Source of the DNA: Actinomycetes bacterium | Lineage (GTDB): Bacteria > Actinomycetota > Thermoleophilia > BMS3ABIN01 | Direction: 5' to 3' | Assembly (NCBI GenBank): GCA_021790115.1 | Contig: JAJYIM010000002.1 | Coordinates: 14,804-78,803 of the forward strand | Length of the DNA stretch: 64,000 nt | Part shown: one piece after another, positions 1-64,000 of the stretch | Numbering within the stretch: the stretch's first letter is position 1 | Layout: each line of letters begins with the position of its first letter | Position numbers and translations under genes: made by a program | Notes under the pieces: model-generated | Seen by the model: only the letters and a program-made list of their open reading frames with translations | Databases searched by the model: none | What the model was told of the DNA's origin: nothing

Positions 1-675
1 AAGGCGGTTGTGGCGACTCGTGATTACACGGACGCCAAGTACCTGGTGATGGCAACCAGGAACGGCATGATCAAGAAGACGGCTTTTCAGGAATACAACA
101 CGGTGCTTAAATCCGACGGCATCATCGCCATCAACATCCGGGCGGGCGACGAGCTGATCGCCGTCAGGCACTCGGCCGGCAGTGAAGACATCCTGCTGGT
201 AAGCGAAGGCGGCCAGGCCATCCGTTTTAATGAGTCTGAGACCAGGTCGACGGGGCGTGCCACCAGCGGCGTCAAGGGAATGAAGTTGCGAGGCGGGGAC
301 CGGGTGCTTTCCATGAACGTGGCCCGCGATGACGCCGACCTGTTTGTTGTTACCGACGGCGGGTACGGCAAGCGCACGCATATCAGCGAGTACCCGCGCC
401 ACAAGCGCGGCGGCATCGGCGTCAAGACGATAAAGCAGACCGAGTCAAAGGGCGGGCTCGTCGCCGCCCGCGTCGTGCGCGATAACCACGAGCTGGTGCT
501 CATCTCCGAGCAGGGCGTCGTTATCCGCATCCCCGCCCAGGATGTCTCCGTCATGGGGCGGGCCACCCAGGGCGTGCGGGTAATGAACCTGCGCCGGGGC
601 GACCGGTTAAGCGCCGTGGCCCGGGTGGTCTCCAGCAAGTCGGGCGCCCGGGAGGAAGAGATCGAGGCGGAGTAA
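1..675 (+). CDS. gyrA: DNA gyrase subunit A, C-terminal beta-pinwheel domain (5' end lies outside the window)
   Basis: Translation shows GyrA C-terminal repeat motifs (MATRNGMIKK..., VKGMKLRGGDRV, GVRVMNLRRGDRL) and an acidic tail. The ORF continues to the window edge. Confidence 0.85.
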   Translation, partial: KAVVATRDYTDAKYLVMATRNGMIKKTAFQEYNTVLKSDGIIAINIRAGDELIAVRHSAGSEDILLVSEGGQAIRFNESETRSTGRATSGVKGMKLRGGDRVLSMNVARDDADLFVVTDGGYGKRTHISEYPRHKRGGIGVKTIKQTESKGGLVAARVVRDNHELVLISEQGVVIRIPAQDVSVMGRATQGVRVMNLRRGDRLSAVARVVSSKSGAREEEIEAE

Positions 676-847
676 GCCGCCCGGCCCCAATGCGAACAAT
701 CGTTTGAGATAGATTTTGCTCCCAAAGCTGCCGCACCGCTGCTTTAGTTTTTCTCCGATCAAACGCTAATGAAAACGCCTTCAATGCCGAAAAAGTTGGC
801 AACGCACGGGCAGTTTTTGTCAATTGTGGCAACCGGGAAGGTGAGCA

Positions 848-1507
848 ATGAGAGCCAGGCAGTTGGGATTTCTTGCAGCTTCGTCTTTGTTGATGGCCGT
901 TTTCCTGCTTGCAGGCAGCTTTGGCCACAACGCCAGCGCCGACGCCTACAGTGTCGGCACCAACGCCTACACTATCGGCAAGGTTAGTGTGAATCCGAGC
1001 ATCGCCATTCCCGGCACTTCCGTGTCACTGACCGGCACGGGCGAGCTTATCAACGCCCAGCTGCAGGTGTCGATGGGCGGTAAATATTCCGATGGCCAGA
1101 CCTACGTGGCGATTCTGGGCACGGCTCCGACCGACAACCTGGGCAACTGGTCGTTTAGCTTCACAGTTCCCAGCAATGTCAAGCGCCTCAGTGATAACGC
1201 CACTATTCCCATCTTCACTGCAGGCTGGCCCGTGGGCGGCACTGCTATCGGCACCGATGGGGGCTTTTATAGTTCTTACAATTACCTGGACGTAAATGCG
1301 AATTCTCAACAGACAAGCACGGCGCCTGCGCCAACAAGCACAAACACCACGCCGACTTCATTTGTCAGCGCCGGCTCTTCAAATACCGGCAGCGGCGCCA
1401 GCCTTCCCAATACGGGCGCAAGGGTGATGGCCCTTGCTCTGGCCGGGATCAGCCTGATCAGCTTTGGCGCCCTGGCCCGGCAGCTGAAGCGTGAGAGATC
1501 GCAGTAA
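848..1507 (+). CDS. LPXTG-anchored cell-wall surface protein (sortase substrate)
   Basis: N-terminal signal peptide (MRARQLGFLAASSLLMAVFLLAGSFG), Thr/Ser-rich linker, then LPNTG, a hydrophobic span and an RQLKRERSQ tail. Confidence 0.7.
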   Translation: MRARQLGFLAASSLLMAVFLLAGSFGHNASADAYSVGTNAYTIGKVSVNPSIAIPGTSVSLTGTGELINAQLQVSMGGKYSDGQTYVAILGTAPTDNLGNWSFSFTVPSNVKRLSDNATIPIFTAGWPVGGTAIGTDGGFYSSYNYLDVNANSQQTSTAPAPTSTNTTPTSFVSAGSSNTGSGASLPNTGARVMALALAGISLISFGALARQLKRERSQ

Positions 1508-1635
1508 GATCACCGGCCGGCTTCCCGCGGCAATCCTCCATTTATGATAATCTGGTGTGCGGTCCTGCCCGGCCGCTGTTAAATCAACCCAATTTTGCTA
1601 CTGTTTTGGATGCAAGGCAGTGCGCCACTTTTTAA

Positions 1636-2076
1636 ATGATGGGACTAACTCGCGAACAAATCAAGGAGATCATCCCGCACCGCGATCCGTTCCTCTTTCT
1701 GGACGAGGTCACGGAGCTGACGCCCGGCGAGCACGTGCTGGCTCTGAAACACCTGCGCGGAGACGAGCCGTTCTTCGAGGGTCACTTTCCCGGCCGGCCG
1801 ATTATGCCCGGCGTCTTGCAGGTGGAGGCGCTGGCGCAGGCAGGCGCGGTTGCGGCCCTGTCGCTCCCTGAAAACCGCGGCAGGCTGGTGCTGTTTGCCG
1901 GCATTGACGGCGTGCGCTTCAAACGGCCGGTGGTGCCGGGCGACACCCTGCAGCTGGAAGTAACAATGACCAGGATGCGCGGCGCTATCGGCAAAGCGGA
2001 AGCCAAAGCCTCCGTAGGCGGCGAGCTTGCCTGCCGCGCCGGCCTGACCTTCGCCATCGCTGAGCGGGGAGCCTGA
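1636..2076 (+). CDS. fabZ: 3-hydroxyacyl-ACP dehydratase FabZ
   Basis: HRDPFLFLDEV...GHFPGRPIMPGVLQVEALAQ hot-dog fold signature. Confidence 0.9.
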   Translation: MMGLTREQIKEIIPHRDPFLFLDEVTELTPGEHVLALKHLRGDEPFFEGHFPGRPIMPGVLQVEALAQAGAVAALSLPENRGRLVLFAGIDGVRFKRPVVPGDTLQLEVTMTRMRGAIGKAEAKASVGGELACRAGLTFAIAERGA

Positions 2077-2078
2077 GC

Positions 2079-3071
2079 TTGGCCGGCCGCCGCGCCAAAA
2101 TACACGCGGTCGGCACATATGTGCCGGAGCGGATAGTTACAAACGATGACCTTTCACTAAACCTGGACACGTCGGACGAGTGGATCTCCACGCGCACCGG
2201 CATCCGCGAGCGGCGCATCGCCTCCGATGCGGAGGCCGCCTCCGACCTGGGTGCCGGGGCGGCCCGGCGCGCGCTTAAGGCAGCAGCCGTGTCCCCGGAC
2301 CAGCTGGACCTGATCATCACTGCCAGCCTCTCGCCCGACATGTTGTTTCCGGCGACGGCTTCGCTCATCTCCGGCCTGATCGGAGCCGGCGCCGCCGCGG
2401 CTTTTGACCTGTCGGCGGCCTGCACCGGCTTCATTTACGCTCTGGCCGTAGGCGAGTCTTTCATAGTCTCCGGCCGCGCCGAAAAAGTGCTTGTGATAGG
2501 TGCAGATGCGGTGTCCAAAATGATAGACTGGAGCGACCGCGGCACCGCGGTGCTTTTTGGCGATGCCGCCGGCGCGGTGCTGCTGGGTCCGGCCGCTGAG
2601 GGGGAGGAGGGCATTATTGGCTTCGATCTCGGGAACGACCCCGCTGGCGCCGGCGAGCTGAGTTTGCCTGCGGGAGGCTCACGGCTGCCTGCCAGCGAAG
2701 AAACGGTGGCAGGCGGGCAGCATTTCCTGCGCATGAACGGCCCGGAAGTATTCCGGTTCGCCACCAGGATAGTTGCCGCGTCTTCGCGCCGGGTGGTGGA
2801 GCAGCACGGACTGCGGATGGAGGACATCGACATTTTCATTCCTCACCAGGCCAACATCCGCATCATTGATGCGGCCGCCCGCAAGCTGCGCATTGCGCCG
2901 GAAAAAGTTTTTTCCAACATTGAGCGCTACGGCAACACTTCCTGCGCCTCCATTCCCCTTTGCCTGGACGAGGCGGAGCGCCAGGGCCGGCTGAAAAGGG
3001 GAGACTTGGTGCTAATGACAGGCTTTGGCGCCGGGCTCTCGTGGGGCTCGTGCATAGTCAGATGGCAGTAA
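2079..3071 (+). CDS. fabH: 3-oxoacyl-ACP synthase III FabH
   Basis: KAS III motifs: AACTGF active-site Cys, HQANIRII, GNTSCASIP. About 330 aa. Confidence 0.85.
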   Translation: MAGRRAKIHAVGTYVPERIVTNDDLSLNLDTSDEWISTRTGIRERRIASDAEAASDLGAGAARRALKAAAVSPDQLDLIITASLSPDMLFPATASLISGLIGAGAAAAFDLSAACTGFIYALAVGESFIVSGRAEKVLVIGADAVSKMIDWSDRGTAVLFGDAAGAVLLGPAAEGEEGIIGFDLGNDPAGAGELSLPAGGSRLPASEETVAGGQHFLRMNGPEVFRFATRIVAASSRRVVEQHGLRMEDIDIFIPHQANIRIIDAAARKLRIAPEKVFSNIERYGNTSCASIPLCLDEAERQGRLKRGDLVLMTGFGAGLSWGSCIVRWQ

Positions 3072-3177
3072 AGCGGACGCTGGACGCTGGACTCTGGATA
3101 AAAGCAAAACCCAAAAAACAAAATTAACTTGACAAATGGGAAATAATCGTTAAAATGTTTTTTGAGCTTTGAGCTTT
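3072..3177 (+). promoter_or_regulatory. Intergenic repeat/promoter cassette: (GGACGCT)2-GGACTCT-GGAT heptamer array, AAAACCCAAAAAACAAAA tract, TTGACA(3129-3134)-N16-TAAAAT(3151-3156), then a (GAGCTTT)2 repeat
   Basis: Read directly from the sequence. Same architecture as seven other copies in the window. Confidence 0.55.
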
Positions 3178-4140
3178 ATGCCCAACAGAATCTGTGACAT
3201 ATTTGATATCGACCATCCCATCCTCCAGGGAGGGATGACCTGGGTCAGCGACGCCTGCCTGGCCGCGGCGGTTTCCAACGGAGGCGGCCTCGGCATTATC
3301 GGCGCCGGCGCCATGCCGGCCCGGTTGCTTGGCGAAGAGATCAGGAAGGCGCGCCAGTTAACAGAGCGCCCTTTTGGGGTTAACCTGATCATGATTAACC
3401 CGGAGTTTGAGCAGCAGCTGGAGGTGGTCCTGGCCGAGGCGCCGCCGGCGGTGACGCTGGGCGCAGTGAAAAACACGTCCGTGATCCCCCTGATGAAGGA
3501 GAAGGGGATCAAGGTGGCGCCCGTGGTGGCCGCCGTGGCGATTGCCCGCCGCTGCGAGGAGCAGGGGGCGGACGCCATCATTGCCGAGGGCTCGGAGTCC
3601 GGCGGGCACATTGGCGACACGACCACCATGGTGCTCGTGCCGCTGGTTTCCAGGGCAGTCGGCGTGCCGGTGATCGCCGCCGGCGGCATCGCCGGCGGCG
3701 CGGGAGTGGTGGCCGCCTTTGCGCTGGGGGCTGAGGGAGTTCAGCTTGGCACCCGCTTTGTCTGCGCAGAAGAATGCCCGGTGCACGAGGCTGTGAAGCA
3801 AAAATTCATGAAATCAGGCGACAGGGCAACGGTAGTGACTGCCCGCTGCGTCGGATATCCGGTGCGAACAATAAAAAACAAGCTATCCGGCTTGTATGAT
3901 CAGTGGGAAAGGAAGTACATGGCCGGCGAGTGCACTGCCATGGAAATTGAGAACCTGGGCCTGGGCAAGCTGCGCGAGGCCATGCGGGAAGGGAACGTCA
4001 GGGACGGCTCGATGATGGCCGGGCAGAGCGTCGCCCTGGTGGACAGGGTGCAGCCGGCGGCAGAGATCATTGCCGAGATCGTGGCCGAGGCGGAAGCCGC
4101 CGCAGCCCGCCTGGGCTCGCAAATGGCGCTCAGCCGGTGA
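3178..4140 (+). CDS. fabK: Enoyl-ACP reductase II FabK (FMN-dependent, nitronate monooxygenase family)
   Basis: DHPILQGGMTWVSDACLAAAVSNGGGLGIIGAG matches the FabK N-terminus. ATG at 3178; the ORF-track start at 3169 is a TTG. Confidence 0.85.
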   Translation: MPNRICDIFDIDHPILQGGMTWVSDACLAAAVSNGGGLGIIGAGAMPARLLGEEIRKARQLTERPFGVNLIMINPEFEQQLEVVLAEAPPAVTLGAVKNTSVIPLMKEKGIKVAPVVAAVAIARRCEEQGADAIIAEGSESGGHIGDTTTMVLVPLVSRAVGVPVIAAGGIAGGAGVVAAFALGAEGVQLGTRFVCAEECPVHEAVKQKFMKSGDRATVVTARCVGYPVRTIKNKLSGLYDQWERKYMAGECTAMEIENLGLGKLREAMREGNVRDGSMMAGQSVALVDRVQPAAEIIAEIVAEAEAAAARLGSQMALSR

Positions 4141-4146
4141 GGTGCA

Positions 4147-5061
4147 GTGGGTAAGCTGGCGCTGGTCTTTCCCGGCCAGGGTTCTCAGAAGCCGGGCATG
4201 GGGGCCGATCTGGCCGTTGAGTTTGAGGCTGCCGCAGATATCTACCGCAGGGCCGGCGAGACAGTCGGCTGGCATGTGGCCGATGTTTCTTTTAATGGAC
4301 CCGAGGCAAAGCTGAACCAGACCGGCTTTGCCCAGGTGGCGCTCTATGTCAACAGCATGGCGGTGATGGGGGTTTTAAAACAGCGGGGCGTTATGGGGGA
4401 TGTCGTCAGCGGGCACAGCCTGGGCGAGTACAGCGCCCTGGCGGCGGCAGGAACCATCAGCTTTGAGGAAGGGCTTGAACTTGTTGAGGCGCGGGGAATG
4501 GCAATGGCCGACGCCGCCCGGGAGCGGCCCGGACTGATGGCTGCCATCCTTGGTCTTGATGATGTGGCCGTCGAGGCCATTTGCGCTGAAGCGGGCGATG
4601 TTTGGCCGGTAAATTACAACTGCCCCGGGCAGGTAGTGGTTAGCGGCCTGGCGCAGTCGGTGCGAAGGGCAATGTCGAAGGCCCTGGATGCCGGCGCCCG
4701 CAAAACCGTGGAGTTGCCGGTAAGCGGCGCTTTCCATAGCCCCTATATGCGCAACGCGGCCGGCGAGATGAAGGAGCGCCTGGCGGGAGCTCTGTTTAAG
4801 GATCCGCAACCGCCTTTTTTTTCTTCAATTAGCTGCCGTTACGAGACGGCCGCCGGTCTTGCCGGGCTGCTCGTAAGCCAGATTGTCTCCCCGGTTCGCT
4901 GGCGCCAGGCTGTAGAGGCGATGATCGCGGACGGCGTGGACAGGTTTCTGGAGGTTGGAAACGGGAAAGTCTTAACTGGCCTCATCAGGAGGATCAACCG
5001 CGATGTCGCCGCCGCCAGCGTTTCCGATCCAGCCGGCCTTGAAAACGCAAACAGGATTTAA
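4147..5061 (+). CDS. fabD: Malonyl-CoA:ACP transacylase FabD
   Basis: ALVFPGQGSQ and GHSLGEYSALAAAG motifs. Confidence 0.9.
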   Translation: MGKLALVFPGQGSQKPGMGADLAVEFEAAADIYRRAGETVGWHVADVSFNGPEAKLNQTGFAQVALYVNSMAVMGVLKQRGVMGDVVSGHSLGEYSALAAAGTISFEEGLELVEARGMAMADAARERPGLMAAILGLDDVAVEAICAEAGDVWPVNYNCPGQVVVSGLAQSVRRAMSKALDAGARKTVELPVSGAFHSPYMRNAAGEMKERLAGALFKDPQPPFFSSISCRYETAAGLAGLLVSQIVSPVRWRQAVEAMIADGVDRFLEVGNGKVLTGLIRRINRDVAAASVSDPAGLENANRI

Positions 5062-5064
5062 TCG

Positions 5065-5823
5065 ATGGAGATTGGACAAAACGGACTCTCCGGCGAGGTT
5101 GCGCTCGTAACGGGCGCTTCGCGCGGCATCGGCGCCGCCGCCGCTGAGGCGCTGGCCCGGGCGGGGGCCGACGTGGCGCTGAACTACAAGCAAAGCCGCC
5201 AGGCGGCGGAGGCTCTCGCGGAGCGGCTTGCTGTTAGCGGCGTCAAACTGCTGCCGGTTGCGGCAGACGTCGGCGACGCCGGCCAGGTCGGCGCCATGAT
5301 GGAAAAAATTGAAGCCGGGATGGGACGGGTCTCCATCCTGATCAACAACGCTGGCATCACCCGCGACTCGCTGCTGATGCGCATGAGCGGGGAGGACTTT
5401 GACACCGTTATTGCCGCCAGCCTCAGGGGCGCTTTCCTTTGCAGCAAGGCTGTTGCCCGGGGGATGATGAGGGCACGCCGCGGTGTTATCATCAACGTCT
5501 CCAGCGTCATTGGCCGCCGCGGCAACGCCGGCCAGGCGAACTACGCCGCCGCCAAAGCGGGCCTGATCGGGCTGACCAAGTCGCTGGCGCGGGAGCTGGG
5601 GCCGCGGGGCGTGCGCGTCAACGCCGTCGCCCCGGGCTACGTTGAAACAGACATGACCGCAAAGCTGCCTGATAGTATGAAAGAACAAATTGTCAAAAAC
5701 ACACCGCTGGGCCGGCTGGCCGCCCCGCAAGACATTGCCGGGGTGATTGCCTTTCTGGCCTCGCCGGCCGCCGCTTATATCACCGGCGCTGTCATCCCCG
5801 TTGATGGGGGCCTGGGAATATAA
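5065..5823 (+). CDS. fabG: 3-oxoacyl-ACP reductase FabG (SDR)
   Basis: TGASRGIG Rossmann motif, NNAG, and YAAAKAG catalytic motif. Confidence 0.9.
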   Translation: MEIGQNGLSGEVALVTGASRGIGAAAAEALARAGADVALNYKQSRQAAEALAERLAVSGVKLLPVAADVGDAGQVGAMMEKIEAGMGRVSILINNAGITRDSLLMRMSGEDFDTVIAASLRGAFLCSKAVARGMMRARRGVIINVSSVIGRRGNAGQANYAAAKAGLIGLTKSLARELGPRGVRVNAVAPGYVETDMTAKLPDSMKEQIVKNTPLGRLAAPQDIAGVIAFLASPAAAYITGAVIPVDGGLGI

Positions 5824-5826
5824 AAA

Positions 5827-5977
5827 CCTGATGGTGGATGGCAGATGGTGGAAGATCGTTGGCAAAACACAAGGATTAAAACGGTCAAAATTTTAATCGA
5901 ACAATTCAATAGCGGCTTAACGAAAGGAAGAGCTTTTAGTGGTTAATCCACCATCCACCATCCACCATCCACCATCT
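5827..5977 (+). repeat. Inverted heptamer-array element: left arm GATGGTGGATGGCAGATGGTGG (5829-5860), right arm (CACCATC)x4 (5946-5977). It occupies the position where acpP normally sits between fabG and fabF.
   Basis: The arms are reverse complements of each other. The right arm overlaps the 5' end of the fabF ORF. Confidence 0.6.
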
Positions 5978-7210
5978 GCTTTTAGGCGCGTGGTTGTCAC
6001 CGGCATGGGCATCATCTCTCCCCTGGGAAACGGGGTGGAAGAATACTGGGACGCCCTTGCCACCGGCCGGTCCGGAGTGGGGCCGATCACCCAGTTCGAC
6101 GCCTCCCGCTTCAAGGTGCGCATCGCCGCCGAGGTGAAGGGGTTTGAGCCAACCGGTTACGTGGACCGCAAAAACGCCCGCCGCATGGATCGCTTCTCGC
6201 AGCTGTCTGTGGCGGCCGCGCGGACGGCGGCCGAGCATGCGGGCCTGGACGTGGCCGCCGACGCTGAGAATGTGGGCGTGCTGGTGGCCAGCGGCATTGG
6301 CGGCGTCAAGACCTTTGAGAAAGAGACGGCCGTGCTGCTGGAGAAGGGGCCGGACCGGATCAGTCCATTTTTCATTCCGATGGAGATAGCCAATATGGCT
6401 TCCGCCCAGGTGTCGATGCACCTGGGAGCCAGGGGGCCGGTAAGCACGGTATGCACTGCCTGCTCTGCTGCGGCCAATGCCATCGGCGACGCTTTTGAAA
6501 TCATCAGGCGGGGCGCCGCCGACGTGATGCTGGCCGGAGGCAGCGAAGCGGCGGTGACGCCGGTCGGCATTGCTGCTTTCGCGCAGATGGGCGCACTGTC
6601 GGCCCGCAACGACGAGCCCGAGAAAGCCAGCCGCCCCTTTGACCTTGAGCGCGACGGCTTCGTGATGGGAGAAGGCTCGGCCATCCTGGTGCTGGAGGAG
6701 AGGGAGCGCGCTCTTGACCGCGGCGCCCGCATCTGGGCCGAGGTGGCCGGTTACGGCATGACCGGCGACGCCTATCATATGAGCCTGCCGGAGCCCAGCG
6801 GCGAAAACCAGGCCCGGGCGATGCTGGCGGCGCTCGCCGAAGCAGGGCTTGAGCCTGCCGATATCGACTACATCAACGCCCACGGGACGTCAACCCCTCC
6901 GGGTGACGCTATCGAGACCAGGAGCATCAAGATTGCTCTTGGCGGCCATGCCCAAAAAGTGGCGATCAGCTCCACCAAGTCAATGATGGGTCACTGCCTG
7001 GGCGCCTCGGGAGCCCTCGAGGCGGCGGCCTGCATCCTGGCAATCGACCGGGGCGCTATTCCGCCGACGATAAATCTGGAAAACCCGGATCCGGAGTGCG
7101 ACCTGGACTATGTCGCCAATGCCGCCCGCAGGCGGCAGGTTGCCGTGGCGGCTTCCAACTCATTTGGGTTTGGCGGCCATAACGTCACCCTGGTGTTTAA
7201 AGCTCCCTGA
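5939..7210 (+). CDS. fabF: 3-oxoacyl-ACP synthase II FabF
   Basis: KAS II family (VVVTGMGIISPLG, active-site CTACSAAANAIG, HGTSTPPGD, GHCLGASG). GTG 5939 is preceded by AAAGGAAG. The first 16 codons (PPSTIHHPPS) are encoded by the heptamer repeat. An alternative start is GTG 5990. Confidence 0.9.
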   Translation: MVNPPSTIHHPPSAFRRVVVTGMGIISPLGNGVEEYWDALATGRSGVGPITQFDASRFKVRIAAEVKGFEPTGYVDRKNARRMDRFSQLSVAAARTAAEHAGLDVAADAENVGVLVASGIGGVKTFEKETAVLLEKGPDRISPFFIPMEIANMASAQVSMHLGARGPVSTVCTACSAAANAIGDAFEIIRRGAADVMLAGGSEAAVTPVGIAAFAQMGALSARNDEPEKASRPFDLERDGFVMGEGSAILVLEERERALDRGARIWAEVAGYGMTGDAYHMSLPEPSGENQARAMLAALAEAGLEPADIDYINAHGTSTPPGDAIETRSIKIALGGHAQKVAISSTKSMMGHCLGASGALEAAACILAIDRGAIPPTINLENPDPECDLDYVANAARRRQVAVAASNSFGFGGHNVTLVFKAP

Positions 7211-7220
7211 GGCGGTTTAA

Positions 7221-8174
7221 ATGGCGCAACGAGTTTCGGTTAACATCAGCCGCCGCAACGGAGCCTCAGGGGGGGCCGAGAGCTGCCCCCAGTGCAAGCA
7301 GTTGCTCAGCGCTGTTGAGCTTAGGGACAACTACAGTGTCTGCCCCAACTGCGGCAATCACTTCCGCCTCAGCGCCAGGGAGCGGGTGGCCATGCTTGCC
7401 GACAGCGGCACCTGGAACGAGATTGCCGCGGGCCTGCGCTCAGCCGACCCGCTGCAGTTCTTTGACCTCAGGCCTTACAGCGAGCGCCTTGAAGAAGCCG
7501 AGTACGACACCGGCCTGGGCGAGGCGATGATCGTCGGCAGCTGCCGCATTCACAAGATGGACGCGGTGCTGATGGTGATGGATTTCAGCTTTATGGGCGG
7601 CAGCATGGGAAGCGTTGTCGGTGAGAAATTCTGGCGGGCCTGTGAAGCGGCCATCGAAAACCGCTATCCGCTGGTGGCCGTCTGCGCATCCGGGGGCGCC
7701 CGCATGCAGGAGGGAATTCTCTCGTTGCTGCAAATGGCGAAAACAACCTGTGCCGTGGAATTGCTGTCGGAAGTGCCGGTGCCCTTCATCTCAATTTTGA
7801 CCCACCCGACCACAGGCGGCGTGCTGGCCAGCTTCGCCACCCTCGCCGATGTCATCATCGCCGAGCCGGGGGCGCTGCTTTCCTTCTCCGGGCCCCGCGT
7901 GATTGAGCAGACAATCAAGGAAAGCCTGCCGGACAATTTTGGCCTAGCCGAGTCCAATTTAAACCACGGCCAGATTGACATGATCGTGCCGCGCAGTCAA
8001 CTTAAGGACCGGCTCGTGCAGATTCTGGGGATGCTGGAGGGGGGTGTCGCCTGTGCCCTTGAGCCCCTTTGGGAGGAAGAAGCGGGCCGTCCAGGACGAA
8101 GAGGGCCGCTTGCAGGGGCGCTTGGCAGAATTAAAGCGTTTGCCAACGCTCCCTGGCGTTCACTTAAAAGATGA
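7221..8174 (+). CDS. accD: Acetyl-CoA carboxylase carboxyltransferase beta subunit AccD
   Basis: N-terminal zinc ribbon CPQCKQLL...CPNCGNHF and a carboxyltransferase domain. Confidence 0.85.
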   Translation: MAQRVSVNISRRNGASGGAESCPQCKQLLSAVELRDNYSVCPNCGNHFRLSARERVAMLADSGTWNEIAAGLRSADPLQFFDLRPYSERLEEAEYDTGLGEAMIVGSCRIHKMDAVLMVMDFSFMGGSMGSVVGEKFWRACEAAIENRYPLVAVCASGGARMQEGILSLLQMAKTTCAVELLSEVPVPFISILTHPTTGGVLASFATLADVIIAEPGALLSFSGPRVIEQTIKESLPDNFGLAESNLNHGQIDMIVPRSQLKDRLVQILGMLEGGVACALEPLWEEEAGRPGRRGPLAGALGRIKAFANAPWRSLKR

Positions 8175-9042
8175 GATAGCCAAGATTACCCACCGGCTGC
8201 GGGATCTGGGCTTAAGCCGGCAAGTGGACAAGGCCGTGTGGGACAAGGTTGAACTGGCCCGCCATGCCCAGCGGCCGTACACGCTGGATTATATCCATCA
8301 CATGTTTCCCGGGTTCATCGAGCTAAGCGGTGACCGCTGTTTCGCCGATGATGCGGCAATCGTGGCCGGCCTGGCCGCCTACATGGGCCGCACGATCATG
8401 GTTATTGGTCATCAAAAAGGCCGCGATCTTGCCGCCCGGACGCGGCGCAACTTTGGCATGCCGCGCCCGGAGGGCTACCGCAAGGCGCAGCGGCTGATGA
8501 TCCTGGCCGACAAGTTCGGCATTCCGGTTTTTACCATGATTGATACTCCGGGAGCTTTTCCAGGCGTGGCTGCCGAGGAGCGCGGCCAGGCGGGCGCGAT
8601 TTCGGCGGCGCTGCTTTGCATGGCCCGCCTGGACGTGCCTACCGTCGCCGTCATCATCGGCGAAGGCGGCAGCGGCGGCGCCCTGGCGCTGGGCCTGGCC
8701 GACCGGGTGCTGATGCTGGAAAATTCGATTTATTCGGTGATCTCGCCGGAGTCATGCGCCGCCATTCTCTGGAAGGATTCCAGCGAGGCGCATCTGGCTG
8801 CGCAGACACTCAGGCTGACTTCCTCCCAGGTGGCGGACCTGGGGGCTATCGACGCAGTGCTGCCGGAGCCGCGCGGCGGAGCGCACCGCGATCATGCCGG
8901 CGCCGCTCATATTGTCAAGGAAGTGCTTGAGGACAACCTGCGTGAGCTGGAGGCAATCCGCCCGCTGGACAGGAAGCGCGAACGTTTCGCAAAGTTCCGG
9001 CGCATGGGCGTCTGGAAAGAGAACGGGCTGACGTTATTTTAA
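8044..9042 (+). CDS. accA: Acetyl-CoA carboxylase carboxyltransferase alpha subunit AccA (start uncertain; may be the TTG near 8119 after GAAGAGGG)
   Basis: ARHAQRPYTLDYI and GEGGSGGALA motifs. Overlaps the accD 3' end. Confidence 0.85.
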   Translation: MSPVPLSPFGRKKRAVQDEEGRLQGRLAELKRLPTLPGVHLKDEIAKITHRLRDLGLSRQVDKAVWDKVELARHAQRPYTLDYIHHMFPGFIELSGDRCFADDAAIVAGLAAYMGRTIMVIGHQKGRDLAARTRRNFGMPRPEGYRKAQRLMILADKFGIPVFTMIDTPGAFPGVAAEERGQAGAISAALLCMARLDVPTVAVIIGEGGSGGALALGLADRVLMLENSIYSVISPESCAAILWKDSSEAHLAAQTLRLTSSQVADLGAIDAVLPEPRGGAHRDHAGAAHIVKEVLEDNLRELEAIRPLDRKRERFAKFRRMGVWKENGLTLF

Positions 9043-9065
9043 GGGCTGGCTGCTTAGGGCTTATC

Positions 9066-9112
9066 CCAGTAGGCGTATTCTACTGCGGCCGGCTGCAAAG
9101 GCTTTGGCATAG
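9066..9112. repeat. Partial copy of the MITE-like palindromic element (CTGCGGCCGGCTGCAAAGGC ... ATAGATTCT)
   Basis: About 40 nt are near-identical to 48738-48770, plus a terminal AGATTCT. It lies between convergent accA and ORF 9117-9695. Confidence 0.5.
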
Positions 9113-9116
9113 ATTC

Positions 9117-9695
9117 TTAGGCCGCTCGGCCGTCGCCCTCATCTTTCTCACTGAACTGGCGGTAAGCAAAATAGCCGGCGATTTCTCCCGCAACCAGCGT
9201 ATCGCCGAACCTGTTTATCGCCATCACGGCGCTTCGCAGCTCTTCCGCCTGCTTGGCGGAGTTCGGGGACACGTGATTAAAAATCGTTTCCTCAAGAGCT
9301 GTGCGGAAGCTGCTGGCATGGGTGACCAGGTCAGGGAGGCAAAAACCGACCGCCGTGCGGCGATAGGCGTCGTCCTGGGCCGCCTGGCGGGCGCGGTGCA
9401 GGATCTGGGAGTACTGGTACTCTTCGGAGCCCATTAGCTCCACAGCCAGCCCCAGGAAAGAGACGGCAACGGCGCGGCCCATAGGGGTACCCAGCATCTG
9501 CTCAAAGTCTTCGGCAACATGGCCGTGATAGGCCGCGAGCCAGCGTTGCAGTACCTCCTGCTGGTTTTCTCTAAGCGCACTGGCAAAAGTGAGCGAACTC
9601 ATGGGAAACAATCCGAAACTAGTTTGGCTGCATTTGCTCCCTAGAGTGTTTATCGGAGCCAAAAACGGGGTGCTTAATGAAAGGGTGCGGCGCAA
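9117..9695 (-). CDS. Hypothetical protein (no confident family assignment)
   Basis: 192-aa ORF directly downstream of larB on the minus strand. Codon usage matches its neighbours. Confidence 0.4.
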   Translation of the reverse strand: MRRTLSLSTPFLAPINTLGSKCSQTSFGLFPMSSLTFASALRENQQEVLQRWLAAYHGHVAEDFEQMLGTPMGRAVAVSFLGLAVELMGSEEYQYSQILHRARQAAQDDAYRRTAVGFCLPDLVTHASSFRTALEETIFNHVSPNSAKQAEELRSAVMAINRFGDTLVAGEIAGYFAYRQFSEKDEGDGRAA

Positions 9696-9719
9696 ACCCG
9701 CGCGGCATTGGTTAGACTC

Positions 9720-10499
9720 TTACCCGGTCGGCGGAGCCGCCTGGTTTGCTATCAGCGCCGCCGTGGCGCCGGCGCCGACGCCATTGTCGATATTGACAAC
9801 GGCAAGCCCGGGACAGCAGCTTTGCAGCATGGCCAGCAAGGCGGTCACACCTCCGCCTCCCAGGCCGTAGCCAGACGAAGTGGGGAGGCCGATCACCGGC
9901 ACCGGCACCAGGCCGGCAACCACGGAAGGCAGCGCTCCTTCCATCCCTGCGGCCACCACCAATGCGGCTGCGCCTGCCTCCATCATCTCACTCAGCGGCC
10001 CGGCCAGCCGGTGCAGCCCGGCCACGCCCACGTCGTATGCCGTTACTGCCTGGCAACCCATTTCTGCCGCGACAATGCGCGCCTGCTCGCACGCCGGCAC
10101 ATCGGCTGTGCCGGCCGAGAGGACACCGATCTTGCCTCCGCCAGCCCGCGGCTTAAGCCCCTTTTTTGCCAGCACAATGGTTTTGGCCTCTGCGCTCTGG
10201 GCGGCGATCATCCCGGCGAACCGGGACTCAAGCGCGGCCTGCTGCTCCCCGCTTAGGGAAGCGACGATTGAGCGGCCGCCGGCTTCAACAAGCGTGCTGC
10301 AGATTTCAAGCAATTGCCCAACCGTTTTACCGGGAGCAAAGACAATCTCCGGCACCCCCTTGCGCTGAAGACGCCCGGTGTCGAGCCTGGCGAACTCGCC
10401 AACCGCCAAAATTCCTGCCAGCGGCAGCCGCGCCTGCGCTTCGTCAATGCTGATCTTGCCTTCGGCAAGCTGCCTCAGGATCTCACGCTGGGTTTCCAC
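9720..10499 (-). CDS. larB: LarB-like PurE-family carboxylase (nickel-pincer cofactor biosynthesis / AIR carboxylase-like)
   Basis: GVPEIVFAPGKT, IGVLSAGTADVP, and a Gly-rich PurE-like fold (VAAGMEGALPSVVAG). Confidence 0.7.
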   Translation of the reverse strand: METQREILRQLAEGKISIDEAQARLPLAGILAVGEFARLDTGRLQRKGVPEIVFAPGKTVGQLLEICSTLVEAGGRSIVASLSGEQQAALESRFAGMIAAQSAEAKTIVLAKKGLKPRAGGGKIGVLSAGTADVPACEQARIVAAEMGCQAVTAYDVGVAGLHRLAGPLSEMMEAGAAALVVAAGMEGALPSVVAGLVPVPVIGLPTSSGYGLGGGGVTALLAMLQSCCPGLAVVNIDNGVGAGATAALIANQAAPPTG

Positions 10500-11337
10500 T
10501 CTTTCCTTCCAAAATCCTGGCGGCGTTGCCGCCCATAATCGCGCCGGTTTCGGCTGCGCTTAAGCCGGCGGCTTCGATCTCGCGGCGGCACCTCAGCGGC
10601 GATAACAGCGGGAAGTCGCTGCCAAAAAGGATCTTCTCCGGCCCCAGGATAGAGACGGCCACCTTGAAGACCTTTGCGTCGTAAAGGAAAGGGCTGGCCG
10701 CTGAGTCGTAATAGGCTCCAGCAAGATCGCTGCGCACCTCGGGCATAAGCTCGTAGAACGGCAGGCCGCCGCCCCAGTGGGCAAACACAAGCTTCAGCCC
10801 GGGAAAGGTGCGGGCAAGCGCGTAACCCTTTTCAGGTGTGGTCCCGCTTTTGCCCTTGTAGCCATGCCCGACCGGCTCGCTTAAGTGAATTAGCATGGGC
10901 ACGCCGTGCTGCTCGGCAAGTTTGGCCAAGGGTCTCACGGCGCCGGTGTCGGCTAGGTCGAAACCCTGACTGTCTGGAACCAGCTCGCCGATGCCCTTTA
11001 ATCCCAGCCCCAGGCAGCGCTCGATCTCGGCTGCCGCCCCCGGAGACAGCGGCGGCGCGTTGGCGAAGCCGGCGATGCGGCCAGGCCAGCGCCCGGCAGC
11101 CTCGGCCAGGTACGAATTGCTCTTAACGCAAAGGTCAAGGCTGCGGAAGGGAAAGCCCAAGACTACCGCCCGGTCAACGCCCGAGCGGTCCATTTCTTCT
11201 ATTAATTCTTTCGCACTTGCCATGCGCGCTGCCGGATCGCGGTAAAGCTTGGCAAACCAGTCTTCTTCAGGCATAAGACGGGCGCGGTCGGCAATCATCT
11301 CCGGCGGAAAAATATGAGTATGGAAATCGATGATCAT
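10483..11337 (-). CDS. Amidohydrolase-2 family metal-dependent hydrolase/decarboxylase (TIM barrel)
   Basis: MIIDFHTHIFP N-terminus, HWGGG, FGSDFP. Overlaps the larB start by 17 nt. Confidence 0.7.
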   Translation of the reverse strand: MIIDFHTHIFPPEMIADRARLMPEEDWFAKLYRDPAARMASAKELIEEMDRSGVDRAVVLGFPFRSLDLCVKSNSYLAEAAGRWPGRIAGFANAPPLSPGAAAEIERCLGLGLKGIGELVPDSQGFDLADTGAVRPLAKLAEQHGVPMLIHLSEPVGHGYKGKSGTTPEKGYALARTFPGLKLVFAHWGGGLPFYELMPEVRSDLAGAYYDSAASPFLYDAKVFKVAVSILGPEKILFGSDFPLLSPLRCRREIEAAGLSAAETGAIMGGNAARILEGKSGNPA

Positions 11338-11473
11338 GTGGCCAGTATACTATTGGAGTTGGGAGAGCAAGAAAGGGGCGGTGGCGACGGCGACCCAACT
11401 GCTCTCAGCGCAGGGCGGCCCCGCCCGGTCCATGATTTTATCCAAAGTCTAACATCCAAAATTCAACGTCCGG

Positions 11474-12436
11474 TTATACCGGCGCCTTGAAATCCAGGCA
11501 CTCGCTGCCCTCGTAGATCTTGACTGCTTCATCAACCGGGTAATCGGCCAGAGTGATTGCCGAGATGGCGTCGCACATCCGCACCGCCTCCTCCAGGGGT
11601 TTTTGATGGATGTTTCTGCCGGTGGCGTTGCCGATGGCGCCGCTGATGTGAATCTGGTCGTGCAGCCGCTGCAGGAAGCTGCGCGCATCGGTGGACGAGC
11701 CGCCTGCCGCCACCACGTGCGTGCGCCCGGCCGCCACCACCGCTTCCTTGAAGATCTCGCTTGACTCCTGGCCTTCCGCCTTTGGATAGTTGACCTTGAC
11801 GAAGTCAGAGCCGAGCGTCAGGGCGACGCCGGTGGCGCCTGCGATCAGGTGCGGGTCTTTCTCGTCGGCCACGTTTTGGCCACGCGGGTAGATCCAGAGG
11901 ACGCTCAGCAGGCCGTGCCGGTGGGCGTCGTTGACAAGACGTGCTGCTTGTGACAGCATCTGCGGCTCGTAGGTGCTGCCCAGATAGATGGTGTAGCCGA
12001 CGGCCCTGATGTTGAGGCCCGATTCTTCCTTGAGCCTGGCCACCCGGTCGACGTCGAGCCACAGGTTGCTAAACGGGTCCATGGTGGCTGTTTTTACCAG
12101 ATTGGTCTTGGAATTGAGCTTGACAAGATAGTCGATCTCGCAGTAATCGTTGCCGTAGCGGGCAATCATACCGATCTGGGTCGCGTAGACGCCAATCGTT
12201 CCCTGGCGGGCGATCAGGAACATATGCTCCGGATCGGCGTCGTCTTCCGGTATCTGCCCCAGCTCGTACTTGCCAACGAAATCCTTGTTCAGGTGCTCCA
12301 CCTTCTGATCGCCGGCAAACAGCATCAGCCGGCCGGTGCCCTTGGTCATGGCGGTGAAATTCTCCACGTACTGCTCCCTCATTGCAGCAGGCACGTCGAG
12401 GGGTATTTGCACGTCCAGTCCGTCAACCATTCCCAA
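11474..12436 (-). CDS. Class I fructose-bisphosphate aldolase, DhnA/FbaB-type
   Basis: GDQKVEH..., LVKLN..., TIYLGS, and the YPRGQNV segment align in my reading with the E. coli FbaB/DhnA signature segments. Confidence 0.65.
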   Translation of the reverse strand: MGMVDGLDVQIPLDVPAAMREQYVENFTAMTKGTGRLMLFAGDQKVEHLNKDFVGKYELGQIPEDDADPEHMFLIARQGTIGVYATQIGMIARYGNDYCEIDYLVKLNSKTNLVKTATMDPFSNLWLDVDRVARLKEESGLNIRAVGYTIYLGSTYEPQMLSQAARLVNDAHRHGLLSVLWIYPRGQNVADEKDPHLIAGATGVALTLGSDFVKVNYPKAEGQESSEIFKEAVVAAGRTHVVAAGGSSTDARSFLQRLHDQIHISGAIGNATGRNIHQKPLEEAVRMCDAISAITLADYPVDEAVKIYEGSECLDFKAPV

Positions 12437-12619
12437 ACTCCTTTCACCAACTAAAGTTTAATGACAGGGAACAACCTGTTGAAACAGGCTTTAAGGATAT
12501 TTTATCCGGCGGCCAAAATCCAATATGCCCGCGCTTTTTGTATAATATGCGCGTTCACTTATGGCTAAACTTGCTGCCGCCACAGCCGCGGGCATGGCTG
12601 CGCGGTCAAGCGAAAGTCT

Positions 12620-13873
12620 TTGATATTGGAGTCAGTAACCGAAAAAGCAAGGGAAGCGCGCCGGGCCCTGCCCCAAGTGGCCGCACTGCCGGCCGAGGTC
12701 AAGAACGCGGCGCTTGTGGCCATGGCGGACGCCCTGGAGGAAGGGCTGCCCGAGATTGAGGAGGCCAACGCCAAAGACCTCGGCGCGGGAAAGGCCAAGG
12801 GGCTCACCAGCGCCATGCTGGACCGCCTGCTGCTGGACAGGCCGCGAGTCGTCCTGATGGCCAGCAACCTGCGCGACATCGCCGGCATGGCCGATCCGGT
12901 GGGAGAGGTAATTAAATCATGGACCGCGCCCAACGGCATGAAGGTGTCCCGGGTGCGAAGCCCGATCGGCGTCATTGCCATCATCTATGAAGCCCGGCCG
13001 AATGTGACTACCGAGACCGCGGCCTTAAGCATCAAGGCGGGAAACTGCATCATTCTGCGGGGCGGCTCGGAAGCGATCCATTCCAACCGCGTGCTGGCCG
13101 GGCTGATGGCCGGCGCCGGCGCTAGGAACGGCATGCCGCCGGGGGCCATCCAGTTTGTCGACACCACCGACCGGGCTGCGGTCGGCGAGTTGTTGGGATT
13201 GGCGGGCCTGATTGACCTCGTGATCGCCCGCGGCAGCCAGCGGCTGATCGAGGCGGTCACGGAGAAATCGAAGATACCGGTGATGAAGCACTACCGCGGC
13301 CTCTGCCACATTTACGTGGAGGCGGCCGCAAACCCGGGGATGGCCGTCAGGATTATCACCAACGCCAAGGCCAACCGGCCCAGCACCTGCAATTCGGTGG
13401 AGACCGTGCTGGTCGACGAAGCCGTTTCCGCCAAAGTGCTGCCGCCGCTGGCCGAGAGCCTGGCCGGCGCCGGTGTGGAGGTCCGCGCGGACGAGCGGGC
13501 CCGGCGGGTGATCCCGGCCTGGGCGGCCGCCACCGAGGCGGACTGGGATGCTGAGTACCTAGACCTGATCCTTTCGCTCAAGGTTGTGGCCGGCTTCGAT
13601 GAGGCTGTCGTCCACATCCGCAGGCACCATTCCGGTCTTGCCGACGCCATTGTCACCGAGGACAGCCGGGCGGCCGAGCGTTTTCTAGCCAGCATTGACA
13701 GCGCCGCCACCTACTGGAACGCTTCCACCCGCCTGACAGACGGCCTCCCCTTCGGCATCGGCCCTGCCAGCGGCATCAATACCGACCGGGTCTACCCCCG
13801 CGGCCCGATGGGGATCGAGGAGATGACCGGCTCCCGTTACGTTATCCGGGGCAGCGGCCAGATCAGGGAGTGA
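12620..13873 (+). CDS. proA: Gamma-glutamyl phosphate reductase ProA
   Basis: Aldehyde dehydrogenase fold with the ProA-specific N-terminus and a catalytic Cys region (NASTRLTDG). Confidence 0.9.
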   Translation: MILESVTEKAREARRALPQVAALPAEVKNAALVAMADALEEGLPEIEEANAKDLGAGKAKGLTSAMLDRLLLDRPRVVLMASNLRDIAGMADPVGEVIKSWTAPNGMKVSRVRSPIGVIAIIYEARPNVTTETAALSIKAGNCIILRGGSEAIHSNRVLAGLMAGAGARNGMPPGAIQFVDTTDRAAVGELLGLAGLIDLVIARGSQRLIEAVTEKSKIPVMKHYRGLCHIYVEAAANPGMAVRIITNAKANRPSTCNSVETVLVDEAVSAKVLPPLAESLAGAGVEVRADERARRVIPAWAAATEADWDAEYLDLILSLKVVAGFDEAVVHIRRHHSGLADAIVTEDSRAAERFLASIDSAATYWNASTRLTDGLPFGIGPASGINTDRVYPRGPMGIEEMTGSRYVIRGSGQIRE

Positions 13874-13895
13874 GGCAGGCTCCCAGAAGCCAGGC

Positions 13896-13960
13896 GCAGG
13901 CATCTCCGGATCGCCGCGCCGGGCGCGGCGATCCGGAGATGCCTGCGCCTGCAACTTTTT
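13896..13960 (+). terminator. Perfect 25-bp palindrome (GGCGCAGGCATCTCCGGATCGCCGC ... revcomp) followed by TGCAACTTTTTG
   Basis: Read directly. Sits 23 nt after the proA stop. Candidate intrinsic terminator with an unusually long stem. Confidence 0.5.
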
Positions 13961-14155
13961 GCTAAAATAAGCATGAGCTAATTAACCGGCTTTAATCACC
14001 GGACCGACCCCGCCACCATCTTCATCACGATCTTCTCCGGACCCCAGCCGGTAAAGATTACGGCGGCCGGGTCGATATCAAAGGTGGGAAAACCCCGGGG
14101 CGGGCGGAGGCCTTTCCCGTTCTTTCCACAGGGCAGACATGCAGACAAAATTAAC

Positions 14156-17100
14156 ATGAACTGGCTAAAAGGGTTCTTTGGCATTTTCACAAGCCGGCTG
14201 GGGCTGAAGTTCTTCCTGCCCCTGTTTATCATTGTTGCTGTCATGGTAATTCCCATCCTCTTGTACTTCCACTATGAAAGCAACGCCGACATTGCTGCCC
14301 AGTCCGCCCTTGTCAGCAGCGAAAAGGCAACCGCGAGCGTGGCGGCAATTGATAGCTCCGTCAGGCAGGAGATGCTGGACGTTCACGAGGTTCTATTGGG
14401 CTATTACCGGGGCGGGCCCGTCAACCGCCAGTTTGTCACGGATTTTAACGCGGCCGCCGCCGTTGCCAGAAGCAATCACCAGGTGGCGGCCCAATATGCT
14501 TCAAGCAAGAGCGAAAAAGACTCGCTTAGTGAATGTACGGCTCTTAACGGTCAGTTCAAAGCCATTTTCCTCAACCAGGTGTTGCCCCTAACCGGCAGGG
14601 CGGGAGCGAACCTGGCGCCCCTGGAAGGCGAGCTTGACGGCATCTACAACAGGATGCTGGCGGTTCATCAAAACCTGGCCGGCTCGTTCAGGGCCGACCG
14701 GGACGCAACGATCCAGTCCCAGAAAGCTGGCCGGAAATCCGTTGAGAGCTGGGGTTTTGTTGCTGCCATCGCCGGAGCCCTTTTAGGACTGATGGCGGCT
14801 GGCATGTTGGCAAAGCGGCTGCTGGTTCCCATCAAGAACATGGCGGCTGGAGCAAAAAAAATTTCCGAGGGCGATCTTAAACAGCGGGTGCAGGTGAAAG
14901 GCCGCGACGAGATGGCAAGGCTGGCGGATTCATTTAACTTTATGGCCCGGTCGCTGGAGCGGCAGATAATGAAGCTGGAGCAGGAAAAAACGCGCATCAG
15001 GGCTGTTCATCAGAGCATTAATGACGGCATCATCGTGGTGGACTCAACGGGCGTCATTATCTTCACCAACCCGGCCGCCGAGGCGGCGCTGGGCAGGATT
15101 GCCGCCGAGCTTGAGGAGAGCAGCGACACCGGCGTTCCAGGCATCAATGAAATCTTAACCAGCGAGGTAGACCCCGGCAGGATGGTAAAGTGCTGGGAAG
15201 TGAAGGCATGCACCCACCCGGAGTGCTCCTCTTATGGCAGCAGCGATTTAAGATGCTGGCTTCAGTGCAGCACGCATTGCCACAACCAGATTCAGGGAAC
15301 GTTTAAGCAGAAGCGGGACGCCTGCGAGCGCTGCGACGTATTCTATCTCAATGCCGTCCAGACTCTGGATGTAGACATTGAAGGCCGCCACTACAGCGTG
15401 GAGGCCGTCCCCATCCTCGACGACGAAGGCCAGGAGGACGGACGCACCGTCGTGCTGCATGATATGACAGAGTTGCTGGAGTCCAACAAGGAGATGAAAC
15501 AGCGAAGCATGGAGCTGGCCGCGCTCCACGAGATTAGTGAGGCTGCCTCCACCTCTCTGAAGCTTGATGAGGTGTTGGATGCTGCCCTGGAAAAGCTGCT
15601 TGCGGCCTTTGACAGCAGCGCTGCCGGGATTCACCTGCTAAGCCCCTCGGGCCGGGATCTGGAGTTGGTAGCCCACAGCAACATCTCCCCGGAGGTCCAG
15701 CAAGCGCTCAGGCTCCCGCCAAAAGGAAGCAGCATTGCCTGGCGGGTGGTGGAAAGCCGGGAGGAAGTGATTATTAACGACGTCAAGCAGGAAAAAAACA
15801 TGCTGCCGGTCATTGTGGCTGCCGGGTACCGGTCGGCCATGGGAGTGCCCCTGGTTGTCAATGAGAAGGTGATCGGCTGCCTGATTTTGGTGAGTTCCAA
15901 GCCGTCTTTCTATTCCGCGCGTGATGTGCGGCTGCTTAAGCTGGCCAGCACTGCCATTGGCGTAGCGGTGGAGAACTCCAATCTGTTCGATGACGTCTCG
16001 CGCGCCAAGTCCCAGTGGGAGGCTACCTTTGACAGCGTTTCTGAAGGAATCATCGTTGTCGACAGCGGCCACATCATCAAGCGGATGAACAAGGGGGCGG
16101 CGGCGATCCTGGGCGGCAGCATGAGCGACCTTGTCGGCCGCGAATGCCATGAAGTCATCCACGCCGCCCGCATCGTGCCTGCGGATTGCCCCATGTCCCG
16201 GGCGGTGCAAGGACTGGGGCCGATGCACTGCGAGGAAGAGACCGGCGACGGCCGCACTTTGGCGCTCACTGTTGATACGATGTTTGATGAGGCAGGCCAG
16301 GTAATTGGCGCCGTCCACTTCATCCGTGACATCACAGAGATAAAGCGCATGCGCCAGCAAATGCTGCAGTCGGAGAAAATGGTCGCCGTGGGCCAGTTGG
16401 TATCAGGAGTCGCCCATGAGATCAACAATCCGCTCACGGGCGTGATCGGCTATGCGCAGCTGTTGCTGTCCCAGGACCTGGGCGAGAAGGCCAGGGCGGA
16501 CGCCGAGGCCATTTACCGGGAGGCGGAGCGGGCCACCAAAATTGTCCGCCACCTGCTTTCTTTTGCGCGTCAGCACACCCCCGAACGGATGGTCATTGAC
16601 GTCAATGCCGTCTTGAAGGACTCCATCGAGCTGATGGCGTATGACATGCGCGTCAACAATATCAAGGTTGAAACCAGTTACGGCAATAAAGTTCCCGCCA
16701 CCGTGGCCGACCCGCACCAGCTGCAGCAGGTGTTTCTTAACCTGATCGCCAATGCCGAGCAGGCGATGCTGGCATGCCGCGGCTCCGGCGTGCTGAAAGT
16801 CTCCACCCGGAAGGCGGCCGGCATGATCCGGGTTGTCTTTGCCGATAACGGGCCGGGAATTCCGGAAGAGCTGCACGACCGCGTTTTCGAGCCGTTTTTC
16901 ACCACCAAGGATGTGGGCAAGGGAACGGGCCTGGGCCTGAGCATCTGTTACGGCATCTTGGAGGAGTTGGGCGGCGGCATCTGGGTCGAGTCAGGCGAAG
17001 GGCCGGGGGCGGCGCTGGTGGTGGAATTGCCGGTCGTCCCGGCGCCCGTGCAGGTTGAGGACGAGGTGCAGCCGGAAAAACCGGCGGCCCGGCTGGGCAA

Positions 17101-17467
17101 GGTGCTGCTGGTTGACGACGAGGCCGGCATCCGCGACGTCATGACTGAGACGCTGCGCAGCGCCGGGCACGAGGTGGACGCGGCCGGAAACGGCGAGGCG
17201 GCGCTAAAAATGCTGAAGAAAAAAGACTACGACTGCATTGTCAGCGACGTGAAGATGCCCGGCATGGATGGCCCCACCCTGTACCAGGAAGCCAAAAGGA
17301 TGGACCAGCGGCTGGGCGAGCGTTTTATCTTTATCTCCGGCGATTCCGTGGCTCCCAAGACAAGGACTTATTTATCCCGCGTCGGCAATCCCTGCCTGGC
17401 CAAGCCTTTTAACCCGGATGATCTGGAAGAGCAACTGCAAAAGATGCTCAGCCGCATCAAGCGCTAG
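14156..17467 (+). CDS. Hybrid sensor histidine kinase/response regulator (2 TM, HAMP, PAS, Cys-rich insert, GAF, PAS, HisKA, HATPase, REC)
   Basis: [17 protein letters not shown] (HisKA), [12 protein letters not shown] (HATPase), and a C-terminal REC ([12 protein letters not shown]...[14 protein letters not shown]). Likely start is ATG 14156 (MNWLKGFFG); the ORF track starts at 14084. Confidence 0.85.
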
Positions 17468-17497
17468 GCGTTTCCGGGCCCGCGCGGGCGCACACAT

Positions 17498-18559
17498 CTA
17501 GGGCACAACATCAATGCGGCCCGTATCATCCTCCGCTTCGATGACGCCAATGCGGGCGGCCGTGATTGCGCCCGCCTGCCTCAGCGCCTGCTCAAGTCTG
17601 TCTGCCTTACCCGGCGGGCATGAGATCAAAAGTCCGCCCGAGGTCTGGGCGTCGGCCAAAAGCAGCCTTTCCGCCTCTGTGATGCCGGCGTCGAAATTAA
17701 CGAAGCGGCGCGCGTATTCAAGGTTCTTCTTGCTGCCGCCCGGTGCGGCGTCCAGGTCAGCATCAATCAAGTCCCGGGCGGCCTGGATTACCGGCACCGC
17801 CCGGGCGTGAATACGGGCGCCCATGCCGCTGGCCCGCGTCATCGCGGCCAGGTGCCCCAGCAGGCCGTAGCCGGTGACGTCTGTGCAGGCGCTGATGCCC
17901 ACAGCCACCATTGCTTCCGCGACCTCCTTGTTTAAGGCGCTCATTACTTCTACCGCCCTGCGGATGGCGCCGCCGCCGGCGGTGCCACGTTTGATGCCCG
18001 TCGTGACAATGCCAATCCCCAGGGGCTTGGTTAAAAAAAGGACATCCCCTGCCGCGGCGGTTGAGTTGTGGACGACCTTGGCAGGATCGATGACGCCGGT
18101 GACAGCAAGGCCGTACTTGGGCTCGCGGTCATCCACCGTGTGGCCGCCGATGATGGCAACGCCTGCCTCGCGCGCCTTGTCGGCGCCGCCCTTCATTATC
18201 CGGGAGAGAATCTCCAGCGGCAGCTGCTTGGTATGAAAGCCGGCAATGTTGAGCGCAAACAGCGGCCTGGCGCCCATGGCGTAGATATCGCTGAGAGCGT
18301 TGGCCACGGCAATGGCTCCGTACTGGTAGGGGTCATCGACCACCGGCGTGAAATAATCGACGGTCTGGATGATTGCCAGATTATCGGAAATCTGGTAAAC
18401 AGCACAATCGTCACCGGTGTTGAAACCCACCAGCACGCGCGGGTCTGTAATTGGCGGCAGCTCTGTGAGAATGGCCTGCAGGTCCGACGGACTTATCTTG
18501 CAGGCTCAGCCGGCCCCATGCGCCAGGCGGGTGAGGCGGATCTCTTCATCTGCGTTCAT
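17498..18559 (-). CDS. selD: Selenide, water dikinase (selenophosphate synthetase) SelD, selenocysteine-containing. In-frame TGA (plus-strand tca 18506-18508) is read as Sec.
   Basis: The ORF track starts at MLVGFNTGDDCAVY, which is mid-SelD. Extending upstream gives MNADEEIRLTRLAHGAG-U-ACKISPSDLQAILTELPPITDPRVLVGFNTGDDC, which is the SelD G-x-G-(C/U)-x-x-K active-site motif. ATG at 18559. Confidence 0.8.
18474..18505 (-). ncRNA. Putative bacterial SECIS hairpin immediately 3' of the selD UGA (mRNA GCCUGCAAGAUAAGUCCGUCGGACCUGCAGGC)
   Basis: 7-bp stem GCCUGCA/UGCAGGC enclosing an inner GUCCG/CGGAC stem. Starts 1 nt after the UGA. Confidence 0.5.
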
Positions 18560-18616
18560 TGCGCTTTCTCCCTTAGAGTTTTATATCTAAAAGGCTCTTG
18601 ACCAGATTGCAAGATT

Positions 18617-19156
18617 TTATCCACGGTTCAGACAGGCGACCCGGCAGGAAAACTCGAGTGCCGAAGTGTAGGCCAGCGCTTCGGTGAGCGTCCGGCCCAC
18701 CGTGTAGCTGCCATGGCCACGCACGAGGGCCGCCACCCGCGTCTGCAATATCTGCGGCAGGCGGCCGGAAGCATCCTCCGGCTTGACGACGGAAATGTCG
18801 CGCAGGAAGACGGAGCCTTCCAGATCCAGTGGCGAGATAATATCATTTTTTAGCGATGCGGCAACGGCGTGGACGGGATGGGCGTGAATCACCGCCATCG
18901 CCGGCGTGAACCTGTAGATCAGCTGATGCAGTGGCGCGTCCCGGGAGGCGTCGCTGGCGATTCGGTCCGGCTCCTCCCGGAGGGGGATCTCAATCAAGTC
19001 TCCCGGCGACAGGCGGCCGAGCATGGCAAAGTGAGTTGTGGTCACGATGCGGCCCTGATGCCTGACACTGATATTGCCGCCATGGGAAGTTGTGAGTCCC
19101 TGGCCAACCAGGTCTTCTCCCACCTGGCGGAACTGGCTGAGAACGTTGTTCGCCAT
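18617..19156 (-). CDS. Class II aldolase/adducin-family protein (fuculose-phosphate aldolase / MtnB-like)
   Basis: TTSHGGNISVR, AVIHAHPVHAVAAS, GHGSYTVG motifs. Confidence 0.7.
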   Translation of the reverse strand: MANNVLSQFRQVGEDLVGQGLTTSHGGNISVRHQGRIVTTTHFAMLGRLSPGDLIEIPLREEPDRIASDASRDAPLHQLIYRFTPAMAVIHAHPVHAVAASLKNDIISPLDLEGSVFLRDISVVKPEDASGRLPQILQTRVAALVRGHGSYTVGRTLTEALAYTSALEFSCRVACLNRG

Positions 19157-19262
19157 CCGGCTGCCTCCGTGAGAGCTAACATAGCAGAAATTTCCTCAAT
19201 CCCCAACCATTCAAACTCCTGTGCCCGTGGGGCGCCCGCCGGCATGCCCTGTGAAACAGAAG

Positions 19263-20282
19263 TTAGCGCAGCGCGGCCGCCGCCTGCTCGGGGGCGACAA
19301 CGTTAACCCAAACACCCGCGCCCAGCTCCAGCCCGCCCGGGGTTGTCAGGCGGGGCAGCACCTCAATGTGCCAGTGATAGGGCCGCGACTCGTCCCGCAG
19401 CGGGTAAGTGTGGATCCAGTAATTAAACGGCGGGTCGTCCAGGCGCTGCTGCAGGCGCAACATGACCTCGGTAAACAGTTCTGCCAGCTCATCAAGTTGC
19501 CCGCATTCCTCAAATTTGGTCTGGTGTGTCCGGGGGACGATCCAGATCTCGTATGGCAGGCGGGAAGCAAAAGGGCAAAAAACAACAAAGTTTTCCGCCG
19601 CCATCACAACCAGGTCGCCTTTTTCTTCCACCTCTTTGATCATTTGGCAAAGGATGCAGCCTGCCGCCGGGCCGGCAGCGGCAAAGCCATCCAGCTCGGC
19701 GTCAATTGCGGGAGGAATGAACGGCAAGCCAAACAATTGCGAGTGGGGATGCTGAAGCGACGAGGCGGCGCCGCGCCCGTGGTTTCTGATGATGTGGACA
19801 TAGCTGGTGCGGCCCTCTTTTTTCAAGGCCAGGATTCGCTCCCGGTACATCCCCAGCATTTCCCGGACCTGCGGGGCGCCGATCTCCCAGGGGGCCTTCC
19901 CGTGCACGGGAGTGTCCACAATCACTTCACTTCTGCCCAGGGCCGGACGCCGGCCGGCAGAAGATATGCGCCCGGCGCTGGCCTGAAGAGCGCCGCTGGC
20001 AAGAATAGGAAACTTGTTGGGCAGGGTGCGGACGCTCCAGCCGGGGCAATCCCTGCCTCCGCCACTGCGCTTGGCGCAGATCTCTGGAGGAGTCAGCTCC
20101 TCGCGGCCGGGGCAAAGGGGGCATTGCTGGAGCTGTTGCCGCTCTGTTTCCGGAGAAGGGACGGACGGAACGGGAGCATGGGGGCGGCTGCCGCGCCCGG
20201 CTGCCAGGATCACCCATTCGCCGGTAATCGGGTCGCGCCTGAGTTCAGGCCGGGGGGGCTTTGGTAGAGTTTCGTCAGGCAC
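19263..20282 (-). CDS. GalT-family HIT nucleotidyltransferase (galactose-1-phosphate uridylyltransferase-like)
   Basis: Zn motif CPLCPG, active-site HPHSQ, and HWHIEV. Likely GTG start at 20282, overlapping the stop of the upstream small ORF by 8 nt (GTGCCTGA). Confidence 0.7.
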   Translation of the reverse strand: MPDETLPKPPRPELRRDPITGEWVILAAGRGSRPHAPVPSVPSPETERQQLQQCPLCPGREELTPPEICAKRSGGGRDCPGWSVRTLPNKFPILASGALQASAGRISSAGRRPALGRSEVIVDTPVHGKAPWEIGAPQVREMLGMYRERILALKKEGRTSYVHIIRNHGRGAASSLQHPHSQLFGLPFIPPAIDAELDGFAAAGPAAGCILCQMIKEVEEKGDLVVMAAENFVVFCPFASRLPYEIWIVPRTHQTKFEECGQLDELAELFTEVMLRLQQRLDDPPFNYWIHTYPLRDESRPYHWHIEVLPRLTTPGGLELGAGVWVNVVAPEQAAAALR

Positions 20283-20595
20283 GGTCCCGGGCAAACGGCT
20301 CCAGCGTCCACTCGCCGGTGTTGGCGTCCCGGGCAAGATCGTAACTGCGGCCGTCATGGGCGTACACGCGGAAAATGGTCTTGCGGCGGCGCCCATGCTC
20401 CGCTTCTTCCTGCCAGGTTTTTTTGACCGAAAGCACGGTCAGGCGGCGGCCGTCAAGCTCGAAGGCGCGCGGCCTTTCTTCTCCTTTAAAGCCGGAGTAA
20501 CTGTGAACAACGAGCGGCGCGGCCTTTTTCGCCGGTTTGCCGGCCCCGGCCTTTGGGGCATCCCTGCCATCACTGTCTGGTTTTTGAATGGGCAT
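20275..20595 (-). CDS. Hypothetical small basic protein (106 aa), translationally coupled to the GalT-like gene
   Basis: Open frame. Its stop overlaps the GalT GTG start. Confidence 0.4.
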   Translation of the reverse strand: MPIQKPDSDGRDAPKAGAGKPAKKAAPLVVHSYSGFKGEERPRAFELDGRRLTVLSVKKTWQEEAEHGRRRKTIFRVYAHDGRSYDLARDANTGEWTLEPFARDRA

Positions 20596-20926
20596 GAATG
20601 ATTGCTTGGCGTGGACTCCCGGATGGTTCGCCTGCGCCGTTTATTATATACCCTGGCGCCGGCGACCTGAAGGACGGGCGACGAAGCCGCCAGCCAGGGG
20701 GGATAAGTTATGCTATTAACCTTTGCGGTTGCGGCTGTTTTGGGGTTGCGGGGACCTACCGGTTCGTGGAAACTAACATGAATAAAAAATAGACACAACA
20801 ACACAGGCCCCCGGGGAACCCCAGTTTTTATGTTATCAGTTATCTTGATATTTTACATCAAACTTTGGTTGTAATCGAAAGCACGGGAAGTTGTATTTTT
20901 TGCAGACGCCGTAAGCTACCGGTTCG

Positions 20927-22144
20927 TTACCACAGCTGCTTTGTTTTAAAGGCACCGATCAGAATGCCGGTGGCCGCCATTCCTGCTACGGCTCCGAACA
21001 GAAATGGCGCGAACGAGCCGACGCTGCCCCATAAAAGGCCGGCTATCAAGCTGGAGAGAAAGGTCAACAAACCGGTGGTAGTGTGGTAAGTTCCAATGGC
21101 GGTGCCGCGCATGTTCAAGGGGGCCATGTCGGCCGCAAACGCCTTGCCGACTCCTTCTGTCATCGCCATGTAGAGCCCGTAAACAGCGAACAGCGGCCAT
21201 ATCATTATCGAGCTCCTTGCCAAAGCGAAGCCCAGGTAGACCAGGGAAAAGACGATAAAACCAGCGGCAATCATGCGCCGGCGGCCAATCCGGTCTGACA
21301 GCGAGCCGGCCGGCATGGAAAAAATACTGTAGACCAGATTGTAGATCACGTAGGCGAAGACGGTGGCAAAGGCAGTAAGGCCCAGGTCGCGCGCCCTTAA
21401 AATGAGGAAGGCGTCGCTGGAATTGCCCAGCGCAAAGACTGCGCTTGCCAGCAGAAACATTTTGAACTTGCGGTCAAATTGTGAGATGGAAAGCCGCGGC
21501 GCCTCCTCTTGAGGATGCGGCCGACTTCGCTCGCGCACCAGCAGCAGGCTGGCGACGCCAAGGACGGCAGGAATTGCCGAGAGCAGAAAGATGGCGCGGT
21601 ATTTCTCCCCGATCAGCCCAAGGGCGGCCAGCGCCAGCAGGGCGCCCAGCGCCGCGCCGGCGGTGTCGGCCGCCCGGTGAAAGCCAAACACCCGCCCGCG
21701 GCAGTCAGGCTCACAGGAATCGGCGATAAGGGCGTCGCGGGGAGCGCCGCGGATTCCTTTTCCGAGGCGGTCGCCAAAGCGGAGCAGGAGGACGACAGGC
21801 CAGACGGTTGCGGCCGCCAGCAGCGGCTTGGACAGCGCCGATATCCCGTAACCAATGATCGTCAGGGGCCGCCGCCGGCGCATCCGGTCCGACAGCCAGC
21901 CAGAAAATATTTTCAGGGTGCTGGCGGTGCTTTCGGCTATGCCTTCGATCAGGCCCACCACCAGGAACGGCGCCCCCAGGACCGATGTCAGGAAGAGCGG
22001 CACCAGCGGATAGATAACCTCGCTGGAAAGATCGGTAAGGAAGCTGGTGACGCCGAGGATAAAAACATTGCGGCTGATGCCGGCAAACAGGGCTCTATTA
22101 CCGGCGGGCTCGCTGGTCGTTCTTTTATTGCGTAGCTTAGCCAA
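20927..22144 (-). CDS. MFS transporter
   Basis: 12 predicted hydrophobic spans, an MFS motif (SDRIGRRRMI), and a duplicated-halves topology. Confidence 0.75.
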   Translation of the reverse strand: MAKLRNKRTTSEPAGNRALFAGISRNVFILGVTSFLTDLSSEVIYPLVPLFLTSVLGAPFLVVGLIEGIAESTASTLKIFSGWLSDRMRRRRPLTIIGYGISALSKPLLAAATVWPVVLLLRFGDRLGKGIRGAPRDALIADSCEPDCRGRVFGFHRAADTAGAALGALLALAALGLIGEKYRAIFLLSAIPAVLGVASLLLVRERSRPHPQEEAPRLSISQFDRKFKMFLLASAVFALGNSSDAFLILRARDLGLTAFATVFAYVIYNLVYSIFSMPAGSLSDRIGRRRMIAAGFIVFSLVYLGFALARSSIMIWPLFAVYGLYMAMTEGVGKAFAADMAPLNMRGTAIGTYHTTTGLLTFLSSLIAGLLWGSVGSFAPFLFGAVAGMAATGILIGAFKTKQLW

Positions 22145-22253
22145 GGCTATTTATCCATCTTGCTTGGGCAAGGCTGGGAAAGTTATTCCATCTGAACGTT
22201 TTTTGATCAACAAAATGGGAAGTGGCATACGGGATTATAACAGCCAAGGCCGG

Positions 22254-22487
22254 TCAGGAGGTGCCGGTAAAAATGTAGTTGACTAAAATGTAGCCAATTG
22301 TCAGCGTGATTGCGAACATAACGGCGAAAGTGAAAACCCCCGTCCGCAGCGACGAAGCCAGCGGCGCTTTACCGTCAGGATAATGGCGCCGGTACTCGTT
22401 GTAGGTAATCAGGAAGGCCATCAGCCCGGCCAGGAAGCCAAAAATGAGGCCAAGCACGATAAACAAGACCAATAAATTTGACTGCAT
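22254..22487 (-). CDS. Small membrane protein (77 aa, two hydrophobic helices)
   Basis: ORF preceded by a reverse-orientation heptamer cassette. Confidence 0.4.
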   Translation of the reverse strand: MQSNLLVLFIVLGLIFGFLAGLMAFLITYNEYRRHYPDGKAPLASSLRTGVFTFAVMFAITLTIGYILVNYIFTGTS

Positions 22488-22489
22488 AG

Positions 22490-22570
22490 TTAAATTGACG
22501 TTTTTTTGTTACCACATCCGGCTTTTGGTTTATCCAGCATCCAGAGTCCACCATCCACCATCCGCTTTAC
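22490..22570 (-). promoter_or_regulatory. Reverse-orientation copy of the heptamer/A-C-tract cassette. On the minus strand it reads GGATGGTGGATGGTGGACTCTGGATGCTGGAT-AAACCAAAAGCC.
   Basis: The plus strand shows ATCCAGCATCCAGAGTCCACCATCCACCATCC. This is the reverse complement of the arm at 61149-61180. Confidence 0.55.
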
Positions 22571-23265
22571 GGCATCCCCGCATTCTCGAGGATGAAAACA
22601 AGCTCATCAATTACCCTTTGCTCCAGCGGCAGGGCGCGCAACTTGGCCACCGCCGCCCCCACATTGTAGTCCACCCGCTTCAACTCAACCTGCCCATCTT
22701 CAAGGACGGCGTAGCTGGCGGCGGCGATGCCGTCGCGCGGCTGGCCGATGCTGCCGACGTTGACCAGCAGCCGCCCGCTCACCTGGCGCGTAAAAGGTTT
22801 ATGCGTATGGCCCATCAGAACGATGTCGGCGCCGGCTACGCTTCCTTCCTCGTCCAGCTCGCTGTCTGGTGTTTCCGGCGTTACATATTTAAAGAGATGG
22901 TCGCTGGGGGCGGCGTGAACGGCAAAGACGCGCCGGCCGCCGCTTTCCAGCGCCAGGCTGGTTTGTGCCGACCCGGTCCAGGAAAGCTGCTCCGCGTCAA
23001 GCGCCTGCCACATGTACTTACGGGTCGCCAGGGAAAGGTGCAGGTAGGCCTGGCCGCAGCCGCAGTCCACCCGGAAGGCGACGGCATTGTCGTGGTTGCC
23101 GCGCACGCGCATGGCGCTGCGCTTGCGCAGCCAGTCAATACAAGACACCGGATCAGGTCCGTAGTCAACGACGTCGCCGAGGAACAGAACGGCATCAAAG
23201 GACTCGCTGATCGCCTCAAGCGCGTCGATGTTGGCATGGATGTCGGAGAGTACAAGAGTCCGCAT
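22567..23265 (-). CDS. Metallophosphoesterase (YfcE/MJ0936-like)
   Basis: LVLSDIHAN, GDVVDYGPDP, RGNHD, GHTH motifs. Confidence 0.7.
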   Translation of the reverse strand: MRTLVLSDIHANIDALEAISESFDAVLFLGDVVDYGPDPVSCIDWLRKRSAMRVRGNHDNAVAFRVDCGCGQAYLHLSLATRKYMWQALDAEQLSWTGSAQTSLALESGGRRVFAVHAAPSDHLFKYVTPETPDSELDEEGSVAGADIVLMGHTHKPFTRQVSGRLLVNVGSIGQPRDGIAAASYAVLEDGQVELKRVDYNVGAAVAKLRALPLEQRVIDELVFILENAGMP

Positions 23266-23325
23266 GGCTACAGAGCCATTCTGATCGATCGCAGTTTGTC
23301 ACAAGAGCCCATCATCGGGAAGATT

Positions 23326-24639
<1,314 letters not shown>

Positions 24640-24660
24640 TTGCTCGAAGCCATCTAATCT

Positions 24661-25481
24661 TTAGGGAATGGATCCGACACCCATGGCAATTGCATAAAAT
24701 ATCGGGATGAAATCGGTCGAAACAATGCTGCCTTCCTGGAGGTGATAACCAATGAGGGCAAAATCCGCATAACCGGCGGCAATGCATCCAGCTGCTGCCA
24801 TGTACAACCAGTATGAACTACCGTAGCCTTTGGCTGACAAGCCGACCGGTTTCTCTAAATCATGCGGCTTTGGGAAATAATGCCGGGCGACAAAAAGCGT
24901 CGTCATGGATAGAATTGCCGATACCAAAAGCAGGCTGTAGCCCAACCTGTAGCTACCATTCATAAGCAATATCAAAGACATGACCAATGGGCCCAGGGTT
25001 GCTCCCGCTTGGTCGAGCGCTTCGTATAGACCGAAGGCCCAGCCATGTCCAATATGGCCGCCGCTGTAAGACAACATGGCTTCAACCGGCGGCTTGCGCA
25101 TCGCCCGCCCGGCCCGTTCGGCAATCACCAAAGCTGCTGCCATCGGCAAGTTGCCGGCCAACGCCAGAGCCGGCACGGCGATAAGATTAATTGTGTAGCC
25201 TACAATTATGGTCAGCCAGTACCGGCCCGTCCGGTCAGCAAGAAAACCAAACATAGAACGCAGTCCATAGCCGGCGAGTTCACCAAAACGGCGGTAAAAC
25301 CTACGACGGCGGCCGATGCTCCCAGCGTGGCCAGAAACTGGCCGTTGATACTGTGGGCGGCTTCATGGGTAAAATCAGCAAACAGACTGGTGATACCGAT
25401 AACCACCACAAATCTGAAAGCCGTTTTAGCTAACAGACGGGTGTGACCCTCCACCTGGCTGCCTTTCGAGATCAAGCCCAC
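24661..25481 (-). pseudogene. MFS transporter split into two ORFs (25212-25481 N-terminal TM1-2, 24661-25254 remainder) and truncated
   Basis: Two overlapping ORFs in different frames. Their products are consecutive MFS segments. About 290 aa in total, against about 400 expected. Confidence 0.5.
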
Positions 25482-25632
25482 CAGCGCTGAACAAGTTAGA
25501 TTTCAATGTGGATATCGCCGGTCGACTTCGGCAAAACCTGCGCAATAAGCATGGGCCAGAGGCAGGCGCTTCATTGCGGCTTTGAGCTATGATTGACGGA
25601 GTATCGTCCATTAAGAACTGATATGTTGCTCA

Positions 25633-27786
25633 TCACCATGACGCTTGAATTAAATACATAACCAACACGGCCGCCAGCGCCGCCAGCGCATAAGTGGCGT
25701 AAGTGTTAAGCCTGCCCTGGTGCAGATATGCCAGCGCGCGTGCAACCCGCAATAACGCCGCCCTGACAGGATGGAAAACCAGTTTGTCTACAGGATGGGT
25801 GCGCTCCTGTTCACGCAGGATGGCGGTGCGGAAATGCCTGGTCACCGTCTCACGGGTATCCTCTACCGTTGTGGGCCTAAAGACAGCGTCGAACACCACC
25901 CGCACGGGATTGGAAAAACCAGTGGCTGTGTAAGTCATTTCCGGCAGCAGTCGCCGTATGCCCCCATCCCAGCGTTTTCGCTGCCTGAGCTTGCGTCTGC
26001 GTGTCAGCCAAAGGCGAATGACAACATAGGTCCCCCCCAGCAGCACGATCAGAGCAACTGCCATGTAAGAAGTGGACATGGCAAACACCACCGGGTTTTC
26101 CTCACCTCCACGGTGAAGCACTACCAGTCCCCGGCCGGGCAGAAAGCTCTGCCCTATCTGGGCGCCAAGATCGTGGAAGTCCTTTACAAACGTGGAAGGC
26201 AAGGCGCTGTGCGCCGGGTCCGAGGCGAAAAAGGGCGGCACCAGCGCGTCAGATGCGCTCGCTCCGGCCAAGGGGGCAACCGCCGGACTGAGTGTCGGAA
26301 TCACATATGTCGGCAACAGGCCAAATCCGAGGCAGAGCGCGGCAAGAATGAACATCGGCGCAAGCGTGCCGGCCCTGGCTTCCAAGAGTTGCCGGTTTTC
26401 ATTAAGGCGACGCATTCCCAGAAACCCCATGGCAAAAACCCTGACAAAACAGGTGACCGCCAGCGCCGCCGTCAGCGCCAGGCCGGCGCCGGCAAGGGCA
26501 AACACCAGTTTCACGGCTGCCGATGACAGTTCCGTCGAGCGCAGCATCGTCTGCAGTGTCAGCCATTCACTGACAAACCCGTTGAAGGGCGGCAGGGCCG
26601 AGATGGAGAGCGTACCGACCAGGAACGCAAGCGTGGCAAGCGGCATCCATTTGATCAATCCACCAAGATTGTTCAGATCGCGAGTGCCGGTTTGTTTTTC
26701 CACCTCGCCAACGCCGAAAAACAGCAGAGTCTTAAAAAACGAATGATTGATTAAATGATATAGCGCTGCCACAAACGCAATTGCCGCCGGGATTGGATGA
26801 TTCGTGGCAACGAAGACCATGCCGGCGCCAAATCCTGCAACAACGATGCCAACATTTTCAATCGAGCTGTGTGCCAGGATAACCTTAAGATCATTATCTG
26901 TGGTTGCATAAAGGATACCCACCAGCGCTGTAAGCGTTCCAATGACAAGCGCCACCAAGCCGGGCGCGGCATCAGTAGCCGGCATCAAGCCGGCATTTAC
27001 GCGCAGAATTCCGTAAAGGCCAAGATTTAAAGTAGCGCCGGCCAGCACAGGTACAAATGCCCGCGAGGCTGCTGTATAGGCGCGCGGCAGCCAGAAATTC
27101 ACAGGGACCAGCCCTGCTTTGACACCAAAGCCGAAAAATGTCAGCAAGAAGACCGCCCATCTGAGTCCGGAGCCCAAGCCGGGTGAGGTCCCCTGAATCG
27201 CGGAAAAATCAAGCGAGCCTGCGCCGGCCGCAAGTAAAAGAAAACCAAGCACTGCCGCGAGCGTGCCGGCCTCACCCATGGCCAGCAAGAGGAAACCAGA
27301 GTTTGCCTTGCCATCTTCCTGCTGCCGGGAAGCTACAATGAGCAGATAAGAGAAAATTGACATCGCTTCCCAGGCGAGCAGAAACGACAAAGCATCGCCG
27401 GCGATGAAAACGAGACCGATGGCGGCATAGAGCGCCAGCAGCAGCACTGTAAAAAGGCTACCGTTGGAAATTGCTCCTCGTTCCAGATGAGAGCTGGCAA
27501 AGATCGAGGCGGGGAAAAGCACCAGGCCCGTAACCAGCAAAAACACCGCCGATAGCTGGTCGATACCAATGGTCATCCTTCCAAGGTTGGGAAGCTCCCA
27601 CAGCGGCTGGAGGAAATTCTCACCGGATATGAGCGTACTGCTCCCTGCCAGCATCAATGCAATTGCGGCCAGGCAGCCTGTCACGGCAAGTATGCTGCCC
27701 TGACGCGTCCGCGGCATGGCCACCGCCAGCAGCGCCCCGGCGCCGCAGAGAGACAGGAAAGCAATAATGAAGGCCTGCGTCATCAT
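25633..27786 (-). CDS. Complex-I NuoL / HyfB / MrpA-like antiporter subunit of an Ehr/group-4-hydrogenase-like membrane complex
   Basis: 717 aa, polytopic, with NuoL/ND5-family conserved segments. Its ATG overlaps the upstream stop (ATGA). Confidence 0.7.
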   Translation of the reverse strand: MMTQAFIIAFLSLCGAGALLAVAMPRTRQGSILAVTGCLAAIALMLAGSSTLISGENFLQPLWELPNLGRMTIGIDQLSAVFLLVTGLVLFPASIFASSHLERGAISNGSLFTVLLLALYAAIGLVFIAGDALSFLLAWEAMSIFSYLLIVASRQQEDGKANSGFLLLAMGEAGTLAAVLGFLLLAAGAGSLDFSAIQGTSPGLGSGLRWAVFLLTFFGFGVKAGLVPVNFWLPRAYTAASRAFVPVLAGATLNLGLYGILRVNAGLMPATDAAPGLVALVIGTLTALVGILYATTDNDLKVILAHSSIENVGIVVAGFGAGMVFVATNHPIPAAIAFVAALYHLINHSFFKTLLFFGVGEVEKQTGTRDLNNLGGLIKWMPLATLAFLVGTLSISALPPFNGFVSEWLTLQTMLRSTELSSAAVKLVFALAGAGLALTAALAVTCFVRVFAMGFLGMRRLNENRQLLEARAGTLAPMFILAALCLGFGLLPTYVIPTLSPAVAPLAGASASDALVPPFFASDPAHSALPSTFVKDFHDLGAQIGQSFLPGRGLVVLHRGGEENPVVFAMSTSYMAVALIVLLGGTYVVIRLWLTRRRKLRQRKRWDGGIRRLLPEMTYTATGFSNPVRVVFDAVFRPTTVEDTRETVTRHFRTAILREQERTHPVDKLVFHPVRAALLRVARALAYLHQGRLNTYATYALAALAAVLVMYLIQASW

Positions 27787-28538
27787 TCGCCGGTCGCGTT
27801 GGCTTGGGAGGACCCGGGCTGCAGATCAACCGGAGGTTTGCGCCCGGCAGCCACCAGCAGGCCATGCAGGATCGCCAGCGGCGGCGGCGGGTTACCCGGC
27901 ACCTCCACGTCAACCGGCAATATGTCGGTTACGCCCTCGGAGCAGGTAAAACTTTCCGCAAACACCCCGCCAGAAAGCGCGCAGACGCCGGCAGCCACTA
28001 CCCGCTTGGGTGTCGGTATGGCGTTGTAAATTTTTTGCAGCGCCAGGCTCATATGATCGGTCCCCGGACCCACCACCAGCAGCACATCTGCATGACGCGG
28101 TGTAGGTGTGATAAAAAATCCCAGCCTGTGGATGTTGTAATACGGGCTGCTGAGTTGCCTGACTTCGTTAAGGCATGAGCCACAATCACCGGCATCCACG
28201 ACGCAGATATTGATGGATTTCCTGAAAGCCGGAAGAAGATTCTTTTTCTGGTTGCTTTCAACTCCCCATTCGTAAGTTGAATCCCATCTTGCCGGCTGTT
28301 CGACCCCGCGAACACAGCGGTAGCAATGGATGCAGCGGTCCACATCCACATTCACCCGGCCGTTGATGATAGTGAATACTTGTGTGGGGCAGATATCCAC
28401 CAGCGCCCGGGCTGCGCCGGTATCCATCTGGCTGCTGACCGGCAGTCCGGGTGTGACGCCAGCGGCGGTTTCCGCATTGCGTGGGTACGCACTGGTTTTA
28501 ATTCCCGTGCGAATGCCTTTGATGACCCAGGGGCTCAT
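27783..28538 (-). CDS. Fused ferredoxin-like / NuoB-like small subunit, with degenerate cluster ligands
   Basis: N-terminal DICP...CIHCYRC, which is one [4Fe-4S] motif. The NuoB-like part has DCGSC and GVCALSGG, but the PGCPP position reads PGNPP. Confidence 0.6.
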   Translation of the reverse strand: MSPWVIKGIRTGIKTSAYPRNAETAAGVTPGLPVSSQMDTGAARALVDICPTQVFTIINGRVNVDVDRCIHCYRCVRGVEQPARWDSTYEWGVESNQKKNLLPAFRKSINICVVDAGDCGSCLNEVRQLSSPYYNIHRLGFFITPTPRHADVLLVVGPGTDHMSLALQKIYNAIPTPKRVVAAGVCALSGGVFAESFTCSEGVTDILPVDVEVPGNPPPPLAILHGLLVAAGRKPPVDLQPGSSQANATGE

Positions 28539-28569
28539 TTATTCGCCCTTTCTCTTTTCATTTTTTTCT

Positions 28570-30147
28570 TCACCTGTCGTTCTCGGCGACCGACAGGTCG
28601 AAGGTGGCGAGCATTATGGGAAAATCCTGAAATGCAAAATTTTCGACAGCGACGTGAAACCCGTGCCAGTTCGCAAATGAAGGCGGGGCGACGTGATAGC
28701 GGGTGACAAATCCGCGCTCATCGAGGCGCACCCAGTGAAACGCTGCTCCCCTGGGCGCTTCAACCCACCCCAGAGCTGCTCCCTCGCGAGGTTTGAACGA
28801 TTCCAGGACGCCACCTCCCGGCATTGCGGCAACAGTCTGTTCCATGATATGTACCGACTGCCTGCATTCGGAAAAAAGCACCCGCAGCCGCGCGTAGCCG
28901 TCGCCCTCCTGCTCGCTCGGCACCTCGAACCGAAATTGCGAGTAGCCAGAATATGGCTGTTCGCGCCGGAGGTCGTGAGCTACCGCCGAGGCACGCGCGA
29001 CCGGACCCAGCAGGCCGTAAGCAGCGGCGACCTGCTGCTGTACGTAGCCGACCTCCTCGAGGCGGTCAAGGAAACTGCTCGAAACACGGAGCTCCGTTTC
29101 AAGATTATCGAGTTGTTTCAGGACCGCTTGCGATTTGTTCAGCGCTTGGCGGCAGTCGTTGTCAGGCAGGTCCAAAAGCAATCCACCCGGGGCCAGCATG
29201 CCGAACAGGTAGCGATGGCCGGTAAGCTCTCCGGAGATACGTAACAGGTCTTCCTCGAAAATTCCCGCTTCGCTGGCGGCGACGGCGAGTGCCGTGGACT
29301 CGCAGATTTCCTGAATCGCGCCGGCATGCTGACGCAAACGTTCCAGCTCCGCCAGAAACACCCGCAGGCCTGCCGCCCGCGGCGGGATGTCAGCGGCGCA
29401 CGCCGTTTCGACAGCTTGGCAAAAGGCCAGTCCGTGGGCAAAAGCGGTTGTGGCCGCAAACCGCTCCGCTAGCAGCAGGACCTCGTCGGCCGGCTTGCCT
29501 TCGGCAATTTTTTCTATGGCGCGCCATTTGTAAAACAGGCGGGGCATGAAACGAATCACATCTTCCCCCACGGTTTCAAGCAGAAAGTGAACCGACTCGG
29601 TGACGCCCGAATACTTTGGACCCACCGGCATCACAAACGCGCCCGATTCCTGAACTATGCGGCGCGGCCGCCAGTCGGCTGCGGGTTTGCGATAGCGGAT
29701 AGCCATTTGTGGATCAAAATGATGCCGCATTGGGTCGACGTTTTCCTGCCAGGCGTCATCGTGCAGGATAAAATCGCCGAGACGGGGATGGCCTTCAAAG
29801 GTGAGTCCGAACATATCCTCGGCCTCGCGCTCGTGCCAGTCGGCGGCATGGACAAATTTGACTATGCTCGGGAAAGTCTCCTCAGAACAGAGGGCGCTCG
29901 CCAGGACATGGACCCAGCCGCTGCCGGCCCCGCCATAAAAAATGTAGCGCAACCGCCACGCTGCCGGCATTTCCTCAACGATCAAATTAGCAAAATTAAA
30001 GTCCTTATCAATGAAAAGCCAGCCGCATAACTCCGCCAGCGACGCACGGGCGCAGGTGATTTCGCACAAGTCGCTTCTGTCATCGTAACGGCACTTGGCA
30101 TGCCCCGCCCAGCGCTCTTTAACTTGTTCTTTCAGCCCAAGCTCCAT
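28570..30147 (-). CDS. NuoC-NuoD fusion, large-subunit homolog of group-4 [NiFe] hydrogenases, lacking all four Ni-Fe cysteine ligands (Ehr-type)
   Basis: Where the N-terminal RxCGxCxxxH motif should be, the sequence reads ERFAATTAFAH. Where the C-terminal DPCxxCxxR motif should be, it reads FDLSVAENDR. The rest is clearly NuoD/HycE-like (GPKYSGV..., EAPRGAAFHWV, PPSFANW). Confidence 0.65.
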   Translation of the reverse strand: MELGLKEQVKERWAGHAKCRYDDRSDLCEITCARASLAELCGWLFIDKDFNFANLIVEEMPAAWRLRYIFYGGAGSGWVHVLASALCSEETFPSIVKFVHAADWHEREAEDMFGLTFEGHPRLGDFILHDDAWQENVDPMRHHFDPQMAIRYRKPAADWRPRRIVQESGAFVMPVGPKYSGVTESVHFLLETVGEDVIRFMPRLFYKWRAIEKIAEGKPADEVLLLAERFAATTAFAHGLAFCQAVETACAADIPPRAAGLRVFLAELERLRQHAGAIQEICESTALAVAASEAGIFEEDLLRISGELTGHRYLFGMLAPGGLLLDLPDNDCRQALNKSQAVLKQLDNLETELRVSSSFLDRLEEVGYVQQQVAAAYGLLGPVARASAVAHDLRREQPYSGYSQFRFEVPSEQEGDGYARLRVLFSECRQSVHIMEQTVAAMPGGGVLESFKPREGAALGWVEAPRGAAFHWVRLDERGFVTRYHVAPPSFANWHGFHVAVENFAFQDFPIMLATFDLSVAENDR

Positions 30148-30170
30148 GTCTGCCTTATCTTGTCAAAGCA

Positions 30171-31649
30171 CTAGCGGCCTGAGTCAGCAGGTTCTGCAGC
30201 GGTTGCGGGATGTACATACAGTCCCAGCACCAGCACCGGAGCCGCAGACAGTATCATTGCAAGCCGGCAGGTGAACGGCAGGCGAAATTTGTGCTCAACT
30301 GTGTAATCATAAGGCGTATTTTGCATTACGCCATCATCTGGCAGACCAAATACCATCTGGTTGATTTTCAACATGACCCCAAAAAAGGCAATCAGGATGA
30401 AAAGAGACAGAAGGCCCATCGCCACATAATCAGTCTGCGACAGGCCGGCCCTGAGAATGGAAAGTTCACTTAAAAAAACTGCTAGTGGCGGCGCGCCGGT
30501 GATGGCCAGCCCGCCAAAAACCAAAGCGGCGCCAGTGAAGGGAGACCGGCGGATAAGTCCTCGCACAGAGGCGATTTTGCGTGTTCTCAGATTCAGCAAA
30601 ACGGCGCCCGCGGCAAAGAAACAAAATGATTTTGTTACGCTGTGGCTGATGATTTGTTGCAGGGCGGCGTAATCAGCGCCCGCCGCGCCTATCCCGACGG
30701 CCGTTAGTATTATGCCCATGTGCTCGACCGTGGAGAAAGCAAACATACGCTTGTAATCGCCGACTTGCAGCAGCAGGAATGCAGCCGTTCCGGCAGATAT
30801 CAGGCCCAGCACGATCGCCCAGGTAGTGGCGTGCGCGCCCGGCGTGGCCTGCATGATTGGAAACAGCCGCAAAATGACGTAAAGGATGGCCGAAGTTTCA
30901 ATGCCGGAAAGCAGGGCGCATACCGGCGAGGGCGCCTGGCTGTGCGCATCTGGCAGCCAGGTGTGCATAGGCACCAGCCCGACCTTTGTTCCAAGGCCGA
31001 TCAGGATCAGCAAAAACGCAACCTGCAGCAGTGCCGGTGGCATCCCGGGCCCGGCCTGGGCCAGCCCGCTCCAGGTAAAGGCGGCATCGCTGCCTGATGC
31101 CTGCAGGGCCGAGAACAGCAGCAGGAAACCGAAAAGCGCCATGCCCGCGCCCATAAGCGAGAGCACCACATATTTCCATGCTGCCTCCAACGCCTCGCGA
31201 GTATCCTCAAAGGAGACAATGAGTGCAGAAGTTAGCGTTGTCAGCGCTACCGAGATCCATACCAGTGTCGGCTCAGCGAGGATGGGAATGGCGAGCATGG
31301 AAAAAACAAACAAATTGAAATTGATGTAGTAAATTCGTATTTTACGGGGCGGGAAATTTCCATGCGCCATATAGCCCACGGAGTAAATTGCCGCTGTGGT
31401 ACCGATGAAGGCGACCAGCAGCAGGATGAGTCCGCTCAAGCCGTCAACGGAAACCCATTTCAGCAAGCCGATTCCGAGGGCCGATGTAACTATCTTGCCT
31501 GTTGAGACAAAGAGCGCCACCCGGACGGCCAGAACCAGAATTACGAGTGAAGAAACAACAGTGATGACGCCAGCCCAATATTGCTTGAGCGGAAGCAGAA
31601 TGAGCGCTGATGCAATTAATGGCATACCCAAAATAAAAGCGATGCTCAT
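30171..31649 (-). CDS. NuoN/NuoM / HyfF-like proton-pumping antiporter subunit
   Basis: 492 aa, about 14 TM, complex-I antiporter family motifs. Confidence 0.7.
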   Translation of the reverse strand: MSIAFILGMPLIASALILLPLKQYWAGVITVVSSLVILVLAVRVALFVSTGKIVTSALGIGLLKWVSVDGLSGLILLLVAFIGTTAAIYSVGYMAHGNFPPRKIRIYYINFNLFVFSMLAIPILAEPTLVWISVALTTLTSALIVSFEDTREALEAAWKYVVLSLMGAGMALFGFLLLFSALQASGSDAAFTWSGLAQAGPGMPPALLQVAFLLILIGLGTKVGLVPMHTWLPDAHSQAPSPVCALLSGIETSAILYVILRLFPIMQATPGAHATTWAIVLGLISAGTAAFLLLQVGDYKRMFAFSTVEHMGIILTAVGIGAAGADYAALQQIISHSVTKSFCFFAAGAVLLNLRTRKIASVRGLIRRSPFTGAALVFGGLAITGAPPLAVFLSELSILRAGLSQTDYVAMGLLSLFILIAFFGVMLKINQMVFGLPDDGVMQNTPYDYTVEHKFRLPFTCRLAMILSAAPVLVLGLYVHPATAAEPADSGR

Positions 31650-32347
31650 CCGGCCTCCTCGCTTCCCGCAGGCACAGATACGTTTTCCTTAAGATTGGCC
31701 AGCTCTCCCACCGCGGTCGTGCCAACATGCCTGTGGACTGCGCGCGTTAGCACGCCCATGATAAAAACAACGATCAGACCATCGGTGGCAATCGCCAGCT
31801 CCACCAGGAGCGGCAATTTCCGTGAGATGGCAATGCCGCTTAAAAAGGCGCCGTTTTCCATGGCCAAGATGCCAATCAGCAGCGGCACAGCTTCCCGCCG
31901 CACCGTGATTGTAAATGCTCCGAGCAGGAGGCCGGCTATGCCAATCGGCACGTTGGGACCTCGAAATTCAGGCGCTACCGCATTCAGCAACGGCTGCCCC
32001 AAAAAATAAGCCAGAATCACCAGCGCCAGTGCAATCAGGAGTGCCGTTGGGATATTCAGCGCCTGGTTAACTTCCCGGCGCGTGTAAACTTCCTCTGGAG
32101 CGGTCTTTTTCAGGAGCCAGGGAAGGATCAGCGGCTTGATGATAACGTTCACCAGGGCGACGCCGTAAAGGTGTTCCGATTGATACCTGAGGCCTAGAAA
32201 CAGGGCAGACAGGGCCAGCAAAATTGACTGGAAGATAAACAGGTTGAGGACGCCGCGGGTCTGCCGCATGGCTACAATTCCAAAGGCGGTCAGCAGAAAC
32301 AACCCGGTGACAAGCGCGTTTAAATTGTCAAGAAGCTGATCTGTCAC
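31646..32347 (-). CDS. HyfE-like small membrane subunit
   Basis: 233 aa with about 6 TM, placed where hyfE sits in hyf/ehr operons. Confidence 0.5.
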   Translation of the reverse strand: MTDQLLDNLNALVTGLFLLTAFGIVAMRQTRGVLNLFIFQSILLALSALFLGLRYQSEHLYGVALVNVIIKPLILPWLLKKTAPEEVYTRREVNQALNIPTALLIALALVILAYFLGQPLLNAVAPEFRGPNVPIGIAGLLLGAFTITVRREAVPLLIGILAMENGAFLSGIAISRKLPLLVELAIATDGLIVVFIMGVLTRAVHRHVGTTAVGELANLKENVSVPAGSEEAG

Positions 32348-32360
32348 AACTGTTTTCTTT

Positions 32361-33311
32361 TCATAGCAAAAAAACCTGAGCGATCATCGCCACTACGCAG
32401 ATTACAAAAGCGGCGCCTAAAAATTCCGAGATGCGAAACAGCCTCAACTTGGCAAGTGAAGACTCGATGACTACCAGCACGAGCAAAAGAGCGAAAATTT
32501 TCAGAAGCACCGCGGGAATAGCCAGCAATACAGCGCTTATTGTCTGCCCGCCGGCCAGGCCCCAAGGAGCCACCAGCACGTTGAGAAAAATGCACATGAG
32601 AACGAACAGCTTCATGGTCCCGCCCCATTTCACCAGGGCCAAGCCCCGCCCCGAGTATTCGAGCGACTTGGATTCATCGATCATCGCCAGCTCGAAATGG
32701 CCGGCCGGGTTGTCAACCGGGATACGCCCCCCTTCGGCCAAAATCAGTATCAGAAACGCCAGCAGGAGCAGCACATGGGTCGGCATGAAAAAATTGGTTG
32801 CCGGAGTAACCCATTTTTCCTGGACAATATAAGGAATTGTCGAGCCGGCAACAAATGACACGGTAAAAAACACGATCATGAATACCGGCTCCGCCAAAAA
32901 GCCAACCATCCGCGTGCGGCTTGCCCCCATGGGCCCATAAGGACTTGCCGTGTCAATCGCCGCGAGCGTAGCAAAGAATCCACCAAGCGCCAGCGCGAAT
33001 CCGCCGCCGATCATGTCTCCCATGAAGGCAAAAAAGAGCGGATAGCGCGTCAGCACTGGGATCAGCAAAGTTACGTAAATCGGAGTGATAAAGATCATGT
33101 AGGGGGTAAATCGGAAGATCCAGGAGCTTTCTTCCGAGACGATCTCGTCCTTATGAAAGAGCTTCCATAAATCGCGATAAGGCTGGAAGATGCTGGGTCC
33201 GTGTTTGGACTGCACCATTTCCTTTAAGCGGGTTGTCACGCCGGAAACAAGCGGCGAAAAAGCCAACACGACGAGCACCTGGATCAGATTGAACACGATC
33301 TTATTCGCCAT
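32361..33311 (-). CDS. NuoH / HycD-like membrane subunit
   Basis: 316 aa. N-terminus LIQVLVVLAFSPL...RLKEMVQSKHGPSIFQPYRDL is typical of HycD/NuoH. Confidence 0.7.
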   Translation of the reverse strand: MANKIVFNLIQVLVVLAFSPLVSGVTTRLKEMVQSKHGPSIFQPYRDLWKLFHKDEIVSEESSWIFRFTPYMIFITPIYVTLLIPVLTRYPLFFAFMGDMIGGGFALALGGFFATLAAIDTASPYGPMGASRTRMVGFLAEPVFMIVFFTVSFVAGSTIPYIVQEKWVTPATNFFMPTHVLLLLAFLILILAEGGRIPVDNPAGHFELAMIDESKSLEYSGRGLALVKWGGTMKLFVLMCIFLNVLVAPWGLAGGQTISAVLLAIPAVLLKIFALLLVLVVIESSLAKLRLFRISEFLGAAFVICVVAMIAQVFLL

Positions 33312-33435
33312 GAAGTTCCCAATACTCGAAGCCGATTATGACAATTCCCGGGAGATGCCCGCCGCAGGCCCGGGGAAGGCGGTCATGACCGCAGAAAACG
33401 AAATTGAATGACGGCAACGGCGTCCGCAATTCCAT

Positions 33436-35286
33436 TCAGCGCACCTTGTTGTTTATAGTCTTATGCTTTGCGGGCTCCGCTGCGGCGGCCTCTTCAATCC
33501 CGGCCAGCTCCTGCCTGGCCTGCTCGAACCCGAGCAGCCTGAGGCGCAGTTCTCCCTCGAACCGCCGCAGTTCGGCCTCGCTTTTTTGCTTGGCCTCGCT
33601 GCCGGCCAGCAGGGCCCGGCGGATGCTCTCCTCGGTGCCGTTGACCGTCTCGTCGAGACCGGTGCGGAACTGCTGCAGTGTGGCCTGGATCCTTTCGCTG
33701 AAGTCATGGCGCAGGCGGCCGCAGTGGCGGTCGATCTGCTTTTCCATCCGCTCCCGCGCTTCTTTCAGGATCAGGCGGTGGCCCAGCCGCCTCGGCATCA
33801 GCAGCGTCGCTGATTCCGTCATCGCCTCCAGCGAAACCTTGACATCCTCGTCCAGCTTGAACTGGAAGCGGGACTCGGCCGCCAGGGCCTCGTCGATGGC
33901 AAATGGCTCAATGCTGACGTCAAAGATGCGGGCGGAGATGTCAACCAGGCGGGCGATGATGCTGTTTGTGCGCGCCACCAGCCGGTTGATAATCTGCGCC
34001 AGCATCTCTTCCAGCTTCTTTTCCTCCTGCTCCTGGAAGTCGGTAAAAATATCACGGATGCGGTCGTGCACGTACCGGTCAAACAGCCGCGCCAGGGCGC
34101 GGTTGCTTTCTTTTTTGATTTTTTGATAATACGTGTTAACACTGGCCGCGGCAGCGCCTGTCTGGCCGGCCTTCAGTCCTTTTAAGTCTTCTTCCAGGAC
34201 CGTAGCGATCAGCTCCGCTGTTTCCGCCTTTAGCAGCCGGTTGCTGTCCTGGCGCTCCTGATTGATCTCCGCCTGCGCCGATTCGAACATGCGCATTTTT
34301 CCCTCCAGGTCTTGAAGCGGCTCGCTCAGGCTTTTTTGCATCAGTTGCGCGGAAAAAGCTTCCTGGGATATCAGGTTTCTGATTTTGCCGGTGGCCGAAA
34401 TCAAAAAAACCCGCCCCTTTTCCCCAAGCAGGAATCCATCCAGCATGTTTTCAAAAGCGGGCAGCCCGCTTTCCTCAAGCATGGCCGGGTTGGGCGCTGT
34501 CTTTCCTTCCAGAGCCTGCCTGGCCGACAGGGGAAAGATCTCCACGTTCTTGAGGCCGGCCTGCTCCTCGATTATCTGCCTGGTGAACTCAAGGGATTCC
34601 TGCCTGTCGGCGGCGCTGACCATGTCAACCTTGTTGAGCACGAAGAAGATTCTGGTGGCGTACCCCTTGAGGTCGCCGAGGAACTTAAGCTCCGCCGCCG
34701 TGATCGGCGGGTCGACGCTGATCATGAACACGGCCGCGTCCGCATGGGGCAGGTAGCGGTAGGTCGTGCCCGTATTGTGACCGTACACCGAGGCAACGCC
34801 GGGCGTGTCGATGATCTGGACGCCGTTTTTCAGGTATGGGGACGGATAAAGGATCTCAACCCTGCCAACATTTTTCTCGTTTTTGGGGTTGTGCTTTTCC
34901 GTGATATAAAGCGGCAGGTCGGCGGCGCCAATCTCCCGCCGGGAGCCGTCACTGAAGAAAACCTGTGTCTGCAGAGCCTCGCCAAACTTGATGATGGTGA
35001 TGATGGATGTCAGCGGAATGATCGCCGTCGGCAGCAGGTTTTCTCCCAGGACGGAGTTGATAAAGGTGCTCTTGCCGCGCTTGAACTGGCCGGCGACCAC
35101 CAGCGAAAATTCGTTGCCGGCGATTTTGCGGCCCAGCGCCGCGAGCGACTTTTTGGCCGCCTCGCTCCCGGCCGCGTCCTGGAGCCGGAACGGCACCTGC
35201 GCCAGGCGCTCTTTAAGTGTTGAGTAAGTATCAGGCACGACAATAAAAAAGCTCCCGCAGTCATCTGCAGAAGCCATAAGCCCCAA
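33436..35286 (-). CDS. Bacterial dynamin-like GTPase
   Basis: G1 GQFKRGKST, G3 DTPG, G4 NKVD, then a long helical stalk region. 616 aa. Confidence 0.75.
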   Translation of the reverse strand: MGLMASADDCGSFFIVVPDTYSTLKERLAQVPFRLQDAAGSEAAKKSLAALGRKIAGNEFSLVVAGQFKRGKSTFINSVLGENLLPTAIIPLTSIITIIKFGEALQTQVFFSDGSRREIGAADLPLYITEKHNPKNEKNVGRVEILYPSPYLKNGVQIIDTPGVASVYGHNTGTTYRYLPHADAAVFMISVDPPITAAELKFLGDLKGYATRIFFVLNKVDMVSAADRQESLEFTRQIIEEQAGLKNVEIFPLSARQALEGKTAPNPAMLEESGLPAFENMLDGFLLGEKGRVFLISATGKIRNLISQEAFSAQLMQKSLSEPLQDLEGKMRMFESAQAEINQERQDSNRLLKAETAELIATVLEEDLKGLKAGQTGAAAASVNTYYQKIKKESNRALARLFDRYVHDRIRDIFTDFQEQEEKKLEEMLAQIINRLVARTNSIIARLVDISARIFDVSIEPFAIDEALAAESRFQFKLDEDVKVSLEAMTESATLLMPRRLGHRLILKEARERMEKQIDRHCGRLRHDFSERIQATLQQFRTGLDETVNGTEESIRRALLAGSEAKQKSEAELRRFEGELRLRLLGFEQARQELAGIEEAAAAEPAKHKTINNKVR

Positions 35287-35407
35287 AGGGCGCTTCAGGC
35301 GAGCTTCATCGCCTCTTAAAATATGCTCTATTCAATAGGAAATATAACAATTTGACTGTTTCTGGGCAAGGCTTTTTTATTATCGCGGTCATAAACGAGT
35401 GATTATT

Positions 35408-36184
35408 CTACCCGCCGGTGGCGTAATGGATGATCATCTGGTCCGTGAGCCACTCAACCGGCGCCTTGTCGTCGGTAAGGATCTCGCCGCCCGGCTGGAC
35501 CGTTCTGATCTGCCCGGCGACCTGCCGGGCCAGGGCGGCTACCGGCGGCGGCATCAGCGCCTGGCGGCCCTCCGTGTCGGCGACCGCCGCAGGCATTTTC
35601 GTGGCAACCAGCAGCTGGTTGAACTCGCCGGCGGAAAAGGAATAAACCGTGGGGAAGACATCCCTCATGGTGGCGGCGATTGCATCCGCCAGGGCGCTGT
35701 CGCCGGGGACCTTGCCCACGTTTACCATCACTACTCCCTCAGCTGTCAGATGGCTGGCAGCCGTCTGGAAAAATTCGCGTGTTGCCAAGTAAAAAGGGAT
35801 GTAAGGCTGGCGAAAGGCGTCGAGCCCGATTAGATCGTAATGATTATTTGTAGTCATTAAAAAAGGACGGCCGTCGCCAACATGGATGCTGAGGTTCGCC
35901 TCATTCATGCCAAACAGCTTCCGGCCGATATCCACCACCTGGGGGTCGATCTCCACGCCGTCGACACGCACGCGCGGGTAGAAATGGATCAGCTGCCCCG
36001 GGATTGTGCCGGCGGCGCTGCCAATGCAAAGCGCCCTGAGTGGCGGCCGGCCGGCGCCAAACCAGGGCGCGAGCGAGAAGTAGCCCCAGTAGCCGCCGGT
36101 CATGACTTGACCGGGTTTGTAAACAGAGTGCACGGCCCAGCCCTCGTTGAGCATCAACTCGCGGCTGCCGTCTGTTTGCTGCAC
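35408..36184 (-). CDS. Spermidine-synthase-like (aminopropyltransferase fold) domain protein; likely the C-terminal half of a fused MFS/spermidine-synthase gene
   Basis: Rossmann GSAAGTIPGQL...VDGVEIDPQVVDIGRKLF methyltransferase/aminopropyltransferase-like motif. Confidence 0.55.
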   Translation of the reverse strand: MQQTDGSRELMLNEGWAVHSVYKPGQVMTGGYWGYFSLAPWFGAGRPPLRALCIGSAAGTIPGQLIHFYPRVRVDGVEIDPQVVDIGRKLFGMNEANLSIHVGDGRPFLMTTNNHYDLIGLDAFRQPYIPFYLATREFFQTAASHLTAEGVVMVNVGKVPGDSALADAIAATMRDVFPTVYSFSAGEFNQLLVATKMPAAVADTEGRQALMPPPVAALARQVAGQIRTVQPGGEILTDDKAPVEWLTDQMIIHYATGG

Positions 36185-36289
36185 TACCTGGATGTAGTGG
36201 TAGGGCGACTCGGTCTCGAAGATGCTGCCGGCGGTAGGTTTGATTGCGCCCGGGGGAATGGCCAGCGCCGCCAGGATTAGCAGCGGCGG

Positions 36290-36850
36290 CTAGGCTCCCA
36301 GCCAGCGGCCCAGCCCCGCCGCGGAGATACCCGCCAGGACCGCGGCGAACGCCAGCATCGTATCGCGAGTGCCGATCCAGGGAATCAGCAGGAAGACGGG
36401 CAGGAAGGTGCCGAGAATGCTGCCGATGGTTGAGAGGGCGTAAAGGCCGCCGGAGACATTGCCGGCGTTTTCGACCCTGGTCATGCTGAGGCGGATGGCA
36501 AAGGGGGCTACTGTCCCCAGAATTGTCACCGGCAGGGAGAACAAAAGCACGGTGACGCCGAATGATCCCAGGAAGGCGCCGGCGGAGACCTGAGCAATCC
36601 CCTGGATGGCCAGGCTCATGATCGGCTTGGCTACAAATGGCACAACGGCGCTGGCGGCCGCCGCCGCCAGCGTCAGGGAATAAAGCAGCCGCGGCCGTGG
36701 CCAGCGGTCGGCGATGCGCCCGCCCAGCCAGTAGCCTGCGGTCAGGTAAATGAGAATGAGCCCGATCAGGTTCGCCCAGATAAACAGCGAGTCACCGAAA
36801 TAGGGAGCCAGCAGCCGCGAAGCCGACATCTCCACCGCCATCGTGGTCAT
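36290..36850 (-). CDS. Polytopic membrane domain (about 6 TM); likely the N-terminal half of the same fused MFS/spermidine-synthase gene, separated by an in-frame TAG and a 105-nt gap
   Basis: Hydrophobic ORF ending at TAG 36287-36289. The next ORF follows in the same orientation. Confidence 0.5.
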   Translation of the reverse strand: MTTMAVEMSASRLLAPYFGDSLFIWANLIGLILIYLTAGYWLGGRIADRWPRPRLLYSLTLAAAAASAVVPFVAKPIMSLAIQGIAQVSAGAFLGSFGVTVLLFSLPVTILGTVAPFAIRLSMTRVENAGNVSGGLYALSTIGSILGTFLPVFLLIPWIGTRDTMLAFAAVLAGISAAGLGRWLGA

Positions 36851-36888
36851 GCCGCCGCTGAAGACAGTGATATAAAGGAGGGCCCGGC

Positions 36889-37359
36889 TCAGCTTTTTCC
36901 CTCCAGCTCCTTGCGGCGCGGCTCAGGCTCCCCGCCGCCGGCGGCTCCAAAACCTGCCTGGGCGGGGGCGTTTGTCCAAACCTGGAAGCTGCGTGTAGAA
37001 GCTGCTTTTTGCAGCCGTCTCCTCGCGTAGGCGCGCACCGGCCTCCGCGCCGGAGGAAGCAACAGCAGCAGCCCGGCGGCGTCGGTGATGTAGCCCGGCG
37101 TAATCAACAGGGCCGCCGCGGTCAGGATAAGCGCCCCGTCAATAAGGGCGTCCGCCGGGACGCGGCCGTTATTTATTTCTGCCTGGATTTGCGCCACGGC
37201 GCGGTAGCCCTCCCGCTTGGCCAGCGCCGCGCCACAAATGCTTACGAGGATTAGCAGCGCGATCGTGTAAAAGTAGCCGATCCGCGCGCCGATCTCGATA
37301 ATCACCAGCAGTTCCAGCAAGGGAACGGCAATAAATAGTATCAGCAGTTTCCGGAACAC
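36889..37359 (-). CDS. fxsA: FxsA-family cytoplasmic membrane protein
   Basis: LLELLVIIEIG...ALAKREG, a conserved FxsA core, and a charged C-terminal tail. Likely GTG start at 37359 after GGAGGGGG; the ORF track extends to 37608. Confidence 0.55.
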   Translation of the reverse strand: MFRKLLILFIAVPLLELLVIIEIGARIGYFYTIALLILVSICGAALAKREGYRAVAQIQAEINNGRVPADALIDGALILTAAALLITPGYITDAAGLLLLLPPARRPVRAYARRRLQKAASTRSFQVWTNAPAQAGFGAAGGGEPEPRRKELEGKS

Positions 37360-37487
37360 AGTTTCATTGTCCCCCTCCGCCGGGGGAAAAAACAAGGAAA
37401 CCGCCAGACGGGTCCGGCGGGGCGCGCCAGTGATTTGCCGATTAAGCCGGTGGGCGGCCGCCCACCGGCGCCAGACCGGGTGCGGGA

Positions 37488-37541
37488 GCACAGCCGGCTC
37501 GCTCGGCCTCGCTGCGAACAGCCCTTTGAGATAGATTCTTA
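37488..37541. repeat. Copy of the MITE-like element end (GCTCGGCCTCGCTGCGAACAGCCCTTTGAGATAGATTCT)
   Basis: About 50 nt are near-identical to 48858-48905. Confidence 0.5.
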
Positions 37542-37783
37542 CAACTTTTATAGGGCAAATATCATGCCAAAGTTGGATGAGGAAACTGCCGGGAATTGAT
37601 ATAATCAAATTGGGGTGCCCCGGTGCCAGGTTTGTTGTGCAAATTCCAGATTTGTATTAAATCGCTCCGCGAAAATCCCGGCGAAAGTCCCGGCGGTGCT
37701 CCGAAATCATTTTCCGTCCGGCGCAGATGATAAATTGCCTCCAGGCAACTGGGAGGGAAAGCCGGACAAGCGCGGAGGTTGAA

Positions 37784-39592
37784 ATGGACTCAGGCAGCTT
37801 AAAACAGAAGCTTGGCCGAGTTGACGGAAAAGGCTACAAAGCATACCGCCAGTTAAAAGGAAGGTATGATTTTCCCCGCTTCACCCTGCATATCGACCAT
37901 GTTCAATCCGACCCTTTTGCCGCGCCGTCGCGGATGCGCGTCAGGGTAAATCAGGCCGTTGCCAGGTTTGACACCAGCTTATTTAAAGGCAAGGTCCGCC
38001 GGGTGGCCCTTGAGGACTACCTCGCCAGGGCCTTTGCCAGGGCAATTGAACGGTTTGTCAAAGGAGATCGCGGCACGGGAAAATCGGGCCTTGTGGGAGT
38101 GGACCGGGGCGGCCAGGAGATCATCGAGCGGACTGCCGCGGTTATAAATGAGCGCTTTGCCGAGGTCAGATTTCTTGCCGGGCTACCCGCAGCCGGCAGG
38201 CGCTGCCTCGGGCAGGAGGCAGCGGCCATGCTTTTGGAGGAGGTTCCCCGCCTTGTTGAGGCAACGCTTTTCTATGAGGCTCTCGGCCGGCGGATGGTAA
38301 CTGCGCATGTTGAAGGCGCCGAAGACCAGGACTGGTTGCGCCGGCAACTGCCGGCCCTGGGCCTGGTTGCTTTTGTGGCTGACGGCGCCGTCCTGCCGCG
38401 GCAAAGCGGGATCAGCGACATGCCGCTCAGGCAGGGCCGGGTGCTCAAGTTCCAAAGCCCCGCCGGGCTGCGGCTTGCCATTGACCTTCCCCACCGTGGC
38501 CACCTGTCCGGAATGGGGATCCCGGAGGGCGTCACTCTCATTGTTGGCGGCGGCTACCATGGTAAATCGACCTTGCTTAAGGCGCTGGAGCGCAGCGTTT
38601 ACAACCACGTGCCGGGTGATGGCCGCGAGCTGGCGGCCACCCGGGGCGACGCGGTCAAGATCAGGGCGGAAGATGGGCGCCGGGTTGAGAAGGTCAATAT
38701 CAGCGCTTTTATCTCAAATCTCCCCTTTGATGTTGACACTTCTTCTTTTTCTACCGAAAACGCCAGCGGCAGCACGTCGCAGGCGGCCAACATCCTGGAG
38801 GCGTTGGAAGCGAGGTCAAGGCTGCTGCTCATTGACGAAGACACCTCCGCCACCAATTTCATGATCCGGGATAGCCTCATGCAGCAACTGGTCCTGAAAA
38901 AGAAGGAGCCGATCACACCATTTATTGATCATGTGCACAACCTAAAGAGCGAGCACGGGGTGTCCACGGTGCTGGTAATGGGCGGCTCCGGTGATTATTT
39001 TGGTGCGGCCGATACGGTCATTGCCATGGAAAATTATCTGCCCCGGGTGGTCACGGCCCGCGCCCGCGAGATAATTGCGCAGCGCAAGGACGTTCGCAGC
39101 GCCGAAGCCCCTGCCGGGTTCGGGCCCCTGACGCCGCGCCTGCCGCTGGCGCGCGGCATCGACCCCCGCCGGGGCGGCAAGGTAAAAATCAGCGCCAAAG
39201 GCCTGAAAGCCGTTTCATTTGGAAGAATAATGGTTGACCTGGCCGCCGTGGAGCAGATTGTTGATATTAGTCAGACTCGTGCTATTGGCTACCTGATCTG
39301 GTACGGACTGCGGCAGGGGTACTTTGACGGCGAGTCATCAATCACGGAGATTCTGGACCGCCTCATCGCCGATGTGGAGCGCTTTGGCCTCGAAGTGATT
39401 GCAGCGGGCGCCTCCCGGCAGCCGGCCCCTGGGCCAGGACAGGCAGAGGCCGGCGGCCGCGCCGCAGCGGCGTCCGGTCAAACCGCCCCCGGGCCGGCAA
39501 TTGGCGAGGAGCATCCCGGGGACTTCGCCCTTCCCCGCCGCTTCGAGATCGCAGCGATGCTAAACCGGATGCGAACGTTGCAAGTCAGATAA
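37784..39592 (+). CDS. Predicted ABC-class ATPase (COG3044 / ABC_ATPase family)
   Basis: Walker A GGGYHGKSTLL, conserved FTLHIDHVQSDPFAAPS N-terminal domain. About 600 aa. Confidence 0.7.
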   Translation: MDSGSLKQKLGRVDGKGYKAYRQLKGRYDFPRFTLHIDHVQSDPFAAPSRMRVRVNQAVARFDTSLFKGKVRRVALEDYLARAFARAIERFVKGDRGTGKSGLVGVDRGGQEIIERTAAVINERFAEVRFLAGLPAAGRRCLGQEAAAMLLEEVPRLVEATLFYEALGRRMVTAHVEGAEDQDWLRRQLPALGLVAFVADGAVLPRQSGISDMPLRQGRVLKFQSPAGLRLAIDLPHRGHLSGMGIPEGVTLIVGGGYHGKSTLLKALERSVYNHVPGDGRELAATRGDAVKIRAEDGRRVEKVNISAFISNLPFDVDTSSFSTENASGSTSQAANILEALEARSRLLLIDEDTSATNFMIRDSLMQQLVLKKKEPITPFIDHVHNLKSEHGVSTVLVMGGSGDYFGAADTVIAMENYLPRVVTARAREIIAQRKDVRSAEAPAGFGPLTPRLPLARGIDPRRGGKVKISAKGLKAVSFGRIMVDLAAVEQIVDISQTRAIGYLIWYGLRQGYFDGESSITEILDRLIADVERFGLEVIAAGASRQPAPGPGQAEAGGRAAAASGQTAPGPAIGEEHPGDFALPRRFEIAAMLNRMRTLQVR

Positions 39593-39756
39593 GAGGCGTT
39601 CAGAAAATGGCCGGCCGGCGTTGATGTTTACAAAGCGGGCAGGAAAGCCGGCTTCAATTCGGTTACAATAAAGTCATATTAAAAACGGCTTGCAGCATGG
39701 CAGGCAGGCCCGTAGGAACGGGGACGGCAGCCGGCTTGAGCACAGATCAGGAAAAA

Positions 39757-40428
39757 ATGCAGACCCTGGAAGAAAAGGAAGCCAGGAGCATCGGGATTTT
39801 AACCGAGGCCTTGAAACGCTTCGAAGGCAAGATTGCAACAACTTTTACCGGCGGCAAGGATTCTCTTACTGTGCTGCACATGCTGAAGCAGATCGGCGGC
39901 GGTAAGGTGCCCGTGCCCGTGCTTAACCTCGATACCACTGTCAAGTTCAAGGAAGTGCTGGAGTTCCGCGACCGCATGGCGCGCGAGTGGGACCTGGACC
40001 TGATCATTGCCACAAATCGCGAAGGGCTCAAAAAAATCAAGATCGCTGTGGACCACGAACAGTGCTGCCTGGTGATGAAGGCCCAGGCCATTGATGCGGC
40101 GGTTGCCGCGAAGGGCTGGAAGGCACTCATCACGGGCGTCCGCTGGGACGAGCAGCCCGCCAGGGCCGGCGAGGAATATTTCTCCGAGCGGCCGGGGCAT
40201 GTGCGGGTGCAGCCGGTTCTGCACTTTGGCGAGCTGGACATCTGGGATTATATTGGCAAATACAGGCTTCCTTACTGCCCCTTGTACGACCAGGGGTACC
40301 GCAGCCTTGGCTGCGAGCCCTGCACGGTGAAAAGCACCCGCCCGCGGGGCGACGGACCCGAGCGCGAGGGCCGCGCCCAGGAAAAGGAACAGATCATGGC
40401 CCAACTGCGCGACCTTGGCTATTTTTAG
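39757..40428 (+). CDS. Phosphoadenosine-phosphosulfate / adenylyl-sulfate reductase family protein (CysH-like, Fe-S type)
   Basis: P-loop TFTGGKDSLTV, a CC pair (EQCCLV), and SLGCEPCT. Confidence 0.7.
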   Translation: MQTLEEKEARSIGILTEALKRFEGKIATTFTGGKDSLTVLHMLKQIGGGKVPVPVLNLDTTVKFKEVLEFRDRMAREWDLDLIIATNREGLKKIKIAVDHEQCCLVMKAQAIDAAVAAKGWKALITGVRWDEQPARAGEEYFSERPGHVRVQPVLHFGELDIWDYIGKYRLPYCPLYDQGYRSLGCEPCTVKSTRPRGDGPEREGRAQEKEQIMAQLRDLGYF

Positions 40429-40473
40429 ATCTCCCAATTTCGGTGGCGGGCCCAGGGACGCGTTGATCGCCTT

Positions 40474-40746
40474 TTGTGTGCCCGCCGCCGTTGCTCCATA
40501 ACCACCAATTATTGGTTCATTATGGCAAGAAAGGCATGCATTTTGTTGATAGTTGTCTGGTCGGTAGTATGCGCCGCCGGCCTGGCGATATTTCTTTTTC
40601 AGATCCTGGGCCCCGGGTTTCAGGATGAAGGCGCCGGCCCGCCGGATGTTGCCGTCACAGTGGGGTTCTGGGTTTTGGTATGGTTCGCCCCGGTGCTCTG
40701 GCTCTTTTTAAAGGGGCGGGGACACTCCGGTGAGCCAGAAAGATGA
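40474..40746 (+). CDS. Small membrane protein, hypothetical
   Basis: 90-aa ORF with two hydrophobic helices. Confidence 0.3.
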   Translation: MCARRRCSITTNYWFIMARKACILLIVVWSVVCAAGLAIFLFQILGPGFQDEGAGPPDVAVTVGFWVLVWFAPVLWLFLKGRGHSGEPER

Positions 40747-40823
40747 GGCACTGGCAGGATCTTCCCAAACTGGATGCAGCGGTTGCTGGCGTCCTGGGCG
40801 CGGGGGCCGCTCCCCCCTTTACG

Positions 40824-41042
40824 CTATTGCTGGCCGCGGATCAGCTTTAGAACGGCCAGGCGCTCACGCAGGATCCGCTCGTGATCCTGTTCCCATCTGA
40901 CCAGTTGTTCGAACAGCGACCGCGTTTCCGGATCTTCAGCTGATTCGGCCCCACGGCGGTATTTCTCCGCGGCCATTTTCTCGTTCTCAATTGCTTCCTC
41001 GATTAGCTTGATCATATTCAAGGCTGCTCCTTGAGTCGGCAT
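40824..41042 (-). CDS. Small ferritin/rubrerythrin-like helical protein
   Basis: EEAIENEKMAAEKYRRGAE...EQLVRWEQDHERIL helical pair pattern. Its ATG overlaps the upstream stop (TAATG). Confidence 0.45.
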   Translation of the reverse strand: MPTQGAALNMIKLIEEAIENEKMAAEKYRRGAESAEDPETRSLFEQLVRWEQDHERILRERLAVLKLIRGQQ

Positions 41043-42685
41043 TAGCTCAGAGCTACCGTGAATATTATCATTGCCGCCAGCGCCAAGAGCAAAACCGCCG
41101 CTGAAATCCACAAACCCGGGTTTTTCATGGAACGGCGGTGGAGCGCCCGGGCCAGGAAGTGGGTGCCCGCGGCGGCGCCTGCTGATATGCCGCCGATGAT
41201 CAGAAGACGAAGGGCGGCGGGGATACTGTCAACCGTGTTCTGCCCGGCGATGCCTTCCCACGACTTGAGCACATAATAAAAGACGAGCACGAACTCCACG
41301 AACCCGGCGGCAACCTGCAGGGCCAGGCGCTCCTGCTGTACCAGGAGGCTGCGCGAAAGCAGTTCTTTTGTCTGGTTTTGAATAGCTGCCTCTTCTCCCG
41401 CCCTGAGCAGTTCCACCTGGGTTCTAACCACCTCAATGGCCGCCTGTGCGTTTTGACGCGAGAAGTTGAGCCGCACAGCCTCGGTATGGGCGTCCTCCAG
41501 ATCGGCGCTGAAGCCAGCCCGGTAATGCGACCCTATTTCGTCTTTGGCGCCGGGCCCTTTCTTAAGCTGTAATCCCAGCGCCGCATCCAGTGCCTCCAGA
41601 CCGTTTCGTAAGCGGTCTTCCGCCTGCCGCACCAGCAGCGCGTCTGTCGCCAGCATGCCAAACATTCGCGACAGGTGGGCGATATTGTCCTCCAGCCGGC
41701 CTGTTCCCGCCCCGTTTGTCACTGTCACCACCTGCTGATGCAGGATGGCCGCCACCTGCTTGTCAATTTGTGAGCGTTCATCTGCAATAGCGCGGCGCTG
41801 GTCGCTAAAGTGGCTGGCCTGCCGCCCCAATTTTTTGATAAACGCGTCAAGCTGCGGCAGCATGGTGGACAAGGTCAAGCCGGGCTCGGGGGAAGAAACG
41901 GCAAAGAAATCGCGTGACCTGTCACCGTGATCGATTGCGTTAAAAAGCAGCGGGCTGCCACTGGCTGCAACTGCCCGGTCAAGCTCACTGACCAGGATCC
42001 GCGTCGCGGGAACCGGGTGCCGGATCCTGATAGCGCCGGGCGCCGCACCGGCTTCGGCCGCCGGCTTCTTCCTGCTTGCCAACGTCCCGATGACATTAGC
42101 CAGCCGGGGGCCGGTTTCCCCATCTTCGTCTGTTACCAGCACGGTTGTTTCCCCGAACAGCGGGACGCCAAGCGCCCCGGCCCTGCCGCGGTCCGCATCG
42201 ATTGAGCGCAGCGCTGCCGGCCAGGCCTGCTGCGGTGGCTCAAAATCCACACGCCGGTAGAGGACCTCCACCACCGCTAAACCAGAGATCAAGGTCAGGC
42301 AAAAGTCCCGCTCAGAACGTTGCACCCGGTGTACTATCTGGCAACGCCCGGCGGCCTCACCGGCCGGGGCCGCCAGGTCCAGGGAATATGCTGCATTTTC
42401 AGGAGCGCCGCCAGCCGCCGCGGTCAAACTGCTCCAAAGCTTCTGCAAATCTGCCTCGTCTTCCTGAAGCAAATAAAAATAATGAGCTGCGATGACTTGC
42501 CGCGCCTGCTCCGGCATCAGACGCCTCCCGAGGTTTCGTGTCCCGGACGCTGACGATGATTCTATATCATCAGACCCGGTTGCGCCCCGCGCCTGCTTGG
42601 CGTCAAGGAGCTTGAACGACCCCTGCCACAAACGGCGCAGTTTTTCCCGGCAGCGCCCCGAGCGGGAGCCAATGAGCCTTTGCAT
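41042..42685 (-). CDS. Hypothetical protein with a C-terminal double-TM anchor (547 aa)
   Basis: Long open frame. Soluble N-terminal part plus two C-terminal hydrophobic helices. Confidence 0.4.
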   Translation of the reverse strand: MQRLIGSRSGRCREKLRRLWQGSFKLLDAKQARGATGSDDIESSSASGTRNLGRRLMPEQARQVIAAHYFYLLQEDEADLQKLWSSLTAAAGGAPENAAYSLDLAAPAGEAAGRCQIVHRVQRSERDFCLTLISGLAVVEVLYRRVDFEPPQQAWPAALRSIDADRGRAGALGVPLFGETTVLVTDEDGETGPRLANVIGTLASRKKPAAEAGAAPGAIRIRHPVPATRILVSELDRAVAASGSPLLFNAIDHGDRSRDFFAVSSPEPGLTLSTMLPQLDAFIKKLGRQASHFSDQRRAIADERSQIDKQVAAILHQQVVTVTNGAGTGRLEDNIAHLSRMFGMLATDALLVRQAEDRLRNGLEALDAALGLQLKKGPGAKDEIGSHYRAGFSADLEDAHTEAVRLNFSRQNAQAAIEVVRTQVELLRAGEEAAIQNQTKELLSRSLLVQQERLALQVAAGFVEFVLVFYYVLKSWEGIAGQNTVDSIPAALRLLIIGGISAGAAAGTHFLARALHRRSMKNPGLWISAAVLLLALAAMIIFTVALS

Positions 42686-42734
42686 CCACCCATCTGCTCG
42701 GAGATGTCTGTAAAATAATGGCTGGATACAGATA

Positions 42735-43334
42735 TTGGCTTTCAGGCGGAATCATATGCGCGCCAAGCATTACCGGAATCGGTTGACTATTTGTCCTTTT
42801 GGTGAACTTGACGAAGAGCTCACTGCTTTTCTGGCCGTATCGGCCGGCCGGGTGTTCGGTCTGGAGGCGTCGGTAGGGGGGACGCTGCCGGTGCCGGCAG
42901 CCGCGTGGACCCGCCGCCGGAGCCAGTACCGCTCCGGGAAAGTGCTGGCGGCCCTGGCGGGTGTGGCGCCGGCACGCGCCGGCCCCCGCCCGGTGATGCT
43001 GGGCGTCACGACCGTTGACCTGTTCACACCCGGCCTTAACTTTGTCTTCGGCGAGGCGGACCCGAAGGAGCGGGTTGCCGTGATTTCCCTCGCCCGCCTG
43101 GGCAGTAGCGGCGCCGGACCGCCCGGCGGCCGGAGCCTCCTGGGGGAGCGGATGCTTAAAGAAGCGGTTCATGAGCTGGGCCATGTTTTTGGCCTGGTCC
43201 ACTGCGGCGATCCTGCCTGCGTGATGCATTTTTCCAACGTCATCGGGGACACCGACCGCAAGGGGCCCGGTTTTTGCGCCCGCTGTCTCGCCCTCCTGAG
43301 TGAAAGCAGCGCTTTCACCGCAAAGGGTTTTTAG
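42735..43334 (+). CDS. Archaemetzincin-like zinc metalloprotease
   Basis: HELGHVFGLVHCGDPACVMHF...CARC matches HExxHxxGxxHCxxxxCxM...CxxC. Confidence 0.7.
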   Translation: MAFRRNHMRAKHYRNRLTICPFGELDEELTAFLAVSAGRVFGLEASVGGTLPVPAAAWTRRRSQYRSGKVLAALAGVAPARAGPRPVMLGVTTVDLFTPGLNFVFGEADPKERVAVISLARLGSSGAGPPGGRSLLGERMLKEAVHELGHVFGLVHCGDPACVMHFSNVIGDTDRKGPGFCARCLALLSESSAFTAKGF

Positions 43335-44182
43335 TAAAACGCTTCCAGCTCTTTCTCCACAGCCTTTGGCGAAAACGGCTGATGCACCAGCGGCTCCTTG
43401 CCGGCGATGACGGGGATTTGATCTTCCAGCAGGGGGCGCTTGTGCCTGTAGATGACACCGGTGGGGATTTTCTCCTGTTCAAGCGCCAGCCGGAATGCAG
43501 CCTCGCGGTCGCCGGGGTCATGGTCGGGGCCGAGGCGGTAGACGCGCTCGTGGTACCAGCGGAAGGTATTGAGCCTGTTGAATGTAACACATGGCTGCAG
43601 AATATCAATGAGGGCAAAGCCGCGGTGCTGCATGGCGGCAGCCATCATCTCGGTGAGGAACTGCACGTCCCCGGCATAGGCGCGGGCGGCAAAGCCGGCG
43701 TCCATGGCCACCGCCAGGGCGATCGGATTGAGCGGCTCCAGCAGCACGCCGAAAGGCTGGCTCTTGGTGACCATCCCGGCCTGGGATGTTGGAGAAGCCT
43801 GGCCCTTGGTGAGGCCATAAATCTGGTTGTCATGGACAAACAGCTTGACATTGACATTCCGGCGCATGGCGTGCAGGAAGTGGTTGCCGCCTTCGCCGTA
43901 GCAGTCGCCGTCTCCAGCAACGGCGACCACGCGCATGTCATGGTTTGCCAGCCGGATGGCTGTGGCGACCGGCAGCGGCCGTCCGTGCAGGCCATTGAAA
44001 ATATTGCCGGCGGTGTAGTGCGGCAGCTTGCTGGCCTGGCCGATGCCGGAAACCAGCACGAGCTGGTCCGGCTTCAACTCCAGCCTGATCATCGCGGCCT
44101 TAAACGCCTTGAGGATATTGAAGTTGCCGCAGCCGGGGCACCAGGCTGGCGTCTGGCCTGCGAAGTCTTCCGGGTCAGCCAA
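43331..44182 (-). CDS. 2-oxoacid:ferredoxin oxidoreductase beta subunit (TPP-binding)
   Basis: CPGCGNF and GDGD TPP motifs. Confidence 0.85.
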   Translation of the reverse strand: MADPEDFAGQTPAWCPGCGNFNILKAFKAAMIRLELKPDQLVLVSGIGQASKLPHYTAGNIFNGLHGRPLPVATAIRLANHDMRVVAVAGDGDCYGEGGNHFLHAMRRNVNVKLFVHDNQIYGLTKGQASPTSQAGMVTKSQPFGVLLEPLNPIALAVAMDAGFAARAYAGDVQFLTEMMAAAMQHRGFALIDILQPCVTFNRLNTFRWYHERVYRLGPDHDPGDREAAFRLALEQEKIPTGVIYRHKRPLLEDQIPVIAGKEPLVHQPFSPKAVEKELEAFY

Positions 44183-45935
44183 TCAGGGCCTCAACTTTCT
44201 CTACCAGCTCATCAAGCAGAAACGGGCGGCCGTCATATTTGTTGACCCTGTCGGTGAACTGATATCCTGTCTGGCTCAACAGCAGCTGGGCAAACTGGGA
44301 AGTGGCGTTGTTCTCGACGCAAAGGGTGCGGCCAGCCGCACGCAGCCGGGCCGGGTAATCGACTTTGTCCGTTCCCGGGAAGGGCCAGATCTCGCTCCAG
44401 TGCATCATGGCCAGGTTGTGCCGCTCTCTCAGGACATCGACAGCCTCTTTCATAACACCATACGTTGAGCCCCAGCCCGCCAGCAGTATCTCCGCTTTCT
44501 GGGGGCCGTAGAATAGCGGCGGTTCCATTTCCTGTCTAAGCAGCGGCAGCTTTTTTAGCAGCCGCTTTTCCACCATTCTTGTCCTGGTGGCGGCGTCTTC
44601 GATAATATGGCCCTCTTCGTCGTGCTCATCGCTGTCGGTAACCACCAGGTGGGGCGAGGCGCCGGGCTCGGCCAGCGGCGTAACGCCCGTCCCGGTGAAT
44701 GCGTGGCGCTTGTACTGCTTCAGCCCTTCGAGGTCGCCGGCCCGGAGCCGGTAGTCGGTATACTTGAGCCGGGCGGCGTCAAGCCCGTCAACCGTCCATT
44801 CGGCGTCGGTCAGATATGTATCGAAGAGAATAAGCGCGGGCACCTGGAATTTTTCCGCCAGGTCGAAAGCCTTGTTCGTCAGATAAAAAGCCTGCTCGGG
44901 GGTGCCGGGGGCCATGATCACGCGCGGGAACTCCCCGTGGGAGGCATTTAGCAAAAACAGCAGGTCGCCCTGTTCCGTCCTGGTCGGGAGGCCGGTGGCC
45001 GGAGCGGGCCGCTGGCCTATAAAGATGACGACCGGCGTCTCTGTCATTCCCGCCAGCGACAAGCCTTCCACCATCAGGGCGAAGCCGCCGCCGGCCGTCC
45101 CGGTCATTGCCCGCACGCCGGCATAGGAGGCGCCGATGGCCATGTTGATGGCGCCGATCTCGTCCTCGGCCTGTTCCACCACCAGGCTGTACTGCTTGCT
45201 CTTGGCGGCCATGAAATTAAGCACTCCCGTGGAAGGAGTCATCGGGTAGGCTGCATAAAAGCGGCAGCCGCTCATAAGCGCCCCCAGCCCCACTGCCGAT
45301 GCGCCTTCGATCAGCATCCGCCTGGGACCGTTTTTGCCCGCGGGAACGCTATAGGCGCACGTGGGGCAGTTATCCATGGCGAACTTGTGGCCGGCGCGGG
45401 CGGCAGCAACGTTTTTATCGCCTATTTCCTGCCCCTTTCGCAAGAACATTTGTGACAGCAACTCTGTCAGGGGACCGGCATCCATCCCGAGCATGCCCAT
45501 CACGGCGCCGGCCGCCGCCGCATTCTCCATCAGCCTGCTGCCGGCCACATCGGTTGCGATCTGGCGCCAGGGCACGTCCAGAAAATCCGGCCCATCTAGT
45601 TTTTGCCCAATTGCCCCGGAGTCATAGGCGACCAAGCCGCCGGCGTTTAGGTCGCCGTGGTGGATGTTCACCGTGTTTTGGTCCAGCGCCACCAGCATGT
45701 CAACCTTGCTTCTGGAGGAGCTGACCGGCCGGTCAGAAAAGCGGATCTGGTTGAAGTTATGGCCGCCGCGGATGCGGGACATGTAATCCTGATGGGTGAA
45801 GACATAACAGCCGGAGCGGACAAGCGCTTTGGCTAGGGCGCTGCTGATTGTCTGGATTCCCTGGCCCGCCTGCCCGCCGATCTTGATCGAGTAGTCCATG
45901 GCATTAATTTTCCAATTGGCCAAAGGGCTAAACAT
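44175..45935 (-). CDS. 2-oxoacid:ferredoxin oxidoreductase alpha subunit, with an N-terminal gamma domain
   Basis: KorA/PorA-PorG family; YPMTPST and EDEIGAI motifs. Confidence 0.85.
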   Translation of the reverse strand: MFSPLANWKINAMDYSIKIGGQAGQGIQTISSALAKALVRSGCYVFTHQDYMSRIRGGHNFNQIRFSDRPVSSSRSKVDMLVALDQNTVNIHHGDLNAGGLVAYDSGAIGQKLDGPDFLDVPWRQIATDVAGSRLMENAAAAGAVMGMLGMDAGPLTELLSQMFLRKGQEIGDKNVAAARAGHKFAMDNCPTCAYSVPAGKNGPRRMLIEGASAVGLGALMSGCRFYAAYPMTPSTGVLNFMAAKSKQYSLVVEQAEDEIGAINMAIGASYAGVRAMTGTAGGGFALMVEGLSLAGMTETPVVIFIGQRPAPATGLPTRTEQGDLLFLLNASHGEFPRVIMAPGTPEQAFYLTNKAFDLAEKFQVPALILFDTYLTDAEWTVDGLDAARLKYTDYRLRAGDLEGLKQYKRHAFTGTGVTPLAEPGASPHLVVTDSDEHDEEGHIIEDAATRTRMVEKRLLKKLPLLRQEMEPPLFYGPQKAEILLAGWGSTYGVMKEAVDVLRERHNLAMMHWSEIWPFPGTDKVDYPARLRAAGRTLCVENNATSQFAQLLLSQTGYQFTDRVNKYDGRPFLLDELVEKVEALIG

Positions 45936-46049
45936 TTTGCATGCAGGGGAGGGTCAAAAAAGGGCAAGGAACAATACTGCAGAACGGCTGAATATCAAAG
46001 GCAGGAATTCAGCGTTTTCAGTTTCGGCTATTGTTCCGCCGGCGGGAGG

Positions 46050-46604
46050 TCACCCAAACAGCTCGCTGTATTTAAACAGCGCCTCCAGCGGCAGCCGGCA
46101 GGCGCGGCTGATTTCCTCGGCGCCGCCTTCTTCGCGGTCGACAAGCGCGTAGGCGGCCGCCGGCTTCAGGCCCTCTTCGAGGCAGCTGCTGGCAGCTTGG
46201 ATGATGGAGCCGCCGCTGGTAACGACATCATCCACAACGGCGACTCCGGTCCCCGCCGGCAAGGAGCCTTCGATTTTCCTGCCGGTTCCGTGCTGTTTCT
46301 GCTCTTTTCTGACAATAAAGCCGAGAATGGGATAATCCAGCCGCCAGCTTGTCGCGACCACTCCGGCAACCAGAGGATCGGCCCCGATGGCGAGGCCGCC
46401 GATGGCGGCCAGCCGGGCCTGTCTCATTTTCTCGATCAGGAGGCCTGAAGCGAGGGAGAGGCCTTCCGGGTCGAGCGTGACGCGCCGGCAGTCAAAGTAG
46501 TGATCGCTATGTTTGCCGGACGTGAGCACAAAATCTCCGGTAAGGTAGGCTTTCTCGAGCAGCAAGGCCCGGAGCCGTTCCCGCATGGCTTCAATATTTG
46601 ACAT
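46050..46604 (-). CDS. pyrE: Orotate phosphoribosyltransferase PyrE
   Basis: FVLTSGKHSDHYFD and a PRPP-binding VAVVDDVVTSGGS motif. Confidence 0.85.
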   Translation of the reverse strand: MSNIEAMRERLRALLLEKAYLTGDFVLTSGKHSDHYFDCRRVTLDPEGLSLASGLLIEKMRQARLAAIGGLAIGADPLVAGVVATSWRLDYPILGFIVRKEQKQHGTGRKIEGSLPAGTGVAVVDDVVTSGGSIIQAASSCLEEGLKPAAAYALVDREEGGAEEISRACRLPLEALFKYSELFG

Positions 46605-46673
46605 TAAAACCTCCTGATTCTGGCATCGGCCCAAAGCCGTCCATCAAATACGAATTTTATCAGTTTTACAAAA

Positions 46674-46916
46674 TTGCGCACCGGGCAGGAGATTGGCCGG
46701 GCGTTAAGAAATACTCCCCAAACCAACCGGAGGTTGAAAATGAGAACTGACCGCGCCACCATTGTGGCCGCAATTCAAATTATCTTCGGCGTCATTATTT
46801 TCACCAGCGCCTGGTGGCTCACCAGCGACCAGCGTGTCACGGCCCTCTATATTTTCGGTTTTGTTACCGTGCTGTTGGGAATCGCAAGCTTTGGGCTGCT
46901 AACGGGGGAAAAGTAG
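46674..46916 (+). CDS. Small membrane protein, hypothetical
   Basis: 80 aa with two TM helices. Confidence 0.3.
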   Translation: MRTGQEIGRALRNTPQTNRRLKMRTDRATIVAAIQIIFGVIIFTSAWWLTSDQRVTALYIFGFVTVLLGIASFGLLTGEK

Positions 46917-46927
46917 CTTTTACGGAT

Positions 46928-47764
46928 TTAATTGGCGTAGCAATAAAGACATTGCGCTCCCGGGCAGCGCTGCGCGTAACTGCCAATGTCGATGCTGCGG
47001 GTGCAGCCGCACGCAGCCCGCTGCGCCCGGTCTTTTGCCGTAGAAGCGGGCCGGCCGTCATCGCGGAGGCCGCCCAGCAGGGAGGCGTCGATGCAGCGCG
47101 CCTTGGCGATTCCGGGCACCGCCAGCCAGGAGTCGTTTGAGCAGCTGGCCAGCCGCAAGCCCAAACCTTCGGCCTCGTCCGCCAGAATTCTGACGGCGGC
47201 CAGCTTCTCTTCCGGACCTGGATCGGCGAAAGGAACGCCTCCCCTGTTTGCCCGCCTTTGGCTCTTGTTGTACCAGTGGGCAAACGAGAACGTGCAGCCG
47301 GTAATTCCGAGATCTGCCGCAGCGGCCCCGAGGCGGGTAAACAAAGGCAGATTTGAGCGGAGCCGGCCGTTTTCCCGCCAAAAGAGCACCGGGTCAAAGC
47401 GCCAGTTTACCCGGGCGGCGCCAAATTCATTGACAATTTCTTTCATTTGTAGCATTGTCTGCTTCCAGCCGGGAATTCCCGACTCCCAGGCCGACTCGCC
47501 CAGGCCGGTGATGGTGAAATGAAAGAAAGGGTTAAATCCGTGGAGCCGCCTGATCAGCAGCCGCCGCCTGAACAGGGGCCCATAGTCTTTGGACCACAAC
47601 ACCAGCGAATGCACAGCTTCAGCGCTTAGGCTAACCGAGCGGACCGCGCCGCGGGGGGCCTTGAAAGTCAGCCCGCCCGCCGCCAGCTTTTCGTCCAGCC
47701 AGCCGGGATAGCAGCGGGGGATGTCCGTGCGGCGGGAGCAGCTGATTACCTGGGCTGGAGTCAT
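46928..47764 (-). CDS. DUF1848-family protein
   Basis: C-terminal CGCTRSIDIGSY...CPGAQCLYCYAN signature. Confidence 0.5.
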   Translation of the reverse strand: MTPAQVISCSRRTDIPRCYPGWLDEKLAAGGLTFKAPRGAVRSVSLSAEAVHSLVLWSKDYGPLFRRRLLIRRLHGFNPFFHFTITGLGESAWESGIPGWKQTMLQMKEIVNEFGAARVNWRFDPVLFWRENGRLRSNLPLFTRLGAAAADLGITGCTFSFAHWYNKSQRRANRGGVPFADPGPEEKLAAVRILADEAEGLGLRLASCSNDSWLAVPGIAKARCIDASLLGGLRDDGRPASTAKDRAQRAACGCTRSIDIGSYAQRCPGAQCLYCYAN

Positions 47765-47852
47765 TGGAGGGCTGGAGTCATTGGACTCAGAATCTATCTA
47801 AAATAATTTGCAGCTGAAATTCTTATTCTAACACCTGTGCCCGCTCCGCTCC

Positions 47853-47882
47853 GTTGACTCTGGTTTCAAGTTGCTTTATCAT
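47853..47882 (+). promoter_or_regulatory. Putative promoter for rplM-rpsI: TTGACT-N17-TATCAT
   Basis: Read directly. About 30 nt upstream of the rplM ATG. Confidence 0.4.
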
Positions 47883-47911
47883 CCATCCTTGTGCTTTTAT
47901 AAAGCCTGCTA

Positions 47912-48343
47912 ATGAAAACTTACGTAGCCAAACCTGCCAATATCAACCGCAAATGGTATCTTGTGGACGCCAAGGGGCAGCGCCTTGGGCGCCTGGCGAC
48001 GCAGATTGCCAACACGTTGAGAGGCAAGAACAAGCCCGAATACACGCCAAACATCGACACCGGCGATTTCGTGGTGGTAATCAATGCAGGCAGGATAGCG
48101 GTAACCGGACGCAAGCGGGAGAACAAGGTTTACTATCGTCATTCGGGTTATCCTGGAGGCCTGAAAGAACGCACACTGGCCGAAATGCTGGACAGGCGCC
48201 CGCAGGAGGTTATCCGGCTGGCGGTGAAGGGCATGATGCCAAAAAACCGGCTGGCCCGCGCCCAGCTGAAAAAACTTAAGGTATTCGCGGGCCCCACGCA
48301 CGATCATGAGGCCCAGAAACCGGAGGAGTTCAAGCTTGGCTGA
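47912..48343 (+). CDS. rplM: 50S ribosomal protein L13
   Basis: [21 protein letters not shown]-terminus. Confidence 0.9.
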
Positions 48344-48722
48344 GTACAAAGCAACAGGAAAACGCAAATCTTCCATCGCCCGCGTGATGCTGATGCCCGG
48401 TGATGGCAAGATCACGGTTAACAGCCGCCCAATTGATGAATTTTTTCCACGTCCGCGGTTGCGCACGGAAGTGCGGATGCCGCTGGTCACGACCGGGACC
48501 GAGAAGCGATTTGATGTAGTCGCCAACATTGCCGGTGGCGGGGTCAGCGGCCAGGCCGGCGCGCTTAAGCACGGCATCGCCAGGGCTCTGCTGGACGCAG
48601 ATGACTCGCTGCGAAAAGAGCTCCGCGTGGGCGGATTCCTGACCCGCGACTCCCGCATCAAGGAACGGAAGAAAGCAGGGCTAAAAAGCGCCCGCAAGCG
48701 TCCGCAGTTCTCGAAGCGGTAA
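48339..48722 (+). CDS. rpsI: 30S ribosomal protein S9 (TTG start near 48339)
   Basis: [16 protein letters not shown] ... [18 protein letters not shown]. Confidence 0.85.
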
Positions 48723-48726
48723 TAAG

Positions 48727-48961
48727 AATCTATCTCAAAAAGCATATTCTGCTGCGGCCGGCTGCAAAGGCGATGGGCGGCGTCCTCGGAGCAAAAAGTC
48801 CTCGACGTACCGCAAGGGTACGACTGCGGGCTTTTTACTCCTGCGTCCTTGCCCATCGCCTTTTCGCTCGGCCTCGCCACGAACAGCCTTTTGAGATAGA
48901 TTCTAAGAACCTATCTCAAAAGACTGCTTGTAGCAGAAGATGCCTTTTAAGATAGATTCCA
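48727..48961. mobile_element. MITE-like palindromic element cluster with four copies of a 17-nt terminus. It lies between rpsI and murF.
   Basis: Reverse-complement terminus AGAATCTATCTCAAAAAG at 48727. Forward terminus CTTTTGAGATAGATTCT at 48889, directly followed by CCTATCTCAAAAG (a 12-bp hairpin). Another copy reads TTTTAAGATAGATTCC at 48945. The interior has its own inverted repeat (GCGATGGGC...GCCCATCGC). Related copies lie at 696-714, 9066-9112, 37488-37541 and 47797-47815. Confidence 0.5.
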
Positions 48962-48969
48962 GGGAGCAG

Positions 48970-50466
48970 ATGGCTGTCTCGATCGCAGGAAAAACTGAAC
49001 AAGTGATAACGCTCACGGCACAAGAGATACGCCGGGCCTGCGCCGGAGAATTGCTCGCGGGCGCAGCCCAGACCCCGGTTACACGCGTGTGTACCGACAC
49101 CCGCGCTTCTTTAAGTGAATGCTTGTTTGTGGCCATAAGGGGGGAGCACTTCGACGGAAACGAATTTGCCGGCGAAGCGCTCCTGAAGGGCGCCACCGGA
49201 GTCGCGGCCGAAAGCGGGGCTGCCCGGCGGCTGGTGGCGGAGCTGGCCTTGGCCGGTGAAGGCAGCGCGGTCACCGCGGCGCCGGTGGTAATCGCGGTGC
49301 CGGAAACAGGAAGGGCGCTGAAGCAGATTGCCTCGCTGGTGGCGGCCCGCAGCCATGCGCAGGTGATTGGCATCACCGGAAGCACCGGCAAGACTTCCAC
49401 CAAGGATATTCTTTCCTGCCTGCTGAAACCGCAGTTAAATGTTGTCGCCAGCCGGGCGAGCTTCAACAATGAAGTGGGGGTGCCTCTGACCCTGCTGGCG
49501 ATCACTAATGATACCCAGGTGGCAGTCGTTGAGATGGGCATGCAGTCCCGCGGCGAAATTGCGGGGCTGTGTTCAATTGTCGCTCCCCAGATAGCCGTGA
49601 TCACAAATATCGGGCCGGCTCACCTGGAGTACGCCGGCAGCCTTGAGAATATCGCCCGCGGCAAGGCGGAGATTGCCCGCCGGCTGCCTCCCGGCGGCGG
49701 CCTCGTGCTGCCGTTTGGCGATCACCTGCTGCAGCAATTCCTGGAAGGGCTGAATGTGCGGCGGATAACCTTCGGTTTTGACCAGGCAGCGGATATTCAC
49801 CCGGCGGGCCCGGCACGGCTGGAAAACGGCCGCCTTTGCTGCACCATTGCCTGCCTTGGCGAAGAGCTTGACGTTTGTTTTAACTTCGATGCCAGGCATC
49901 AGTTGCTTAACGCCATGGCTGCCATCGGCGCTTACCGGCTGTTGGGGCTGCCGCTGGCCGGGGTGGCTGCCGCCGGCCGCGATGTCTGCCTTCCCAGCAT
50001 GCGGGGTGAGACGCTTTCCCTGCCCGGCGGCGGCATCCTGATTAACGATTGTTACAATGCTAACCCCATGTCAATGAACGCCGCCCTCGAGCACTTGGCT
50101 GCCGCGAGCAACGGCCGCCGCAGCGTGGCGGTGCTGGGAGATATGGCCGAGCTGGGTCCCCGGTCCCGGCAGCTGCACCGGCAGGTGGGCGCAGCCGCCG
50201 CAGCCCTGGGCATCGACTGCCTTGTTGCTATAGGCGAGCTGGCCGCCGGGTTCATCGAAGGCGCCCGCGGCGCCGGCGCCTTGGGGAAGCTCCATTATTT
50301 TACTGACCGCGAGGCGGCCATTTCAGGCGTGCGGGAGCTGATCCGGCCCGGTGATGCGGTCCTGGTCAAAGGTTCGCGCTGCATGAGATTGGAGCAGCTG
50401 AGCGGGCTGTTAACGGCAGGCGGCAAGGAGGGCGGCAAGACAAGTTCGCGGAGAGAAAGCCGTTAG
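48970..50466 (+). CDS. murF: UDP-N-acetylmuramoyl-tripeptide--D-alanyl-D-alanine ligase MurF
   Basis: Mur ligase motifs GITGSTGKTSTK and DCYNANP. The ORF-track start at 48940 lies inside the repeat; ATG 48970 is more likely. Confidence 0.85.
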   Translation: MAVSIAGKTEQVITLTAQEIRRACAGELLAGAAQTPVTRVCTDTRASLSECLFVAIRGEHFDGNEFAGEALLKGATGVAAESGAARRLVAELALAGEGSAVTAAPVVIAVPETGRALKQIASLVAARSHAQVIGITGSTGKTSTKDILSCLLKPQLNVVASRASFNNEVGVPLTLLAITNDTQVAVVEMGMQSRGEIAGLCSIVAPQIAVITNIGPAHLEYAGSLENIARGKAEIARRLPPGGGLVLPFGDHLLQQFLEGLNVRRITFGFDQAADIHPAGPARLENGRLCCTIACLGEELDVCFNFDARHQLLNAMAAIGAYRLLGLPLAGVAAAGRDVCLPSMRGETLSLPGGGILINDCYNANPMSMNAALEHLAAASNGRRSVAVLGDMAELGPRSRQLHRQVGAAAAALGIDCLVAIGELAAGFIEGARGAGALGKLHYFTDREAAISGVRELIRPGDAVLVKGSRCMRLEQLSGLLTAGGKEGGKTSSRRESR

Positions 50467-50468
50467 GC

Positions 50469-51440
50469 ATGTTTAAAATCCTGGCTGCCGGCCTGGCCTC
50501 GATGCTGATAACCCTCTTCTTGGGACCAAAATTCATTGCCTTTGTCAGGGAGAACGAATTCGGCCAGCAGATCCGCGAGGAAGGGCCCGAAGAGCATCAC
50601 CGCACCAAGAAAGGCATCCCCACCCTGGGCGGGCTGTTGATCGTCGCGGGCGTGGCTGCGCCTTTCCTGATTCTGAGCCAGCGCAGCGTTGCCGGCTTGC
50701 TGGTGCTGACTACGGCGTTTGGCTGTGCCGCAATAGGTTTTGCCGACGACCTGGCTAAAATCAGGATGAAGCGCTCACTTGGGCTGCGGGCGCGCGGCAA
50801 GGTGGGCCTGCAACTGGTGCTGGCCGTGGCGGTTGGCCTGGTCGCCGTCCATTACGGCGGCATGCAGGAATCGATCCGGCTGCCGCTGAGCGGGCACGTC
50901 ATCGGCGTCGGTTTTGCCTATTACTTGATTATATTTTTGGTTGTGGTAGGAACCTCCAATGCCGTTAATCTCACCGACGGCCTGGATGGCCTGGCAGCAG
51001 GCGCTGTGACGGTGACCATGCTCACCTACACGGCGATTGCTTTTCTCACCAACCAAATGGACCTGGGGATCATCTCCGCCTGCATCGGCGGTGCCTGCGT
51101 CGGTTTTCTCTGGTTCAATTCATTTCCGGCGGAGGTATTCATGGGCGACACCGGCTCGCTGGGCCTGGGCGGGGCGATCGCTGCCCTGGCGGTGATGACG
51201 CGGACCGAGCTTCTGTTGCTGGTCATCGGCGGCCTGTTTGCCGCAGAGGCGCTGTCGGTCATCATCCAGGTCCTTAGTTTCAAACTGTTCAAAAAGCGGG
51301 TCTTTCTGATGACGCCCATCCATCATCATTTCGAGCTGCTGGCCTGGTCGGAGACAAAAATCATCATGCGTTTTTGGATCATTGGCGCCATTTTTGCTTC
51401 CACGGGATTCACGATATTTTACCTGTCGGTGCCGCGCTGA
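50469..51440 (+). CDS. mraY: Phospho-N-acetylmuramoyl-pentapeptide transferase MraY
   Basis: NAVNLTDGLDGLA, HHHFEL. Confidence 0.9.
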   Translation: MFKILAAGLASMLITLFLGPKFIAFVRENEFGQQIREEGPEEHHRTKKGIPTLGGLLIVAGVAAPFLILSQRSVAGLLVLTTAFGCAAIGFADDLAKIRMKRSLGLRARGKVGLQLVLAVAVGLVAVHYGGMQESIRLPLSGHVIGVGFAYYLIIFLVVVGTSNAVNLTDGLDGLAAGAVTVTMLTYTAIAFLTNQMDLGIISACIGGACVGFLWFNSFPAEVFMGDTGSLGLGGAIAALAVMTRTELLLLVIGGLFAAEALSVIIQVLSFKLFKKRVFLMTPIHHHFELLAWSETKIIMRFWIIGAIFASTGFTIFYLSVPR

Positions 51441-51446
51441 ATAAGC

Positions 51447-51619
51447 GGATATTGGATCTTGGACTTTGGATTTTACCCGAGACCATTCGGCTATGCCTGG
51501 AGAGCTTGGTTTGAGCAAGGCGAGGGACGGCAGAATGTTTGAGCTAACAGGATGAGCAGTAAAAACAAAAAGCGGGACTTGACTCAATGTCCAAGGTCCA
51601 ATATCCAAAATCCAAAGTC
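51447..51619 (+). promoter_or_regulatory. Inverted heptamer-array cassette upstream of murD: GGATATTGGATCTTGGACTTTGGATTTT (51447-51474) ... TTGACT (51579-51584) ... reverse-complement arm TCCAAGGTCCAATATCCAAAATCCAAAG (51590-51619)
   Basis: Read directly. The arms are reverse complements about 115 bp apart. Confidence 0.55.
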
Positions 51620-53125
51620 TGGTTTGAGGGCAATTTGCTGATTGCCGGCGCCGCCCGTTCCGGCAGGGCGGCGGCGCTGCTGGCGCGCCGCCTGTTGCCA
51701 GACGCGGAAGTCGTGGTTTGCGATCAAAGCGGCCGGCCGGCGCCGGAGGAAGAGCTGGCGGCGCTGGCGGCGGCGGGGGTGAAGCTTAAGCTGGGCAACC
51801 AGGATGCCAGCCTGCTTGACGGCTGCGGCCTGCTGGTAAAGAGCCCGGGTGTGCCGGCTGAGATTCCCCTTATCAGGGAAGCGCGGCGGCGCGGCGTTGC
51901 TGTCTGGGGCGAGATCGAGTTTGCCAGCCGTTTTTTGCCGAACCCTGTTATTGGCATAACGGGCACAAACGGCAAGACGACGGCCAGCGAGCTGGTTGGC
52001 CATATTCTCAGGGGAGCCGGCTGGCGGTGCCGGGTAGCCGGAAATGTAGGCACGGCGCTTTCATCGCTTGCGGGAGTCGTTGACAAAGATGACATTATCG
52101 TGGTGGAGCTCTCCAGTTTCCAGCTGGAGGACATCGTGGACTTCCGCGCTCATGTCGCCGTGCTGCTTAACTTAAGCGAGGATCACCTGGACCGCCACGC
52201 CGACGCCGCCGGGTATTATGCCGCCAAGATGAGGATCTTCGGGGGGCAGGAAGCGGGAGATGTGGCTGTTCTTAATGCGGGTGATCCTGCCGTAGCGGCG
52301 GCGCGCATTTCCGGGCAGGCCGGCAAGGTCTGGTTTGGTGTTCATGATGGCGAAATTGCCGGCGGCAGGCAGGGGTTGCCGGCGTTGGCAGTTTTTGCCA
52401 GCGGTGGAGAAATCAGGGCGGACATGGATCAGCTTGGCGCCGCTGCCCGCAAGGTCAGGGCCCGGTTTGCGGCTGCTTCCCCAGCGCCTGCATCTTGCGC
52501 GGGCGGCAGGAAAGCCGCCGCCGCCGGCGAAGACTCGGGAGGAAGTTTTGCGAAGATTATTTCCTGGCCGGAAGCTTCGATCAAAGGCGAGCATAACCTG
52601 GAAAACTCGCTGGCGGCCGCGGCCGTGTGCCTCTCCGCGGGGCTTTCCCCGGCTCAGGTAGCCGCCGGCTTGAGAAGTTTTCCCGGAGTGCCGCACCGGC
52701 TGCAGCGTGTGGCCGAGGTGGGCGGCGTCACATACGTCAATGACTCCAAGGCCACCAATGTCGCCGCCGCGGTCAAGGCGCTGACCGCCTTTGACAATGG
52801 TGTTCATTTGATCTTGGGAGGCAGCCGGAAGGGGTGCTCTTTTGCGGGGCTGGCGCAGGCGGCCGCCACCGGCAAGGTGAAAGAAGTAATTGCCATCGGT
52901 GAGGCGGCGGCCGAGATCGCCACCAGTTTTAAGCAGGTTGATAAAACTGTAATGGTTGTTGATGGTTTGGAAGATGCGGTCAGAGCCGCGGCCGAGGATG
53001 CTGTCCCCGGCGATGTTGTCTTGCTGGCGCCGGCTTGCGCCAGTTTTGACCAGTACGGCAACTTTGAGCAGCGGGGAGAGCATTTTATCTCCCTGGTAAG
53101 TCAATTGAAGACGGAGGCAGGTTGA
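51587..53125 (+). CDS. murD: UDP-N-acetylmuramoylalanine--D-glutamate ligase MurD (the true start may be TTG 51635 after GAGGG)
   Basis: GITGTNGKTT and Mur ligase central/C-terminal domains. The first 16 codons of the ORF-track start are encoded by the heptamer arm. Confidence 0.85.
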   Translation: MSKVQYPKSKVWFEGNLLIAGAARSGRAAALLARRLLPDAEVVVCDQSGRPAPEEELAALAAAGVKLKLGNQDASLLDGCGLLVKSPGVPAEIPLIREARRRGVAVWGEIEFASRFLPNPVIGITGTNGKTTASELVGHILRGAGWRCRVAGNVGTALSSLAGVVDKDDIIVVELSSFQLEDIVDFRAHVAVLLNLSEDHLDRHADAAGYYAAKMRIFGGQEAGDVAVLNAGDPAVAAARISGQAGKVWFGVHDGEIAGGRQGLPALAVFASGGEIRADMDQLGAAARKVRARFAAASPAPASCAGGRKAAAAGEDSGGSFAKIISWPEASIKGEHNLENSLAAAAVCLSAGLSPAQVAAGLRSFPGVPHRLQRVAEVGGVTYVNDSKATNVAAAVKALTAFDNGVHLILGGSRKGCSFAGLAQAAATGKVKEVIAIGEAAAEIATSFKQVDKTVMVVDGLEDAVRAAAEDAVPGDVVLLAPACASFDQYGNFEQRGEHFISLVSQLKTEAG

Positions 53126-54414
53126 GCGGCAAGCCCGGAAAGAGGCCGGGCCGGAAATTCGGCGGCCGGATCAGGGGCGCGCGCCCGGCGCACCGGCCGG
53201 GCGGCACGACAGAATACTTTGTGCTGACTGTCCTGACGATGGTGCTGTTGGCGTTTGGCGTCGTGATGGTTTTTAGCGCCAGCTGGGCCAGTTCCTATCT
53301 GGGCGAGACCCACGACAGCTTATATTATCTGAAGCGCGAGCTTGTCTTTGCCGCTGCGGGCCTGGCGTTAATGTTTATCATGGCCCGCTTCGATTATACG
53401 CGCCTGCGGAAGCTGGCGCCTCTGCTGATGGCTGCTTCGCTTCTGCTGCTGGTTTTGGTATTAGTCCCCGGGATCGGTCACAAGATCAATGGCGCCCGCC
53501 GCTGGATTGGCGTCGGCATGGGTGGTTTCCAGCCGCAGCCGGCAGAACTGGCCAAGCTGGCGGTCATTCTCTATGTGGCGGCGGTGATGTCCGCCCGGCG
53601 GCTCCTGCTGAAGAGCTTAAGCGGAATGGCTCTGCCGCTGCTGGTGATGCCGGCCCTGGCCTGCGGCCTGGTGCTGGTCGAGCCGGATCTGGGGACAGCT
53701 TTAACTATATGTATTATCTTTGCTTCAATGCTGATCATTGGCGGCGTCCGGCTGCGGCTGCTGGCGCTGCCGGCGCTTGGCGGCGCCCTGGTGACGGGAT
53801 TATCTGTGCTGGTCTCTCCGCATCAGGCATCGCGCATCACTACTTTCCTTGATCCCTGGAAGCACGCCCAGGGTTCGGGTTACCAGATTATCCAGTCCCT
53901 GGTCGGCCTGGCTTCCGGCGGCCTCCTCGGGGTCGGCATCGGCAATGGTGTGCAGAAATTCGACTGGCTGCCGGAAAATCACACTGATATGATCTTGTCA
54001 ATCATCGGCGAGGAGCTAGGGCTGATCGGAGTGCTGGCGGTGCTGCTCTGCTTCGCTGTCCTTGCTTTTATTGGCTACCGCATCGCTCTCAAGTGCCGTG
54101 ACCCGTTTGGCAAGTACGTGGCAGCCGGGATCACGACCCTGATAGTAGGCCAGGCCGCCGTCAATTTCTGCGCCGTGACGGGAATGCTGCCGCTAACGGG
54201 CGTGCCGCTGCCGATCATCAGCTATGGTGGCAGCAGCCTCGTCGTCATCCTGGCAAACATAGGTATTTTGCTCAACATCGCAATCAATCCACGGAGTAGA
54301 ATTGCCGCTCCCGGCACAAGGAATTTCAAAGCAATTGAAGGTGGTAATCGCAGCCGGAGGAACGGCCGGGCATCTGGTGCCCGCGCTGGCTCTCGCCGAC
54401 GCGCTCACGGGTAG
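53122..54414 (+). CDS. ftsW: Peptidoglycan glycosyltransferase FtsW (SEDS family)
   Basis: SEDS motifs (GINGARRWIG, PQPAELAK, SDMIL). 10 TM. Confidence 0.85.
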   Translation: MSGKPGKRPGRKFGGRIRGARPAHRPGGTTEYFVLTVLTMVLLAFGVVMVFSASWASSYLGETHDSLYYLKRELVFAAAGLALMFIMARFDYTRLRKLAPLLMAASLLLLVLVLVPGIGHKINGARRWIGVGMGGFQPQPAELAKLAVILYVAAVMSARRLLLKSLSGMALPLLVMPALACGLVLVEPDLGTALTICIIFASMLIIGGVRLRLLALPALGGALVTGLSVLVSPHQASRITTFLDPWKHAQGSGYQIIQSLVGLASGGLLGVGIGNGVQKFDWLPENHTDMILSIIGEELGLIGVLAVLLCFAVLAFIGYRIALKCRDPFGKYVAAGITTLIVGQAAVNFCAVTGMLPLTGVPLPIISYGGSSLVVILANIGILLNIAINPRSRIAAPGTRNFKAIEGGNRSRRNGRASGARAGSRRRAHG

Positions 54415-55477
54415 GGGCGCCGGGGTTTCCTTTATCGGCACTGCCCGGGGGCTGGAGGCCAGTCTGGTGCCGGAGGCCGGCTACGAGCTTGACCAGGCTG
54501 ACTTGAGGGGCCTGGAGCGGCGGTTGTCACCCCGGTTTCTCCTTTTCTTCTGGTCGCTGTTTAAAGGCAGTTTTGACTCCCTGGCGATTCTCAGGCGCAG
54601 GCGGCCTGACGTTGTGGTCGGCGGCGGCGGCTATGTCAGCGCCGTGCCGGTTTTTGTGGCGGCTGTTACGGGCGCGCCTGTGCTGATCGTCGAGCTTGAT
54701 TCCCATATGGGATTGGCCAACCGCGTCCTTGCGCCTTTTGCCGGCCTTGTCTGCTTAAGCTTTCCGATCCCGGGAAAGACAGGGGAAAAATACGCAATCA
54801 CCGGGCGGCCACTGCCGGGAAGGCTGCTGACGGCCAATCCGGACGAAGGGAGGAGAAGGTTTAATTTAAACGGCGATTTGCCGGTGGTGCTGGTAAGCGG
54901 CGGCAGCCTGGGGGCAAAGTCCATCAACATGGCTTGCGCGGAGGCATTCGGGAGGGGCCGGCTGGAGCTGCAACTTGTGCACGTCAGCGGCAGGCGCGAC
55001 TTTGAAACTGTCAGACGCCTCTTGCAGGAGCAGGGTGCAGATCTGGAGAATTATCATTTGCTAGACTATACAAATGATTTACCCTTGGCGATGGCGGCAG
55101 CGGACCTGGTGGTAGGACGGTCCGGGGCGTCTGTGCTGGAAGTGGCGGCGCTGGGAAAGCCGGCGCTGCTTATTCCTTATCCCCACGCGACCGCCAGTCA
55201 CCAGCTTCATAATGCGCAATGGATGGCCGGCGCCGGCGCAGCCGAGGTTATCGAGGACAGCGAGCTTACGGGCAGCGTGTTCAGGGAGCGGGTGTTGGCC
55301 CTGCTGGATAATCCGGCGCGACTGCATCAGATGGCGGCCGCCAGCGCCGCCCTGGGCCGCCGGGACGGGGCCGAACGGATTGCAGACGAGGTGCTGAAAT
55401 TGAATAAGCGGATGCCGGATTCTGGAGCCCGGACGCTGGCCAGGACCAAAAAAGCAAATAAGCAACTTGATAAATAG
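54302..55477 (+). CDS. murG: Undecaprenyldiphospho-muramoylpentapeptide beta-N-acetylglucosaminyltransferase MurG
   Basis: AAGGTAGHLVPALA, GGSLGA. The ORF-track start overlaps ftsW by 113 nt and the true start is probably about 54340. The C-terminal tail (KRMPDSGARTLARTKKANKQLDK) is encoded by a repeat cassette. Confidence 0.85.
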   Translation: MPLPAQGISKQLKVVIAAGGTAGHLVPALALADALTGRGAGVSFIGTARGLEASLVPEAGYELDQADLRGLERRLSPRFLLFFWSLFKGSFDSLAILRRRRPDVVVGGGGYVSAVPVFVAAVTGAPVLIVELDSHMGLANRVLAPFAGLVCLSFPIPGKTGEKYAITGRPLPGRLLTANPDEGRRRFNLNGDLPVVLVSGGSLGAKSINMACAEAFGRGRLELQLVHVSGRRDFETVRRLLQEQGADLENYHLLDYTNDLPLAMAAADLVVGRSGASVLEVAALGKPALLIPYPHATASHQLHNAQWMAGAGAAEVIEDSELTGSVFRERVLALLDNPARLHQMAAASAALGRRDGAERIADEVLKLNKRMPDSGARTLARTKKANKQLDK

Positions 55478-55520
55478 AAAATAATCGTCATAATCTGCCG
55501 AACTTGGAACTTTGAACTCT
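55408..55520 (+). promoter_or_regulatory. Repeat/promoter cassette overlapping the murG 3' end: GGATGCC-GGATTCT-GGAGCCC-GGACGCT, an A-rich tract, TTGATA (55467-55472)-N16-CATAAT (55489-55494), then GAACTTGGAACTTTGAACTCT
   Basis: Read directly. Confidence 0.55.
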
Positions 55521-56900
55521 AGGCCGCGAAAACTTCATTTCATTGGCATTGGCGGCGCCGGCATGAGCGGCATCGCCCAGGTTGCTCACAGCCTTGGCTA
55601 TCAGGTCACCGGATCTGACCTGAAGCGCTCCCGCTTCACGCGCATGCTTGACCAAAGCGGCATCCCTGTCTCTTTCGGGCATGACCCGGCCCATCTGGGA
55701 GATGCTGACGCCGTCGTTGTCTCGACCGCTATCCCTTCTCAAAATGTGGAGCTCAGGGCTGCCCTGGAGCGGAAGCTGCCGGTTTATCACCGCGCCCAGA
55801 TGCTTGCTGAGCTGATGGGCATGAAGCGGGGCGTCGCCATCGCCGGCACGCATGGCAAGACCACCACCACTTCGATGGTCGCGCACGCCATGGAGCTGCT
55901 GGACCTTGAGCCGTCCTATGTGGTGGGAGGGGAGCTTAACGATGTCGGCAGCAATGCCCGCGCCGGCGCCGGCGACTGGCTTGTCGCCGAAGCTGATGAG
56001 AGTGATGGCTCCCTTCTTTTTCTGCATCCCGAAATTGCCGCCATCACTAATGTCGAGCTTGACCATCATTCCCATTACAGCTCACTTGACCAGATATTAC
56101 AGGTATTTGAGACATTCGTGTCGGCGCTGCCTGAGACAGGCGCCCTGGTGATCTGGGACACGCCGCTGCTGAAAGAGCTGGCTTTTGCCACAAAGGCCGC
56201 TGTTATTACTTATGGTTTAGACGACAGCGCCGATTACCGCGCCGGCAACATTCTCGTCACCAAGGAAGGGACCAGTTTCGACCTGGAATGTCCCGGCGGC
56301 AATGGACGCAGCCAGGTAGCGCTCTCGGTGCGGGGATCGCACAATGTTTTAAATGCGCTGGCGGCGCTGGCGGTCCTGGACCAGGTTGGCCTGAGGCCGG
56401 CCCAGGCCGCGCCGGCGCTGGCCAGGTTCACCGGCGCCGCCCGCCGCTTCCAGGTAAAAGGCGAGGCCGGCGGCGTCACTGTCGTTGACGATTACGCCCA
56501 CCACCCGACCGAGGTCAGGGCAACGCTGGAAGCCGCCCGAGCGGCAGGTTGGCAGCGGATAATCGGCGCATTTCAGCCTCATCTTTTTTCACGCACCCGC
56601 TATCTTCATGACGAGCTGGGGCGGGTGCTCAATCTGTGCGATCTTGCCATCGTTACAGATGTGTTTGGGGCCCGGGAGGAACCCGAGCCCGGCATTAGCG
56701 GCAAGCTGATCGTCGACTCAGCGCTCAAATGGGAGCCGGGGGCCGACGTCGCTTATATTCCTCGCAGCCGTGACATCGTGCCATTGTTGCTGCGCGAGCT
56801 TAAGCCCGGCGACCTGGTTGTTACCCTGGGCGCGGGCGACATCTTTAAAGTTGGCGAAGACCTGCTGGCGGCACTGGAACGGCAGGAGAGCCTTGTTTGA
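55512..56900 (+). CDS. murC: UDP-N-acetylmuramate--L-alanine ligase MurC (TTG start)
   Basis: HFIGIGGAGMSGIA, GTHGKTTTTSM. Confidence 0.9.
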   Translation: MNSRPRKLHFIGIGGAGMSGIAQVAHSLGYQVTGSDLKRSRFTRMLDQSGIPVSFGHDPAHLGDADAVVVSTAIPSQNVELRAALERKLPVYHRAQMLAELMGMKRGVAIAGTHGKTTTTSMVAHAMELLDLEPSYVVGGELNDVGSNARAGAGDWLVAEADESDGSLLFLHPEIAAITNVELDHHSHYSSLDQILQVFETFVSALPETGALVIWDTPLLKELAFATKAAVITYGLDDSADYRAGNILVTKEGTSFDLECPGGNGRSQVALSVRGSHNVLNALAALAVLDQVGLRPAQAAPALARFTGAARRFQVKGEAGGVTVVDDYAHHPTEVRATLEAARAAGWQRIIGAFQPHLFSRTRYLHDELGRVLNLCDLAIVTDVFGAREEPEPGISGKLIVDSALKWEPGADVAYIPRSRDIVPLLLRELKPGDLVVTLGAGDIFKVGEDLLAALERQESLV

Positions 56901-57831
56901 GGCAGGCTCCGTTGACAGCGAGGCCCGCGCCGGGCTGGAGCAGGCCGCAGGACGTCCGGGAGCCGCCGGCGTTGGCTTTGACAGGTTGATAACTATTGGC
57001 TGCGGCGGCCCTGCCGCCTTTTTCATTGAAGCCGACAGCACCGCCCACTTGGCGGCTATTCTGGCGGCGTCGTCGCAGCATGATCTTCCCTGGTTTTTGC
57101 TGGGGCGTGGTTCGAACCTGCTGGTGGCGGACGACGGCTGGCCGGGCGTAGTCATCCGGCTGACCGGTGATCTCAAGCAATGCCGTCGAGACGGAGACCG
57201 GCTTGATTGCGGCGCCGGCGTTTCATTGCCGGCGGCAGCAGCCGCCGCTCAGGCCGCGGCCCTTTCCGGCCTGGAGCCGCTGGCCGGTATCCCCGGCACT
57301 ATCGGCGGGGCAGTGGCCATGAACGCAGGCGCTTTTGGGACCACGATTGGTGATCTGGTCAGCAGGGTAGTAATTTGTTTTCCGGGTGAGACAGCGGTGC
57401 TTGACCAGGACAAGCTGGAATTTGGCTACCGGAGCGCGCGCCTGCCTGTCGGGGGCGTGGTAGCCAGAGCCGTGCTGACGCTAAAGCCGGCGCAGCCGGA
57501 TGACATCAAAAACACGATGCGCGAATTTAGCGGGCAAAGGACAGCCTCCCAGCCGGCTGGCGGCAAGACGTGCGGCAGCGTATTTAAGAATCCTCCCGTT
57601 GGGAAAAGCGCCGGTTTTCTGCTGGACCGCGCCGGCTGCAAAGGGGTCCGCAGCGGCGGCGCCAGTGTTTCCTCAACACATGCAAATTTCATTGTCAACG
57701 ATGGTGGCGCCAGCGCCGCCGACGTGCTTGACTTGATGAACAATTGCCGCCGCCGCGTTTACGACCATTACGGGATAGTGCTCGAGCCGGAGGTCGGGCT
57801 GCTGGGCATCAATCTGGATCCGTTGCCGTGA
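56893..57831 (+). CDS. murB: UDP-N-acetylenolpyruvoylglucosamine reductase MurB
   Basis: FAD-binding GGPA and GRGSNLLV motifs. TTG 56893 after GGAG overlaps the murC stop. Confidence 0.85.
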   Translation: MFEAGSVDSEARAGLEQAAGRPGAAGVGFDRLITIGCGGPAAFFIEADSTAHLAAILAASSQHDLPWFLLGRGSNLLVADDGWPGVVIRLTGDLKQCRRDGDRLDCGAGVSLPAAAAAAQAAALSGLEPLAGIPGTIGGAVAMNAGAFGTTIGDLVSRVVICFPGETAVLDQDKLEFGYRSARLPVGGVVARAVLTLKPAQPDDIKNTMREFSGQRTASQPAGGKTCGSVFKNPPVGKSAGFLLDRAGCKGVRSGGASVSSTHANFIVNDGGASAADVLDLMNNCRRRVYDHYGIVLEPEVGLLGINLDPLP

Positions 57832-58550
57832 GCGGCGGTGGTTTTCACTGGCCGTGGCGGTTGAGTTTTTTGCTGCTGTTGCTGCTGGCGGTTTGCCTCG
57901 CTGTTTTTTTCTGGTTGAGCCGGTCTTCGCTTCTGGCAGTCGAGCACATTGACGTTGATGGCAACAGCGCCACACCCACGGATCAGATACTGGAAAAAGC
58001 CGCCCCCCTGCTGGACGGGCGCAGTCTGCTCAGCTTTTCTTTTGCTGGCGTTGACGCTGCGCTAAAACAGCTTCCCTTTATAGCCGGGGTTGAGATCGAC
58101 AGGGATTTTCCCCACACGATTCACCTGCACATTTATGAGCGCCAACCGGTAGCCTGGCTGAAGACTGCTGATAAGTATTTATTGTTGTCAAGTGACGGCT
58201 ATGTTCTTGCCGCTGCGCCCGGACCCGGGCAGGATCTGCCGCTGTTGACAACCAAAGACCCTTGCAACTCTGAAGTTGGTCAACGCGCCGGTTGTGCCGA
58301 CGTCAGCACCGGCATCGACTTCCTGGGTGACGTGCCGGAAAATTTCAACCAGGAATTTAGCGAAGTCGCGGTGGCCGCTGGCGATATCAGCGCCAAGACC
58401 AAAACAAGCGTAAGTGTGCATTTCGGCTCGCTCGCGAACTACAGTCTCAAGTTTGAGGTGCTGAAGCAACTGATCGCCAGGGCGGCGGCCGCCGGCCAAA
58501 CGGTCTCGGTAGATGTCTCCGTTCCCGAGCGGCCCGTAACGAAAAGATAA
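57826..58550 (+). CDS. ftsQ: Cell division protein FtsQ/DivIB
   Basis: Single TM (LLLLLLAVCLAVFFWL) then a POTRA-like region. GTG 57826 overlaps the murB stop (GTGA). Confidence 0.7.
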
Positions 58551-58552
58551 AA

Positions 58553-58665
58553 CCGGATGGTGGATAGTGGATAAACCCAAAAAACCAAAACCCAAAAAAC
58601 CAGAACCTAACTTATAAACGGAAAATAATCATCATATCTTTTCGGAAACCAGAAGTCGGAAACCA
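58553..58665 (+). promoter_or_regulatory. Repeat/promoter cassette upstream of ftsA: GGATGGT-GGATAGT-GGAT, AAACCCAAAAAACCAAAACCCAAAAAACCAGAACC, TTATAA-N15-CATATC, then CGGAAACC-N6-CGGAAACC
   Basis: Read directly. Confidence 0.5.
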
Positions 58666-58678
58666 TTCCTAATCTGCA

Positions 58679-60019
58679 GTGAAAAAGAACAGTGAAAAAA
58701 AGGCAGGCAATGCCGGCAAGGGTGGCAGGCCAGGACGGGCGCCGGCCGGCTCTCCATTTCCCCCGGTCGTTGCCCTGGACGTCGGCACCACCAAAATAGC
58801 CTGCCTGATTGGCGAGCTTGATGGGCAAGGGAAGCTTGACAGAATTAGCGGCATCGGCAATGCGCCGGCGCAAGGAATGCACAAGGGAGTGGTTGTTGAC
58901 ATTGAAAATGCTTCGGAGTCTATTAGGGCATCGGTCGCGGCTGCGGCAGGAGCTGCCGGGGCGCCTGTGGACAGCGTCTTTGCCGGAGTGGCGGGCGCGC
59001 ATGTGGTTTCCCTGAACCGGCGGGTCTCCCTCATCAATCCCAATCCTGACGGGCGCGTGACCAAGTCGGAGCGCCAGGCGCTTCTAAAAAAACTGAAGCA
59101 GGTTGAAATGCCGCCCGATCTGAAGTTGATTCATGCGCTGCCCCGCCAGTATATTCTGGACGGCCAGGATGGCATCAAGCGGCCGGTGGGCATGTGGGCG
59201 AAGCGCATCGAGATGGACGGCCATCTCGTGTTCGGAGCCATCAGCTCGATTCAAAATCTGGTCGCGGCGGTGGAACGGGCCGGCCTTGCGGTTGCGGATA
59301 TTGTCCTGGAGCCATTGGCTTCCAGCCGCGCCTGTCTGAAAGAGCATGAGCTTCAGTCAGGCGTGATGCTGGTGGATATCGGCGGCGGCACGACAGATGT
59401 TGTCATATTTACAGCAGGCCGGCTTGTCCATTCAGCAGTTTTGCCCGTAGGCGGGAACCATATCACCAAGGATATATCAGTGGCGCTCAAGGTGCCGCTG
59501 GATGCTGCTGAGGCGATAAAGCTTAAGCATGGCCATGCCCAAAGCCATCTGGTTGAGGACATTGAGATGGCAAAGTTCCGGGTGGCCGTGCCGGGCGCCA
59601 CCCAGGAGAGAACGGTCACATTCTCAAAGAAATTTCTCGCCCGCGTCATCGAGTCGAGGGTGACAGAGATTTTTTCGCTTGTTCGTAAGCAGGCCAGGGA
59701 AAGCGGTTATCTCTCAAGCATTGCTGCAGGGATTGTCATTACCGGGGGGTCGAGCCAGCTTGAGGGTATTTGCGGACTGGCGGAGCAGGCGTTGTCGTAC
59801 CCCAGCCGGACAGGACTACCAAGTAATGCCGCTGCCATTATTGACATCCCCAGTAATCCCGTCTATGCTACCGCCGTAGGCTTGATTTTATATGGGAGCG
59901 AGCGTATTTTTAAGCGGGGGCCGAGCCGGCCGCCAGAAGTCTCTACCCGTCCTTTAGGGTTATGGGAAGAGGTTCTGGCCAAGGTTAAGGGTTGGTTTGG
60001 GCAGGAGAGCAAAACCTAG
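58679..60019 (+). CDS. ftsA: Cell division protein FtsA
   Basis: Actin-fold motifs VVALDVGTTKIACLIGE and DIGGGTTD. Confidence 0.9.
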   Translation: MKKNSEKKAGNAGKGGRPGRAPAGSPFPPVVALDVGTTKIACLIGELDGQGKLDRISGIGNAPAQGMHKGVVVDIENASESIRASVAAAAGAAGAPVDSVFAGVAGAHVVSLNRRVSLINPNPDGRVTKSERQALLKKLKQVEMPPDLKLIHALPRQYILDGQDGIKRPVGMWAKRIEMDGHLVFGAISSIQNLVAAVERAGLAVADIVLEPLASSRACLKEHELQSGVMLVDIGGGTTDVVIFTAGRLVHSAVLPVGGNHITKDISVALKVPLDAAEAIKLKHGHAQSHLVEDIEMAKFRVAVPGATQERTVTFSKKFLARVIESRVTEIFSLVRKQARESGYLSSIAAGIVITGGSSQLEGICGLAEQALSYPSRTGLPSNAAAIIDIPSNPVYATAVGLILYGSERIFKRGPSRPPEVSTRPLGLWEEVLAKVKGWFGQESKT

Positions 60020-60031
60020 ACCCTGGAGGTT

Positions 60032-61144
60032 TTGACTATTATGTTGGATCCTGGTAGCAGTTACCTGGCGGTCATAAGAGTAGTTGGCGTTGGCGGCGGC
60101 GGCACGAACGCCGTTAACCGCATGGTGGACGCGGGCCTGAAGGGCGTCGAATTCATTGCCGTAAATACTGATGCCCAGGCGCTGCTCATGTGCGACGCCG
60201 ATGTAAAGCTGCATATTGGCGGCAAGATCACGCAGGGGCTGGGAGCCGGAGCCGATCCGGAGGTCGGCCGCGAGGCCGCCGAGGAAAGCCGCGACGAAAT
60301 CCGTGAAGCGATCAAGGGCTCCGACATGGTGTTTGTGACCGCGGGCAAGGGCGGCGGCACCGGCACCGGCGCCGCTCCCGTTATTGCCGAGATCGCCAAG
60401 GAGCTGGGGGCGCTTACCGTTGGCGTGGTCACAAGGCCGTTTTCTTTTGAGGGAAAGCGCCGCAGCGACCAGGCCGAAGAAGGCATCCGCGCCCTGCGGG
60501 AAAAAGTCGATACGGTCATCATCATTCCCAACGACCGCCTGCTGCAGGTGGTTGAGAAGCGCACCTCCATCATCGATGCCTTCAAGGTCGCCGACGACGT
60601 CCTCCGGCAGGGCGTGCAGGGGATCACCGACCTTATCACGGTTCCGGGGCTTATCAACCTTGATTTTGCCGATGTCAAGGCAATCATGAGGGACGCCGGC
60701 TCAGCGCTGATGGGTATTGGCGTCGCCGGCGGCGAAAACCGGGCCGCCGAGGCCGCCAAGGCGGCCATTTCCTCGCCGCTGCTGGAAGCTTCGGTGGAGG
60801 GCGCAACCGGCATCCTGCTCAATATTACCGGCGGCCAGGATCTGGGCTTGTTTGAAGTCAACGAGGCGGCCGAGGTCATTTCCAGCGCCGCCGACGCCAA
60901 TTGCAATATCATTTTTGGCGCCGTCATTGATGACAGCATCAAGGACGAGGTCAAGGTCACTGTTATCGCCACCGGTTTTGACAAGCAGCCCGGCCATCTC
61001 GGCAGGCGCGAGGCTGCCGGCGAGCCGATGTTTAAAAAAACGGCGGCCGGCGAGCGCGGCCAGAATGACCAGAAAGATGTGCCGGGATTTGAGCTAAATG
61101 ACGATATCCTTGATATTCCGACTTTTTTGAGGGAGAAAGAATAG
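60032..61144 (+). CDS. ftsZ: Cell division protein FtsZ
   Basis: Tubulin signature GGGTGTG, NTDAQAL. Confidence 0.95.
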
Positions 61145-61148
61145 ATAC

Positions 61149-61270
61149 CCGGATGGTGGATGCTGGACTCTGGATGCTGGATTAAACCCAAACCCAAACC
61201 CAAACCCAAACCCAAAACTTAACTTGATAAATAGAAAAAATTCGTTATAATCTTTTCGGAACTCGGCAGG
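61149..61270 (+). promoter_or_regulatory. Repeat/promoter cassette upstream of pgeF: GGATGGT-GGATGCT-GGACTCT-GGATGCT-GGAT, (AAACCC)5, TTGATA (61224-61229)-N16-TATAAT (61246-61251), then TTTTCGGAACTCGG and the palindrome GGCAGGCAATTGCCTGCC (61266-61283)
   Basis: Read directly. Best-conserved copy. Confidence 0.6.
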
Positions 61271-61307
61271 CAATTGCCTGCCGGTTGTTTAGGCGCGGAC
61301 CGATAGC

Positions 61308-62144
61308 ATGAACAGAAATCAGTCCGTATACGATGGCATCAACAGCTACGGATCATTTGCCAAGGTCAACCCTGTCTTCAGGCTTCCGCTTGGCTGGCGA
61401 TTTGCCGGGGCCCCGGCGGGCACCAATATCTTTTTCACGATGAGGCACGGCGGCGTCAGCCGGCCTCCCTACGAGTCGCTGAATCTGGGATTCCATGTCG
61501 GCGACGATCATGCCCGCGTTTTGCAGAACCGCACCGCTCTGGCGGAAATGCACGGCATTGATCCGGGCGGCATCACTTCTCCCCGGCAGCGGCATACCGC
61601 CAGGGTGATGCTGCTTGAGCGTGACGGTCAGGTCGGCTCGGGGGCATTTGGCGAGCAGTCAGTTTTTGACCCTTGCGACGGCTTGATCACCACGCTGCGG
61701 AAAGCTCCCGTTTTGCTTCATTTCGCCGATTGCCTGCCGGTGGTGCTGGCCGCCGGCGGCGAGCGGCCGGTAGTGACAGTGCTGCACGCCGGGCGCAAGG
61801 GCCTGGTTGATGGCGTTGTCAAAAATGGCGTCGCGGTAATGACCGATCAATTCGGCGCCGGGCCGGACTCAATCACGGCGGCGCTGGGCCCGGCAATCGG
61901 TCCATGTTGCTATCAGGTCGGAGTTTCGATTGCGGGCGATTTTCAGGCGAGGTTTGGTCCGGAGAGCGTCATTGGCGCCAACGTTGACCTTGCCGCCGCC
62001 GCTATTATTGATCTGAAAAGCGCCGGCATCCCGCCGGACAACATCCATCTGCTCGATGCCTGCACCTGCTGCAACCATGACTATTATTCCTACCGGCGCG
62101 ACGGAGTCACGGGCCGCCACGGCGCCCTTGCCTGGATAGAATAG
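61308..62144 (+). CDS. pgeF: Peptidoglycan editing factor PgeF / YfiH-family (laccase-domain) protein
   Basis: HG..V, C.DAC.C.N.DYYSYRRDG C-terminal motif. Confidence 0.8.
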   Translation: MNRNQSVYDGINSYGSFAKVNPVFRLPLGWRFAGAPAGTNIFFTMRHGGVSRPPYESLNLGFHVGDDHARVLQNRTALAEMHGIDPGGITSPRQRHTARVMLLERDGQVGSGAFGEQSVFDPCDGLITTLRKAPVLLHFADCLPVVLAAGGERPVVTVLHAGRKGLVDGVVKNGVAVMTDQFGAGPDSITAALGPAIGPCCYQVGVSIAGDFQARFGPESVIGANVDLAAAAIIDLKSAGIPPDNIHLLDACTCCNHDYYSYRRDGVTGRHGALAWIE

Positions 62145-62150
62145 ATTAAG

Positions 62151-62285
62151 CGGATGGTGGATTCTGGATTCTGGATGCTGGATTAAACCCAAAACCCAAA
62201 ACCCAAAACCAAATAATAATCTTGATGAGTAGAAAATACTTGATATATTTTTTGGAACTCGGAACTCGGAACTCGGAACTCTGAT
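62151..62285 (+). promoter_or_regulatory. Repeat/promoter cassette upstream of yggS: GGATGGT-(GGATTCT)2-GGATGCT-GGAT, (AAAACCC)3, TTGATG-N16-TATATT, then (GGAACTC)4
   Basis: Read directly. Confidence 0.6.
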
Positions 62286-62288
62286 TAA

Positions 62289-63005
62289 ATGGCAGCCCGG
62301 CCAATCAAAACCTTGTCCCAGCTTGACCCAGAGCGGATCCGAGATAATTTGGCCATGGTCCGCTCTGAGGTTGCGGCTGCCTGCCGGCGCGCCGGCAGGG
62401 ATCCCCAGGGGGTTGAGATTGTCGCTGCTTCCAAGTATATCTCTGTGGACGGCATGGAGGCGCTGGCGCAGGCGGGCATCAATGTGGTCGGCGAGAACCG
62501 CGCCCAGGACCTGGTCGCCAAGCACGAGTGCTACGGCGGCCGCTTTACCTGGGATTTCATCGGCCATCTGCAGAGCAACAAAGTGCGCCAGATCCTGCCG
62601 CTGGTGCGGCTGATCCACTCAGTGGATTCCCTCTCCGCCGTGCGGGAGATCGACCGCCGCACGCCGGGCGGCATTACAACAAATGTGCTCCTGGAAGTCA
62701 ATATTGGCCAGGAGCGGGGCAAGTATGGTATCATTCCTTCCGAAGTTGACCGCTTCCTTGAGGAGGCTGCAAAATTTCCAAAGGTGAACTTCACCGGCCT
62801 CATGACAATGCCGCCGCCGGCGGCCGACCCCGAGGTTGTCCGACCCGCCTTCGCGGCCCTGCGCCGCCTGGCCTCCGAGCTCTCCCAAAAATGGCATGGC
62901 AAGTACAGCTTTGAGAATCTTTCCATGGGAACGAGCCAGGATTTCGTGGCCGCGGTCGAGGAAGGCGCTACAATTGTCAGGGTTGGCGGTGTACTGTACG
63001 GGTAA
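62289..63005 (+). CDS. yggS: PLP-homeostasis protein YggS (alanine racemase-fold, single domain)
   Basis: VAASKY, GENRAQDL, HFIGHLQSNK. Confidence 0.85.
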   Translation: MAARPIKTLSQLDPERIRDNLAMVRSEVAAACRRAGRDPQGVEIVAASKYISVDGMEALAQAGINVVGENRAQDLVAKHECYGGRFTWDFIGHLQSNKVRQILPLVRLIHSVDSLSAVREIDRRTPGGITTNVLLEVNIGQERGKYGIIPSEVDRFLEEAAKFPKVNFTGLMTMPPPAADPEVVRPAFAALRRLASELSQKWHGKYSFENLSMGTSQDFVAAVEEGATIVRVGGVLYG

Positions 63006-63198
63006 AGAGGTTCAAACAAGGGATAGGAAGGTCAAGGTAGAACAAAAACGAAAGGGAGTGGAGAATTAAGAAAGGGAGTCGAGCCGCAGAGGTCATATGG
63101 CGGCCAAGCAGATGCCGCGCTAACCCTCATGCTTCTCTTGATTCTCGACTCCCAAGTCTCAATTTGCACTGGAGGTGATTGCGATAGCTAACGGCAGC

Positions 63199-63717
63199 AT
63201 GTGGAACAAGGCACTTGTCTACTTCGGCCTGGCTGAGGATGACCTTGACAATGAGAGGGAATTTGACGAGGAAGAGGAACACTTGGCCGTGCACCGCGAG
63301 CTGGAAGAATCTTACCGGGAGCGTCCCAACGTCCGCAAGATCAACCGGAGAAAGCGCCGGGTTGATTATGATGATATCTATCCGGAGGAAAAAAAGGTGG
63401 CCCGGGTGAGGCCCCTCCGGGCGGCGGCTTCCCCAGCGAATGTGCGTGTGCATTTGATTTTGCCCAAGAGCTTCAACGACGCCCAGCAGGTGGCCGACAA
63501 GCTGAAGGCGGACGTGCCCGTCATCCTTAATCTTCAAGGCGTTGACAGGGAGCTGGCCAAGCGGCTGATTGATTTCTCCAGCGGCCTGACCTATGCCCTT
63601 GATGGCGGTATGCAAAGGGTGGCGGACAAGGTGTTTATGTTAACGCCGCGCAATGTTGACGTCTCTGCCGAAGAGAGGGCGCGTCTGATGGAGAAGGGAT
63701 TCTTTAACCAATCATGA
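63199..63717 (+). CDS. sepF: Cell division protein SepF (the start could also be GTG 63175)
   Basis: WNKALVYFGL.EDD N-terminus and the C-terminal SepF domain (PVILNLQGVD...GLTYALDG). Confidence 0.8.
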   Translation: MWNKALVYFGLAEDDLDNEREFDEEEEHLAVHRELEESYRERPNVRKINRRKRRVDYDDIYPEEKKVARVRPLRAAASPANVRVHLILPKSFNDAQQVADKLKADVPVILNLQGVDRELAKRLIDFSSGLTYALDGGMQRVADKVFMLTPRNVDVSAEERARLMEKGFFNQS

Positions 63718-64000
63718 CCGGGGGCAGCATCGGCCTGATAGGCTCAGGCAATATTGGCGCTGCATTTGTGAAGGGGTGGATCAGATCCGACCCGGCGATG
63801 GCCGGACGCATAACTGTGACCGACGCCCGCCCGGCGGCGGCGGAGAAGCTCGCCGCTGAGACCGGAGCCTCCGTAGCCGGCTCGAATCAGGAGCTGGCGG
63901 AAAGATCGGACCTGGTTTTGCTGGCGGTAAAGCCTGGCGACGTGGAGGCGGCCTTGAAAGATGCGGTGCCCTTGTTTGGCCGTGGGAAAGTGCTTGTTTC
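63714..64000 (+). CDS. proC: Pyrroline-5-carboxylate reductase ProC (3' end lies outside the window)
   Basis: IGLIGSGNIGAAF Rossmann motif, LVLLAVKP. The ATG overlaps the sepF stop (ATGA). Confidence 0.8.
   Translation, partial: MTGGSIGLIGSGNIGAAFVKGWIRSDPAMAGRITVTDARPAAAEKLAAETGASVAGSNQELAERSDLVLLAVKPGDVEAALKDAVPLFGRGKVLV

Follow-up and report, generated by a model that had tools for sequence, protein, structure and literature searches.

NreB is a cytoplasmic histidine kinase that senses O2 by an O2-labile [4Fe-4S] cluster in a PAS domain. This Cys-ligated, oxidant-labile cluster of the N-terminal sensor controls autophosphorylation; the AirS kinase carries a [2Fe-2S] cluster (PMC8774646). 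CZB domains, known from TlpD and DgcZ, are metal modules with Cys that provide the cytoplasmic redox or oxidant input of chemoreceptors and diguanylate cyclases (PMC6715182, PMC8262984). PAS domains with haem (FixL, Aer2) or flavin (LOV) accommodate the cofactor within their own binding pocket. The cluster of NreB is ligated by four Cys that belong to the PAS domain itself and are spaced C-x2-C-x11-C-x2-C. The hybrid sensor histidine kinase described here is built differently. Its first PAS domain (PAS1) is interrupted by an additional domain of about 52 residues, and seven to eight Cys lie in this separate domain with another spacing, whereas the cluster Cys of NreB are in the PAS core. Direct reading of both PAS1 halves (aa 304-365, 421-465) for Cys of the NreB type found no Cys. 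A sequence relationship of the kinase to NreB was not found either, and NreB is proposed as a functional analogy.

The window is a stretch of 64,000 nucleotides from the contig JAJYIM010000002.1 of an Actinomycetes bacterium (Thermoleophilia). The features of the kinase gene are collected in the table. The ORF of 1127 amino acids counted from the GTG at 14084 provides the residue numbering used throughout. The form starting with the ATG at 14156 has 1103 amino acids and is identical to the database protein P0002 from this methionine on, so that this ATG is the likely true start. The HAMP domain directly follows the second hydrophobic segment; therefore, all downstream parts are cytoplasmic. 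PAS1 closes with an HDMTE motif, and a long helix (aa 462-481) then leads to the GAF domain. Neighbours of the kinase gene are proA, selD, genes for aldolases and an MFS transporter. The flanking genes, including proA and selD, were inspected for a regulon or a functional clue and provided none; they also include no response regulator gene.

Table. Coordinates of the hybrid sensor histidine kinase gene and its domains in the window. Residue numbers refer to the 1127-residue ORF.
Feature	Residues	Position (nt)	Strand	Evidence and remarks
Hybrid sensor histidine kinase gene		14156..17467	+	Pfam, database identity; ORF readable from GTG 14084
HAMP	242-292	14807..14959	+	PF00672, 57 bits
PAS1, N-terminal half	304-365	14993..15178	+	Pfam PAS, profile positions 2-40; strands A, B and helices C, D, E
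Two-CW module	369-420	15188..15343	+	NF045718 match, Cys alignment, model; mostly coil, short helices
PAS1, C-terminal half	421-465	15344..15478	+	PAS_4, profile positions 75-108; strands G, H, I
GAF	493-630	15560..15973	+	Pfam
PAS2, uninterrupted	649-753	16028..16342	+	Pfam
Kinase core (HisKA and HATPase_c)	769-830 and 876-984	16388..17035	+	Pfam
C-terminal receiver, REC	1007-1118	17102..17437	+	Pfam

A preliminary description of the window had drawn attention to a Cys-rich peptide in this kinase. The peptide is indeed encoded at nt 15188-15340 of the plus strand within the ORF 14084/14156..17467. The spacing reads, as it had been given, C370-x5-C376-x4-C381 ... C391-x3-C395-x3-C399-H400 ... 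C414-x2-C417, and the count of eight Cys is correct: all are within 48 residues (aa 370-417, nt 15191-15334). Of the 17 Cys of the kinase, the other nine are spread over the remaining 1079 residues (0.83%). By the binomial distribution, a cluster like this has a probability of ~7e-9 per 48-residue window and ~7e-6 over the whole protein. Two His had been reported for the segment; it has three (378, 398 and 400). None of them is conserved, so that conserved His ligands were rejected.

The segment had been placed between the PAS and the GAF domain. This placement was wrong: Pfam, an alignment to a PDB sequence and in silico excision locate it within PAS1. The host is a PAS domain, with a Pfam PAS score above the gathering score and a PAS fold. 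The Pfam PAS match covers aa 304-342, which correspond to profile positions 2-40 of 113 only; the remaining PAS follows after the Cys-rich segment. In a search of PDB sequences, the flanks of the segment aligned to residues 22-64 and 84-149 of an Aer2 PAS chain. With the segment intact, PAS_4 was matched in two fragments; deletion of aa 366-419 in silico gave one match over the profile positions 3-108 of 110. An AlphaFold2 model of aa 296-482, based on a 120-sequence alignment, had a pLDDT of 94.8 and a pTM of 0.85. AlphaFold with a single sequence yielded a pLDDT of 43 and was unusable. The order of elements in the model is an N-cap helix, two strands, three short helices, a coil-rich module with short helices, three long strands and a long C-terminal helix. 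Because the split of the Pfam match, the Aer2 alignment, the model and the excision agree, the module is a clean domain insertion in PAS1 between helix E and strand G. The last helix of the module probably serves as the F helix of the PAS fold. The insertion is on the helical side of the fold, the usual side of cofactor attachment. The same location within a PAS domain was present in 26 of 120 module copies, one of them from a Nitrospirota bin.

With the module removed, PAS1 has a complete profile, and the module is therefore an add-on. One alternative is a purely structural Zn-binding insertion, in which the metal would staple the module into a knob for the stabilisation or dimerisation of the PAS domain, with no sensing at all. 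The fold of the module is in agreement with this alternative. It is loop-rich and mostly coil across the seven to eight Cys, and a helix begins at the C-x2-C pair, an arrangement shared with Zn sites of the treble-clef and ribbon type. A canonical Fe-S motif and a Fer4 match are absent. The evidence on the other side comes from the family, as shown below.

The preliminary description could not assign a named domain to the segment. A name exists: the NCBIfam model NF045718, the two-CW domain, although the match stays below the model's cut-off. It has 26.1 bits (E 8e-6) with a 77-residue query and 26.9 bits (E 5e-6) with a 59-residue query, and covers the model positions 2-75 of 80. This is significant, but does not reach the cut-off of 35 bits, so that the NCBI annotation pipeline would not label the window copy. 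The characteristic residues of the family are present in family order: C370-W371, C376, C381, C391-W392, C399, C414 and C417. These Cys also align with those of named stand-alone two-CW proteins. A phmmer/HMMER search with aa 296-482 against 1.84 billion representative proteins yielded 1810 matches with an E-value of 1e-3 or better; the matches are representatives of 50%-identity clusters, and some cover the PAS flanks only. Many were confined to the query residues ~69-130, which are the Cys module alone, often at the extreme N-terminus of the matched protein. The module was present in 114 of the best 150 proteins from these 1810 matches. All 120 extracted copies, including the one from the window, matched NF045718 with E-values of 0.01 or lower and a best value of 8e-15. 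The phmmer retrieval together with these matches establishes homology to accepted two-CW members. A word-indexed homologue search had found one protein; the module profile as query returned short stand-alone proteins only.

Stand-alone proteins of ~100 amino acids have the same seven Cys, and NCBI names one of them 'two-CW domain-containing protein'. Their loops are longer, with ~x14 and ~x20 in comparison to x4 and x9 in the window copy, and the loop length accounts for the low score of the latter form. Further differences to NF045718 are the eighth Cys (C395), a Ser in place of Pro382 and the location inside a PAS domain instead of alone. These alignments identify the Cys-rich stretch as a two-CW domain that is divergent and has short loops. 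The domain itself has already been catalogued by NCBI; new is a sub-threshold, short-loop, eight-Cys variant within a PAS domain. The NF045718 family is without a described function, a Pfam model or a structure. Pfam has no model for the segment, a profile search of PDB sequences at E-values up to 10 detected no relative, and literature searches by name, accession, signature peptides and broader keywords revealed no relevant paper on the two-CW domain. Matches to DUF2769 (5 of 120 copies) and bCoV_viroporin (8 of 120) had E-values of 0.03 or worse and were treated as noise.

The domain partners of the module are signalling domains. Pfam analysis of 97 module proteins detected PAS in 49, HisKA in 44, HATPase_c in 42, HAMP in 17, GAF in 15 and GGDEF in 13 proteins. 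Less frequent in the same set were CheW and REC (five proteins each), HD-GYP (three), MCPsignal and STAS (two each). The architectures included two modules in tandem followed by GGDEF, a dCache domain followed by a module and a kinase core, PAS, GGDEF and EAL preceded by a module at the N-terminus, and an MCP signalling domain with a pair of modules C-terminal to it. CheW is split by the module in the same way as PAS1, and excision restored the CheW profile positions 1-137 of 138. PAS and CheW are unrelated, so that the module is a recurrent insertion cassette.

Proteins consisting of the module alone have 60-107 amino acids. In two unrelated contexts, such a gene directly adjoins an MCP gene and has the same orientation. 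Another is divergent from the gene of a large hybrid kinase. One is located in a microcompartment operon beside the gene of an RnfC/PduS-like Fe-S flavoprotein, and one adjoins rubrerythrin and OsmC; these two are redox contexts. A stand-alone two-CW gene was also present among housekeeping genes. The genomic and domain contexts support a sensory role of the module. They disagree with a structural Zn-binding insertion: the module also occurs alone, in tandem, at the N-terminus, after MCP domains and inside CheW. Its company consists of signalling domains or, for the small proteins, of neighbouring MCP genes, and a structural staple would hardly track signalling proteins in this manner. The conservation of many non-Cys residues is a further argument against a staple. 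Overall, a purely structural Zn site is considered unlikely.

The source names of the broad family are mostly of anaerobic or subsurface origin, with Thermoleophilia-like Actinomycetota, Nitrospirota, Thermodesulfobacteriota and Deltaproteobacteria; the taxonomy was read from these names, and the skew towards anaerobes is drawn from few metagenome bins with a name. Scanning genomes with the alignment of the kinase clade detected 37 loci. Nearly all are from Actinomycetota bins (Thermoleophilia or Gaiellales, mostly from subsurface or groundwater), and a few are named only as uncultured bacteria. Several genomes of this clade have two paralogues. Two loci, L001 and L002, share 8.5 kb of synteny with the window (~79-81% nucleotide identity), which therefore derives from a relative of these bacteria. 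The gene order proA-kinase-selD is conserved between them and the window.

The preliminary description had named a lack of Cys conservation in homologues and a match to a known Zn ribbon as findings against its reading. Neither was observed. All eight Cys are invariant in 11 orthologues with 42-58% identity, and the segment has no Pfam match to Zn-ribbon, Fer4, CZB or zf-CW and no PDB sequence match. In the window and 34 genomic loci, one retrieval pattern for which included C414 and C417, the seven core Cys were present in 35 of 35 and C395 in 34 of 35 sequences. Within the broad family, the seven Cys are conserved in ~120 copies from several phyla: C370, C376, C381, C391, C414 and C417 are, together with W392, invariant in the 120-copy alignment, and C399 is kept in at least 90% of the copies, as are P382, T397 and K410. 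The consensus is K-C-W-E-x3-C-x4-C-P-[AS]-Y-x-S-x-[DN]-L-R-C-W-[LQ]-x2-G-T-x-C-x3-[IV]-Q-G-x-F-x2-K-x3-C-x2-C-x-V-[FY], with the shorter signature K-C-W-E-x3-C-x4-C-P-[AS]-Y-x5-R-C-W-x3-G-T-x-C-x3-[IV]-Q-G-x-F-x2-K-x3-C-x2-C-x-V-[FY]. Conserved residues other than Cys comprise E372, R390, W392, T397, Q404, G405, F407 and K410. The position of C395 is occupied by Ser or Ala in most copies; judged from the alignments, the eighth Cys is specific to a kinase clade of Actinomycetota. The window copy is unusual in two further positions, with Ser replacing the near-invariant Pro382 and Ser replacing Gly396.

Three explanations of the Cys-rich segment other than a metal-thiolate module can be weighed with these data. 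A chance Cys-rich linker or low-complexity loop has the short length of the segment in its favour and nothing else. It is refuted by the binomial probability over the whole protein, by the retention of the Cys in orthologues and genomic loci and by a module signature kept across phyla, and its likelihood is negligible. Binding of haem or a small ligand by a Cys-Pro dipeptide, similar to a haem-regulatory motif and with a structural role of the other Cys, is suggested by the Pro following C381 in 103 of 108 copies and by PAS domains often binding haem. However, the window copy has Cys-Ser at this position and yet keeps every Cys. Haem-regulatory motifs are also not known to require another six invariant Cys. 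This makes haem binding very improbable. A metal-free thiol/disulfide switch that reports oxidation of the cytoplasm by reversible disulfides between its Cys, as described for ArcB or RegB, would agree with the high density of invariant Cys in a cytoplasmic protein of mostly anaerobic hosts. The conserved Cys are seven, though, an odd number, and known disulfide switches use one or two Cys, not seven. A module with almost no regular secondary structure is also unlikely to fold in a reduced, metal-free state. Such a switch is therefore rated as improbable.

The comparison with described metal modules suggests a likeness in function. CZB and two-CW domains have a similar range of partner domains, but CZB folds into a bundle of four helices and has a Zn site of three His and one Cys, whereas the two-CW domain is loop-rich and has seven Cys and no conserved His. 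Membership in CZB was rejected, with no Pfam CZB match in the 120 copies at E-values up to 10 and no conserved His. The Fer4 clan was rejected as well: the motif C-x2-C-x2-C-x3-C-P is absent, and Fer4_6 (E 0.17) and Fer4_2 (E 1.2) matched one copy of 120 each, neither of them the window copy. The eukaryotic zf-CW zinc finger had no match at E-values up to 10 and shares the letters CW in name only. The likeness proposed for the two-CW module to NreB, AirS and CZB is functional and not one of homology.

The module is most readily interpreted as a metal-thiolate redox or oxidant sensor cassette, with Fe-S or Zn, that gates its host PAS domain; the probability of this reading is estimated at about 0.6. 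The metal- or redox-sensing idea of the preliminary description thus appears reasonable from the sequence data. Its sensory context and its two checks held, but not the counted His, which are unconserved, nor the position between PAS and GAF. Because a fold with little regular structure needs cross-bracing, the Cys are expected to hold metal, in one or two centres that may be Fe-S clusters or Zn sites. The spacing of the Cys does not correspond to any canonical motif for Fe-S or Zn. The seven Cys of the family, and the eight of this clade, would fit 3+4 or 4+4 ligands within ~50 residues, similar to 7Fe and 8Fe ferredoxins. An Fe-S cluster is favoured by the mostly anaerobic hosts, the Cys-Pro dipeptide, this Cys count and the redox gene contexts. 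Zn is favoured by the lack of a canonical Fe-S motif and by the helix that begins at C-x2-C. An Fe-S centre would be the first candidate and a Zn-thiolate the second, both at less than even odds, and the rest falls to other cofactors.

In the proposed mechanism of the cassette, oxidation, nitrosylation or loss of the metal would change the shape of the module. Both module ends are anchored in the PAS core, and their distance or angle would be altered. This change may be relayed via the PAS beta-sheet and the C-terminal helix into GAF, PAS2 and DHp, and a shift of the autokinase activity would be the end effect.

For the family, the cassette may represent a previously uncharacterised class of Fe-S sensors for redox state, O2 or NO, or another type of redox-active metal-thiolate sensor. 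It would be portable, residing in a surface loop of PAS in kinases or of CheW in chemotaxis scaffolds or acting as a separate partner of MCPs, would make its host redox-responsive and would be in wide use by anaerobes of several phyla. This wider reading is tentative and has less than even odds. The insertion in the unrelated PAS and CheW domains shows how allosteric coupling arises in nature when one domain is inserted into another, and the two-CW domain would supply a compact part of ~50 residues for the engineering of redox-switchable proteins. The inputs of most bacterial sensor kinases, chemoreceptors and c-di-GMP enzymes are unknown, and the two-CW domain is a widespread input domain. 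If it binds a redox-active metal, a candidate signal could be assigned to hundreds of signalling proteins from anaerobes and from bacteria of the subsurface and of sediments.

The sensor kinase of the window can be read from two starts. The ORF list begins the 1127-aa frame, on which our residue numbers are based, at GTG 14084, whereas the identical database protein P0002 (1103 aa) begins with MNWLKGFF at ATG 14156, directly ahead of the first hydrophobic segment. The initial 24 codons are probably not translated. The neighbouring selenophosphate synthetase gene selD appears in the mechanical ORF list only as a truncated ORF (17498-18436). An in-frame TGA at nt 18506-18508 lies within the motif RLAHGAG*ACKISP (asterisk, TGA). 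The TGA occupies the place where SelD proteins canonically carry Sec or Cys, so SelD is here probably a selenoprotein itself.

The two-CW module (NF045718) within the first PAS domain of the kinase has two unusual residues. Ser382 (nt 15224-15226) stands where 103 of 108 family copies have a proline that forms a Cys-Pro dipeptide; this proline is present in all 34 related genome loci. Ser396 (nt 15266-15268) replaces a glycine found in 92 of the 108 copies. Several genomes among these loci (L001-L034, Actinomycetota genome bins) encode at least two paralogous kinases in which the module is embedded in PAS, for example, the same-genome pairs L001 and L024, L002 and L027, and L004 and L025. The cysteines are kept in all of these paralogues. 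L025 also encodes a small protein with a two-CW-like pattern of only six cysteines, in which the cysteine of GT-x-C is absent. Its gene directly follows a gene for a sigma-70-type factor, 3 kb upstream of the kinase paralogue.

Features and their coordinates in the window and in the compared loci (L numbers)
Feature	Location	Strand	Basis or context
Kinase 5′ end, alternative starts	window 14084-14158	+	ORF list versus database copy P0002
selD (selenophosphate synthetase)	window 17498-18559	-	Pfam AIRS and AIRS_C
Two-CW-like protein, 92 aa	L025 749-1027	+	Cys pattern
Stand-alone two-CW protein, 100 aa	L038 5001-5303		within bacterial microcompartment (BMC) operon
Stand-alone two-CW gene with neighbours	L039 3881-5321		
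Stand-alone two-CW genes	L047 4001-4276; L048 454-729; one JGI 3300075153 contig	same as MCP gene	adjacency

Insertion of the module into another domain also occurs outside the window. The CheW domains of P0069, P0148, P0043 and P0050 hold it between profile positions of about 76 and 77, and its removal in silico restored one full-length CheW match.

Two stand-alone two-CW genes were found in redox contexts. The L038 operon comprises BMC shell genes, EutN, PTAC, an aldolase and an aldehyde dehydrogenase, with the two-CW gene just 3′ of genes for an RnfC/PduS-like Fe-S flavoprotein and a BMC shell protein. At L039, the two-CW gene comes after genes for OsmC and rubrerythrin and after an ORF of 101 aa that has no annotation, and a formate dehydrogenase/NuoF-like Fe-S gene cluster faces it on the opposite strand. 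In two unrelated contexts, stand-alone two-CW genes directly adjoin genes for soluble methyl-accepting chemotaxis proteins (MCPs). These gene pairs look like a split form of the MCP-two-CW fusions.

Follow-up and report, generated by a model that had tools for sequence, protein, structure and literature searches.

A selD gene with an in-frame UGA, probably decoded as selenocysteine, in a Thermoleophilia-like actinobacterium

The 64-kb stretch of DNA analyzed here, which we call the window, contains a minus-strand gene that encodes a SelD protein and is interrupted by an in-frame TGA. We confirmed three features of this locus: the selD reading frame, the single TGA within it, and a hairpin in the RNA that follows the UGA. 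Based on sequence comparisons, we consider it highly probable (roughly 0.92) that this is a functional selD of the selenocysteine (Sec) type in which the UGA is decoded by means of the 3' hairpin acting as a bacterial SECIS element. This would entail binding of SelB, insertion of Sec, and the presence of selA, selB, and selC elsewhere in the genome. A Sec-type SelD had been proposed from the letters of the window, before any database search (the sequence-only reading), and our results support that interpretation.

In the mechanism that we propose, translation would begin at ATG 18559 and the ribosome that reaches the UGA would insert Sec rather than terminate. The hairpin directly 3' of the UGA, which contains GU in its apical loop, is most likely a bacterial SECIS that would recruit SelB-GTP-Sec-tRNA(Sec). 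The predicted enzyme has 353 residues, carries Sec18 and Lys21 in its N-terminal glycine-rich loop, and would make selenophosphate out of selenide and ATP.

The selD gene and conservation of its in-frame TGA

The positions given earlier for the start codon, the TGA (tca on the plus strand), and the called open reading frame were exact when we re-read the minus strand (Table 1). The frame from ATG 18559 to the TAG contains only one internal TGA. Its translation reads MNADEEIRLTRLAHGAG up to the TGA and resumes with ACKISPSDLQAILTELPP, the residues next to the TGA being ACKISPSDL, and the remainder of the gene is free of frameshifts and stops. The called ORF had been described as beginning in the middle of SelD. 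It is shortened at the 5' end as claimed, but the wording was loose in that only the first 41 codons are missing. The same short product of 312 aa is recorded for this contig in a metagenome assembly (ENA ERZ27233565, k141_1368927). Inspection of the sequence 5' of GTG 18436 revealed no motif resembling a Shine-Dalgarno sequence.

Table 1. Coordinates of selD and of the hairpin downstream of its UGA in the window.
Feature	Position	Strand	Description	Basis
Full selD coding sequence	17498..18559	minus	353 codons including one UGA (predicted Sec18), then TAG stop at 17500-17498	translation and SelD models
selD start codon ATG	18559-18557	minus		sequence
In-frame TGA	18506..18508	minus	predicted Sec18; aligns with Cys17, the catalytic residue of E. 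coli SelD	alignment
Shine-Dalgarno-like AAGGGAG	18568..18574	minus	8 nt 5' of ATG 18559	direct reading of the sequence
Called ORF	17498..18436	minus	312 aa, GTG start; lacks the Gly-rich catalytic loop predicted to carry Sec18 and Lys21	table-11 ORF list
SECIS-like stem-loop	18474..18505	minus	nt +1 to +32 after the UGA	folds, RNAalifold, codon fixation, covariation, consensus
Lower stem	18505-18499 / 18480-18474	minus	GCCUGCA / UGCAGGC	
Upper stem	18492-18489 / 18485-18482	minus	GUCC / GGAC	
Apical loop	18488-18486	minus	GUC	

Profile searches with the extended translation, in which U was written as C, matched TIGR00476 (selD) over residues 8-317 with 373.1 bits (cutoff 125) and NF002098 over residues 4-349 with 354 bits (cutoff 299). 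Both matches span residue 18 and the alignments therefore run through the TGA. Structure-sequence alignment matched the protein to E. coli SelD (3u0o, E = 2.5e-78), and SelD from Aquifex aeolicus (2yye) aligned as well. Residue U18 is opposite Cys17 of 3u0o and K21 is opposite Lys20, and the glycine-rich loop motif G-x-G-(C/U)-x-x-K is present in the window protein as HGAG-U-ACK. Residues D51, D68, N87, D91, and D227 were invariant in an alignment of 24 sequences. We take these to be the ligands of ATP and metal, as in the E. coli SelD structure. The called product is on record with PF00586 and PF02769, which is the two-domain architecture of PurM-like AIRS plus AIRS_C. With matches to curated models above their cutoffs and the U18/Cys17 and K21/Lys20 correspondences, the alignment of the extended N-terminus with SelD spans the TGA, in support of the sequence-only reading. 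By every membership test that could be applied the gene passes as selD, predicted to encode a selenide, water dikinase (selenophosphate synthetase).

Coverage of the query by the best 50 database homologs (65-100% identical) was limited to 88-94%, since all of them begin 3' of the TGA. We fetched the DNA of nine close relatives by exact-protein look-up; together with the window these form what we call the clade, and the called SelD products of the relatives are 65-88% identical to that of the window. All 10 clade sequences share the codon position of the TGA, and in every one of the nine relatives it is preceded by the in-frame peptide (E/D)IRLT(R/Q)LAHG(A/S)G. The core of this peptide, IRLT.LAHG.G, was kept across the 10 sequences, while its codons varied: four different codons were used for R, four for A, three each for L and T, and two for H. 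Conservation of the peptide in the face of such codon variation argues that translation runs in one frame from the segment 5' of the TGA into the remainder of the gene, and indicates that this segment is under selection.

More distant genes served as Sec and Cys controls. These came from a genome collection and were at most 58% identical among the matches listed; a scan of a metagenome collection found no close relatives. Outside of the clade, the same codon was TGA in 46 distinct selD genes and TGT or TGC (TGY) in 29 among the matches listed, and inclusion of the clade brought the TGA count to 56 distinct homologous loci. Taxa with TGA-type selD include Chloroflexota, Planctomycetota, Methylomirabilota, Neomoorella, and Desulfovirgula. 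Judged from these codons, the alternation of TGA and TGY is that of a classic Sec/Cys pair. The distribution agrees with the proposal that the TGA sits in the SelD catalytic motif as a Sec codon.

A conserved hairpin 3' of the UGA

The RNA that follows the UGA is predicted to fold into a stem-loop drawn as UGA GCCUGCA.G....GUCC GUC GGAC C UGCAGGC. Our folding reproduced the outer stem of the sequence-only reading, GCCUGCA/UGCAGGC, located directly after the UGA. The inner stem proposed there, GUCCG/CGGAC, is impossible because a loop of one base would remain. Instead, GUCC pairs with GGAC to enclose a GUC triloop, which can equally be drawn as a GUC/GAC stem that encloses a CGUCG loop.

The bacterial SECIS consensus (Zhang and Gladyshev model), as it is summarized in one figure legend, allows 3-9 nt in the apical loop and 4-16 bp in the upper stem (PMC13188914, Fig. 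2 legend). The same summary asks for a G among the first two positions of the loop, usually in the form N1-G-[G/U]-N-N2, where N1 pairs with N2. It further sets the distance from the UGA to the apical loop at 16-37 nt and the minimum free energy at -7.5 kcal/mol or lower (PMC13188914). Compared with the consensus in this summarized form, the window hairpin has a GUC loop of 3 nt and an upper stem of 4 bp, which is the minimum allowed and is extended by the 7-bp lower stem. Its loop reads C-G-U-C-G with the C and G paired and is invariant in all 10 clade sequences. The spacing from the UGA to the loop is 17 nt (GCCUGCAAGAUAAGUCC), such that the loop starts 18 nt after the UGA, and the minimum free energy is -13.8 kcal/mol for the 35 nt starting from the UGA. 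The hairpin is thus located where the summarized consensus would place a bacterial SECIS, as had been proposed, and synonymous-site conservation and covariation agree with this. A search of Rfam returned chance matches only and no match to a bacterial SECIS family.

By themselves, folding energy and fit to the consensus were weak evidence for the hairpin. The folding energy corresponded to z = -2.94, with 2 of 200 dinucleotide shuffles folding equally well. When the segment was recoded synonymously with the codon usage of the window, 10-14% of sequences folded equally well (p ~0.1), and 2-3% did so with uniform codons. A simplified test of the SECIS consensus was passed by approximately 15% of the TGA triplets that the window contains, and by 6% at equal or better energy. 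Because of the recoding result and the proportion of TGA triplets that pass, we did not use energy or consensus fit as our main evidence.

Conservation of the hairpin provided the decisive evidence. The longest run of invariant nucleotides in the gene alignment of the clade was 12 nt long (AGUCCGUCGGAC / AGTCCGTCGGAC) and corresponds to the hairpin core. In a codon alignment of the 10 clade genes, 12% of the codons for invariant amino acids were fixed to a single codon. This fixation was concentrated near the TGA, where 7 of 8 such codons were fixed (GGC, UGC, AAG, AGU, CCG, UCG, GAC) versus 10 of 139 elsewhere (Fisher p = 5.7e-7). The RNAalifold consensus of the 10 sequences had UGCA/UGCA as its lower stem and AGUCC/GGACU as its upper stem, separated by an internal loop of 5 nt, with GUC in the apical loop; over 100 nt of the clade, no further conserved helix was convincing. 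At the foot of the upper stem, the window and the relative nearest to it carry an A-C mismatch, which is absent from the other 8 of the 10 clade sequences, and their lower stem is lengthened to 7 bp instead.

This hairpin, which we call proximal, covaried in the same register across 52 Sec-type sequences among the matches listed. In these sequences, exchanges of G-C and A-U occurred at pair 16-28 and of G-C and C-G at pair 17-27, and U-A, G-C, and A-U replaced one another at pair 18-26. The covarying changes arose in part via amino acid replacements. When the proximal hairpin was considered with a second, distal hairpin described below, 75.6% of cells paired in the 52 sequences versus 25-42% in slid registers. 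The covariation score was 0.328 versus at most 0.133 in slid registers, and none of 500 shuffles reached 0.328. In Cys-type genes, the positions of the proximal hairpin paired in only 14-59% of sequences. The proximal region folded at -2.5 kcal/mol in Cys-type versus -6.9 kcal/mol in Sec-type genes, and the distal region at -2.9 versus -7.8 kcal/mol. Measured by its conservation, the hairpin is clearly more than a product of chance.

The distal hairpin was present 27-43 nt after the UGA in 35 of the 46 Sec-type selD genes outside of the clade among the matches listed; loci L010, L017, L056, and L068, from other phyla, are examples. Its consensus, GGCNCA-GGUNC-UGNGCC, also satisfied the SECIS consensus as summarized above. 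All six pairs showed changes on both sides, indicating strong covariation. The distal hairpin was found in none of the 10 clade sequences, the proximal loop of which is the invariant CGUCG. As judged from these alignments, the proximal hairpin is the only SECIS candidate within the clade. One tentative interpretation, which we regard as possible but somewhat less than even in likelihood, is that Sec-type selD genes across phyla have two covarying hairpins after the UGA and that the Thermoleophilia-like clade lost the distal one and fixed CGUCG on the proximal one. If SelB usually binds the distal hairpin, the SECIS of the clade would have moved approximately 15 nt nearer to the UGA, implying co-adaptation of SelB. 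If the proximal hairpin is instead the universal site for SelB, the widespread distal hairpin would be an accessory element that has yet to be described.

Alternative explanations and the Sec-decoding machinery

We weighed four other explanations for the TGA and the hairpin. The TGA could be a true stop, making the locus a pseudogene or the source of an N-terminally truncated SelD that starts at GTG 18436. This is the default reading with translation table 11, it agrees with the public gene calls, and TGA ordinarily terminates genes in this genome. Yet the short product would lack the catalytic loop with Sec or Cys and Lys, GTG 18436 has no Shine-Dalgarno motif, and the rest of the gene is intact. 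Moreover, the 17 codons 5' of the TGA are conserved as protein and variable as codons across the 10 clade sequences, and 56 distinct genes, which come from many phyla among the matches listed, share the TGA at this codon. A true stop is therefore strongly disfavored, and we regard it as very improbable. That the TGA is an error of sequencing or assembly for TGC or TGT has a negligible probability. Only a single base separates TGA from a Cys codon, but the same TGA recurs in assemblies that are independent of one another in sample and source (NCBI MAGs, ENA, JGI, Logan), which refutes this explanation. It is scarcely more probable than a true stop that the UGA is read through with a different amino acid, either Cys inserted by the Sec machinery at low selenium, Trp by near-cognate suppression, or an amino acid assigned by a changed code. 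Insertion of Cys for Sec at UGA is known in other systems. Nonetheless, the UGA is located exactly at the catalytic Cys/Sec codon and is followed by a conserved hairpin, which is the signature of SelB-dependent decoding and not of leaky suppression. We rejected reassignment of the genetic code since, of 47 other genes in the window, 18 terminate at TGA, and selD is the only confirmed gene there with an internal TGA.

The explanation that retains the most weight next to decoding through the proximal hairpin, though we consider it unlikely, is that the UGA encodes Sec and the stem-loop at +1 to +32 does not bind SelB, with the SECIS being located elsewhere or the conserved nucleotides having another purpose. 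The distal GGUNC-loop hairpin, common in Sec-type selD of other phyla among the matches listed and compatible with the consensus as summarized in the legend, would be in accord with this, as would the permissiveness of the consensus toward TGA triplets of the window. Against it, all 10 clade sequences lack the distal hairpin, RNAalifold over 100 nt yielded no alternative helix, and the proximal hairpin, the loop of which is always CGUCG, is the sole strongly constrained RNA element 3' of the UGA in the clade. Decoding of the UGA as Sec with the proximal hairpin as SECIS is thus the reading that we favor.

Pfam searches of approximately 40 ORFs revealed no selA or selB in the 64-kb window. No tRNA-Sec was found in the window, which has no tRNA of any kind, or in 12 related loci, and the flanks of the nine relatives, covering up to 10 kb per side, contained no selA, selB, or tRNA-Sec. 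Since neither the window nor these flanks contain it, we infer the decoding machinery rather than see it. A Thermoleophilaceae MAG (locus L071) has selA and selB adjoining a Cys-type selD at approximately 10100-13955 on the plus strand. The selA gene matched TIGR00474 with 480 bits. The selB gene is frameshifted, with matches of 168 and 155 bits, which may be an error of long-read assembly. The presence of selA and selB in L071 indicates that the Sec trait exists in the class.

The sequence-only reading also anticipated further selenoproteins. This was not borne out within the window, where a six-frame scan for TGA-interrupted ORFs and Pfam searches of approximately 40 ORFs identified no other selenoprotein. 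Two candidates were rejected. The ORFs at 3169-4140 and 4147-5061 (both plus strand) are in the same frame and split by a TGA and two codons, but encode a FabK-like enzyme of the nitronate monooxygenase family and FabD, respectively, which are ordinary neighbors in a fab cluster. The arrangement of TGA, three codons, and TGA that follows the NuoCD-like gene at 28570-30147 (minus strand) is due to chance. The NuoC/NuoD-like fused large subunit is not a [NiFe] or [NiFeSe] hydrogenase because it ends in ...FDLSVAENDR and has no C-terminal CxxC.

Comparison with known systems and the surroundings of selD

The Sec-type SelD proteins of Aquifex aeolicus (PDB 2yye/2zod) and Haemophilus influenzae belong to the same family as the window protein, with the same two-domain architecture and, as is predicted for the window, a UGA-encoded Sec at the same catalytic position of the N-terminal glycine-rich loop. 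Identity over the aligned region is approximately 50%, as estimated by eye. The window differs from these in its lineage, an uncultured Thermoleophilia-like actinobacterium, and in a local SECIS-like hairpin that is lineage-specific in form. E. coli SelD (3u0o), which is of the Cys type, aligns over residues 4-330 and shares Lys20 and the Asp and Asn residues at 51, 68, 87, 91, and 227. It differs by having Cys17 (TGY) where the window has UGA/Sec, and Cys-type genes have no downstream hairpins. Sec-type selD genes of other phyla, such as those of Methylomirabilota (L017), Chloroflexota (L009), and Neomoorella stamsii (L081), share the UGA codon, the register of the proximal hairpin, and the covarying pairs 16-28, 17-27, and 18-26. 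They differ in that 35 of 46 among the matches listed have the additional distal GGUNC hairpin, which is absent from the window clade.

The SECIS of E. coli fdhF, which is the bacterial SECIS defined by experiment, and the window hairpin are both stem-loops that begin directly behind the UGA within the coding sequence. Both have a small apical loop with G-U at comparable distances. With the U of the UGA numbered 1, we take the loop GU to be G23/U24 in fdhF versus G21/U22 in the window. The two have no other sequence similarity. The window hairpin has no evident bulged U like U17, its loop is CGUCG/GUC instead of GGUC, and it is a candidate binding site for SelB.

SelD and FdhA have been reported as the most widespread bacterial selenoproteins (PMC5029168, PMC9312934). 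This type of enzyme is already well known. The result is an annotation correction that will not surprise a specialist and leaves knowledge of selenoprotein synthesis unchanged. Gene callers are known to truncate selenoprotein genes. The main value of the finding lies in annotation: the public gene calls that we examined for this lineage start past the UGA and omit the catalytic loop, and a miscalled start of this kind could conceal probable use of Sec by uncultured Thermoleophilia-like actinobacteria. The selD gene would mark selenium use in the lineage, and the conserved hairpins provide a clean comparative dataset for SECIS elements of selD.

The window is a housekeeping region with fab genes, a dcw cluster, and the end of gyrA. 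The best named matches of its FtsZ are labeled 'MAG: Thermoleophilia bacterium' and are 86-89% identical, which assigns the window to an uncultured, Thermoleophilia-like lineage of Actinomycetota. In four of the relatives, represented by loci L089, L171, L172, and L174, a gene for a TauE/SafE-family membrane protein (PF01925; approximately 9000-9850 in each) lies between an aldolase_II gene and selD. The protein may have a function connected with selD, as a transporter of selenium or sulfur anions. Neither the window nor loci L084, L086, L087, L173, and L175 have this gene.

Six ORFs of the window had no Pfam match at E <= 1e-5: 41042-42685, 42603-43229, 47909-48880, 46050-46634, and 36290-36850 on the minus strand and 848-1507 on the plus strand. 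The largest of these, 547 aa long, had no match at E <= 1e-3 either.

A fluoride riboswitch (RF01734) was detected at 35261-35322 on the minus strand with 44.5 bits (gathering score 34), directly 5' of an ORF for a dynamin-family GTPase. The genes downstream of it (25633-35286, minus strand) include a seven-gene, complex-I/Mrp-like membrane cluster on the same strand with NuoH-, NuoK-, NuoL/M/N-, NuoCD-, and NuoB-like members. This cargo looks unusual for a fluoride riboswitch. Beyond the cluster are a metallophosphoesterase gene and remnants of genes for an MFS transporter and enolase. The enolase gene (23326-24639, minus strand) is split over at least three frames (24463-24639, 24342-24530, and 23326-24267), and the adjoining MFS transporter gene (24661-25481, minus strand) is also split (25212-25481 and 24661-25254). 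The two split genes are either decaying pseudogenes or the result of assembly frameshifts.

Follow-up and report, generated by a model that had tools for sequence, protein, structure and literature searches.

We take the gene cluster GSU0739-45 of Geobacter sulfurreducens to be an example of the Ehr complexes, relatives of energy-converting hydrogenases (Coppi 2005, Marreiros 2013). Complexes of this type combine a group-4-related large subunit that lacks the CxxC Ni-Fe motifs (EhrL) with EhrS, a NuoL-like EhrA, a NuoH-like EhrB, a HyfE-like EhrC and an antiporter-like EhrD, and this is also the likeness to the locus described here (PMC7894505, PMC6349859, PMC10284858). Annotation of the Geobacter complex names the NuoL-like EhrA, the HyfE-like EhrC, EhrL and EhrS (PMC7894505), and what Ehr complexes do is described as uninvestigated (PMC7894505; PMC10284858).

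Genes annotated as 'formate hydrogen lyase' (FHL) are known from a different setting, downstream of crcB RNAs (PMC2864571), and together with Na+/H+ antiporters, the second most common class, they rank among the commonest genes associated with fluoride riboswitches (PMC11139923). Fluoride stress has been linked to pH and pmf homeostasis, and the FHL-annotated members of the regulon have been interpreted as an enzyme that oxidises formate and evolves H2, and as signalling a shift in metabolism (PMC11139923). No literature link between Ehr and fluoride was found, nor any mention in the literature of dynamin-like GTPases as members of the fluoride regulon. Here we describe an Ehr-type cassette in a 64,000-nucleotide stretch (the window) of contig JAJYIM010000002.1 from an Actinomycetes bacterium, and compare it with related loci in other genomes.

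A conserved six-gene cassette

The cassette comprises six co-directional genes on the minus strand (25633-33311), and each of the six ORFs was found at the coordinates given below. Pfam, NCBIfam and PDB matches bore out the proposal of the initial annotation that these genes form a complex-I/group-4-hydrogenase-like operon. The overlapping stop and start codons that it described occur at two of the five gene junctions, EhrC/EhrD and EhrS/EhrA (4 nt each); the remaining three are gaps of 13-31 nt. Since more than 2500 homologues exist, the order EhrB-EhrC-EhrD-EhrL-EhrS-EhrA is rigid across 70 genome loci, and all six genes are under purifying selection (dN/dS 0.05-0.23), the cassette is not a chance feature. 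In architecture the six-subunit complex corresponds to hydrogenase-4/FHL from E. coli and to the complex I modules Q and P.

Four of the genes encode membrane subunits. EhrB (32361-33311), a NuoH/HycD-like membrane anchor (PF00146 NADHdh, 3e-31) with 71-86% identity between phyla, keeps the E-channel glutamates, its E141, E193, E207 and E213 corresponding to HycD E138, E189, E203 and E206; its F105 and G111 match NuoH, not HycD. EhrC (31646-32347) is HyfE-like (HyfE equivalog NF008556, 1.9e-25), with a NuoK-like C-terminal half (PF00420, 9e-6). The two antiporter-type subunits both match PF00361. EhrD (30171-31649), NuoN/M/HyfF-like and with hydrogenase-4 subunit F models as its best NCBIfam matches, keeps four of the five antiporter-type positions checked (K222, H310, H336, E395), the TM5 Glu being replaced by Ala135 in this window. 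EhrA (25633-27786), NuoL/HyfB-like with a C-terminal extension (NF005086, hydrogenase-4 subunit B, 6e-147), has the conserved residues E140, K223, D299, H344, H348, K352 and E407. In about 14 loci the cassette is followed by stand-alone EhrA/NuoL-like paralogues, some of which are under a riboswitch of their own.

Loss of the Ni-Fe ligands from the large subunit

EhrL (28570-30147, minus strand), a NuoC-NuoD fusion and HycE-like large subunit, matches Complex1_30kDa, Complex1_49kDa and the N-terminal end of NiFeSe_Hases. Its best solved relative is E. coli HycE (PDB 7z0s_E, E 3.9e-55, phmmer), with which ERFAATTAFAH aligns to DRVCGICGFAH and FDLSVAENDR to LDPCYSCTDR, the four Ni-Fe cysteine positions reading A231, T234, S519 and E522. 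The initial annotation had claimed that all four cysteines are replaced; the alignment to HycE upheld the substitutions, revealed no offset cysteine pair and gave no sign that the motifs had been misaligned, and in a motif alignment to HycE, HyfG and NuoCD all four are replaced in about 66 family members too. The hard O-donor residues T234, S519 and E522 are conserved within the clade of the window; other riboswitch-linked clades have A,S,V,S, or S,S,S,D, or S,S,S,G at the four positions. EhrL ends at R525, the equivalent of the HycE cleavage-site arginine R537, and alignment to HycE places no C-terminal extension or processing peptide for the HycI/HyfK protease beyond it. No homologues of hyp, hycI, fdhF or hycB were detected within the window or in 70 related loci with 10-kb flanks, as had been anticipated for the hyp maturation genes. 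The β1-β2 loop Glu and canopy Arg of hydrogenases are kept; equivalents of complex I His38 and Tyr87 are absent from the roughly 66 family members, the Nqo4 positions being Thr and Ala/Gly. Judged from these alignments, the complex cannot bind a Ni-Fe cofactor and would for that reason be neither a hydrogenase nor a formate hydrogenlyase.

A rough NJ tree built from 108 sequences placed EhrL, a group-4-hydrogenase/NuoD homologue without L1/L2 cysteines, inside a large Cys-less radiation, apart from both CCCC hydrogenases and NuoCD. The Ehr assignment made in the initial annotation is supported by this position, by the absence of the L1/L2 cysteines, of the processing peptide and of hyp and hycI, and by a subunit composition that is the one annotated for the Geobacter Ehr complex.

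Like the E. coli Hyc (formate hydrogenlyase-1, PDB 7Z0S) and Hyf (-2) systems, the cassette has membrane subunits of the HyfE, HyfF and HyfB types and a NuoC-NuoD fusion, and it keeps the E-channel glutamates together with the Glu of the β1-β2 loop and the canopy Arg; it lacks their Ni-Fe cysteines, C-terminal processing peptide, HycB/HyfA, FdhF, HycH, HycI and Hyp, its HycF homologue, which is fused to that of HycG, has been cut down to a single cluster, and the gene for its L-like subunit stands last rather than first. With complex I/NDH-1 (Nuo) it shares the antiporter-type Lys/Glu/His residues, an acidic residue where hydrogenases have their fourth Cys, and homologues of both the Q-module (NuoB, C, D, I) and the P-module (NuoH, K-like, L, M/N-like), whereas the N-module, NuoA, NuoJ, the His38/Tyr87 equivalents and the tandem CC of the NuoB domain are missing, only two antiporter-type subunits are present, and EhrL groups in the NJ tree with hydrogenase-4-like sequences, not NuoCD. 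EhrL also matches 6u8y_L (2.3e-27); we take PDB 6U8Y to be the Pyrococcus MBS/MBX complex, a Ni-Fe-less relative of MBH. There, too, hydrogenase chemistry is lost and the Fe-S wire and ion-translocating arm are kept, but MBS has 13 subunits, a Mrp-type sodium module, polysulfide as substrate and no fluoride link, whereas the cassette encodes only six subunits and is closer in sequence to Hyc/Hyf.

Retention of Fe-S cluster ligands

EhrS (27783-28538, minus strand; Fer4_Nqo3 and Oxidored_q6) is a ferredoxin-NuoB fusion in which ligand sets for two predicted [4Fe-4S] clusters are retained, one N6b-like and one N2-like. Its N-terminal part is a truncated HycF/NuoI-like domain, and the single cysteine set described there in the initial annotation was borne out as C50-P with C69xxC72xxC75; the four ligands of the second HycF cluster have been lost together. 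The NuoB/HycG-like second part, whose best solved relative is HycG (E 1.5e-25), contains C119, C122 and C186 and has the hydrogenase-type CxxC without the tandem CC of complex I. These seven cysteines are 97-100% conserved in the family. The earlier statement that three of four N2 cysteines remain is correct in that PGNPP aligns with PGCPP of HycG and MbhJ, the canonical C216 being Asn; it does not hold as a cluster loss, given that Cys199 and Cys216 are nearly mutually exclusive (33 versus 19 sequences, with both in one and neither in six). Cys199 is a candidate replacement ligand that probably compensates for the Asn.

A fluoride riboswitch upstream of the cassette

Ahead of the cassette, in a region where the initial annotation included no riboswitch, Rfam cmscan identified a fluoride riboswitch aptamer (crcB motif, RF01734; 35261-35322, minus strand) that spans the full model (1-64) at 44.5 bits (gathering 34; E 4.4e-9). 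A possible pseudoknot pairs the P1 loop GAAGC (35307-35303) with GCUUC (35274-35270), and the 3' strand of this pseudoknot is overlapped by the 5' arm of an intrinsic terminator (35242-35275, minus strand; terminator scan and sequence) with an 11-bp stem GGCUUCUGCAG/CUGCGGGAGCU, loop AUGA and a following U-run. The overlap is predicted to serve as expression platform for an ON switch acting on transcription, the logic described for crcB RNAs (PMC2864571). About 20 nt upstream of the riboswitch lies a putative sigma-70-like promoter (35341-35369, minus strand; TTGCCC, 17 nt, TATATT, TG extension), a pattern match from a consensus scan of a kind as frequent in the region as shuffling predicts.

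The first gene past the riboswitch encodes a dynamin-like GTPase (PF00350 Dynamin_N, 3e-26; minus strand, 33436-35238, start uncertain). Its identity and place agree with the initial annotation; the start given there (35286) is probably wrong, and GTG 35238 is preferred because the riboswitch terminator occupies 35275-35242 and this is the first in-frame start after it. A distance of 1.9 kb, taken up by the dynamin gene and a gap of 124 nt, separates the riboswitch from EhrB, and we infer from the related loci that transcription would read through from the dynamin gene into the cassette.

Among related loci with an intact upstream region, 54 of 58 have a same-strand fluoride riboswitch ahead of the cassette, called either at the gathering score of Rfam or with a strict regex, which returned 79 sites versus none in a reversed control; three further loci (L040, L046, L067) give sub-threshold matches. 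The element extends to relatives of only 38-51% identity (L075-L078) and was not found at a CCCC hydrogenase relative (L082) or at L086, an Ehr type whose L-like gene leads the cluster. The clade-wide riboswitch indicates that the whole B-C-D-L-S-A clade would belong to the fluoride-stress regulon.

Recurrent neighbours are crcB (a dedicated F- exporter, co-encoded in many loci), DUF190, enolase, MutS-related (MutS_V), AAA and dynamin-like GTPase genes, the last in 16 of 70 related loci and in L075 and L078; the riboswitch and the association with crcB, DUF190, enolase and MutS-related genes may distinguish this clade from the Ehr complexes described before. An MFS transporter gene split by a frameshift (24661-25481, minus strand) lies directly downstream and is co-directional, its membership of the unit being uncertain. 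Beyond it on the same strand are an enolase gene with two frameshifts in the N-terminal domain (23326-24603) and a metallophosphoesterase gene (22567-23265). Enolase, a classical fluoride-regulon gene (PMC11139923), lies near the cassette in 19 related loci, with 23 copies in all, of which 16 are downstream and on the same strand as the cassette; the metallophosphoesterase is a neighbour in seven related loci, and three sites have it as the first gene recognised past a riboswitch. The clade resembles the fluoride riboswitch regulon (RF01734; Weinberg 2010, Baker 2012, PMC11139923) both in its aptamer, overlapping terminator and ON-switch design and in the crcB, enolase, mutS-like, phosphoesterase and 'formate hydrogen lyase' genes around the cassette. 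No electron-donor module recurred among the neighbour clusters of related loci.

Discussion

The explanation we favour, in which our confidence is evenly balanced, is a fluoride-inducible operon of promoter, riboswitch with overlapping terminator, dynamin-like gene and Ehr complex, the last acting as a Fe-S-wired ion pump that would offset a protonophore-like HF/F- cycle. As fluoride rises, the bound aptamer would keep the pseudoknot strand from the terminator and the operon would be transcribed. A soluble low-potential donor, most likely ferredoxin, would pass electrons into the exposed N6b-like cluster and on through the N2-like cluster to a putative acceptor in the former Ni-Fe/quinone pocket, and the redox reaction would drive expulsion of H+ (or Na+) via EhrB, EhrC, EhrD and EhrA. 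Pumping would repay the proton and charge that enter per cycle, through HF influx and F- efflux by a Fluc/CrcB channel, maintaining the membrane potential behind F- export and protecting cytoplasmic pH. We count in favour of the pump the Fe-S ligands, the Cys199/Cys216 swap, the EhrA/EhrD channel residues, the EhrB glutamates and the dN/dS values, and against it the want of a recurring donor module, of Ni-Fe cysteines and of His38/Tyr87 equivalents, the Ala in EhrD TM5, and the variation between riboswitch-linked clades in the residues replacing the four cysteines.

We regard it as rather unlikely that the complex is a redox-silent, Mrp-like secondary antiporter, exchanging Na+ or K+ for H+, with the EhrL/EhrS arm a structural or regulatory relic; it would adjust cytoplasmic pH, keep the membrane potential and lower the pH gradient that drives HF accumulation. 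The missing donor module, the lack of recognisable catalytic or quinone ligands, a dispensable EhrD TM5 Glu in the window's lineage and the rank of Na+/H+ antiporters among fluoride-riboswitch genes (PMC11139923) are consistent with it. The stand-alone EhrA paralogues under their own riboswitches suggest that an antiporter-type subunit may be useful by itself, as would suit a transporter with no redox role. With Mrp antiporters the complex shares two subunits of MrpA/MrpD type (PF00361) and a NuoK/MrpC-like segment, and a part in pH homeostasis is plausible, but MrpB, E, F and G homologues are absent and there are subunits resembling NuoH, NuoCD and NuoB in which Fe-S ligands are conserved. 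Moreover, loss of one HycF cluster's ligands as a set while those of the N2-adjacent cluster are kept, near-invariance of the seven canonical cysteines and a swap that apparently preserves a fourth Cys form a pattern that is hard to account for if no working electron wire exists, and purifying selection acts on both EhrL and EhrS (dN/dS 0.07-0.23), with the hydrogenase loop Glu and canopy Arg intact.

Quite doubtful in our view is a minimal ferredoxin:quinone oxidoreductase, resembling photosynthetic NDH-1 on a smaller scale and serving as a fluoride-switched alternative respiratory entry when inhibition of enolase and phosphoryl-transfer enzymes by fluoride shifts metabolism. The two-cluster wire does end at the EhrL/EhrS/EhrB interface, the Glu at the fourth Ni-Fe Cys position resembles the Asp of NuoCD, EhrB F105 and G111 are NuoH-like, and carriers, judged from database records, are mostly MAGs obtained from acidic soil and bog samples. 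Against this stand the Thr and Ala/Gly at the His38 and Tyr87 positions of Nqo4, the hydrogenase-type CxxC, the absence of NuoA and NuoJ genes, and nearest sequence neighbours of hydrogenase-4 rather than Nuo type.

It is very improbable that the former Ni-Fe pocket binds Mg-F or HF species through Ser/Thr/Glu as a primary fluoride/HF extruder or sensor: the O-donor residues conserved in the window's clade and the tight, clade-wide riboswitch link would suit it, but other riboswitch-linked clades differ at the pocket positions and so share no ligand set, the pocket looks towards the EhrB cavity's cytoplasmic side, and dedicated exporters are co-encoded in many loci. We also know of no anion path in the complex-I/hydrogenase superfamily. 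A true formate hydrogenlyase or [NiFe]-hydrogenase of group 4, as homologues are annotated in databases ('formate hydrogenlyase subunit 5', 'Ni,Fe-hydrogenase III large subunit') and as the kinship to HycE and a hyf-like gene set might invite, has almost no likelihood, that identity being refuted at sequence level by loss of the cysteines in every family member and the missing protease extension, and by the absence of hyp, hycI, fdhF and hycB genes from the window and the 70 loci with 10-kb flanks.

The upstream riboswitch in nearly every related genome argues for a fluoride-stress membrane machine rather than FHL. As we read these sequences, the Ehr cassette is what accounts of the fluoride regulon have long called 'formate hydrogen lyase', and the genes so named there would encode a Ni-Fe-less Ehr complex, not an H2-evolving enzyme.

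Subunit composition of the cassette

The six co-directional ORFs claimed by the initial annotation are present on the minus strand (25633-33311), and Pfam and NCBIfam models place each in a family. EhrB (32361-33311; 316 aa) belongs to NADHdh (NuoH/HycD), EhrC (31646-32347; 233 aa) to the hydrogenase-4 membrane subunit HyfE, and EhrD (30171-31649; 492 aa) to Proton_antipo_M, with best matches to HyfF models; EhrL (28570-30147; 525 aa) combines Complex1_30kDa and Complex1_49kDa with the first 66 positions of NiFeSe_Hases (PF00346, 1.4e-46; PF00374, N-terminal end, 1.4e-8); EhrS (27783-28538; 251 aa) joins Fer4_Nqo3 to Oxidored_q6; and EhrA (25633-27786; 717 aa) is a second Proton_antipo_M protein, matching HyfB best (6e-147). 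Subunit names follow the Geobacter annotation (PMC7894505). Overlapping stop and start codons, originally described for the operon as a whole, occur at two of the five junctions (EhrC/EhrD and EhrS/EhrA, 4 nt each), the other three being gaps of 13-31 nt. Among solved structures, EhrL is matched best by E. coli HycE (7z0s_E, 3.9e-55), followed by Nqo4, NuoCD, MbhL and the MBS large subunit, and EhrS by HycG and MbhJ. The proposed assignment to the complexes termed energy-converting-hydrogenase-related (Ehr) is supported by this large-subunit homology, by the absence of the L1 and L2 motifs detailed below, and by a matching subunit set in one cluster: NuoL-like EhrA, NuoH-like EhrB, HyfE-like EhrC, antiporter-like EhrD and NuoB-like EhrS. 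Intact ORFs, dN/dS values of 0.05-0.23 for all six genes (against three relatives, with dS near saturation) and a gene order rigid in 70 related loci led us to reject a decaying relic.

Loss of the Ni-Fe site in EhrL

HMMER alignment to HycE pairs ERFAATTAFAH with DRVCGICGFAH and FDLSVAENDR with LDPCYSCTDR, confirming the reported loss of all Ni-Fe ligands; the four cysteine positions are occupied by A231, T234, S519 and E522. The loss is family-wide. When approximately 66 members were aligned (MAFFT) with HycE, HyfG and NuoCD, the CxxC motifs of L1 and L2 were absent throughout, C241 being replaced by A/S, C244 by T/S/A, C531 by S (64/66) and C534 by E (65/66). The last residue of EhrL, R525, corresponds to HycE R537, the arginine that immediately precedes the cleavage point in HycE, and EhrL therefore carries no processing peptide. 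The hyp maturation genes, expected to be missing, were indeed absent in tblastn searches with HypA-F of the window and of 70 loci with 10-kb flanks, as were HycI, HycH and HycB (E. coli queries) in the same sequences. A weak HypE match at 17762-18340 proved to be an AIR-synthase-family gene. No electron-input module (FdhF/HycB, CooS and the like) occurs among the recurrent neighbour clusters of the cassette. From their sequences, these proteins indicate that the fluoride-linked "FHL" (formate hydrogenlyase) is an Ehr-type complex unable to bind Ni-Fe, and hence one predicted to produce no hydrogen.

The quinone-headgroup ligands of complex I NuoD, His38 and Tyr87 in T. thermophilus Nqo4, are replaced in EhrL by Thr183 and Ala232 (alignment to 2fug_4 and NuoCD). 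Several coupling residues known from hydrogenase and complex I are kept, namely the β1-β2 loop glutamate E184, R229, H238 and the canopy arginine R466.

Fe-S ligands of EhrS and residues of the membrane subunits

The N-terminal 110 residues of EhrS are HycF-like (E 5e-7). One HycF cluster has lost its complete set of four ligands (C1-C3, C8) and, in agreement with the first description, a single ferredoxin ligand set is kept, made up of the CP cysteine C50 and C69xxC72xxC75 (97-100% conserved). From the Nqo9 ligand pattern, we take this remaining HycF-type cluster to be N6b-like and to adjoin N2. The NuoB-like domain conserves C119, C122 and C186, with the hydrogenase-type spacing C119xxC122 in place of the tandem CC by which NuoB binds N2. 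The cysteine of PGCPP (position 216) is replaced by N/Q/H/S/D/A in 39 of 59 EhrS sequences, 33 of which have Cys199; it is kept in the other 20, of which 19 are without Cys199. The earlier count of three retained N2 cysteines out of four thus holds for C119, C122 and C186, but the mutual exclusivity of Cys199 and Cys216 suggests a ligand swap rather than loss of the cluster, a pattern that may stem from one or few evolutionary events. An AlphaFold2 model of EhrS (33 close homologues aligned; mean pLDDT 41.5) was too poor to place Cys199 relative to the N2-like cluster.

In EhrA, counterparts of NuoL/HyfB E144, K229, D303, H334, H338 and K342 are retained together with the TM12 glutamate, and EhrD keeps the TM7 lysine, two histidines and the TM12 glutamate. 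The TM5 glutamate position of EhrD (residue 135) is Ala in the window and in its closest relative, locus L001; across 71 aligned sequences it is Glu in 54 and Ala in six (the window, L001 and four others). EhrB keeps the equivalents of HycD E138, E189, E203 and E206, and mutagenesis covering E138 and E203 nearly abolished FHL activity in vivo (PMC9474812).

A fluoride riboswitch in the leader

The only Rfam family in the 64-kb window is the fluoride riboswitch (RF01734), which scores 44.5 bits (gathering score 34; E 4.4e-9) at 35322-35261 on the minus strand. On the same strand, a pattern scan located a promoter-like TTGCCC-17-TATATT (35369-35341) and a terminator scan an 11-bp hairpin with a U-run (35275-35242). 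The 5' arm of this hairpin holds GCUUC (35274-35270), the pseudoknot strand that partners GAAGC of the P1 loop; with that strand inside it, the terminator competes with the aptamer and constitutes the expression platform. For crcB RNAs, the bound ligand is described as keeping this strand engaged and the terminator from forming, which raises expression (PMC2864571), and the arrangement in the window matches. Because the region upstream is occupied by the riboswitch terminator, the probable start codon of the dynamin-like ORF is GTG 35238. A gap of 124 nt separates its end (33436) from the start of EhrB; a terminator scan of this gap found none. Further upstream lie genes for an FxsA-family membrane protein (36889-37608, minus strand) and an ABC_ATPase/MRB1590-type P-loop protein (37727-39592, plus strand), a flank also seen in L001.

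Family size and phylogenetic spread

EhrL retrieved 2581 homologues at E ≤ 1e-10, the best 120 being 71-85% identical, under annotations such as "formate hydrogenlyase subunit 5", "Ni,Fe-hydrogenase III large subunit" and "NADH-quinone oxidoreductase subunit C". A genome scan yielded 70 related loci, assigned by record title to Verrucomicrobiota, Acidobacteriota, Nitrospirota, Planctomycetota, several proteobacterial classes, NC10, Chlamydiota, Spirochaetota and others; bog and soil MAGs are numerous among them. Identity is 70-86% across phyla, and the order B-C-D-L-S-A recurs in every locus long enough except L044, in which the cassette is disrupted. A wider search, run across 1.84 billion representatives, retrieved 6343 relatives, and the 97 full-length ones inspected comprise four-Cys sequences plus several Cys-less types. 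In a rough neighbour-joining tree (108 sequences, rooted on NuoCD, computed without bootstrap and without HydDB references or Geobacter EhrL), the basal positions are taken by the CCCC sequences, HycE and HyfG among them, and the window clade (x, T/S, S, E) is monophyletic inside a large Cys-less radiation, apart from both CCCC sequences and NuoCD.

Association of the riboswitch with related cassettes

A MAFFT alignment of the first 15 riboswitch matches was poor in the variable P3/insert region; a strict regular expression was hence preferred to a covariance model, with reversed sequences as control, and Rfam was applied to the loci negative by this expression. The expression found 79 riboswitch-like sites in 1.2 Mb, versus none in the reversed sequences. 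Same-strand sites upstream of EhrB were present in 40 of the 58 loci with enough upstream sequence, and Rfam at the gathering score added 14, bringing the total to 54/58. Sub-threshold matches were obtained in L067 (31.2 bits), L046 (26.1 bits) and L040 (32.6 bits), leaving the disrupted L044 as the only eligible locus with no upstream match. The first recognised gene after 98 riboswitch sites was EhrB in 38 cases, CrcB (the Fluc-type fluoride channel) in 12, MutS-related in 11, AAA in seven, DUF190 in six, metallophosphoesterase in three, dynamin and an antiporter-like paralogue in two each, and enolase in one. Riboswitch, dynamin gene and cassette follow one another in L001 and L040 in the same order as in the window.

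Separate fluoride riboswitches are found on both strands of the 20-kb loci L020 (four sites), L045 (five) and L036 (four). These are predicted to govern crcB-DUF190, MutS_V pairs, metallophosphoesterase, dynamin and the cassette, and they make up densely packed "fluoride islands" in MAGs from soil and bog.

Four more distant relatives (L075-L078; 38-51% identical) share the order B-C-D-L-S-A, with the ferredoxin encoded separately in L078 (B-C-D-L-Fd-S-A), and have a riboswitch before the first gene. None precedes the first gene of L082, a CCCC relative (A-B-C-D-L-S), or of L086, a Cys-less relative of SSSG type (A-B-C-D-L). The link therefore tracks the clade with the NuoL-like gene last, each control being a single locus, and L086, with that gene first, rules out a fluoride link in all Cys-less relatives. 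Since L082 also has the ferredoxin-NuoB fusion, this feature is not special to the riboswitch-linked clade. Two Ehr-type contigs with missing 5' ends (L080, L081) were left out of this comparison. A HEARO RNA (RF02033, 107.8 bits) lies downstream of the cassette in L078 (13111-13334, plus strand) beside an RRXRR/HNH-type ORF and is seemingly unrelated.

Recurrent neighbours

All flanking ORFs were clustered and their identities then confirmed with Pfam. The recurrent neighbours are DUF190 (24 loci), enolase (20 loci, 19 of them related loci), CrcB (18 loci), MutS_V-domain proteins, often paired (13 loci), a 237-aa AAA ATPase (13 loci) and a metallophosphoesterase (eight loci), these counts including the window, together with dynamin-like GTPases (18 genes in 16 of the 70 loci). 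The set as a whole is that of the fluoride riboswitch regulon.

Dynamin-like genes, the upstream example in the window (33436-35238, minus strand) included, occur among others in L001 (4965-6776), L040 (3613-5433), L045, L075 and L078. A riboswitch lies no more than 1.5 kb upstream of seven of the 18, and the remaining genes come after the cassette; several directly follow a gene for the 237-aa AAA ATPase with its own riboswitch (e.g. L003, L007). Our literature search found no paper joining fluoride, riboswitch and dynamin.

Stand-alone EhrA/NuoL-like paralogues, one or two per locus and 55-62% identical to EhrA, trail the cassette in about 14 loci (L003, 14919-17060; L004, 15033-19336; L016, 18760-20883; L025, 14957-17080; and about ten more). 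Some of these paralogues carry a fluoride riboswitch of their own, and an enolase gene comes after some of them. The fluoride-regulon tally of "Na+/H+ antiporters" may refer to these genes.

Downstream of the cassette in the window, the enolase gene (23326-24603, minus strand) is frameshifted twice within the N-terminal domain, the frame being lost after about codon 55 and regained some 45 codons later, which marks either a pseudogene or an assembly error. Between it and EhrA, an MFS transporter gene (24661-25481, minus strand) is split by a frameshift into 89 aa and 197 aa; its paralogue at 20927-22144 is intact.

Discussion

The locus very probably encodes a fluoride-riboswitch-linked, Ni-Fe-less Ehr complex. 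Since 2010 "formate hydrogen lyase" has been listed among the commonest fluoride-riboswitch genes, initially as genes preceded by crcB RNAs (PMC2864571) and in a 2024 review as one of the commonest riboswitch-associated enzymes, discussed as formate oxidation in fermentation (PMC11139923). The kinship of Ehr complexes with hydrogenases and complex I has been recognised for roughly two decades, and no study has addressed what these complexes do (PMC7894505, PMC10284858). Our findings indicate that the two are the same object. Both the Ehr complex and the fluoride-riboswitch operon are already known kinds; what is new here is the fluoride riboswitch and regulon context, and we found no paper connecting Ehr with fluoride, or the fluoride riboswitch with hydrogenase-related, hyf, hyc, Mrp or NuoL.

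We give slightly less than an even chance to the proposal that the complex is a redox-driven ion pump which maintains pmf and pH when the cell is under fluoride stress. Fluoride would enter as HF and dissociate in the cytoplasm, and F- would exit via the electrogenic Fluc/CrcB channel, each cycle importing one proton and one positive charge; by our own reasoning, fluoride would therefore act like a protonophore. Fluoride has been tied to pH and pmf (PMC11139923). A primary ion pump induced along with crcB would repay the cost of this cycle, and the conserved two-cluster wire, E-channel and antiporter residues would fit such a redox-driven pump. No donor module and no recognisable acceptor ligands were seen; by analogy with NDH-1 and MBH, ferredoxin would be the likeliest donor.

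One rival explanation is a minimal ferredoxin:quinone oxidoreductase; the cassette differs from complex I in having no genes for NuoA, NuoJ or the N-module. Alternatively, the complex could be a redox-silent, Mrp-like antiporter, built on its two PF00361 subunits and one NuoK-like segment; the Mrp antiporter, however, is a seven-subunit MrpA-G set, and MrpB, MrpE, MrpF and MrpG gave no Pfam or NCBIfam match in the cassette. Direct handling of fluoride or Mg-F in the former Ni-Fe pocket, through the T/S/E residues at former cysteine positions, is weakened by the different residues that other riboswitch-linked clades have there. A true hydrogenase is refuted at the level of sequence by the replacement of all four Ni-Fe cysteines, by the missing C-terminal extension, and by the absence of Hyp/HycI genes and an electron-input module from the window and the 70 loci with 10-kb flanks.

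The redox-driven pump may be extended into a broader and somewhat less likely reading, in which the Ehr clade with the fluoride link, large and horizontally spread, would have been co-opted specifically for fluoride defence: a fluoride-induced, Fe-S-wired primary pump that pays for the HF-in/F--out cycle and energises Fluc/CrcB, with the dynamin-like GTPase, AAA ATPase and MutS-related proteins as co-regulated membrane and DNA stress partners.

With the riboswitch context, the "unknown substrate" of the initial annotation gives way to a physiological role that can be tested, and a label in databases and literature is corrected. For work on Ehr complexes this context supplies a concrete condition, fluoride/HF stress, especially at low pH, and for work on fluoride a putative partner in energy coupling alongside the Fluc and CLC-F exporters. 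The family may in addition prove relevant when organisms are engineered to release fluoride from organofluorines. If the fluoride-defence reading is true, it would provide the first physiological function for any Ehr complex and correct the "formate hydrogen lyase" entry of the regulon. It is abundant (>2500 homologues), going by record titles in MAGs of peat bogs and other acidic soils, and with 70-86% identity across phyla the family may therefore matter for fluoride tolerance in acidic environments.

Follow-up and report, generated by a model that had tools for sequence, protein, structure and literature searches.

Short intergenic repeats bounded by the ends of an IS5-family insertion sequence in an uncultured actinobacterial lineage

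Introduction

In the genome of an uncultured actinobacterium, the spacer between rpsI and murF holds a palindromic element of roughly 180 bp, and stretches that resemble its ends recur at other intergenic positions of the same contig. The question raised by this locus is whether these repeats are mobile DNA and, if so, of which kind. The DNA analysed here is a stretch of 64 kb, which is referred to as the window. The homologues of its MurF protein place the organism among the uncultured Actinomycetota, the named relatives being Thermoleophilia and MAGs labelled 'Actinobacteria bacterium'. A sequence-only reading of the window had proposed a MITE-like mobile family with conserved inverted termini, and had offered a REP-like family as an alternative.

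MITE families commonly include size variants and truncated copies, and their insertions tend to cluster (PMC10969869, PMC3184786). The cyanobacterial MITE Nezha is a small palindrome that has its TIRs and direct repeats in common with a full IS, ISNpu3, and its mobility was inferred from filled and empty sites (PMC3184786). Chunjie, a family from Geobacter uraniireducens, measures 178-235 bp, comes in size variants and partial copies, and has inserted into an operon without destroying it (PMC10969869). Its TIRs are 21 bp long and its direct repeats 9 bp (PMC3184786).

Results

The end of the family was defined as the 16-nt terminus GAATCTATCTCAAAAG, which is present in inverted orientation on the complete copies as TIRs of 16-19 nt. 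With the motif AGAATCTATCTCAAAAG and up to three mismatches, seven matches were found in the 64-kb window, against 0.03 expected from shuffling, and none of 100 shuffles gave seven or more. An HMM built from all the termini gathered, metagenome ones included, detected exactly eight termini at six intergenic sites, the rest being at noise level; these are the seven pattern matches and one more at 9109-9124 (-). Four termini lie in the rpsI-murF spacer, at 48725-48741 (+), 48888-48904 (-), 48906-48922 (+) and 48944-48960 (-). The remaining ones were located at 701-717 (-), downstream of gyrA, at 37523-37539 (-), and at 47789-47805 (+), between a DUF1848 gene and rplM. BLAST of the spacer against the window revealed similarity beyond the termini themselves. 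The right arm, 48864-48904, matches 37499-37539 with 93% identity over 41 nt, and part of the left arm, 48745-48771, matches 9076-9102, beside the additional HMM terminus, with 96% identity over 27 nt. Right-arm similarity at 676-717 is weaker than at 37499-37539.

The genes next to these sites were identified by Pfam as the C-terminus of gyrA, accA, an ABC-class ATPase gene, the DUF1848 gene and rpsI, and murF was recognized by its Mur_ligase domains. The names given in the sequence-only reading (gyrA, accA, ABC-class ATPase, rpsI and murF) were borne out, with 'fxsA' left unconfirmed. That reading had also picked out the right objects, with positions off by 1-8 nt, and was correct in placing all copies between genes: every family copy in the window is intergenic. 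Apart from two complete copies, the window contains a short copy with one end decayed, a pair of solo arms and a single degenerate terminus.

Both complete copies are found in the rpsI-murF spacer. The long one covers 178 bp (48726-48903), with TIRs at 48726-48741 and 48888-48903, and it is flanked by TAA on both sides. The left TAA (48723-48725) adjoins the rpsI stop codon (48720-48722), and the right TAA (48904-48906) doubles as the left flank of the short copy, which is 53 bp long (48907-48959). The termini of the short copy (GAACCTATCTCAAAAG / GAATCTATCTTAAAAG) are slightly degenerate; on its right it is flanked by CAG in place of TWA, and it ends 10 nt upstream of the murF start codon. 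The earlier description of the four termini as nested or tandem can be narrowed. Because they alternate as L, R, L, R, nesting is excluded and only a tandem is possible, composed of the 178-bp element, TAA and the 53-bp element. In the RNA fold, the first and the fourth terminus of the spacer can pair.

The 84-nt arms of the long copy are complementary at 70%, which makes it an imperfect palindrome. The interior inverted repeat that had been described for it was found (AAAGGCGATGGGC/GCCCATCGCCTTT, at 48766-48778/48851-48863). Its centre is a hairpin at 48788-48841, which contains an A5 run at 48793-48797 and a T5 run at 48832-48836. No coding capacity was detected in the 178-, 53- and 60-bp elements, the ORFs there being spurious and overlapping.

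The 60-bp element is a short family member at 9057-9116, between accA and a convergent ORF. Its right end is ATAGATTC and its left terminus is degenerate, with 9/16 matches. It is flanked by TTA (9054-9056) and TTA (9117-9119); read on the minus strand, the second triplet is the TAA stop codon of the ORF 9117-9695. Downstream of gyrA, a solo right-arm fragment of 42 nt (676-717, minus strand) with the terminus AAAATCTATCTCAAAC begins right behind the gyrA stop codon TAA (673-675). Another solo right arm (37499-37538, minus strand) lies upstream of the ABC-class ATPase gene and is followed by TTA (37539-37541); a weak promoter-like site, CTTACA-16-TATCAT, straddles the point where this arm meets its flank. 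Between the DUF1848 gene and rplM, the degenerate terminus GAATCTATCTAAAATA (47790-47805, plus strand) is perhaps what is left of a 39-bp element that ended at 47828 and is followed by TAA.

Metagenome contigs were scanned with a specific terminus pattern, which returned 42 loci. About 15 high-GC contigs hold real family members, many of them with two or three termini, and the low-GC loci, which match the pattern only, look like chance hits. When the contigs of a genome collection were scanned with the 14-mer GAATCTATCTCAAA, 120 loci were obtained, all of them chance matches of at most 19 nt. In three of the metagenome contigs (L131, L132 and L153), inverted termini separated by exactly 956 bp were found to enclose a conserved interior. 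This unit, bounded by GAATCTATCTCAAAAG...CTTTTGAGATAGATTC, occurs with at least four different flanks, and partial copies are present in L150 and L160. It encodes an ORF of 145 aa with a DUF4096 domain (PF13340, E=1.8e-23) and a second ORF, overlapping the first, with a DDE_Tnp_1 domain (PF01609, 9.7e-11). Both ORFs match the NCBIfam model NF033580, 'IS5 family transposase', at positions 3-102 and 110-258, respectively. The break between them falls at a TTTTGGGGGG run, and a -1 shift at this point restores a single protein. Since their termini are identical to those of the 956-bp unit, the window elements carry exactly the ends of an IS5-family IS.

More than 7000 relatives were found for the conceptually fused transposase; those nearest to it are single ORFs of about 280 aa with about 70% identity. 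Named relatives come from Tundrisphaera and Fimbriiglobus (Planctomycetota) and from a Solirubrobacterales MAG (Actinomycetota), so that the IS clade spans both phyla. Six copies with 63-67% transposase identity were inspected, two from Tundrisphaera (L165, L166), two from Fimbriiglobus (L176, L177), one from an ENA record (L178) and one from the Solirubrobacterales MAG (L179). They lie on well-assembled contigs, five of at least 177 kb and L179 on a MAG contig of 20 kb. Where both ends were measured, the IS is 924-946 bp long. The ends of the six are related, G(A/T/G)A(A/T)C(T/C)ATC..., those of the Solirubrobacterales MAG being more diverged than the ends of the 956-bp IS. In a search of plasmid records, the nearest curated IS names were at most 44% identical, e.g. 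the ISAzo38 family. No transposase of this kind was found by tblastn to be encoded in the 64-kb window. Elements of the IS1031/IS427-like kind are about 0.85-1 kb long, with short TIRs and a 3-bp TNA/TWA duplication. The combination of DUF4096 and DDE_Tnp_1, a length of 924-956 bp, short TIRs and a 3-bp TTA/TAA duplication, described below, identifies the partner as an IS5-family DDE element of NF033580 type, about 0.95 kb long and IS427/IS1031-like, the classification being made at the level of the IS5 family.

Two further observations were made next to copies of the 956-bp IS. In L131, an ORF of 420 aa (137-1399) directly precedes the IS5-type element; on visual inspection, its C-terminal portion (...WLNQVEIYFSIIQRKVL...) resembles IS630-type DDE transposases, and the contig may represent an IS-rich region. 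In L153 (~1776-1795), a few GGGATTA units repeated in tandem adjoin the IS copy.

The target site was deduced from the flanks of 34 distinct termini. Before the terminal G, the consensus is C (21/34), T (27/34), W (25/34) and A (31/34), which suggests CTWAG as the putative target. Sixteen elements have TWA on both sides, and the 3-bp direct repeats are identical in 14 of them (binomial p≈0.002, for a null of 50% in which TAA and TTA are assigned independently). The two unequal pairs belong to L129b and L153, the latter with TTA and TAA. Perfect TTA/TTA or TAA/TAA duplications were observed in all six transposase relatives (L165, L166, L176, L177, L178 and L179). The sequence-only reading had advised looking for target-site duplications, and a 3-bp TWA duplication is what these pairs display.

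These data bear on two other mobile origins that would account for copies which are intergenic, palindromic, clustered and often placed at gene ends. One is a REP/REPIN-like family moved by a RAYT, i.e. a Y1 transposase related to IS200/IS605; the other is a MITE of IS630/Tc1 type with a TA target. REP sequences are imperfect palindromes of 20-40 nt that such a Y1 enzyme recognises, and they have neither a TIR nor a target-site duplication. The conserved unit, however, is a TIR identical to that of a DDE element of the IS5 family and is accompanied by a target-site duplication, which speaks against REP and RAYT, and the duplication has 3 bp, TAA or TTA, and not the TA of an IS630/Tc1 (Correia-like) element. 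Nor did a Y1 or IS630 gene bearing these ends come to light. An origin of either kind is considered extremely unlikely, and the REP-like alternative of the sequence-only reading finds no support. That reading had also advised checking whether a transposase, of IS200/IS605 TnpB or IS630 type, carries matching ends. An IS with matching ends does exist, in metagenome contigs, but it is of IS5 type.

Among 21 elements, seven have a flanking TAA that, read on the appropriate strand, terminates an ORF of at least 100 codons. By comparison, only 6.9% of the TAA triplets found across the window terminate an ORF of this length. The stop codon of gyrA (673-675) is one such flank, as are those of the ORF that ends at 9117-9119 and of a TPR gene in L167 (5708-5710); at rpsI, the stop codon is the triplet adjacent to the flanking TAA. 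This bias is likely to arise because TAA is rare outside stop codons at 60% GC, insertions within genes are purged and the duplication regenerates the stop codon. Insertions at stop codons were also seen in L129, L157 and L166. L129 also contains two short family members of 71 and 76 bp, 23 nt apart (298-467), and the 8-nt flanks of the second, CACGCTAA / TTAGCGTG, are inverted, not direct, repeats.

In the closest relative (L167), which comes from the same sample and shares 72% MurF identity, a member of the same MITE subfamily was found at a different locus (L167:5711-5828). Both of its arms match the long copy, and its centre is about 55 nt shorter. It is flanked by TAA on both sides, the left TAA being the stop codon of the TPR gene. 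Another relative, L168, has the same gene pair (TPR-mraZ) and a conserved mraZ promoter region, with unrelated sequence where the L167 element sits. The element is thus absent from the L168 spacer, the two spacers being too diverged to display a clean single-TAA site. Exact-protein look-ups with RplM, MraY and MurF yielded a second assembly of this organism alone, and no strain in which the spacer differs.

The arms of the long copy are common to L167:5711-5828 and to 9076-9102, 37499-37538 and 676-717 of the window, and beyond the TIR they are unrelated to the interior of the IS. That this sequence is shared by copies at different loci and is unlike the IS interior argues that the copies multiplied as small elements. 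This bears on the possibility that the small elements are remnants of full-length IS copies which lost their interior by deletion at each site, without having transposed as MITEs. The solo arms and degenerate termini at 676-717, 37499-37538 and 47790-47805 would fit such decay, as would the resemblance of the first ~20-30 nt of the arms to the IS ends. On the other hand, arm sequence outside the TIR is common to different loci and species (96%, 93% and both arms in L167), and independent deletions would not produce the same non-IS interior. Deletion in place is therefore judged improbable.

The long copy folds much more stably than shuffled sequences, with z about -9.3 as DNA and about -9.6 as RNA. 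For the central hairpin, energies of -27.5 kcal/mol (+) and -28.2 kcal/mol (-) were calculated, with z about -4.2, and the A5 and T5 runs that bracket it make it terminator-like on both strands. The alignment shows that the L167 copy has no such central module. Rfam gave no family match to any element of the window; its sole match there was a fluoride riboswitch (RF01734, 35261-35322, minus strand, 44.5 bits, E=4e-9). In a simple promoter and terminator scan of the plus strand, no site was predicted inside the elements. The one good promoter-like site in that scan lies at 47854-47882, upstream of rplM.

The very stable fold of the transcript (z=-9.6), the A5-hairpin-U5 at the centre of the long copy and the position of the copies after genes could also be expected of a conserved, non-mobile cis-regulatory element, i.e. 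a structured RNA, a terminator/insulator or a palindromic protein-binding site, repeated by chance. Against this stand the negative Rfam result, the interiors that differ wholly between copies with only the termini conserved, the same termini around a transposase gene, the absence of the element from the orthologous spacer of a relative and the L167 copy, which is devoid of the terminator-like centre. Such an element is a most improbable explanation of the family. Within the family, the one part for which a role as terminator or insulator appears plausible is the A5-hairpin-T5 at the centre of the long copy; it is the best terminator candidate and could terminate or stabilise rplM-rpsI transcripts.

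The ORF track had placed the start of murF within the repeat. The longest murF ORF begins at 48940, inside the short copy, and the suspicion that this start was misplaced proved right. The supported start is at 48970, outside the element, giving a protein of 498 aa (48970-50466, plus strand). It agrees with the gene call of the ENA assembly, with an exactly matching database protein (P0121) and with the N-termini of relatives, to which the MAVS... N-terminus aligns; a GGGAG motif lies just upstream.

In all sampled relatives (L167-L174), mraZ-rsmH-ftsL-ftsI is followed by a conserved spacer of about 400 nt and then by murF..ftsZ. In the window (47912-61144), rplM-rpsI is followed by murF-mraY-murD-ftsW-murG-murC-murB-ftsQ-ftsA-ftsZ, with the pair of MITEs alone between them. 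No homologues of MraZ, RsmH, FtsL and FtsI were found in the window, nor did the proteins encoded upstream in L167 have a match there. With the FtsI of L167 as query, no FtsI attributable to the window organism was retrieved, a 70% match (P0243) being of the L169 type.

The ftsI-murF spacer of the relatives shows several features of its own. It contains a conserved small ORF (L167:9723-10001, L169:9737-9994 and L168:~9735-10000) of 85-92 aa, which starts with MKVEYHLILQDGLLATAVYD..., has no Pfam match and is missing from the window. A conserved stretch just upstream of murF in the relatives is missing from the window as well, and murE is not found between ftsI and murF in this lineage. Right behind ftsI, L169 carries a different hairpin element (~9596-9690) with perfect arms of about 30 nt (GGGGACGTTGCTTTCCTAACGTTCCTAATT ... 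AATTAGGAACGTTAGGAAAGCAACGTCCCC), which suggests that this spacer attracts palindromic insertions in the lineage.

In the second assembly of this organism (ERZ27233565), the contigs from either side terminate inside the long MITE. One of its contigs ends at window position 48896 (L122:10805-10985) and the other begins at 48743 (L121:1-154), so that they overlap by 154 nt (48743-48896). Four differences from the window fall within the last 46 nt of the rpsI-side contig (48851, 48859, 48878 and 48888), compared with only one in 10.9 kb of flank. This clustering at the contig end suggests a second, slightly different copy in the sample. The synteny break may reflect either a true rearrangement at the MITEs or a chimeric join that the assembly made across the repeat. 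That the two MITEs mark, and perhaps mediated, the break of the conserved division/cell-wall cluster is a tentative idea that we regard as rather doubtful.

Discussion

Taken together, the elements very probably constitute a family of short non-coding MITEs derived from an IS5-family IS of the NF033580 type, roughly 0.95 kb in length. The mobile, MITE-like family put forward in the sequence-only reading is upheld by the 956-bp IS with identical ends, by the 3-bp duplications, by the several copies and by the occurrence of copies at non-orthologous sites in related species. Judged by their sequence, the elements have the features that would be expected of MITEs: they are dispersed and shorter than about 500 bp, lack coding capacity, and are bounded by TIRs equal to those of an autonomous IS and by target duplications.

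A mechanism can be proposed on this basis. A full-length relative would supply the DDE transposase in trans, and this enzyme would recognise the TIRs of 16-19 bp (GAATCTATCTCAAAAG...). It would move the element into a (C)TWA(G) target and duplicate the central TAA or TTA. As TAA is often a stop codon, the duplication would restore the stop, and insertions could settle immediately after genes with no damage. The inserted end and the duplication would also re-create the target, which may account for head-to-tail pairs like that of the rpsI-murF spacer. That the MITEs were mobilised in trans is what we infer, and the same holds for any effect of the elements on transcription and for the timing of their last movement.

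Correia elements duplicate TA and carry an IHF site. Together with the pneumococcal RUP, BOX and SPRITE, these elements of Neisseria are intergenic, 50-200 bp long and equipped with TIRs, and they form stable RNA hairpins; they are co-transcribed and clustered, with adjacent insertions and sometimes terminator-like modules (PMC10969869, PMC3184786). They are not known to have the termini of the window family or an IS5-type partner. Chunjie is alike in size range, whereas the TIRs of the window family are 16-19 bp long and its duplication is the 3-bp TWA. Nezha and ISNpu3 offer the closest analogy, the matching IS being known from other organisms and not from the MITE-bearing genome (PMC3184786), a comparison that in the present case refers to the 64-kb window. 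They differ in IS family, termini and host phylum, and filled and empty sites are available there, compared with diverged spacers here.

IS1237 of Leifsonia xyli, an actinobacterium, belongs to the IS427/IS1031 group of the IS5 family, is 899 bp long and duplicates TTA/TAA (PMC2516522). With IS1237, ISLxx6 and other NF033580-type IS5 elements, the partner shares short TIRs, the 3-bp TTA/TAA duplication and membership of the IS5 family (PMC2516522). In contrast, the terminus of IS1237, GAGGTGGTTTCAGTAGTCG, is unrelated to the GAATCTATCTCAAAAG of the partner. The partner itself has a DUF4096 and DDE_Tnp_1 transposase; some copies encode it with a frameshift, others as one ORF.

Tourist-type MITEs, which belong to PIF/Harbinger, also have a 3-bp TWA (TTA/TAA) target duplication. 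Their transposases are related to those of bacterial IS5, but they are eukaryotic, have other termini and stand in no direct relationship to the family described here. Harbinger and IS5 have been treated as one group (PMC12730594).

A literature search on the terminus sequence found no match in the searchable literature, and the family is unnamed. It is nothing new in kind and not surprising, and its description is a useful annotation. It defines a MITE/IS pair by the termini GAATCTATCTCAAAAG, the (C)TWA(G) target and an NF033580-type transposase. If a transposase of this type with GAATCTATCTC ends were encoded in the same MAG, current mobility would be supported; if it were absent, fossil copies would be suggested. 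Palindromes of this sort can also break or mis-join short-read assemblies.

For the organism, the finding explains intergenic repeats of an uncultured Actinomycetota lineage by an ordinary kind of bacterial mobile DNA, and it illustrates how a TAA-duplicating element can settle on stop codons and leave the genes unharmed. Its wider interest is confined to the possible link with the split of the dcw cluster. If the join between rpsI and murF is real, the MITEs, with the hairpin that is terminator-like in both directions, would supply all the sequence that sets the transcription of ten essential genes relative to the ribosomal operon.
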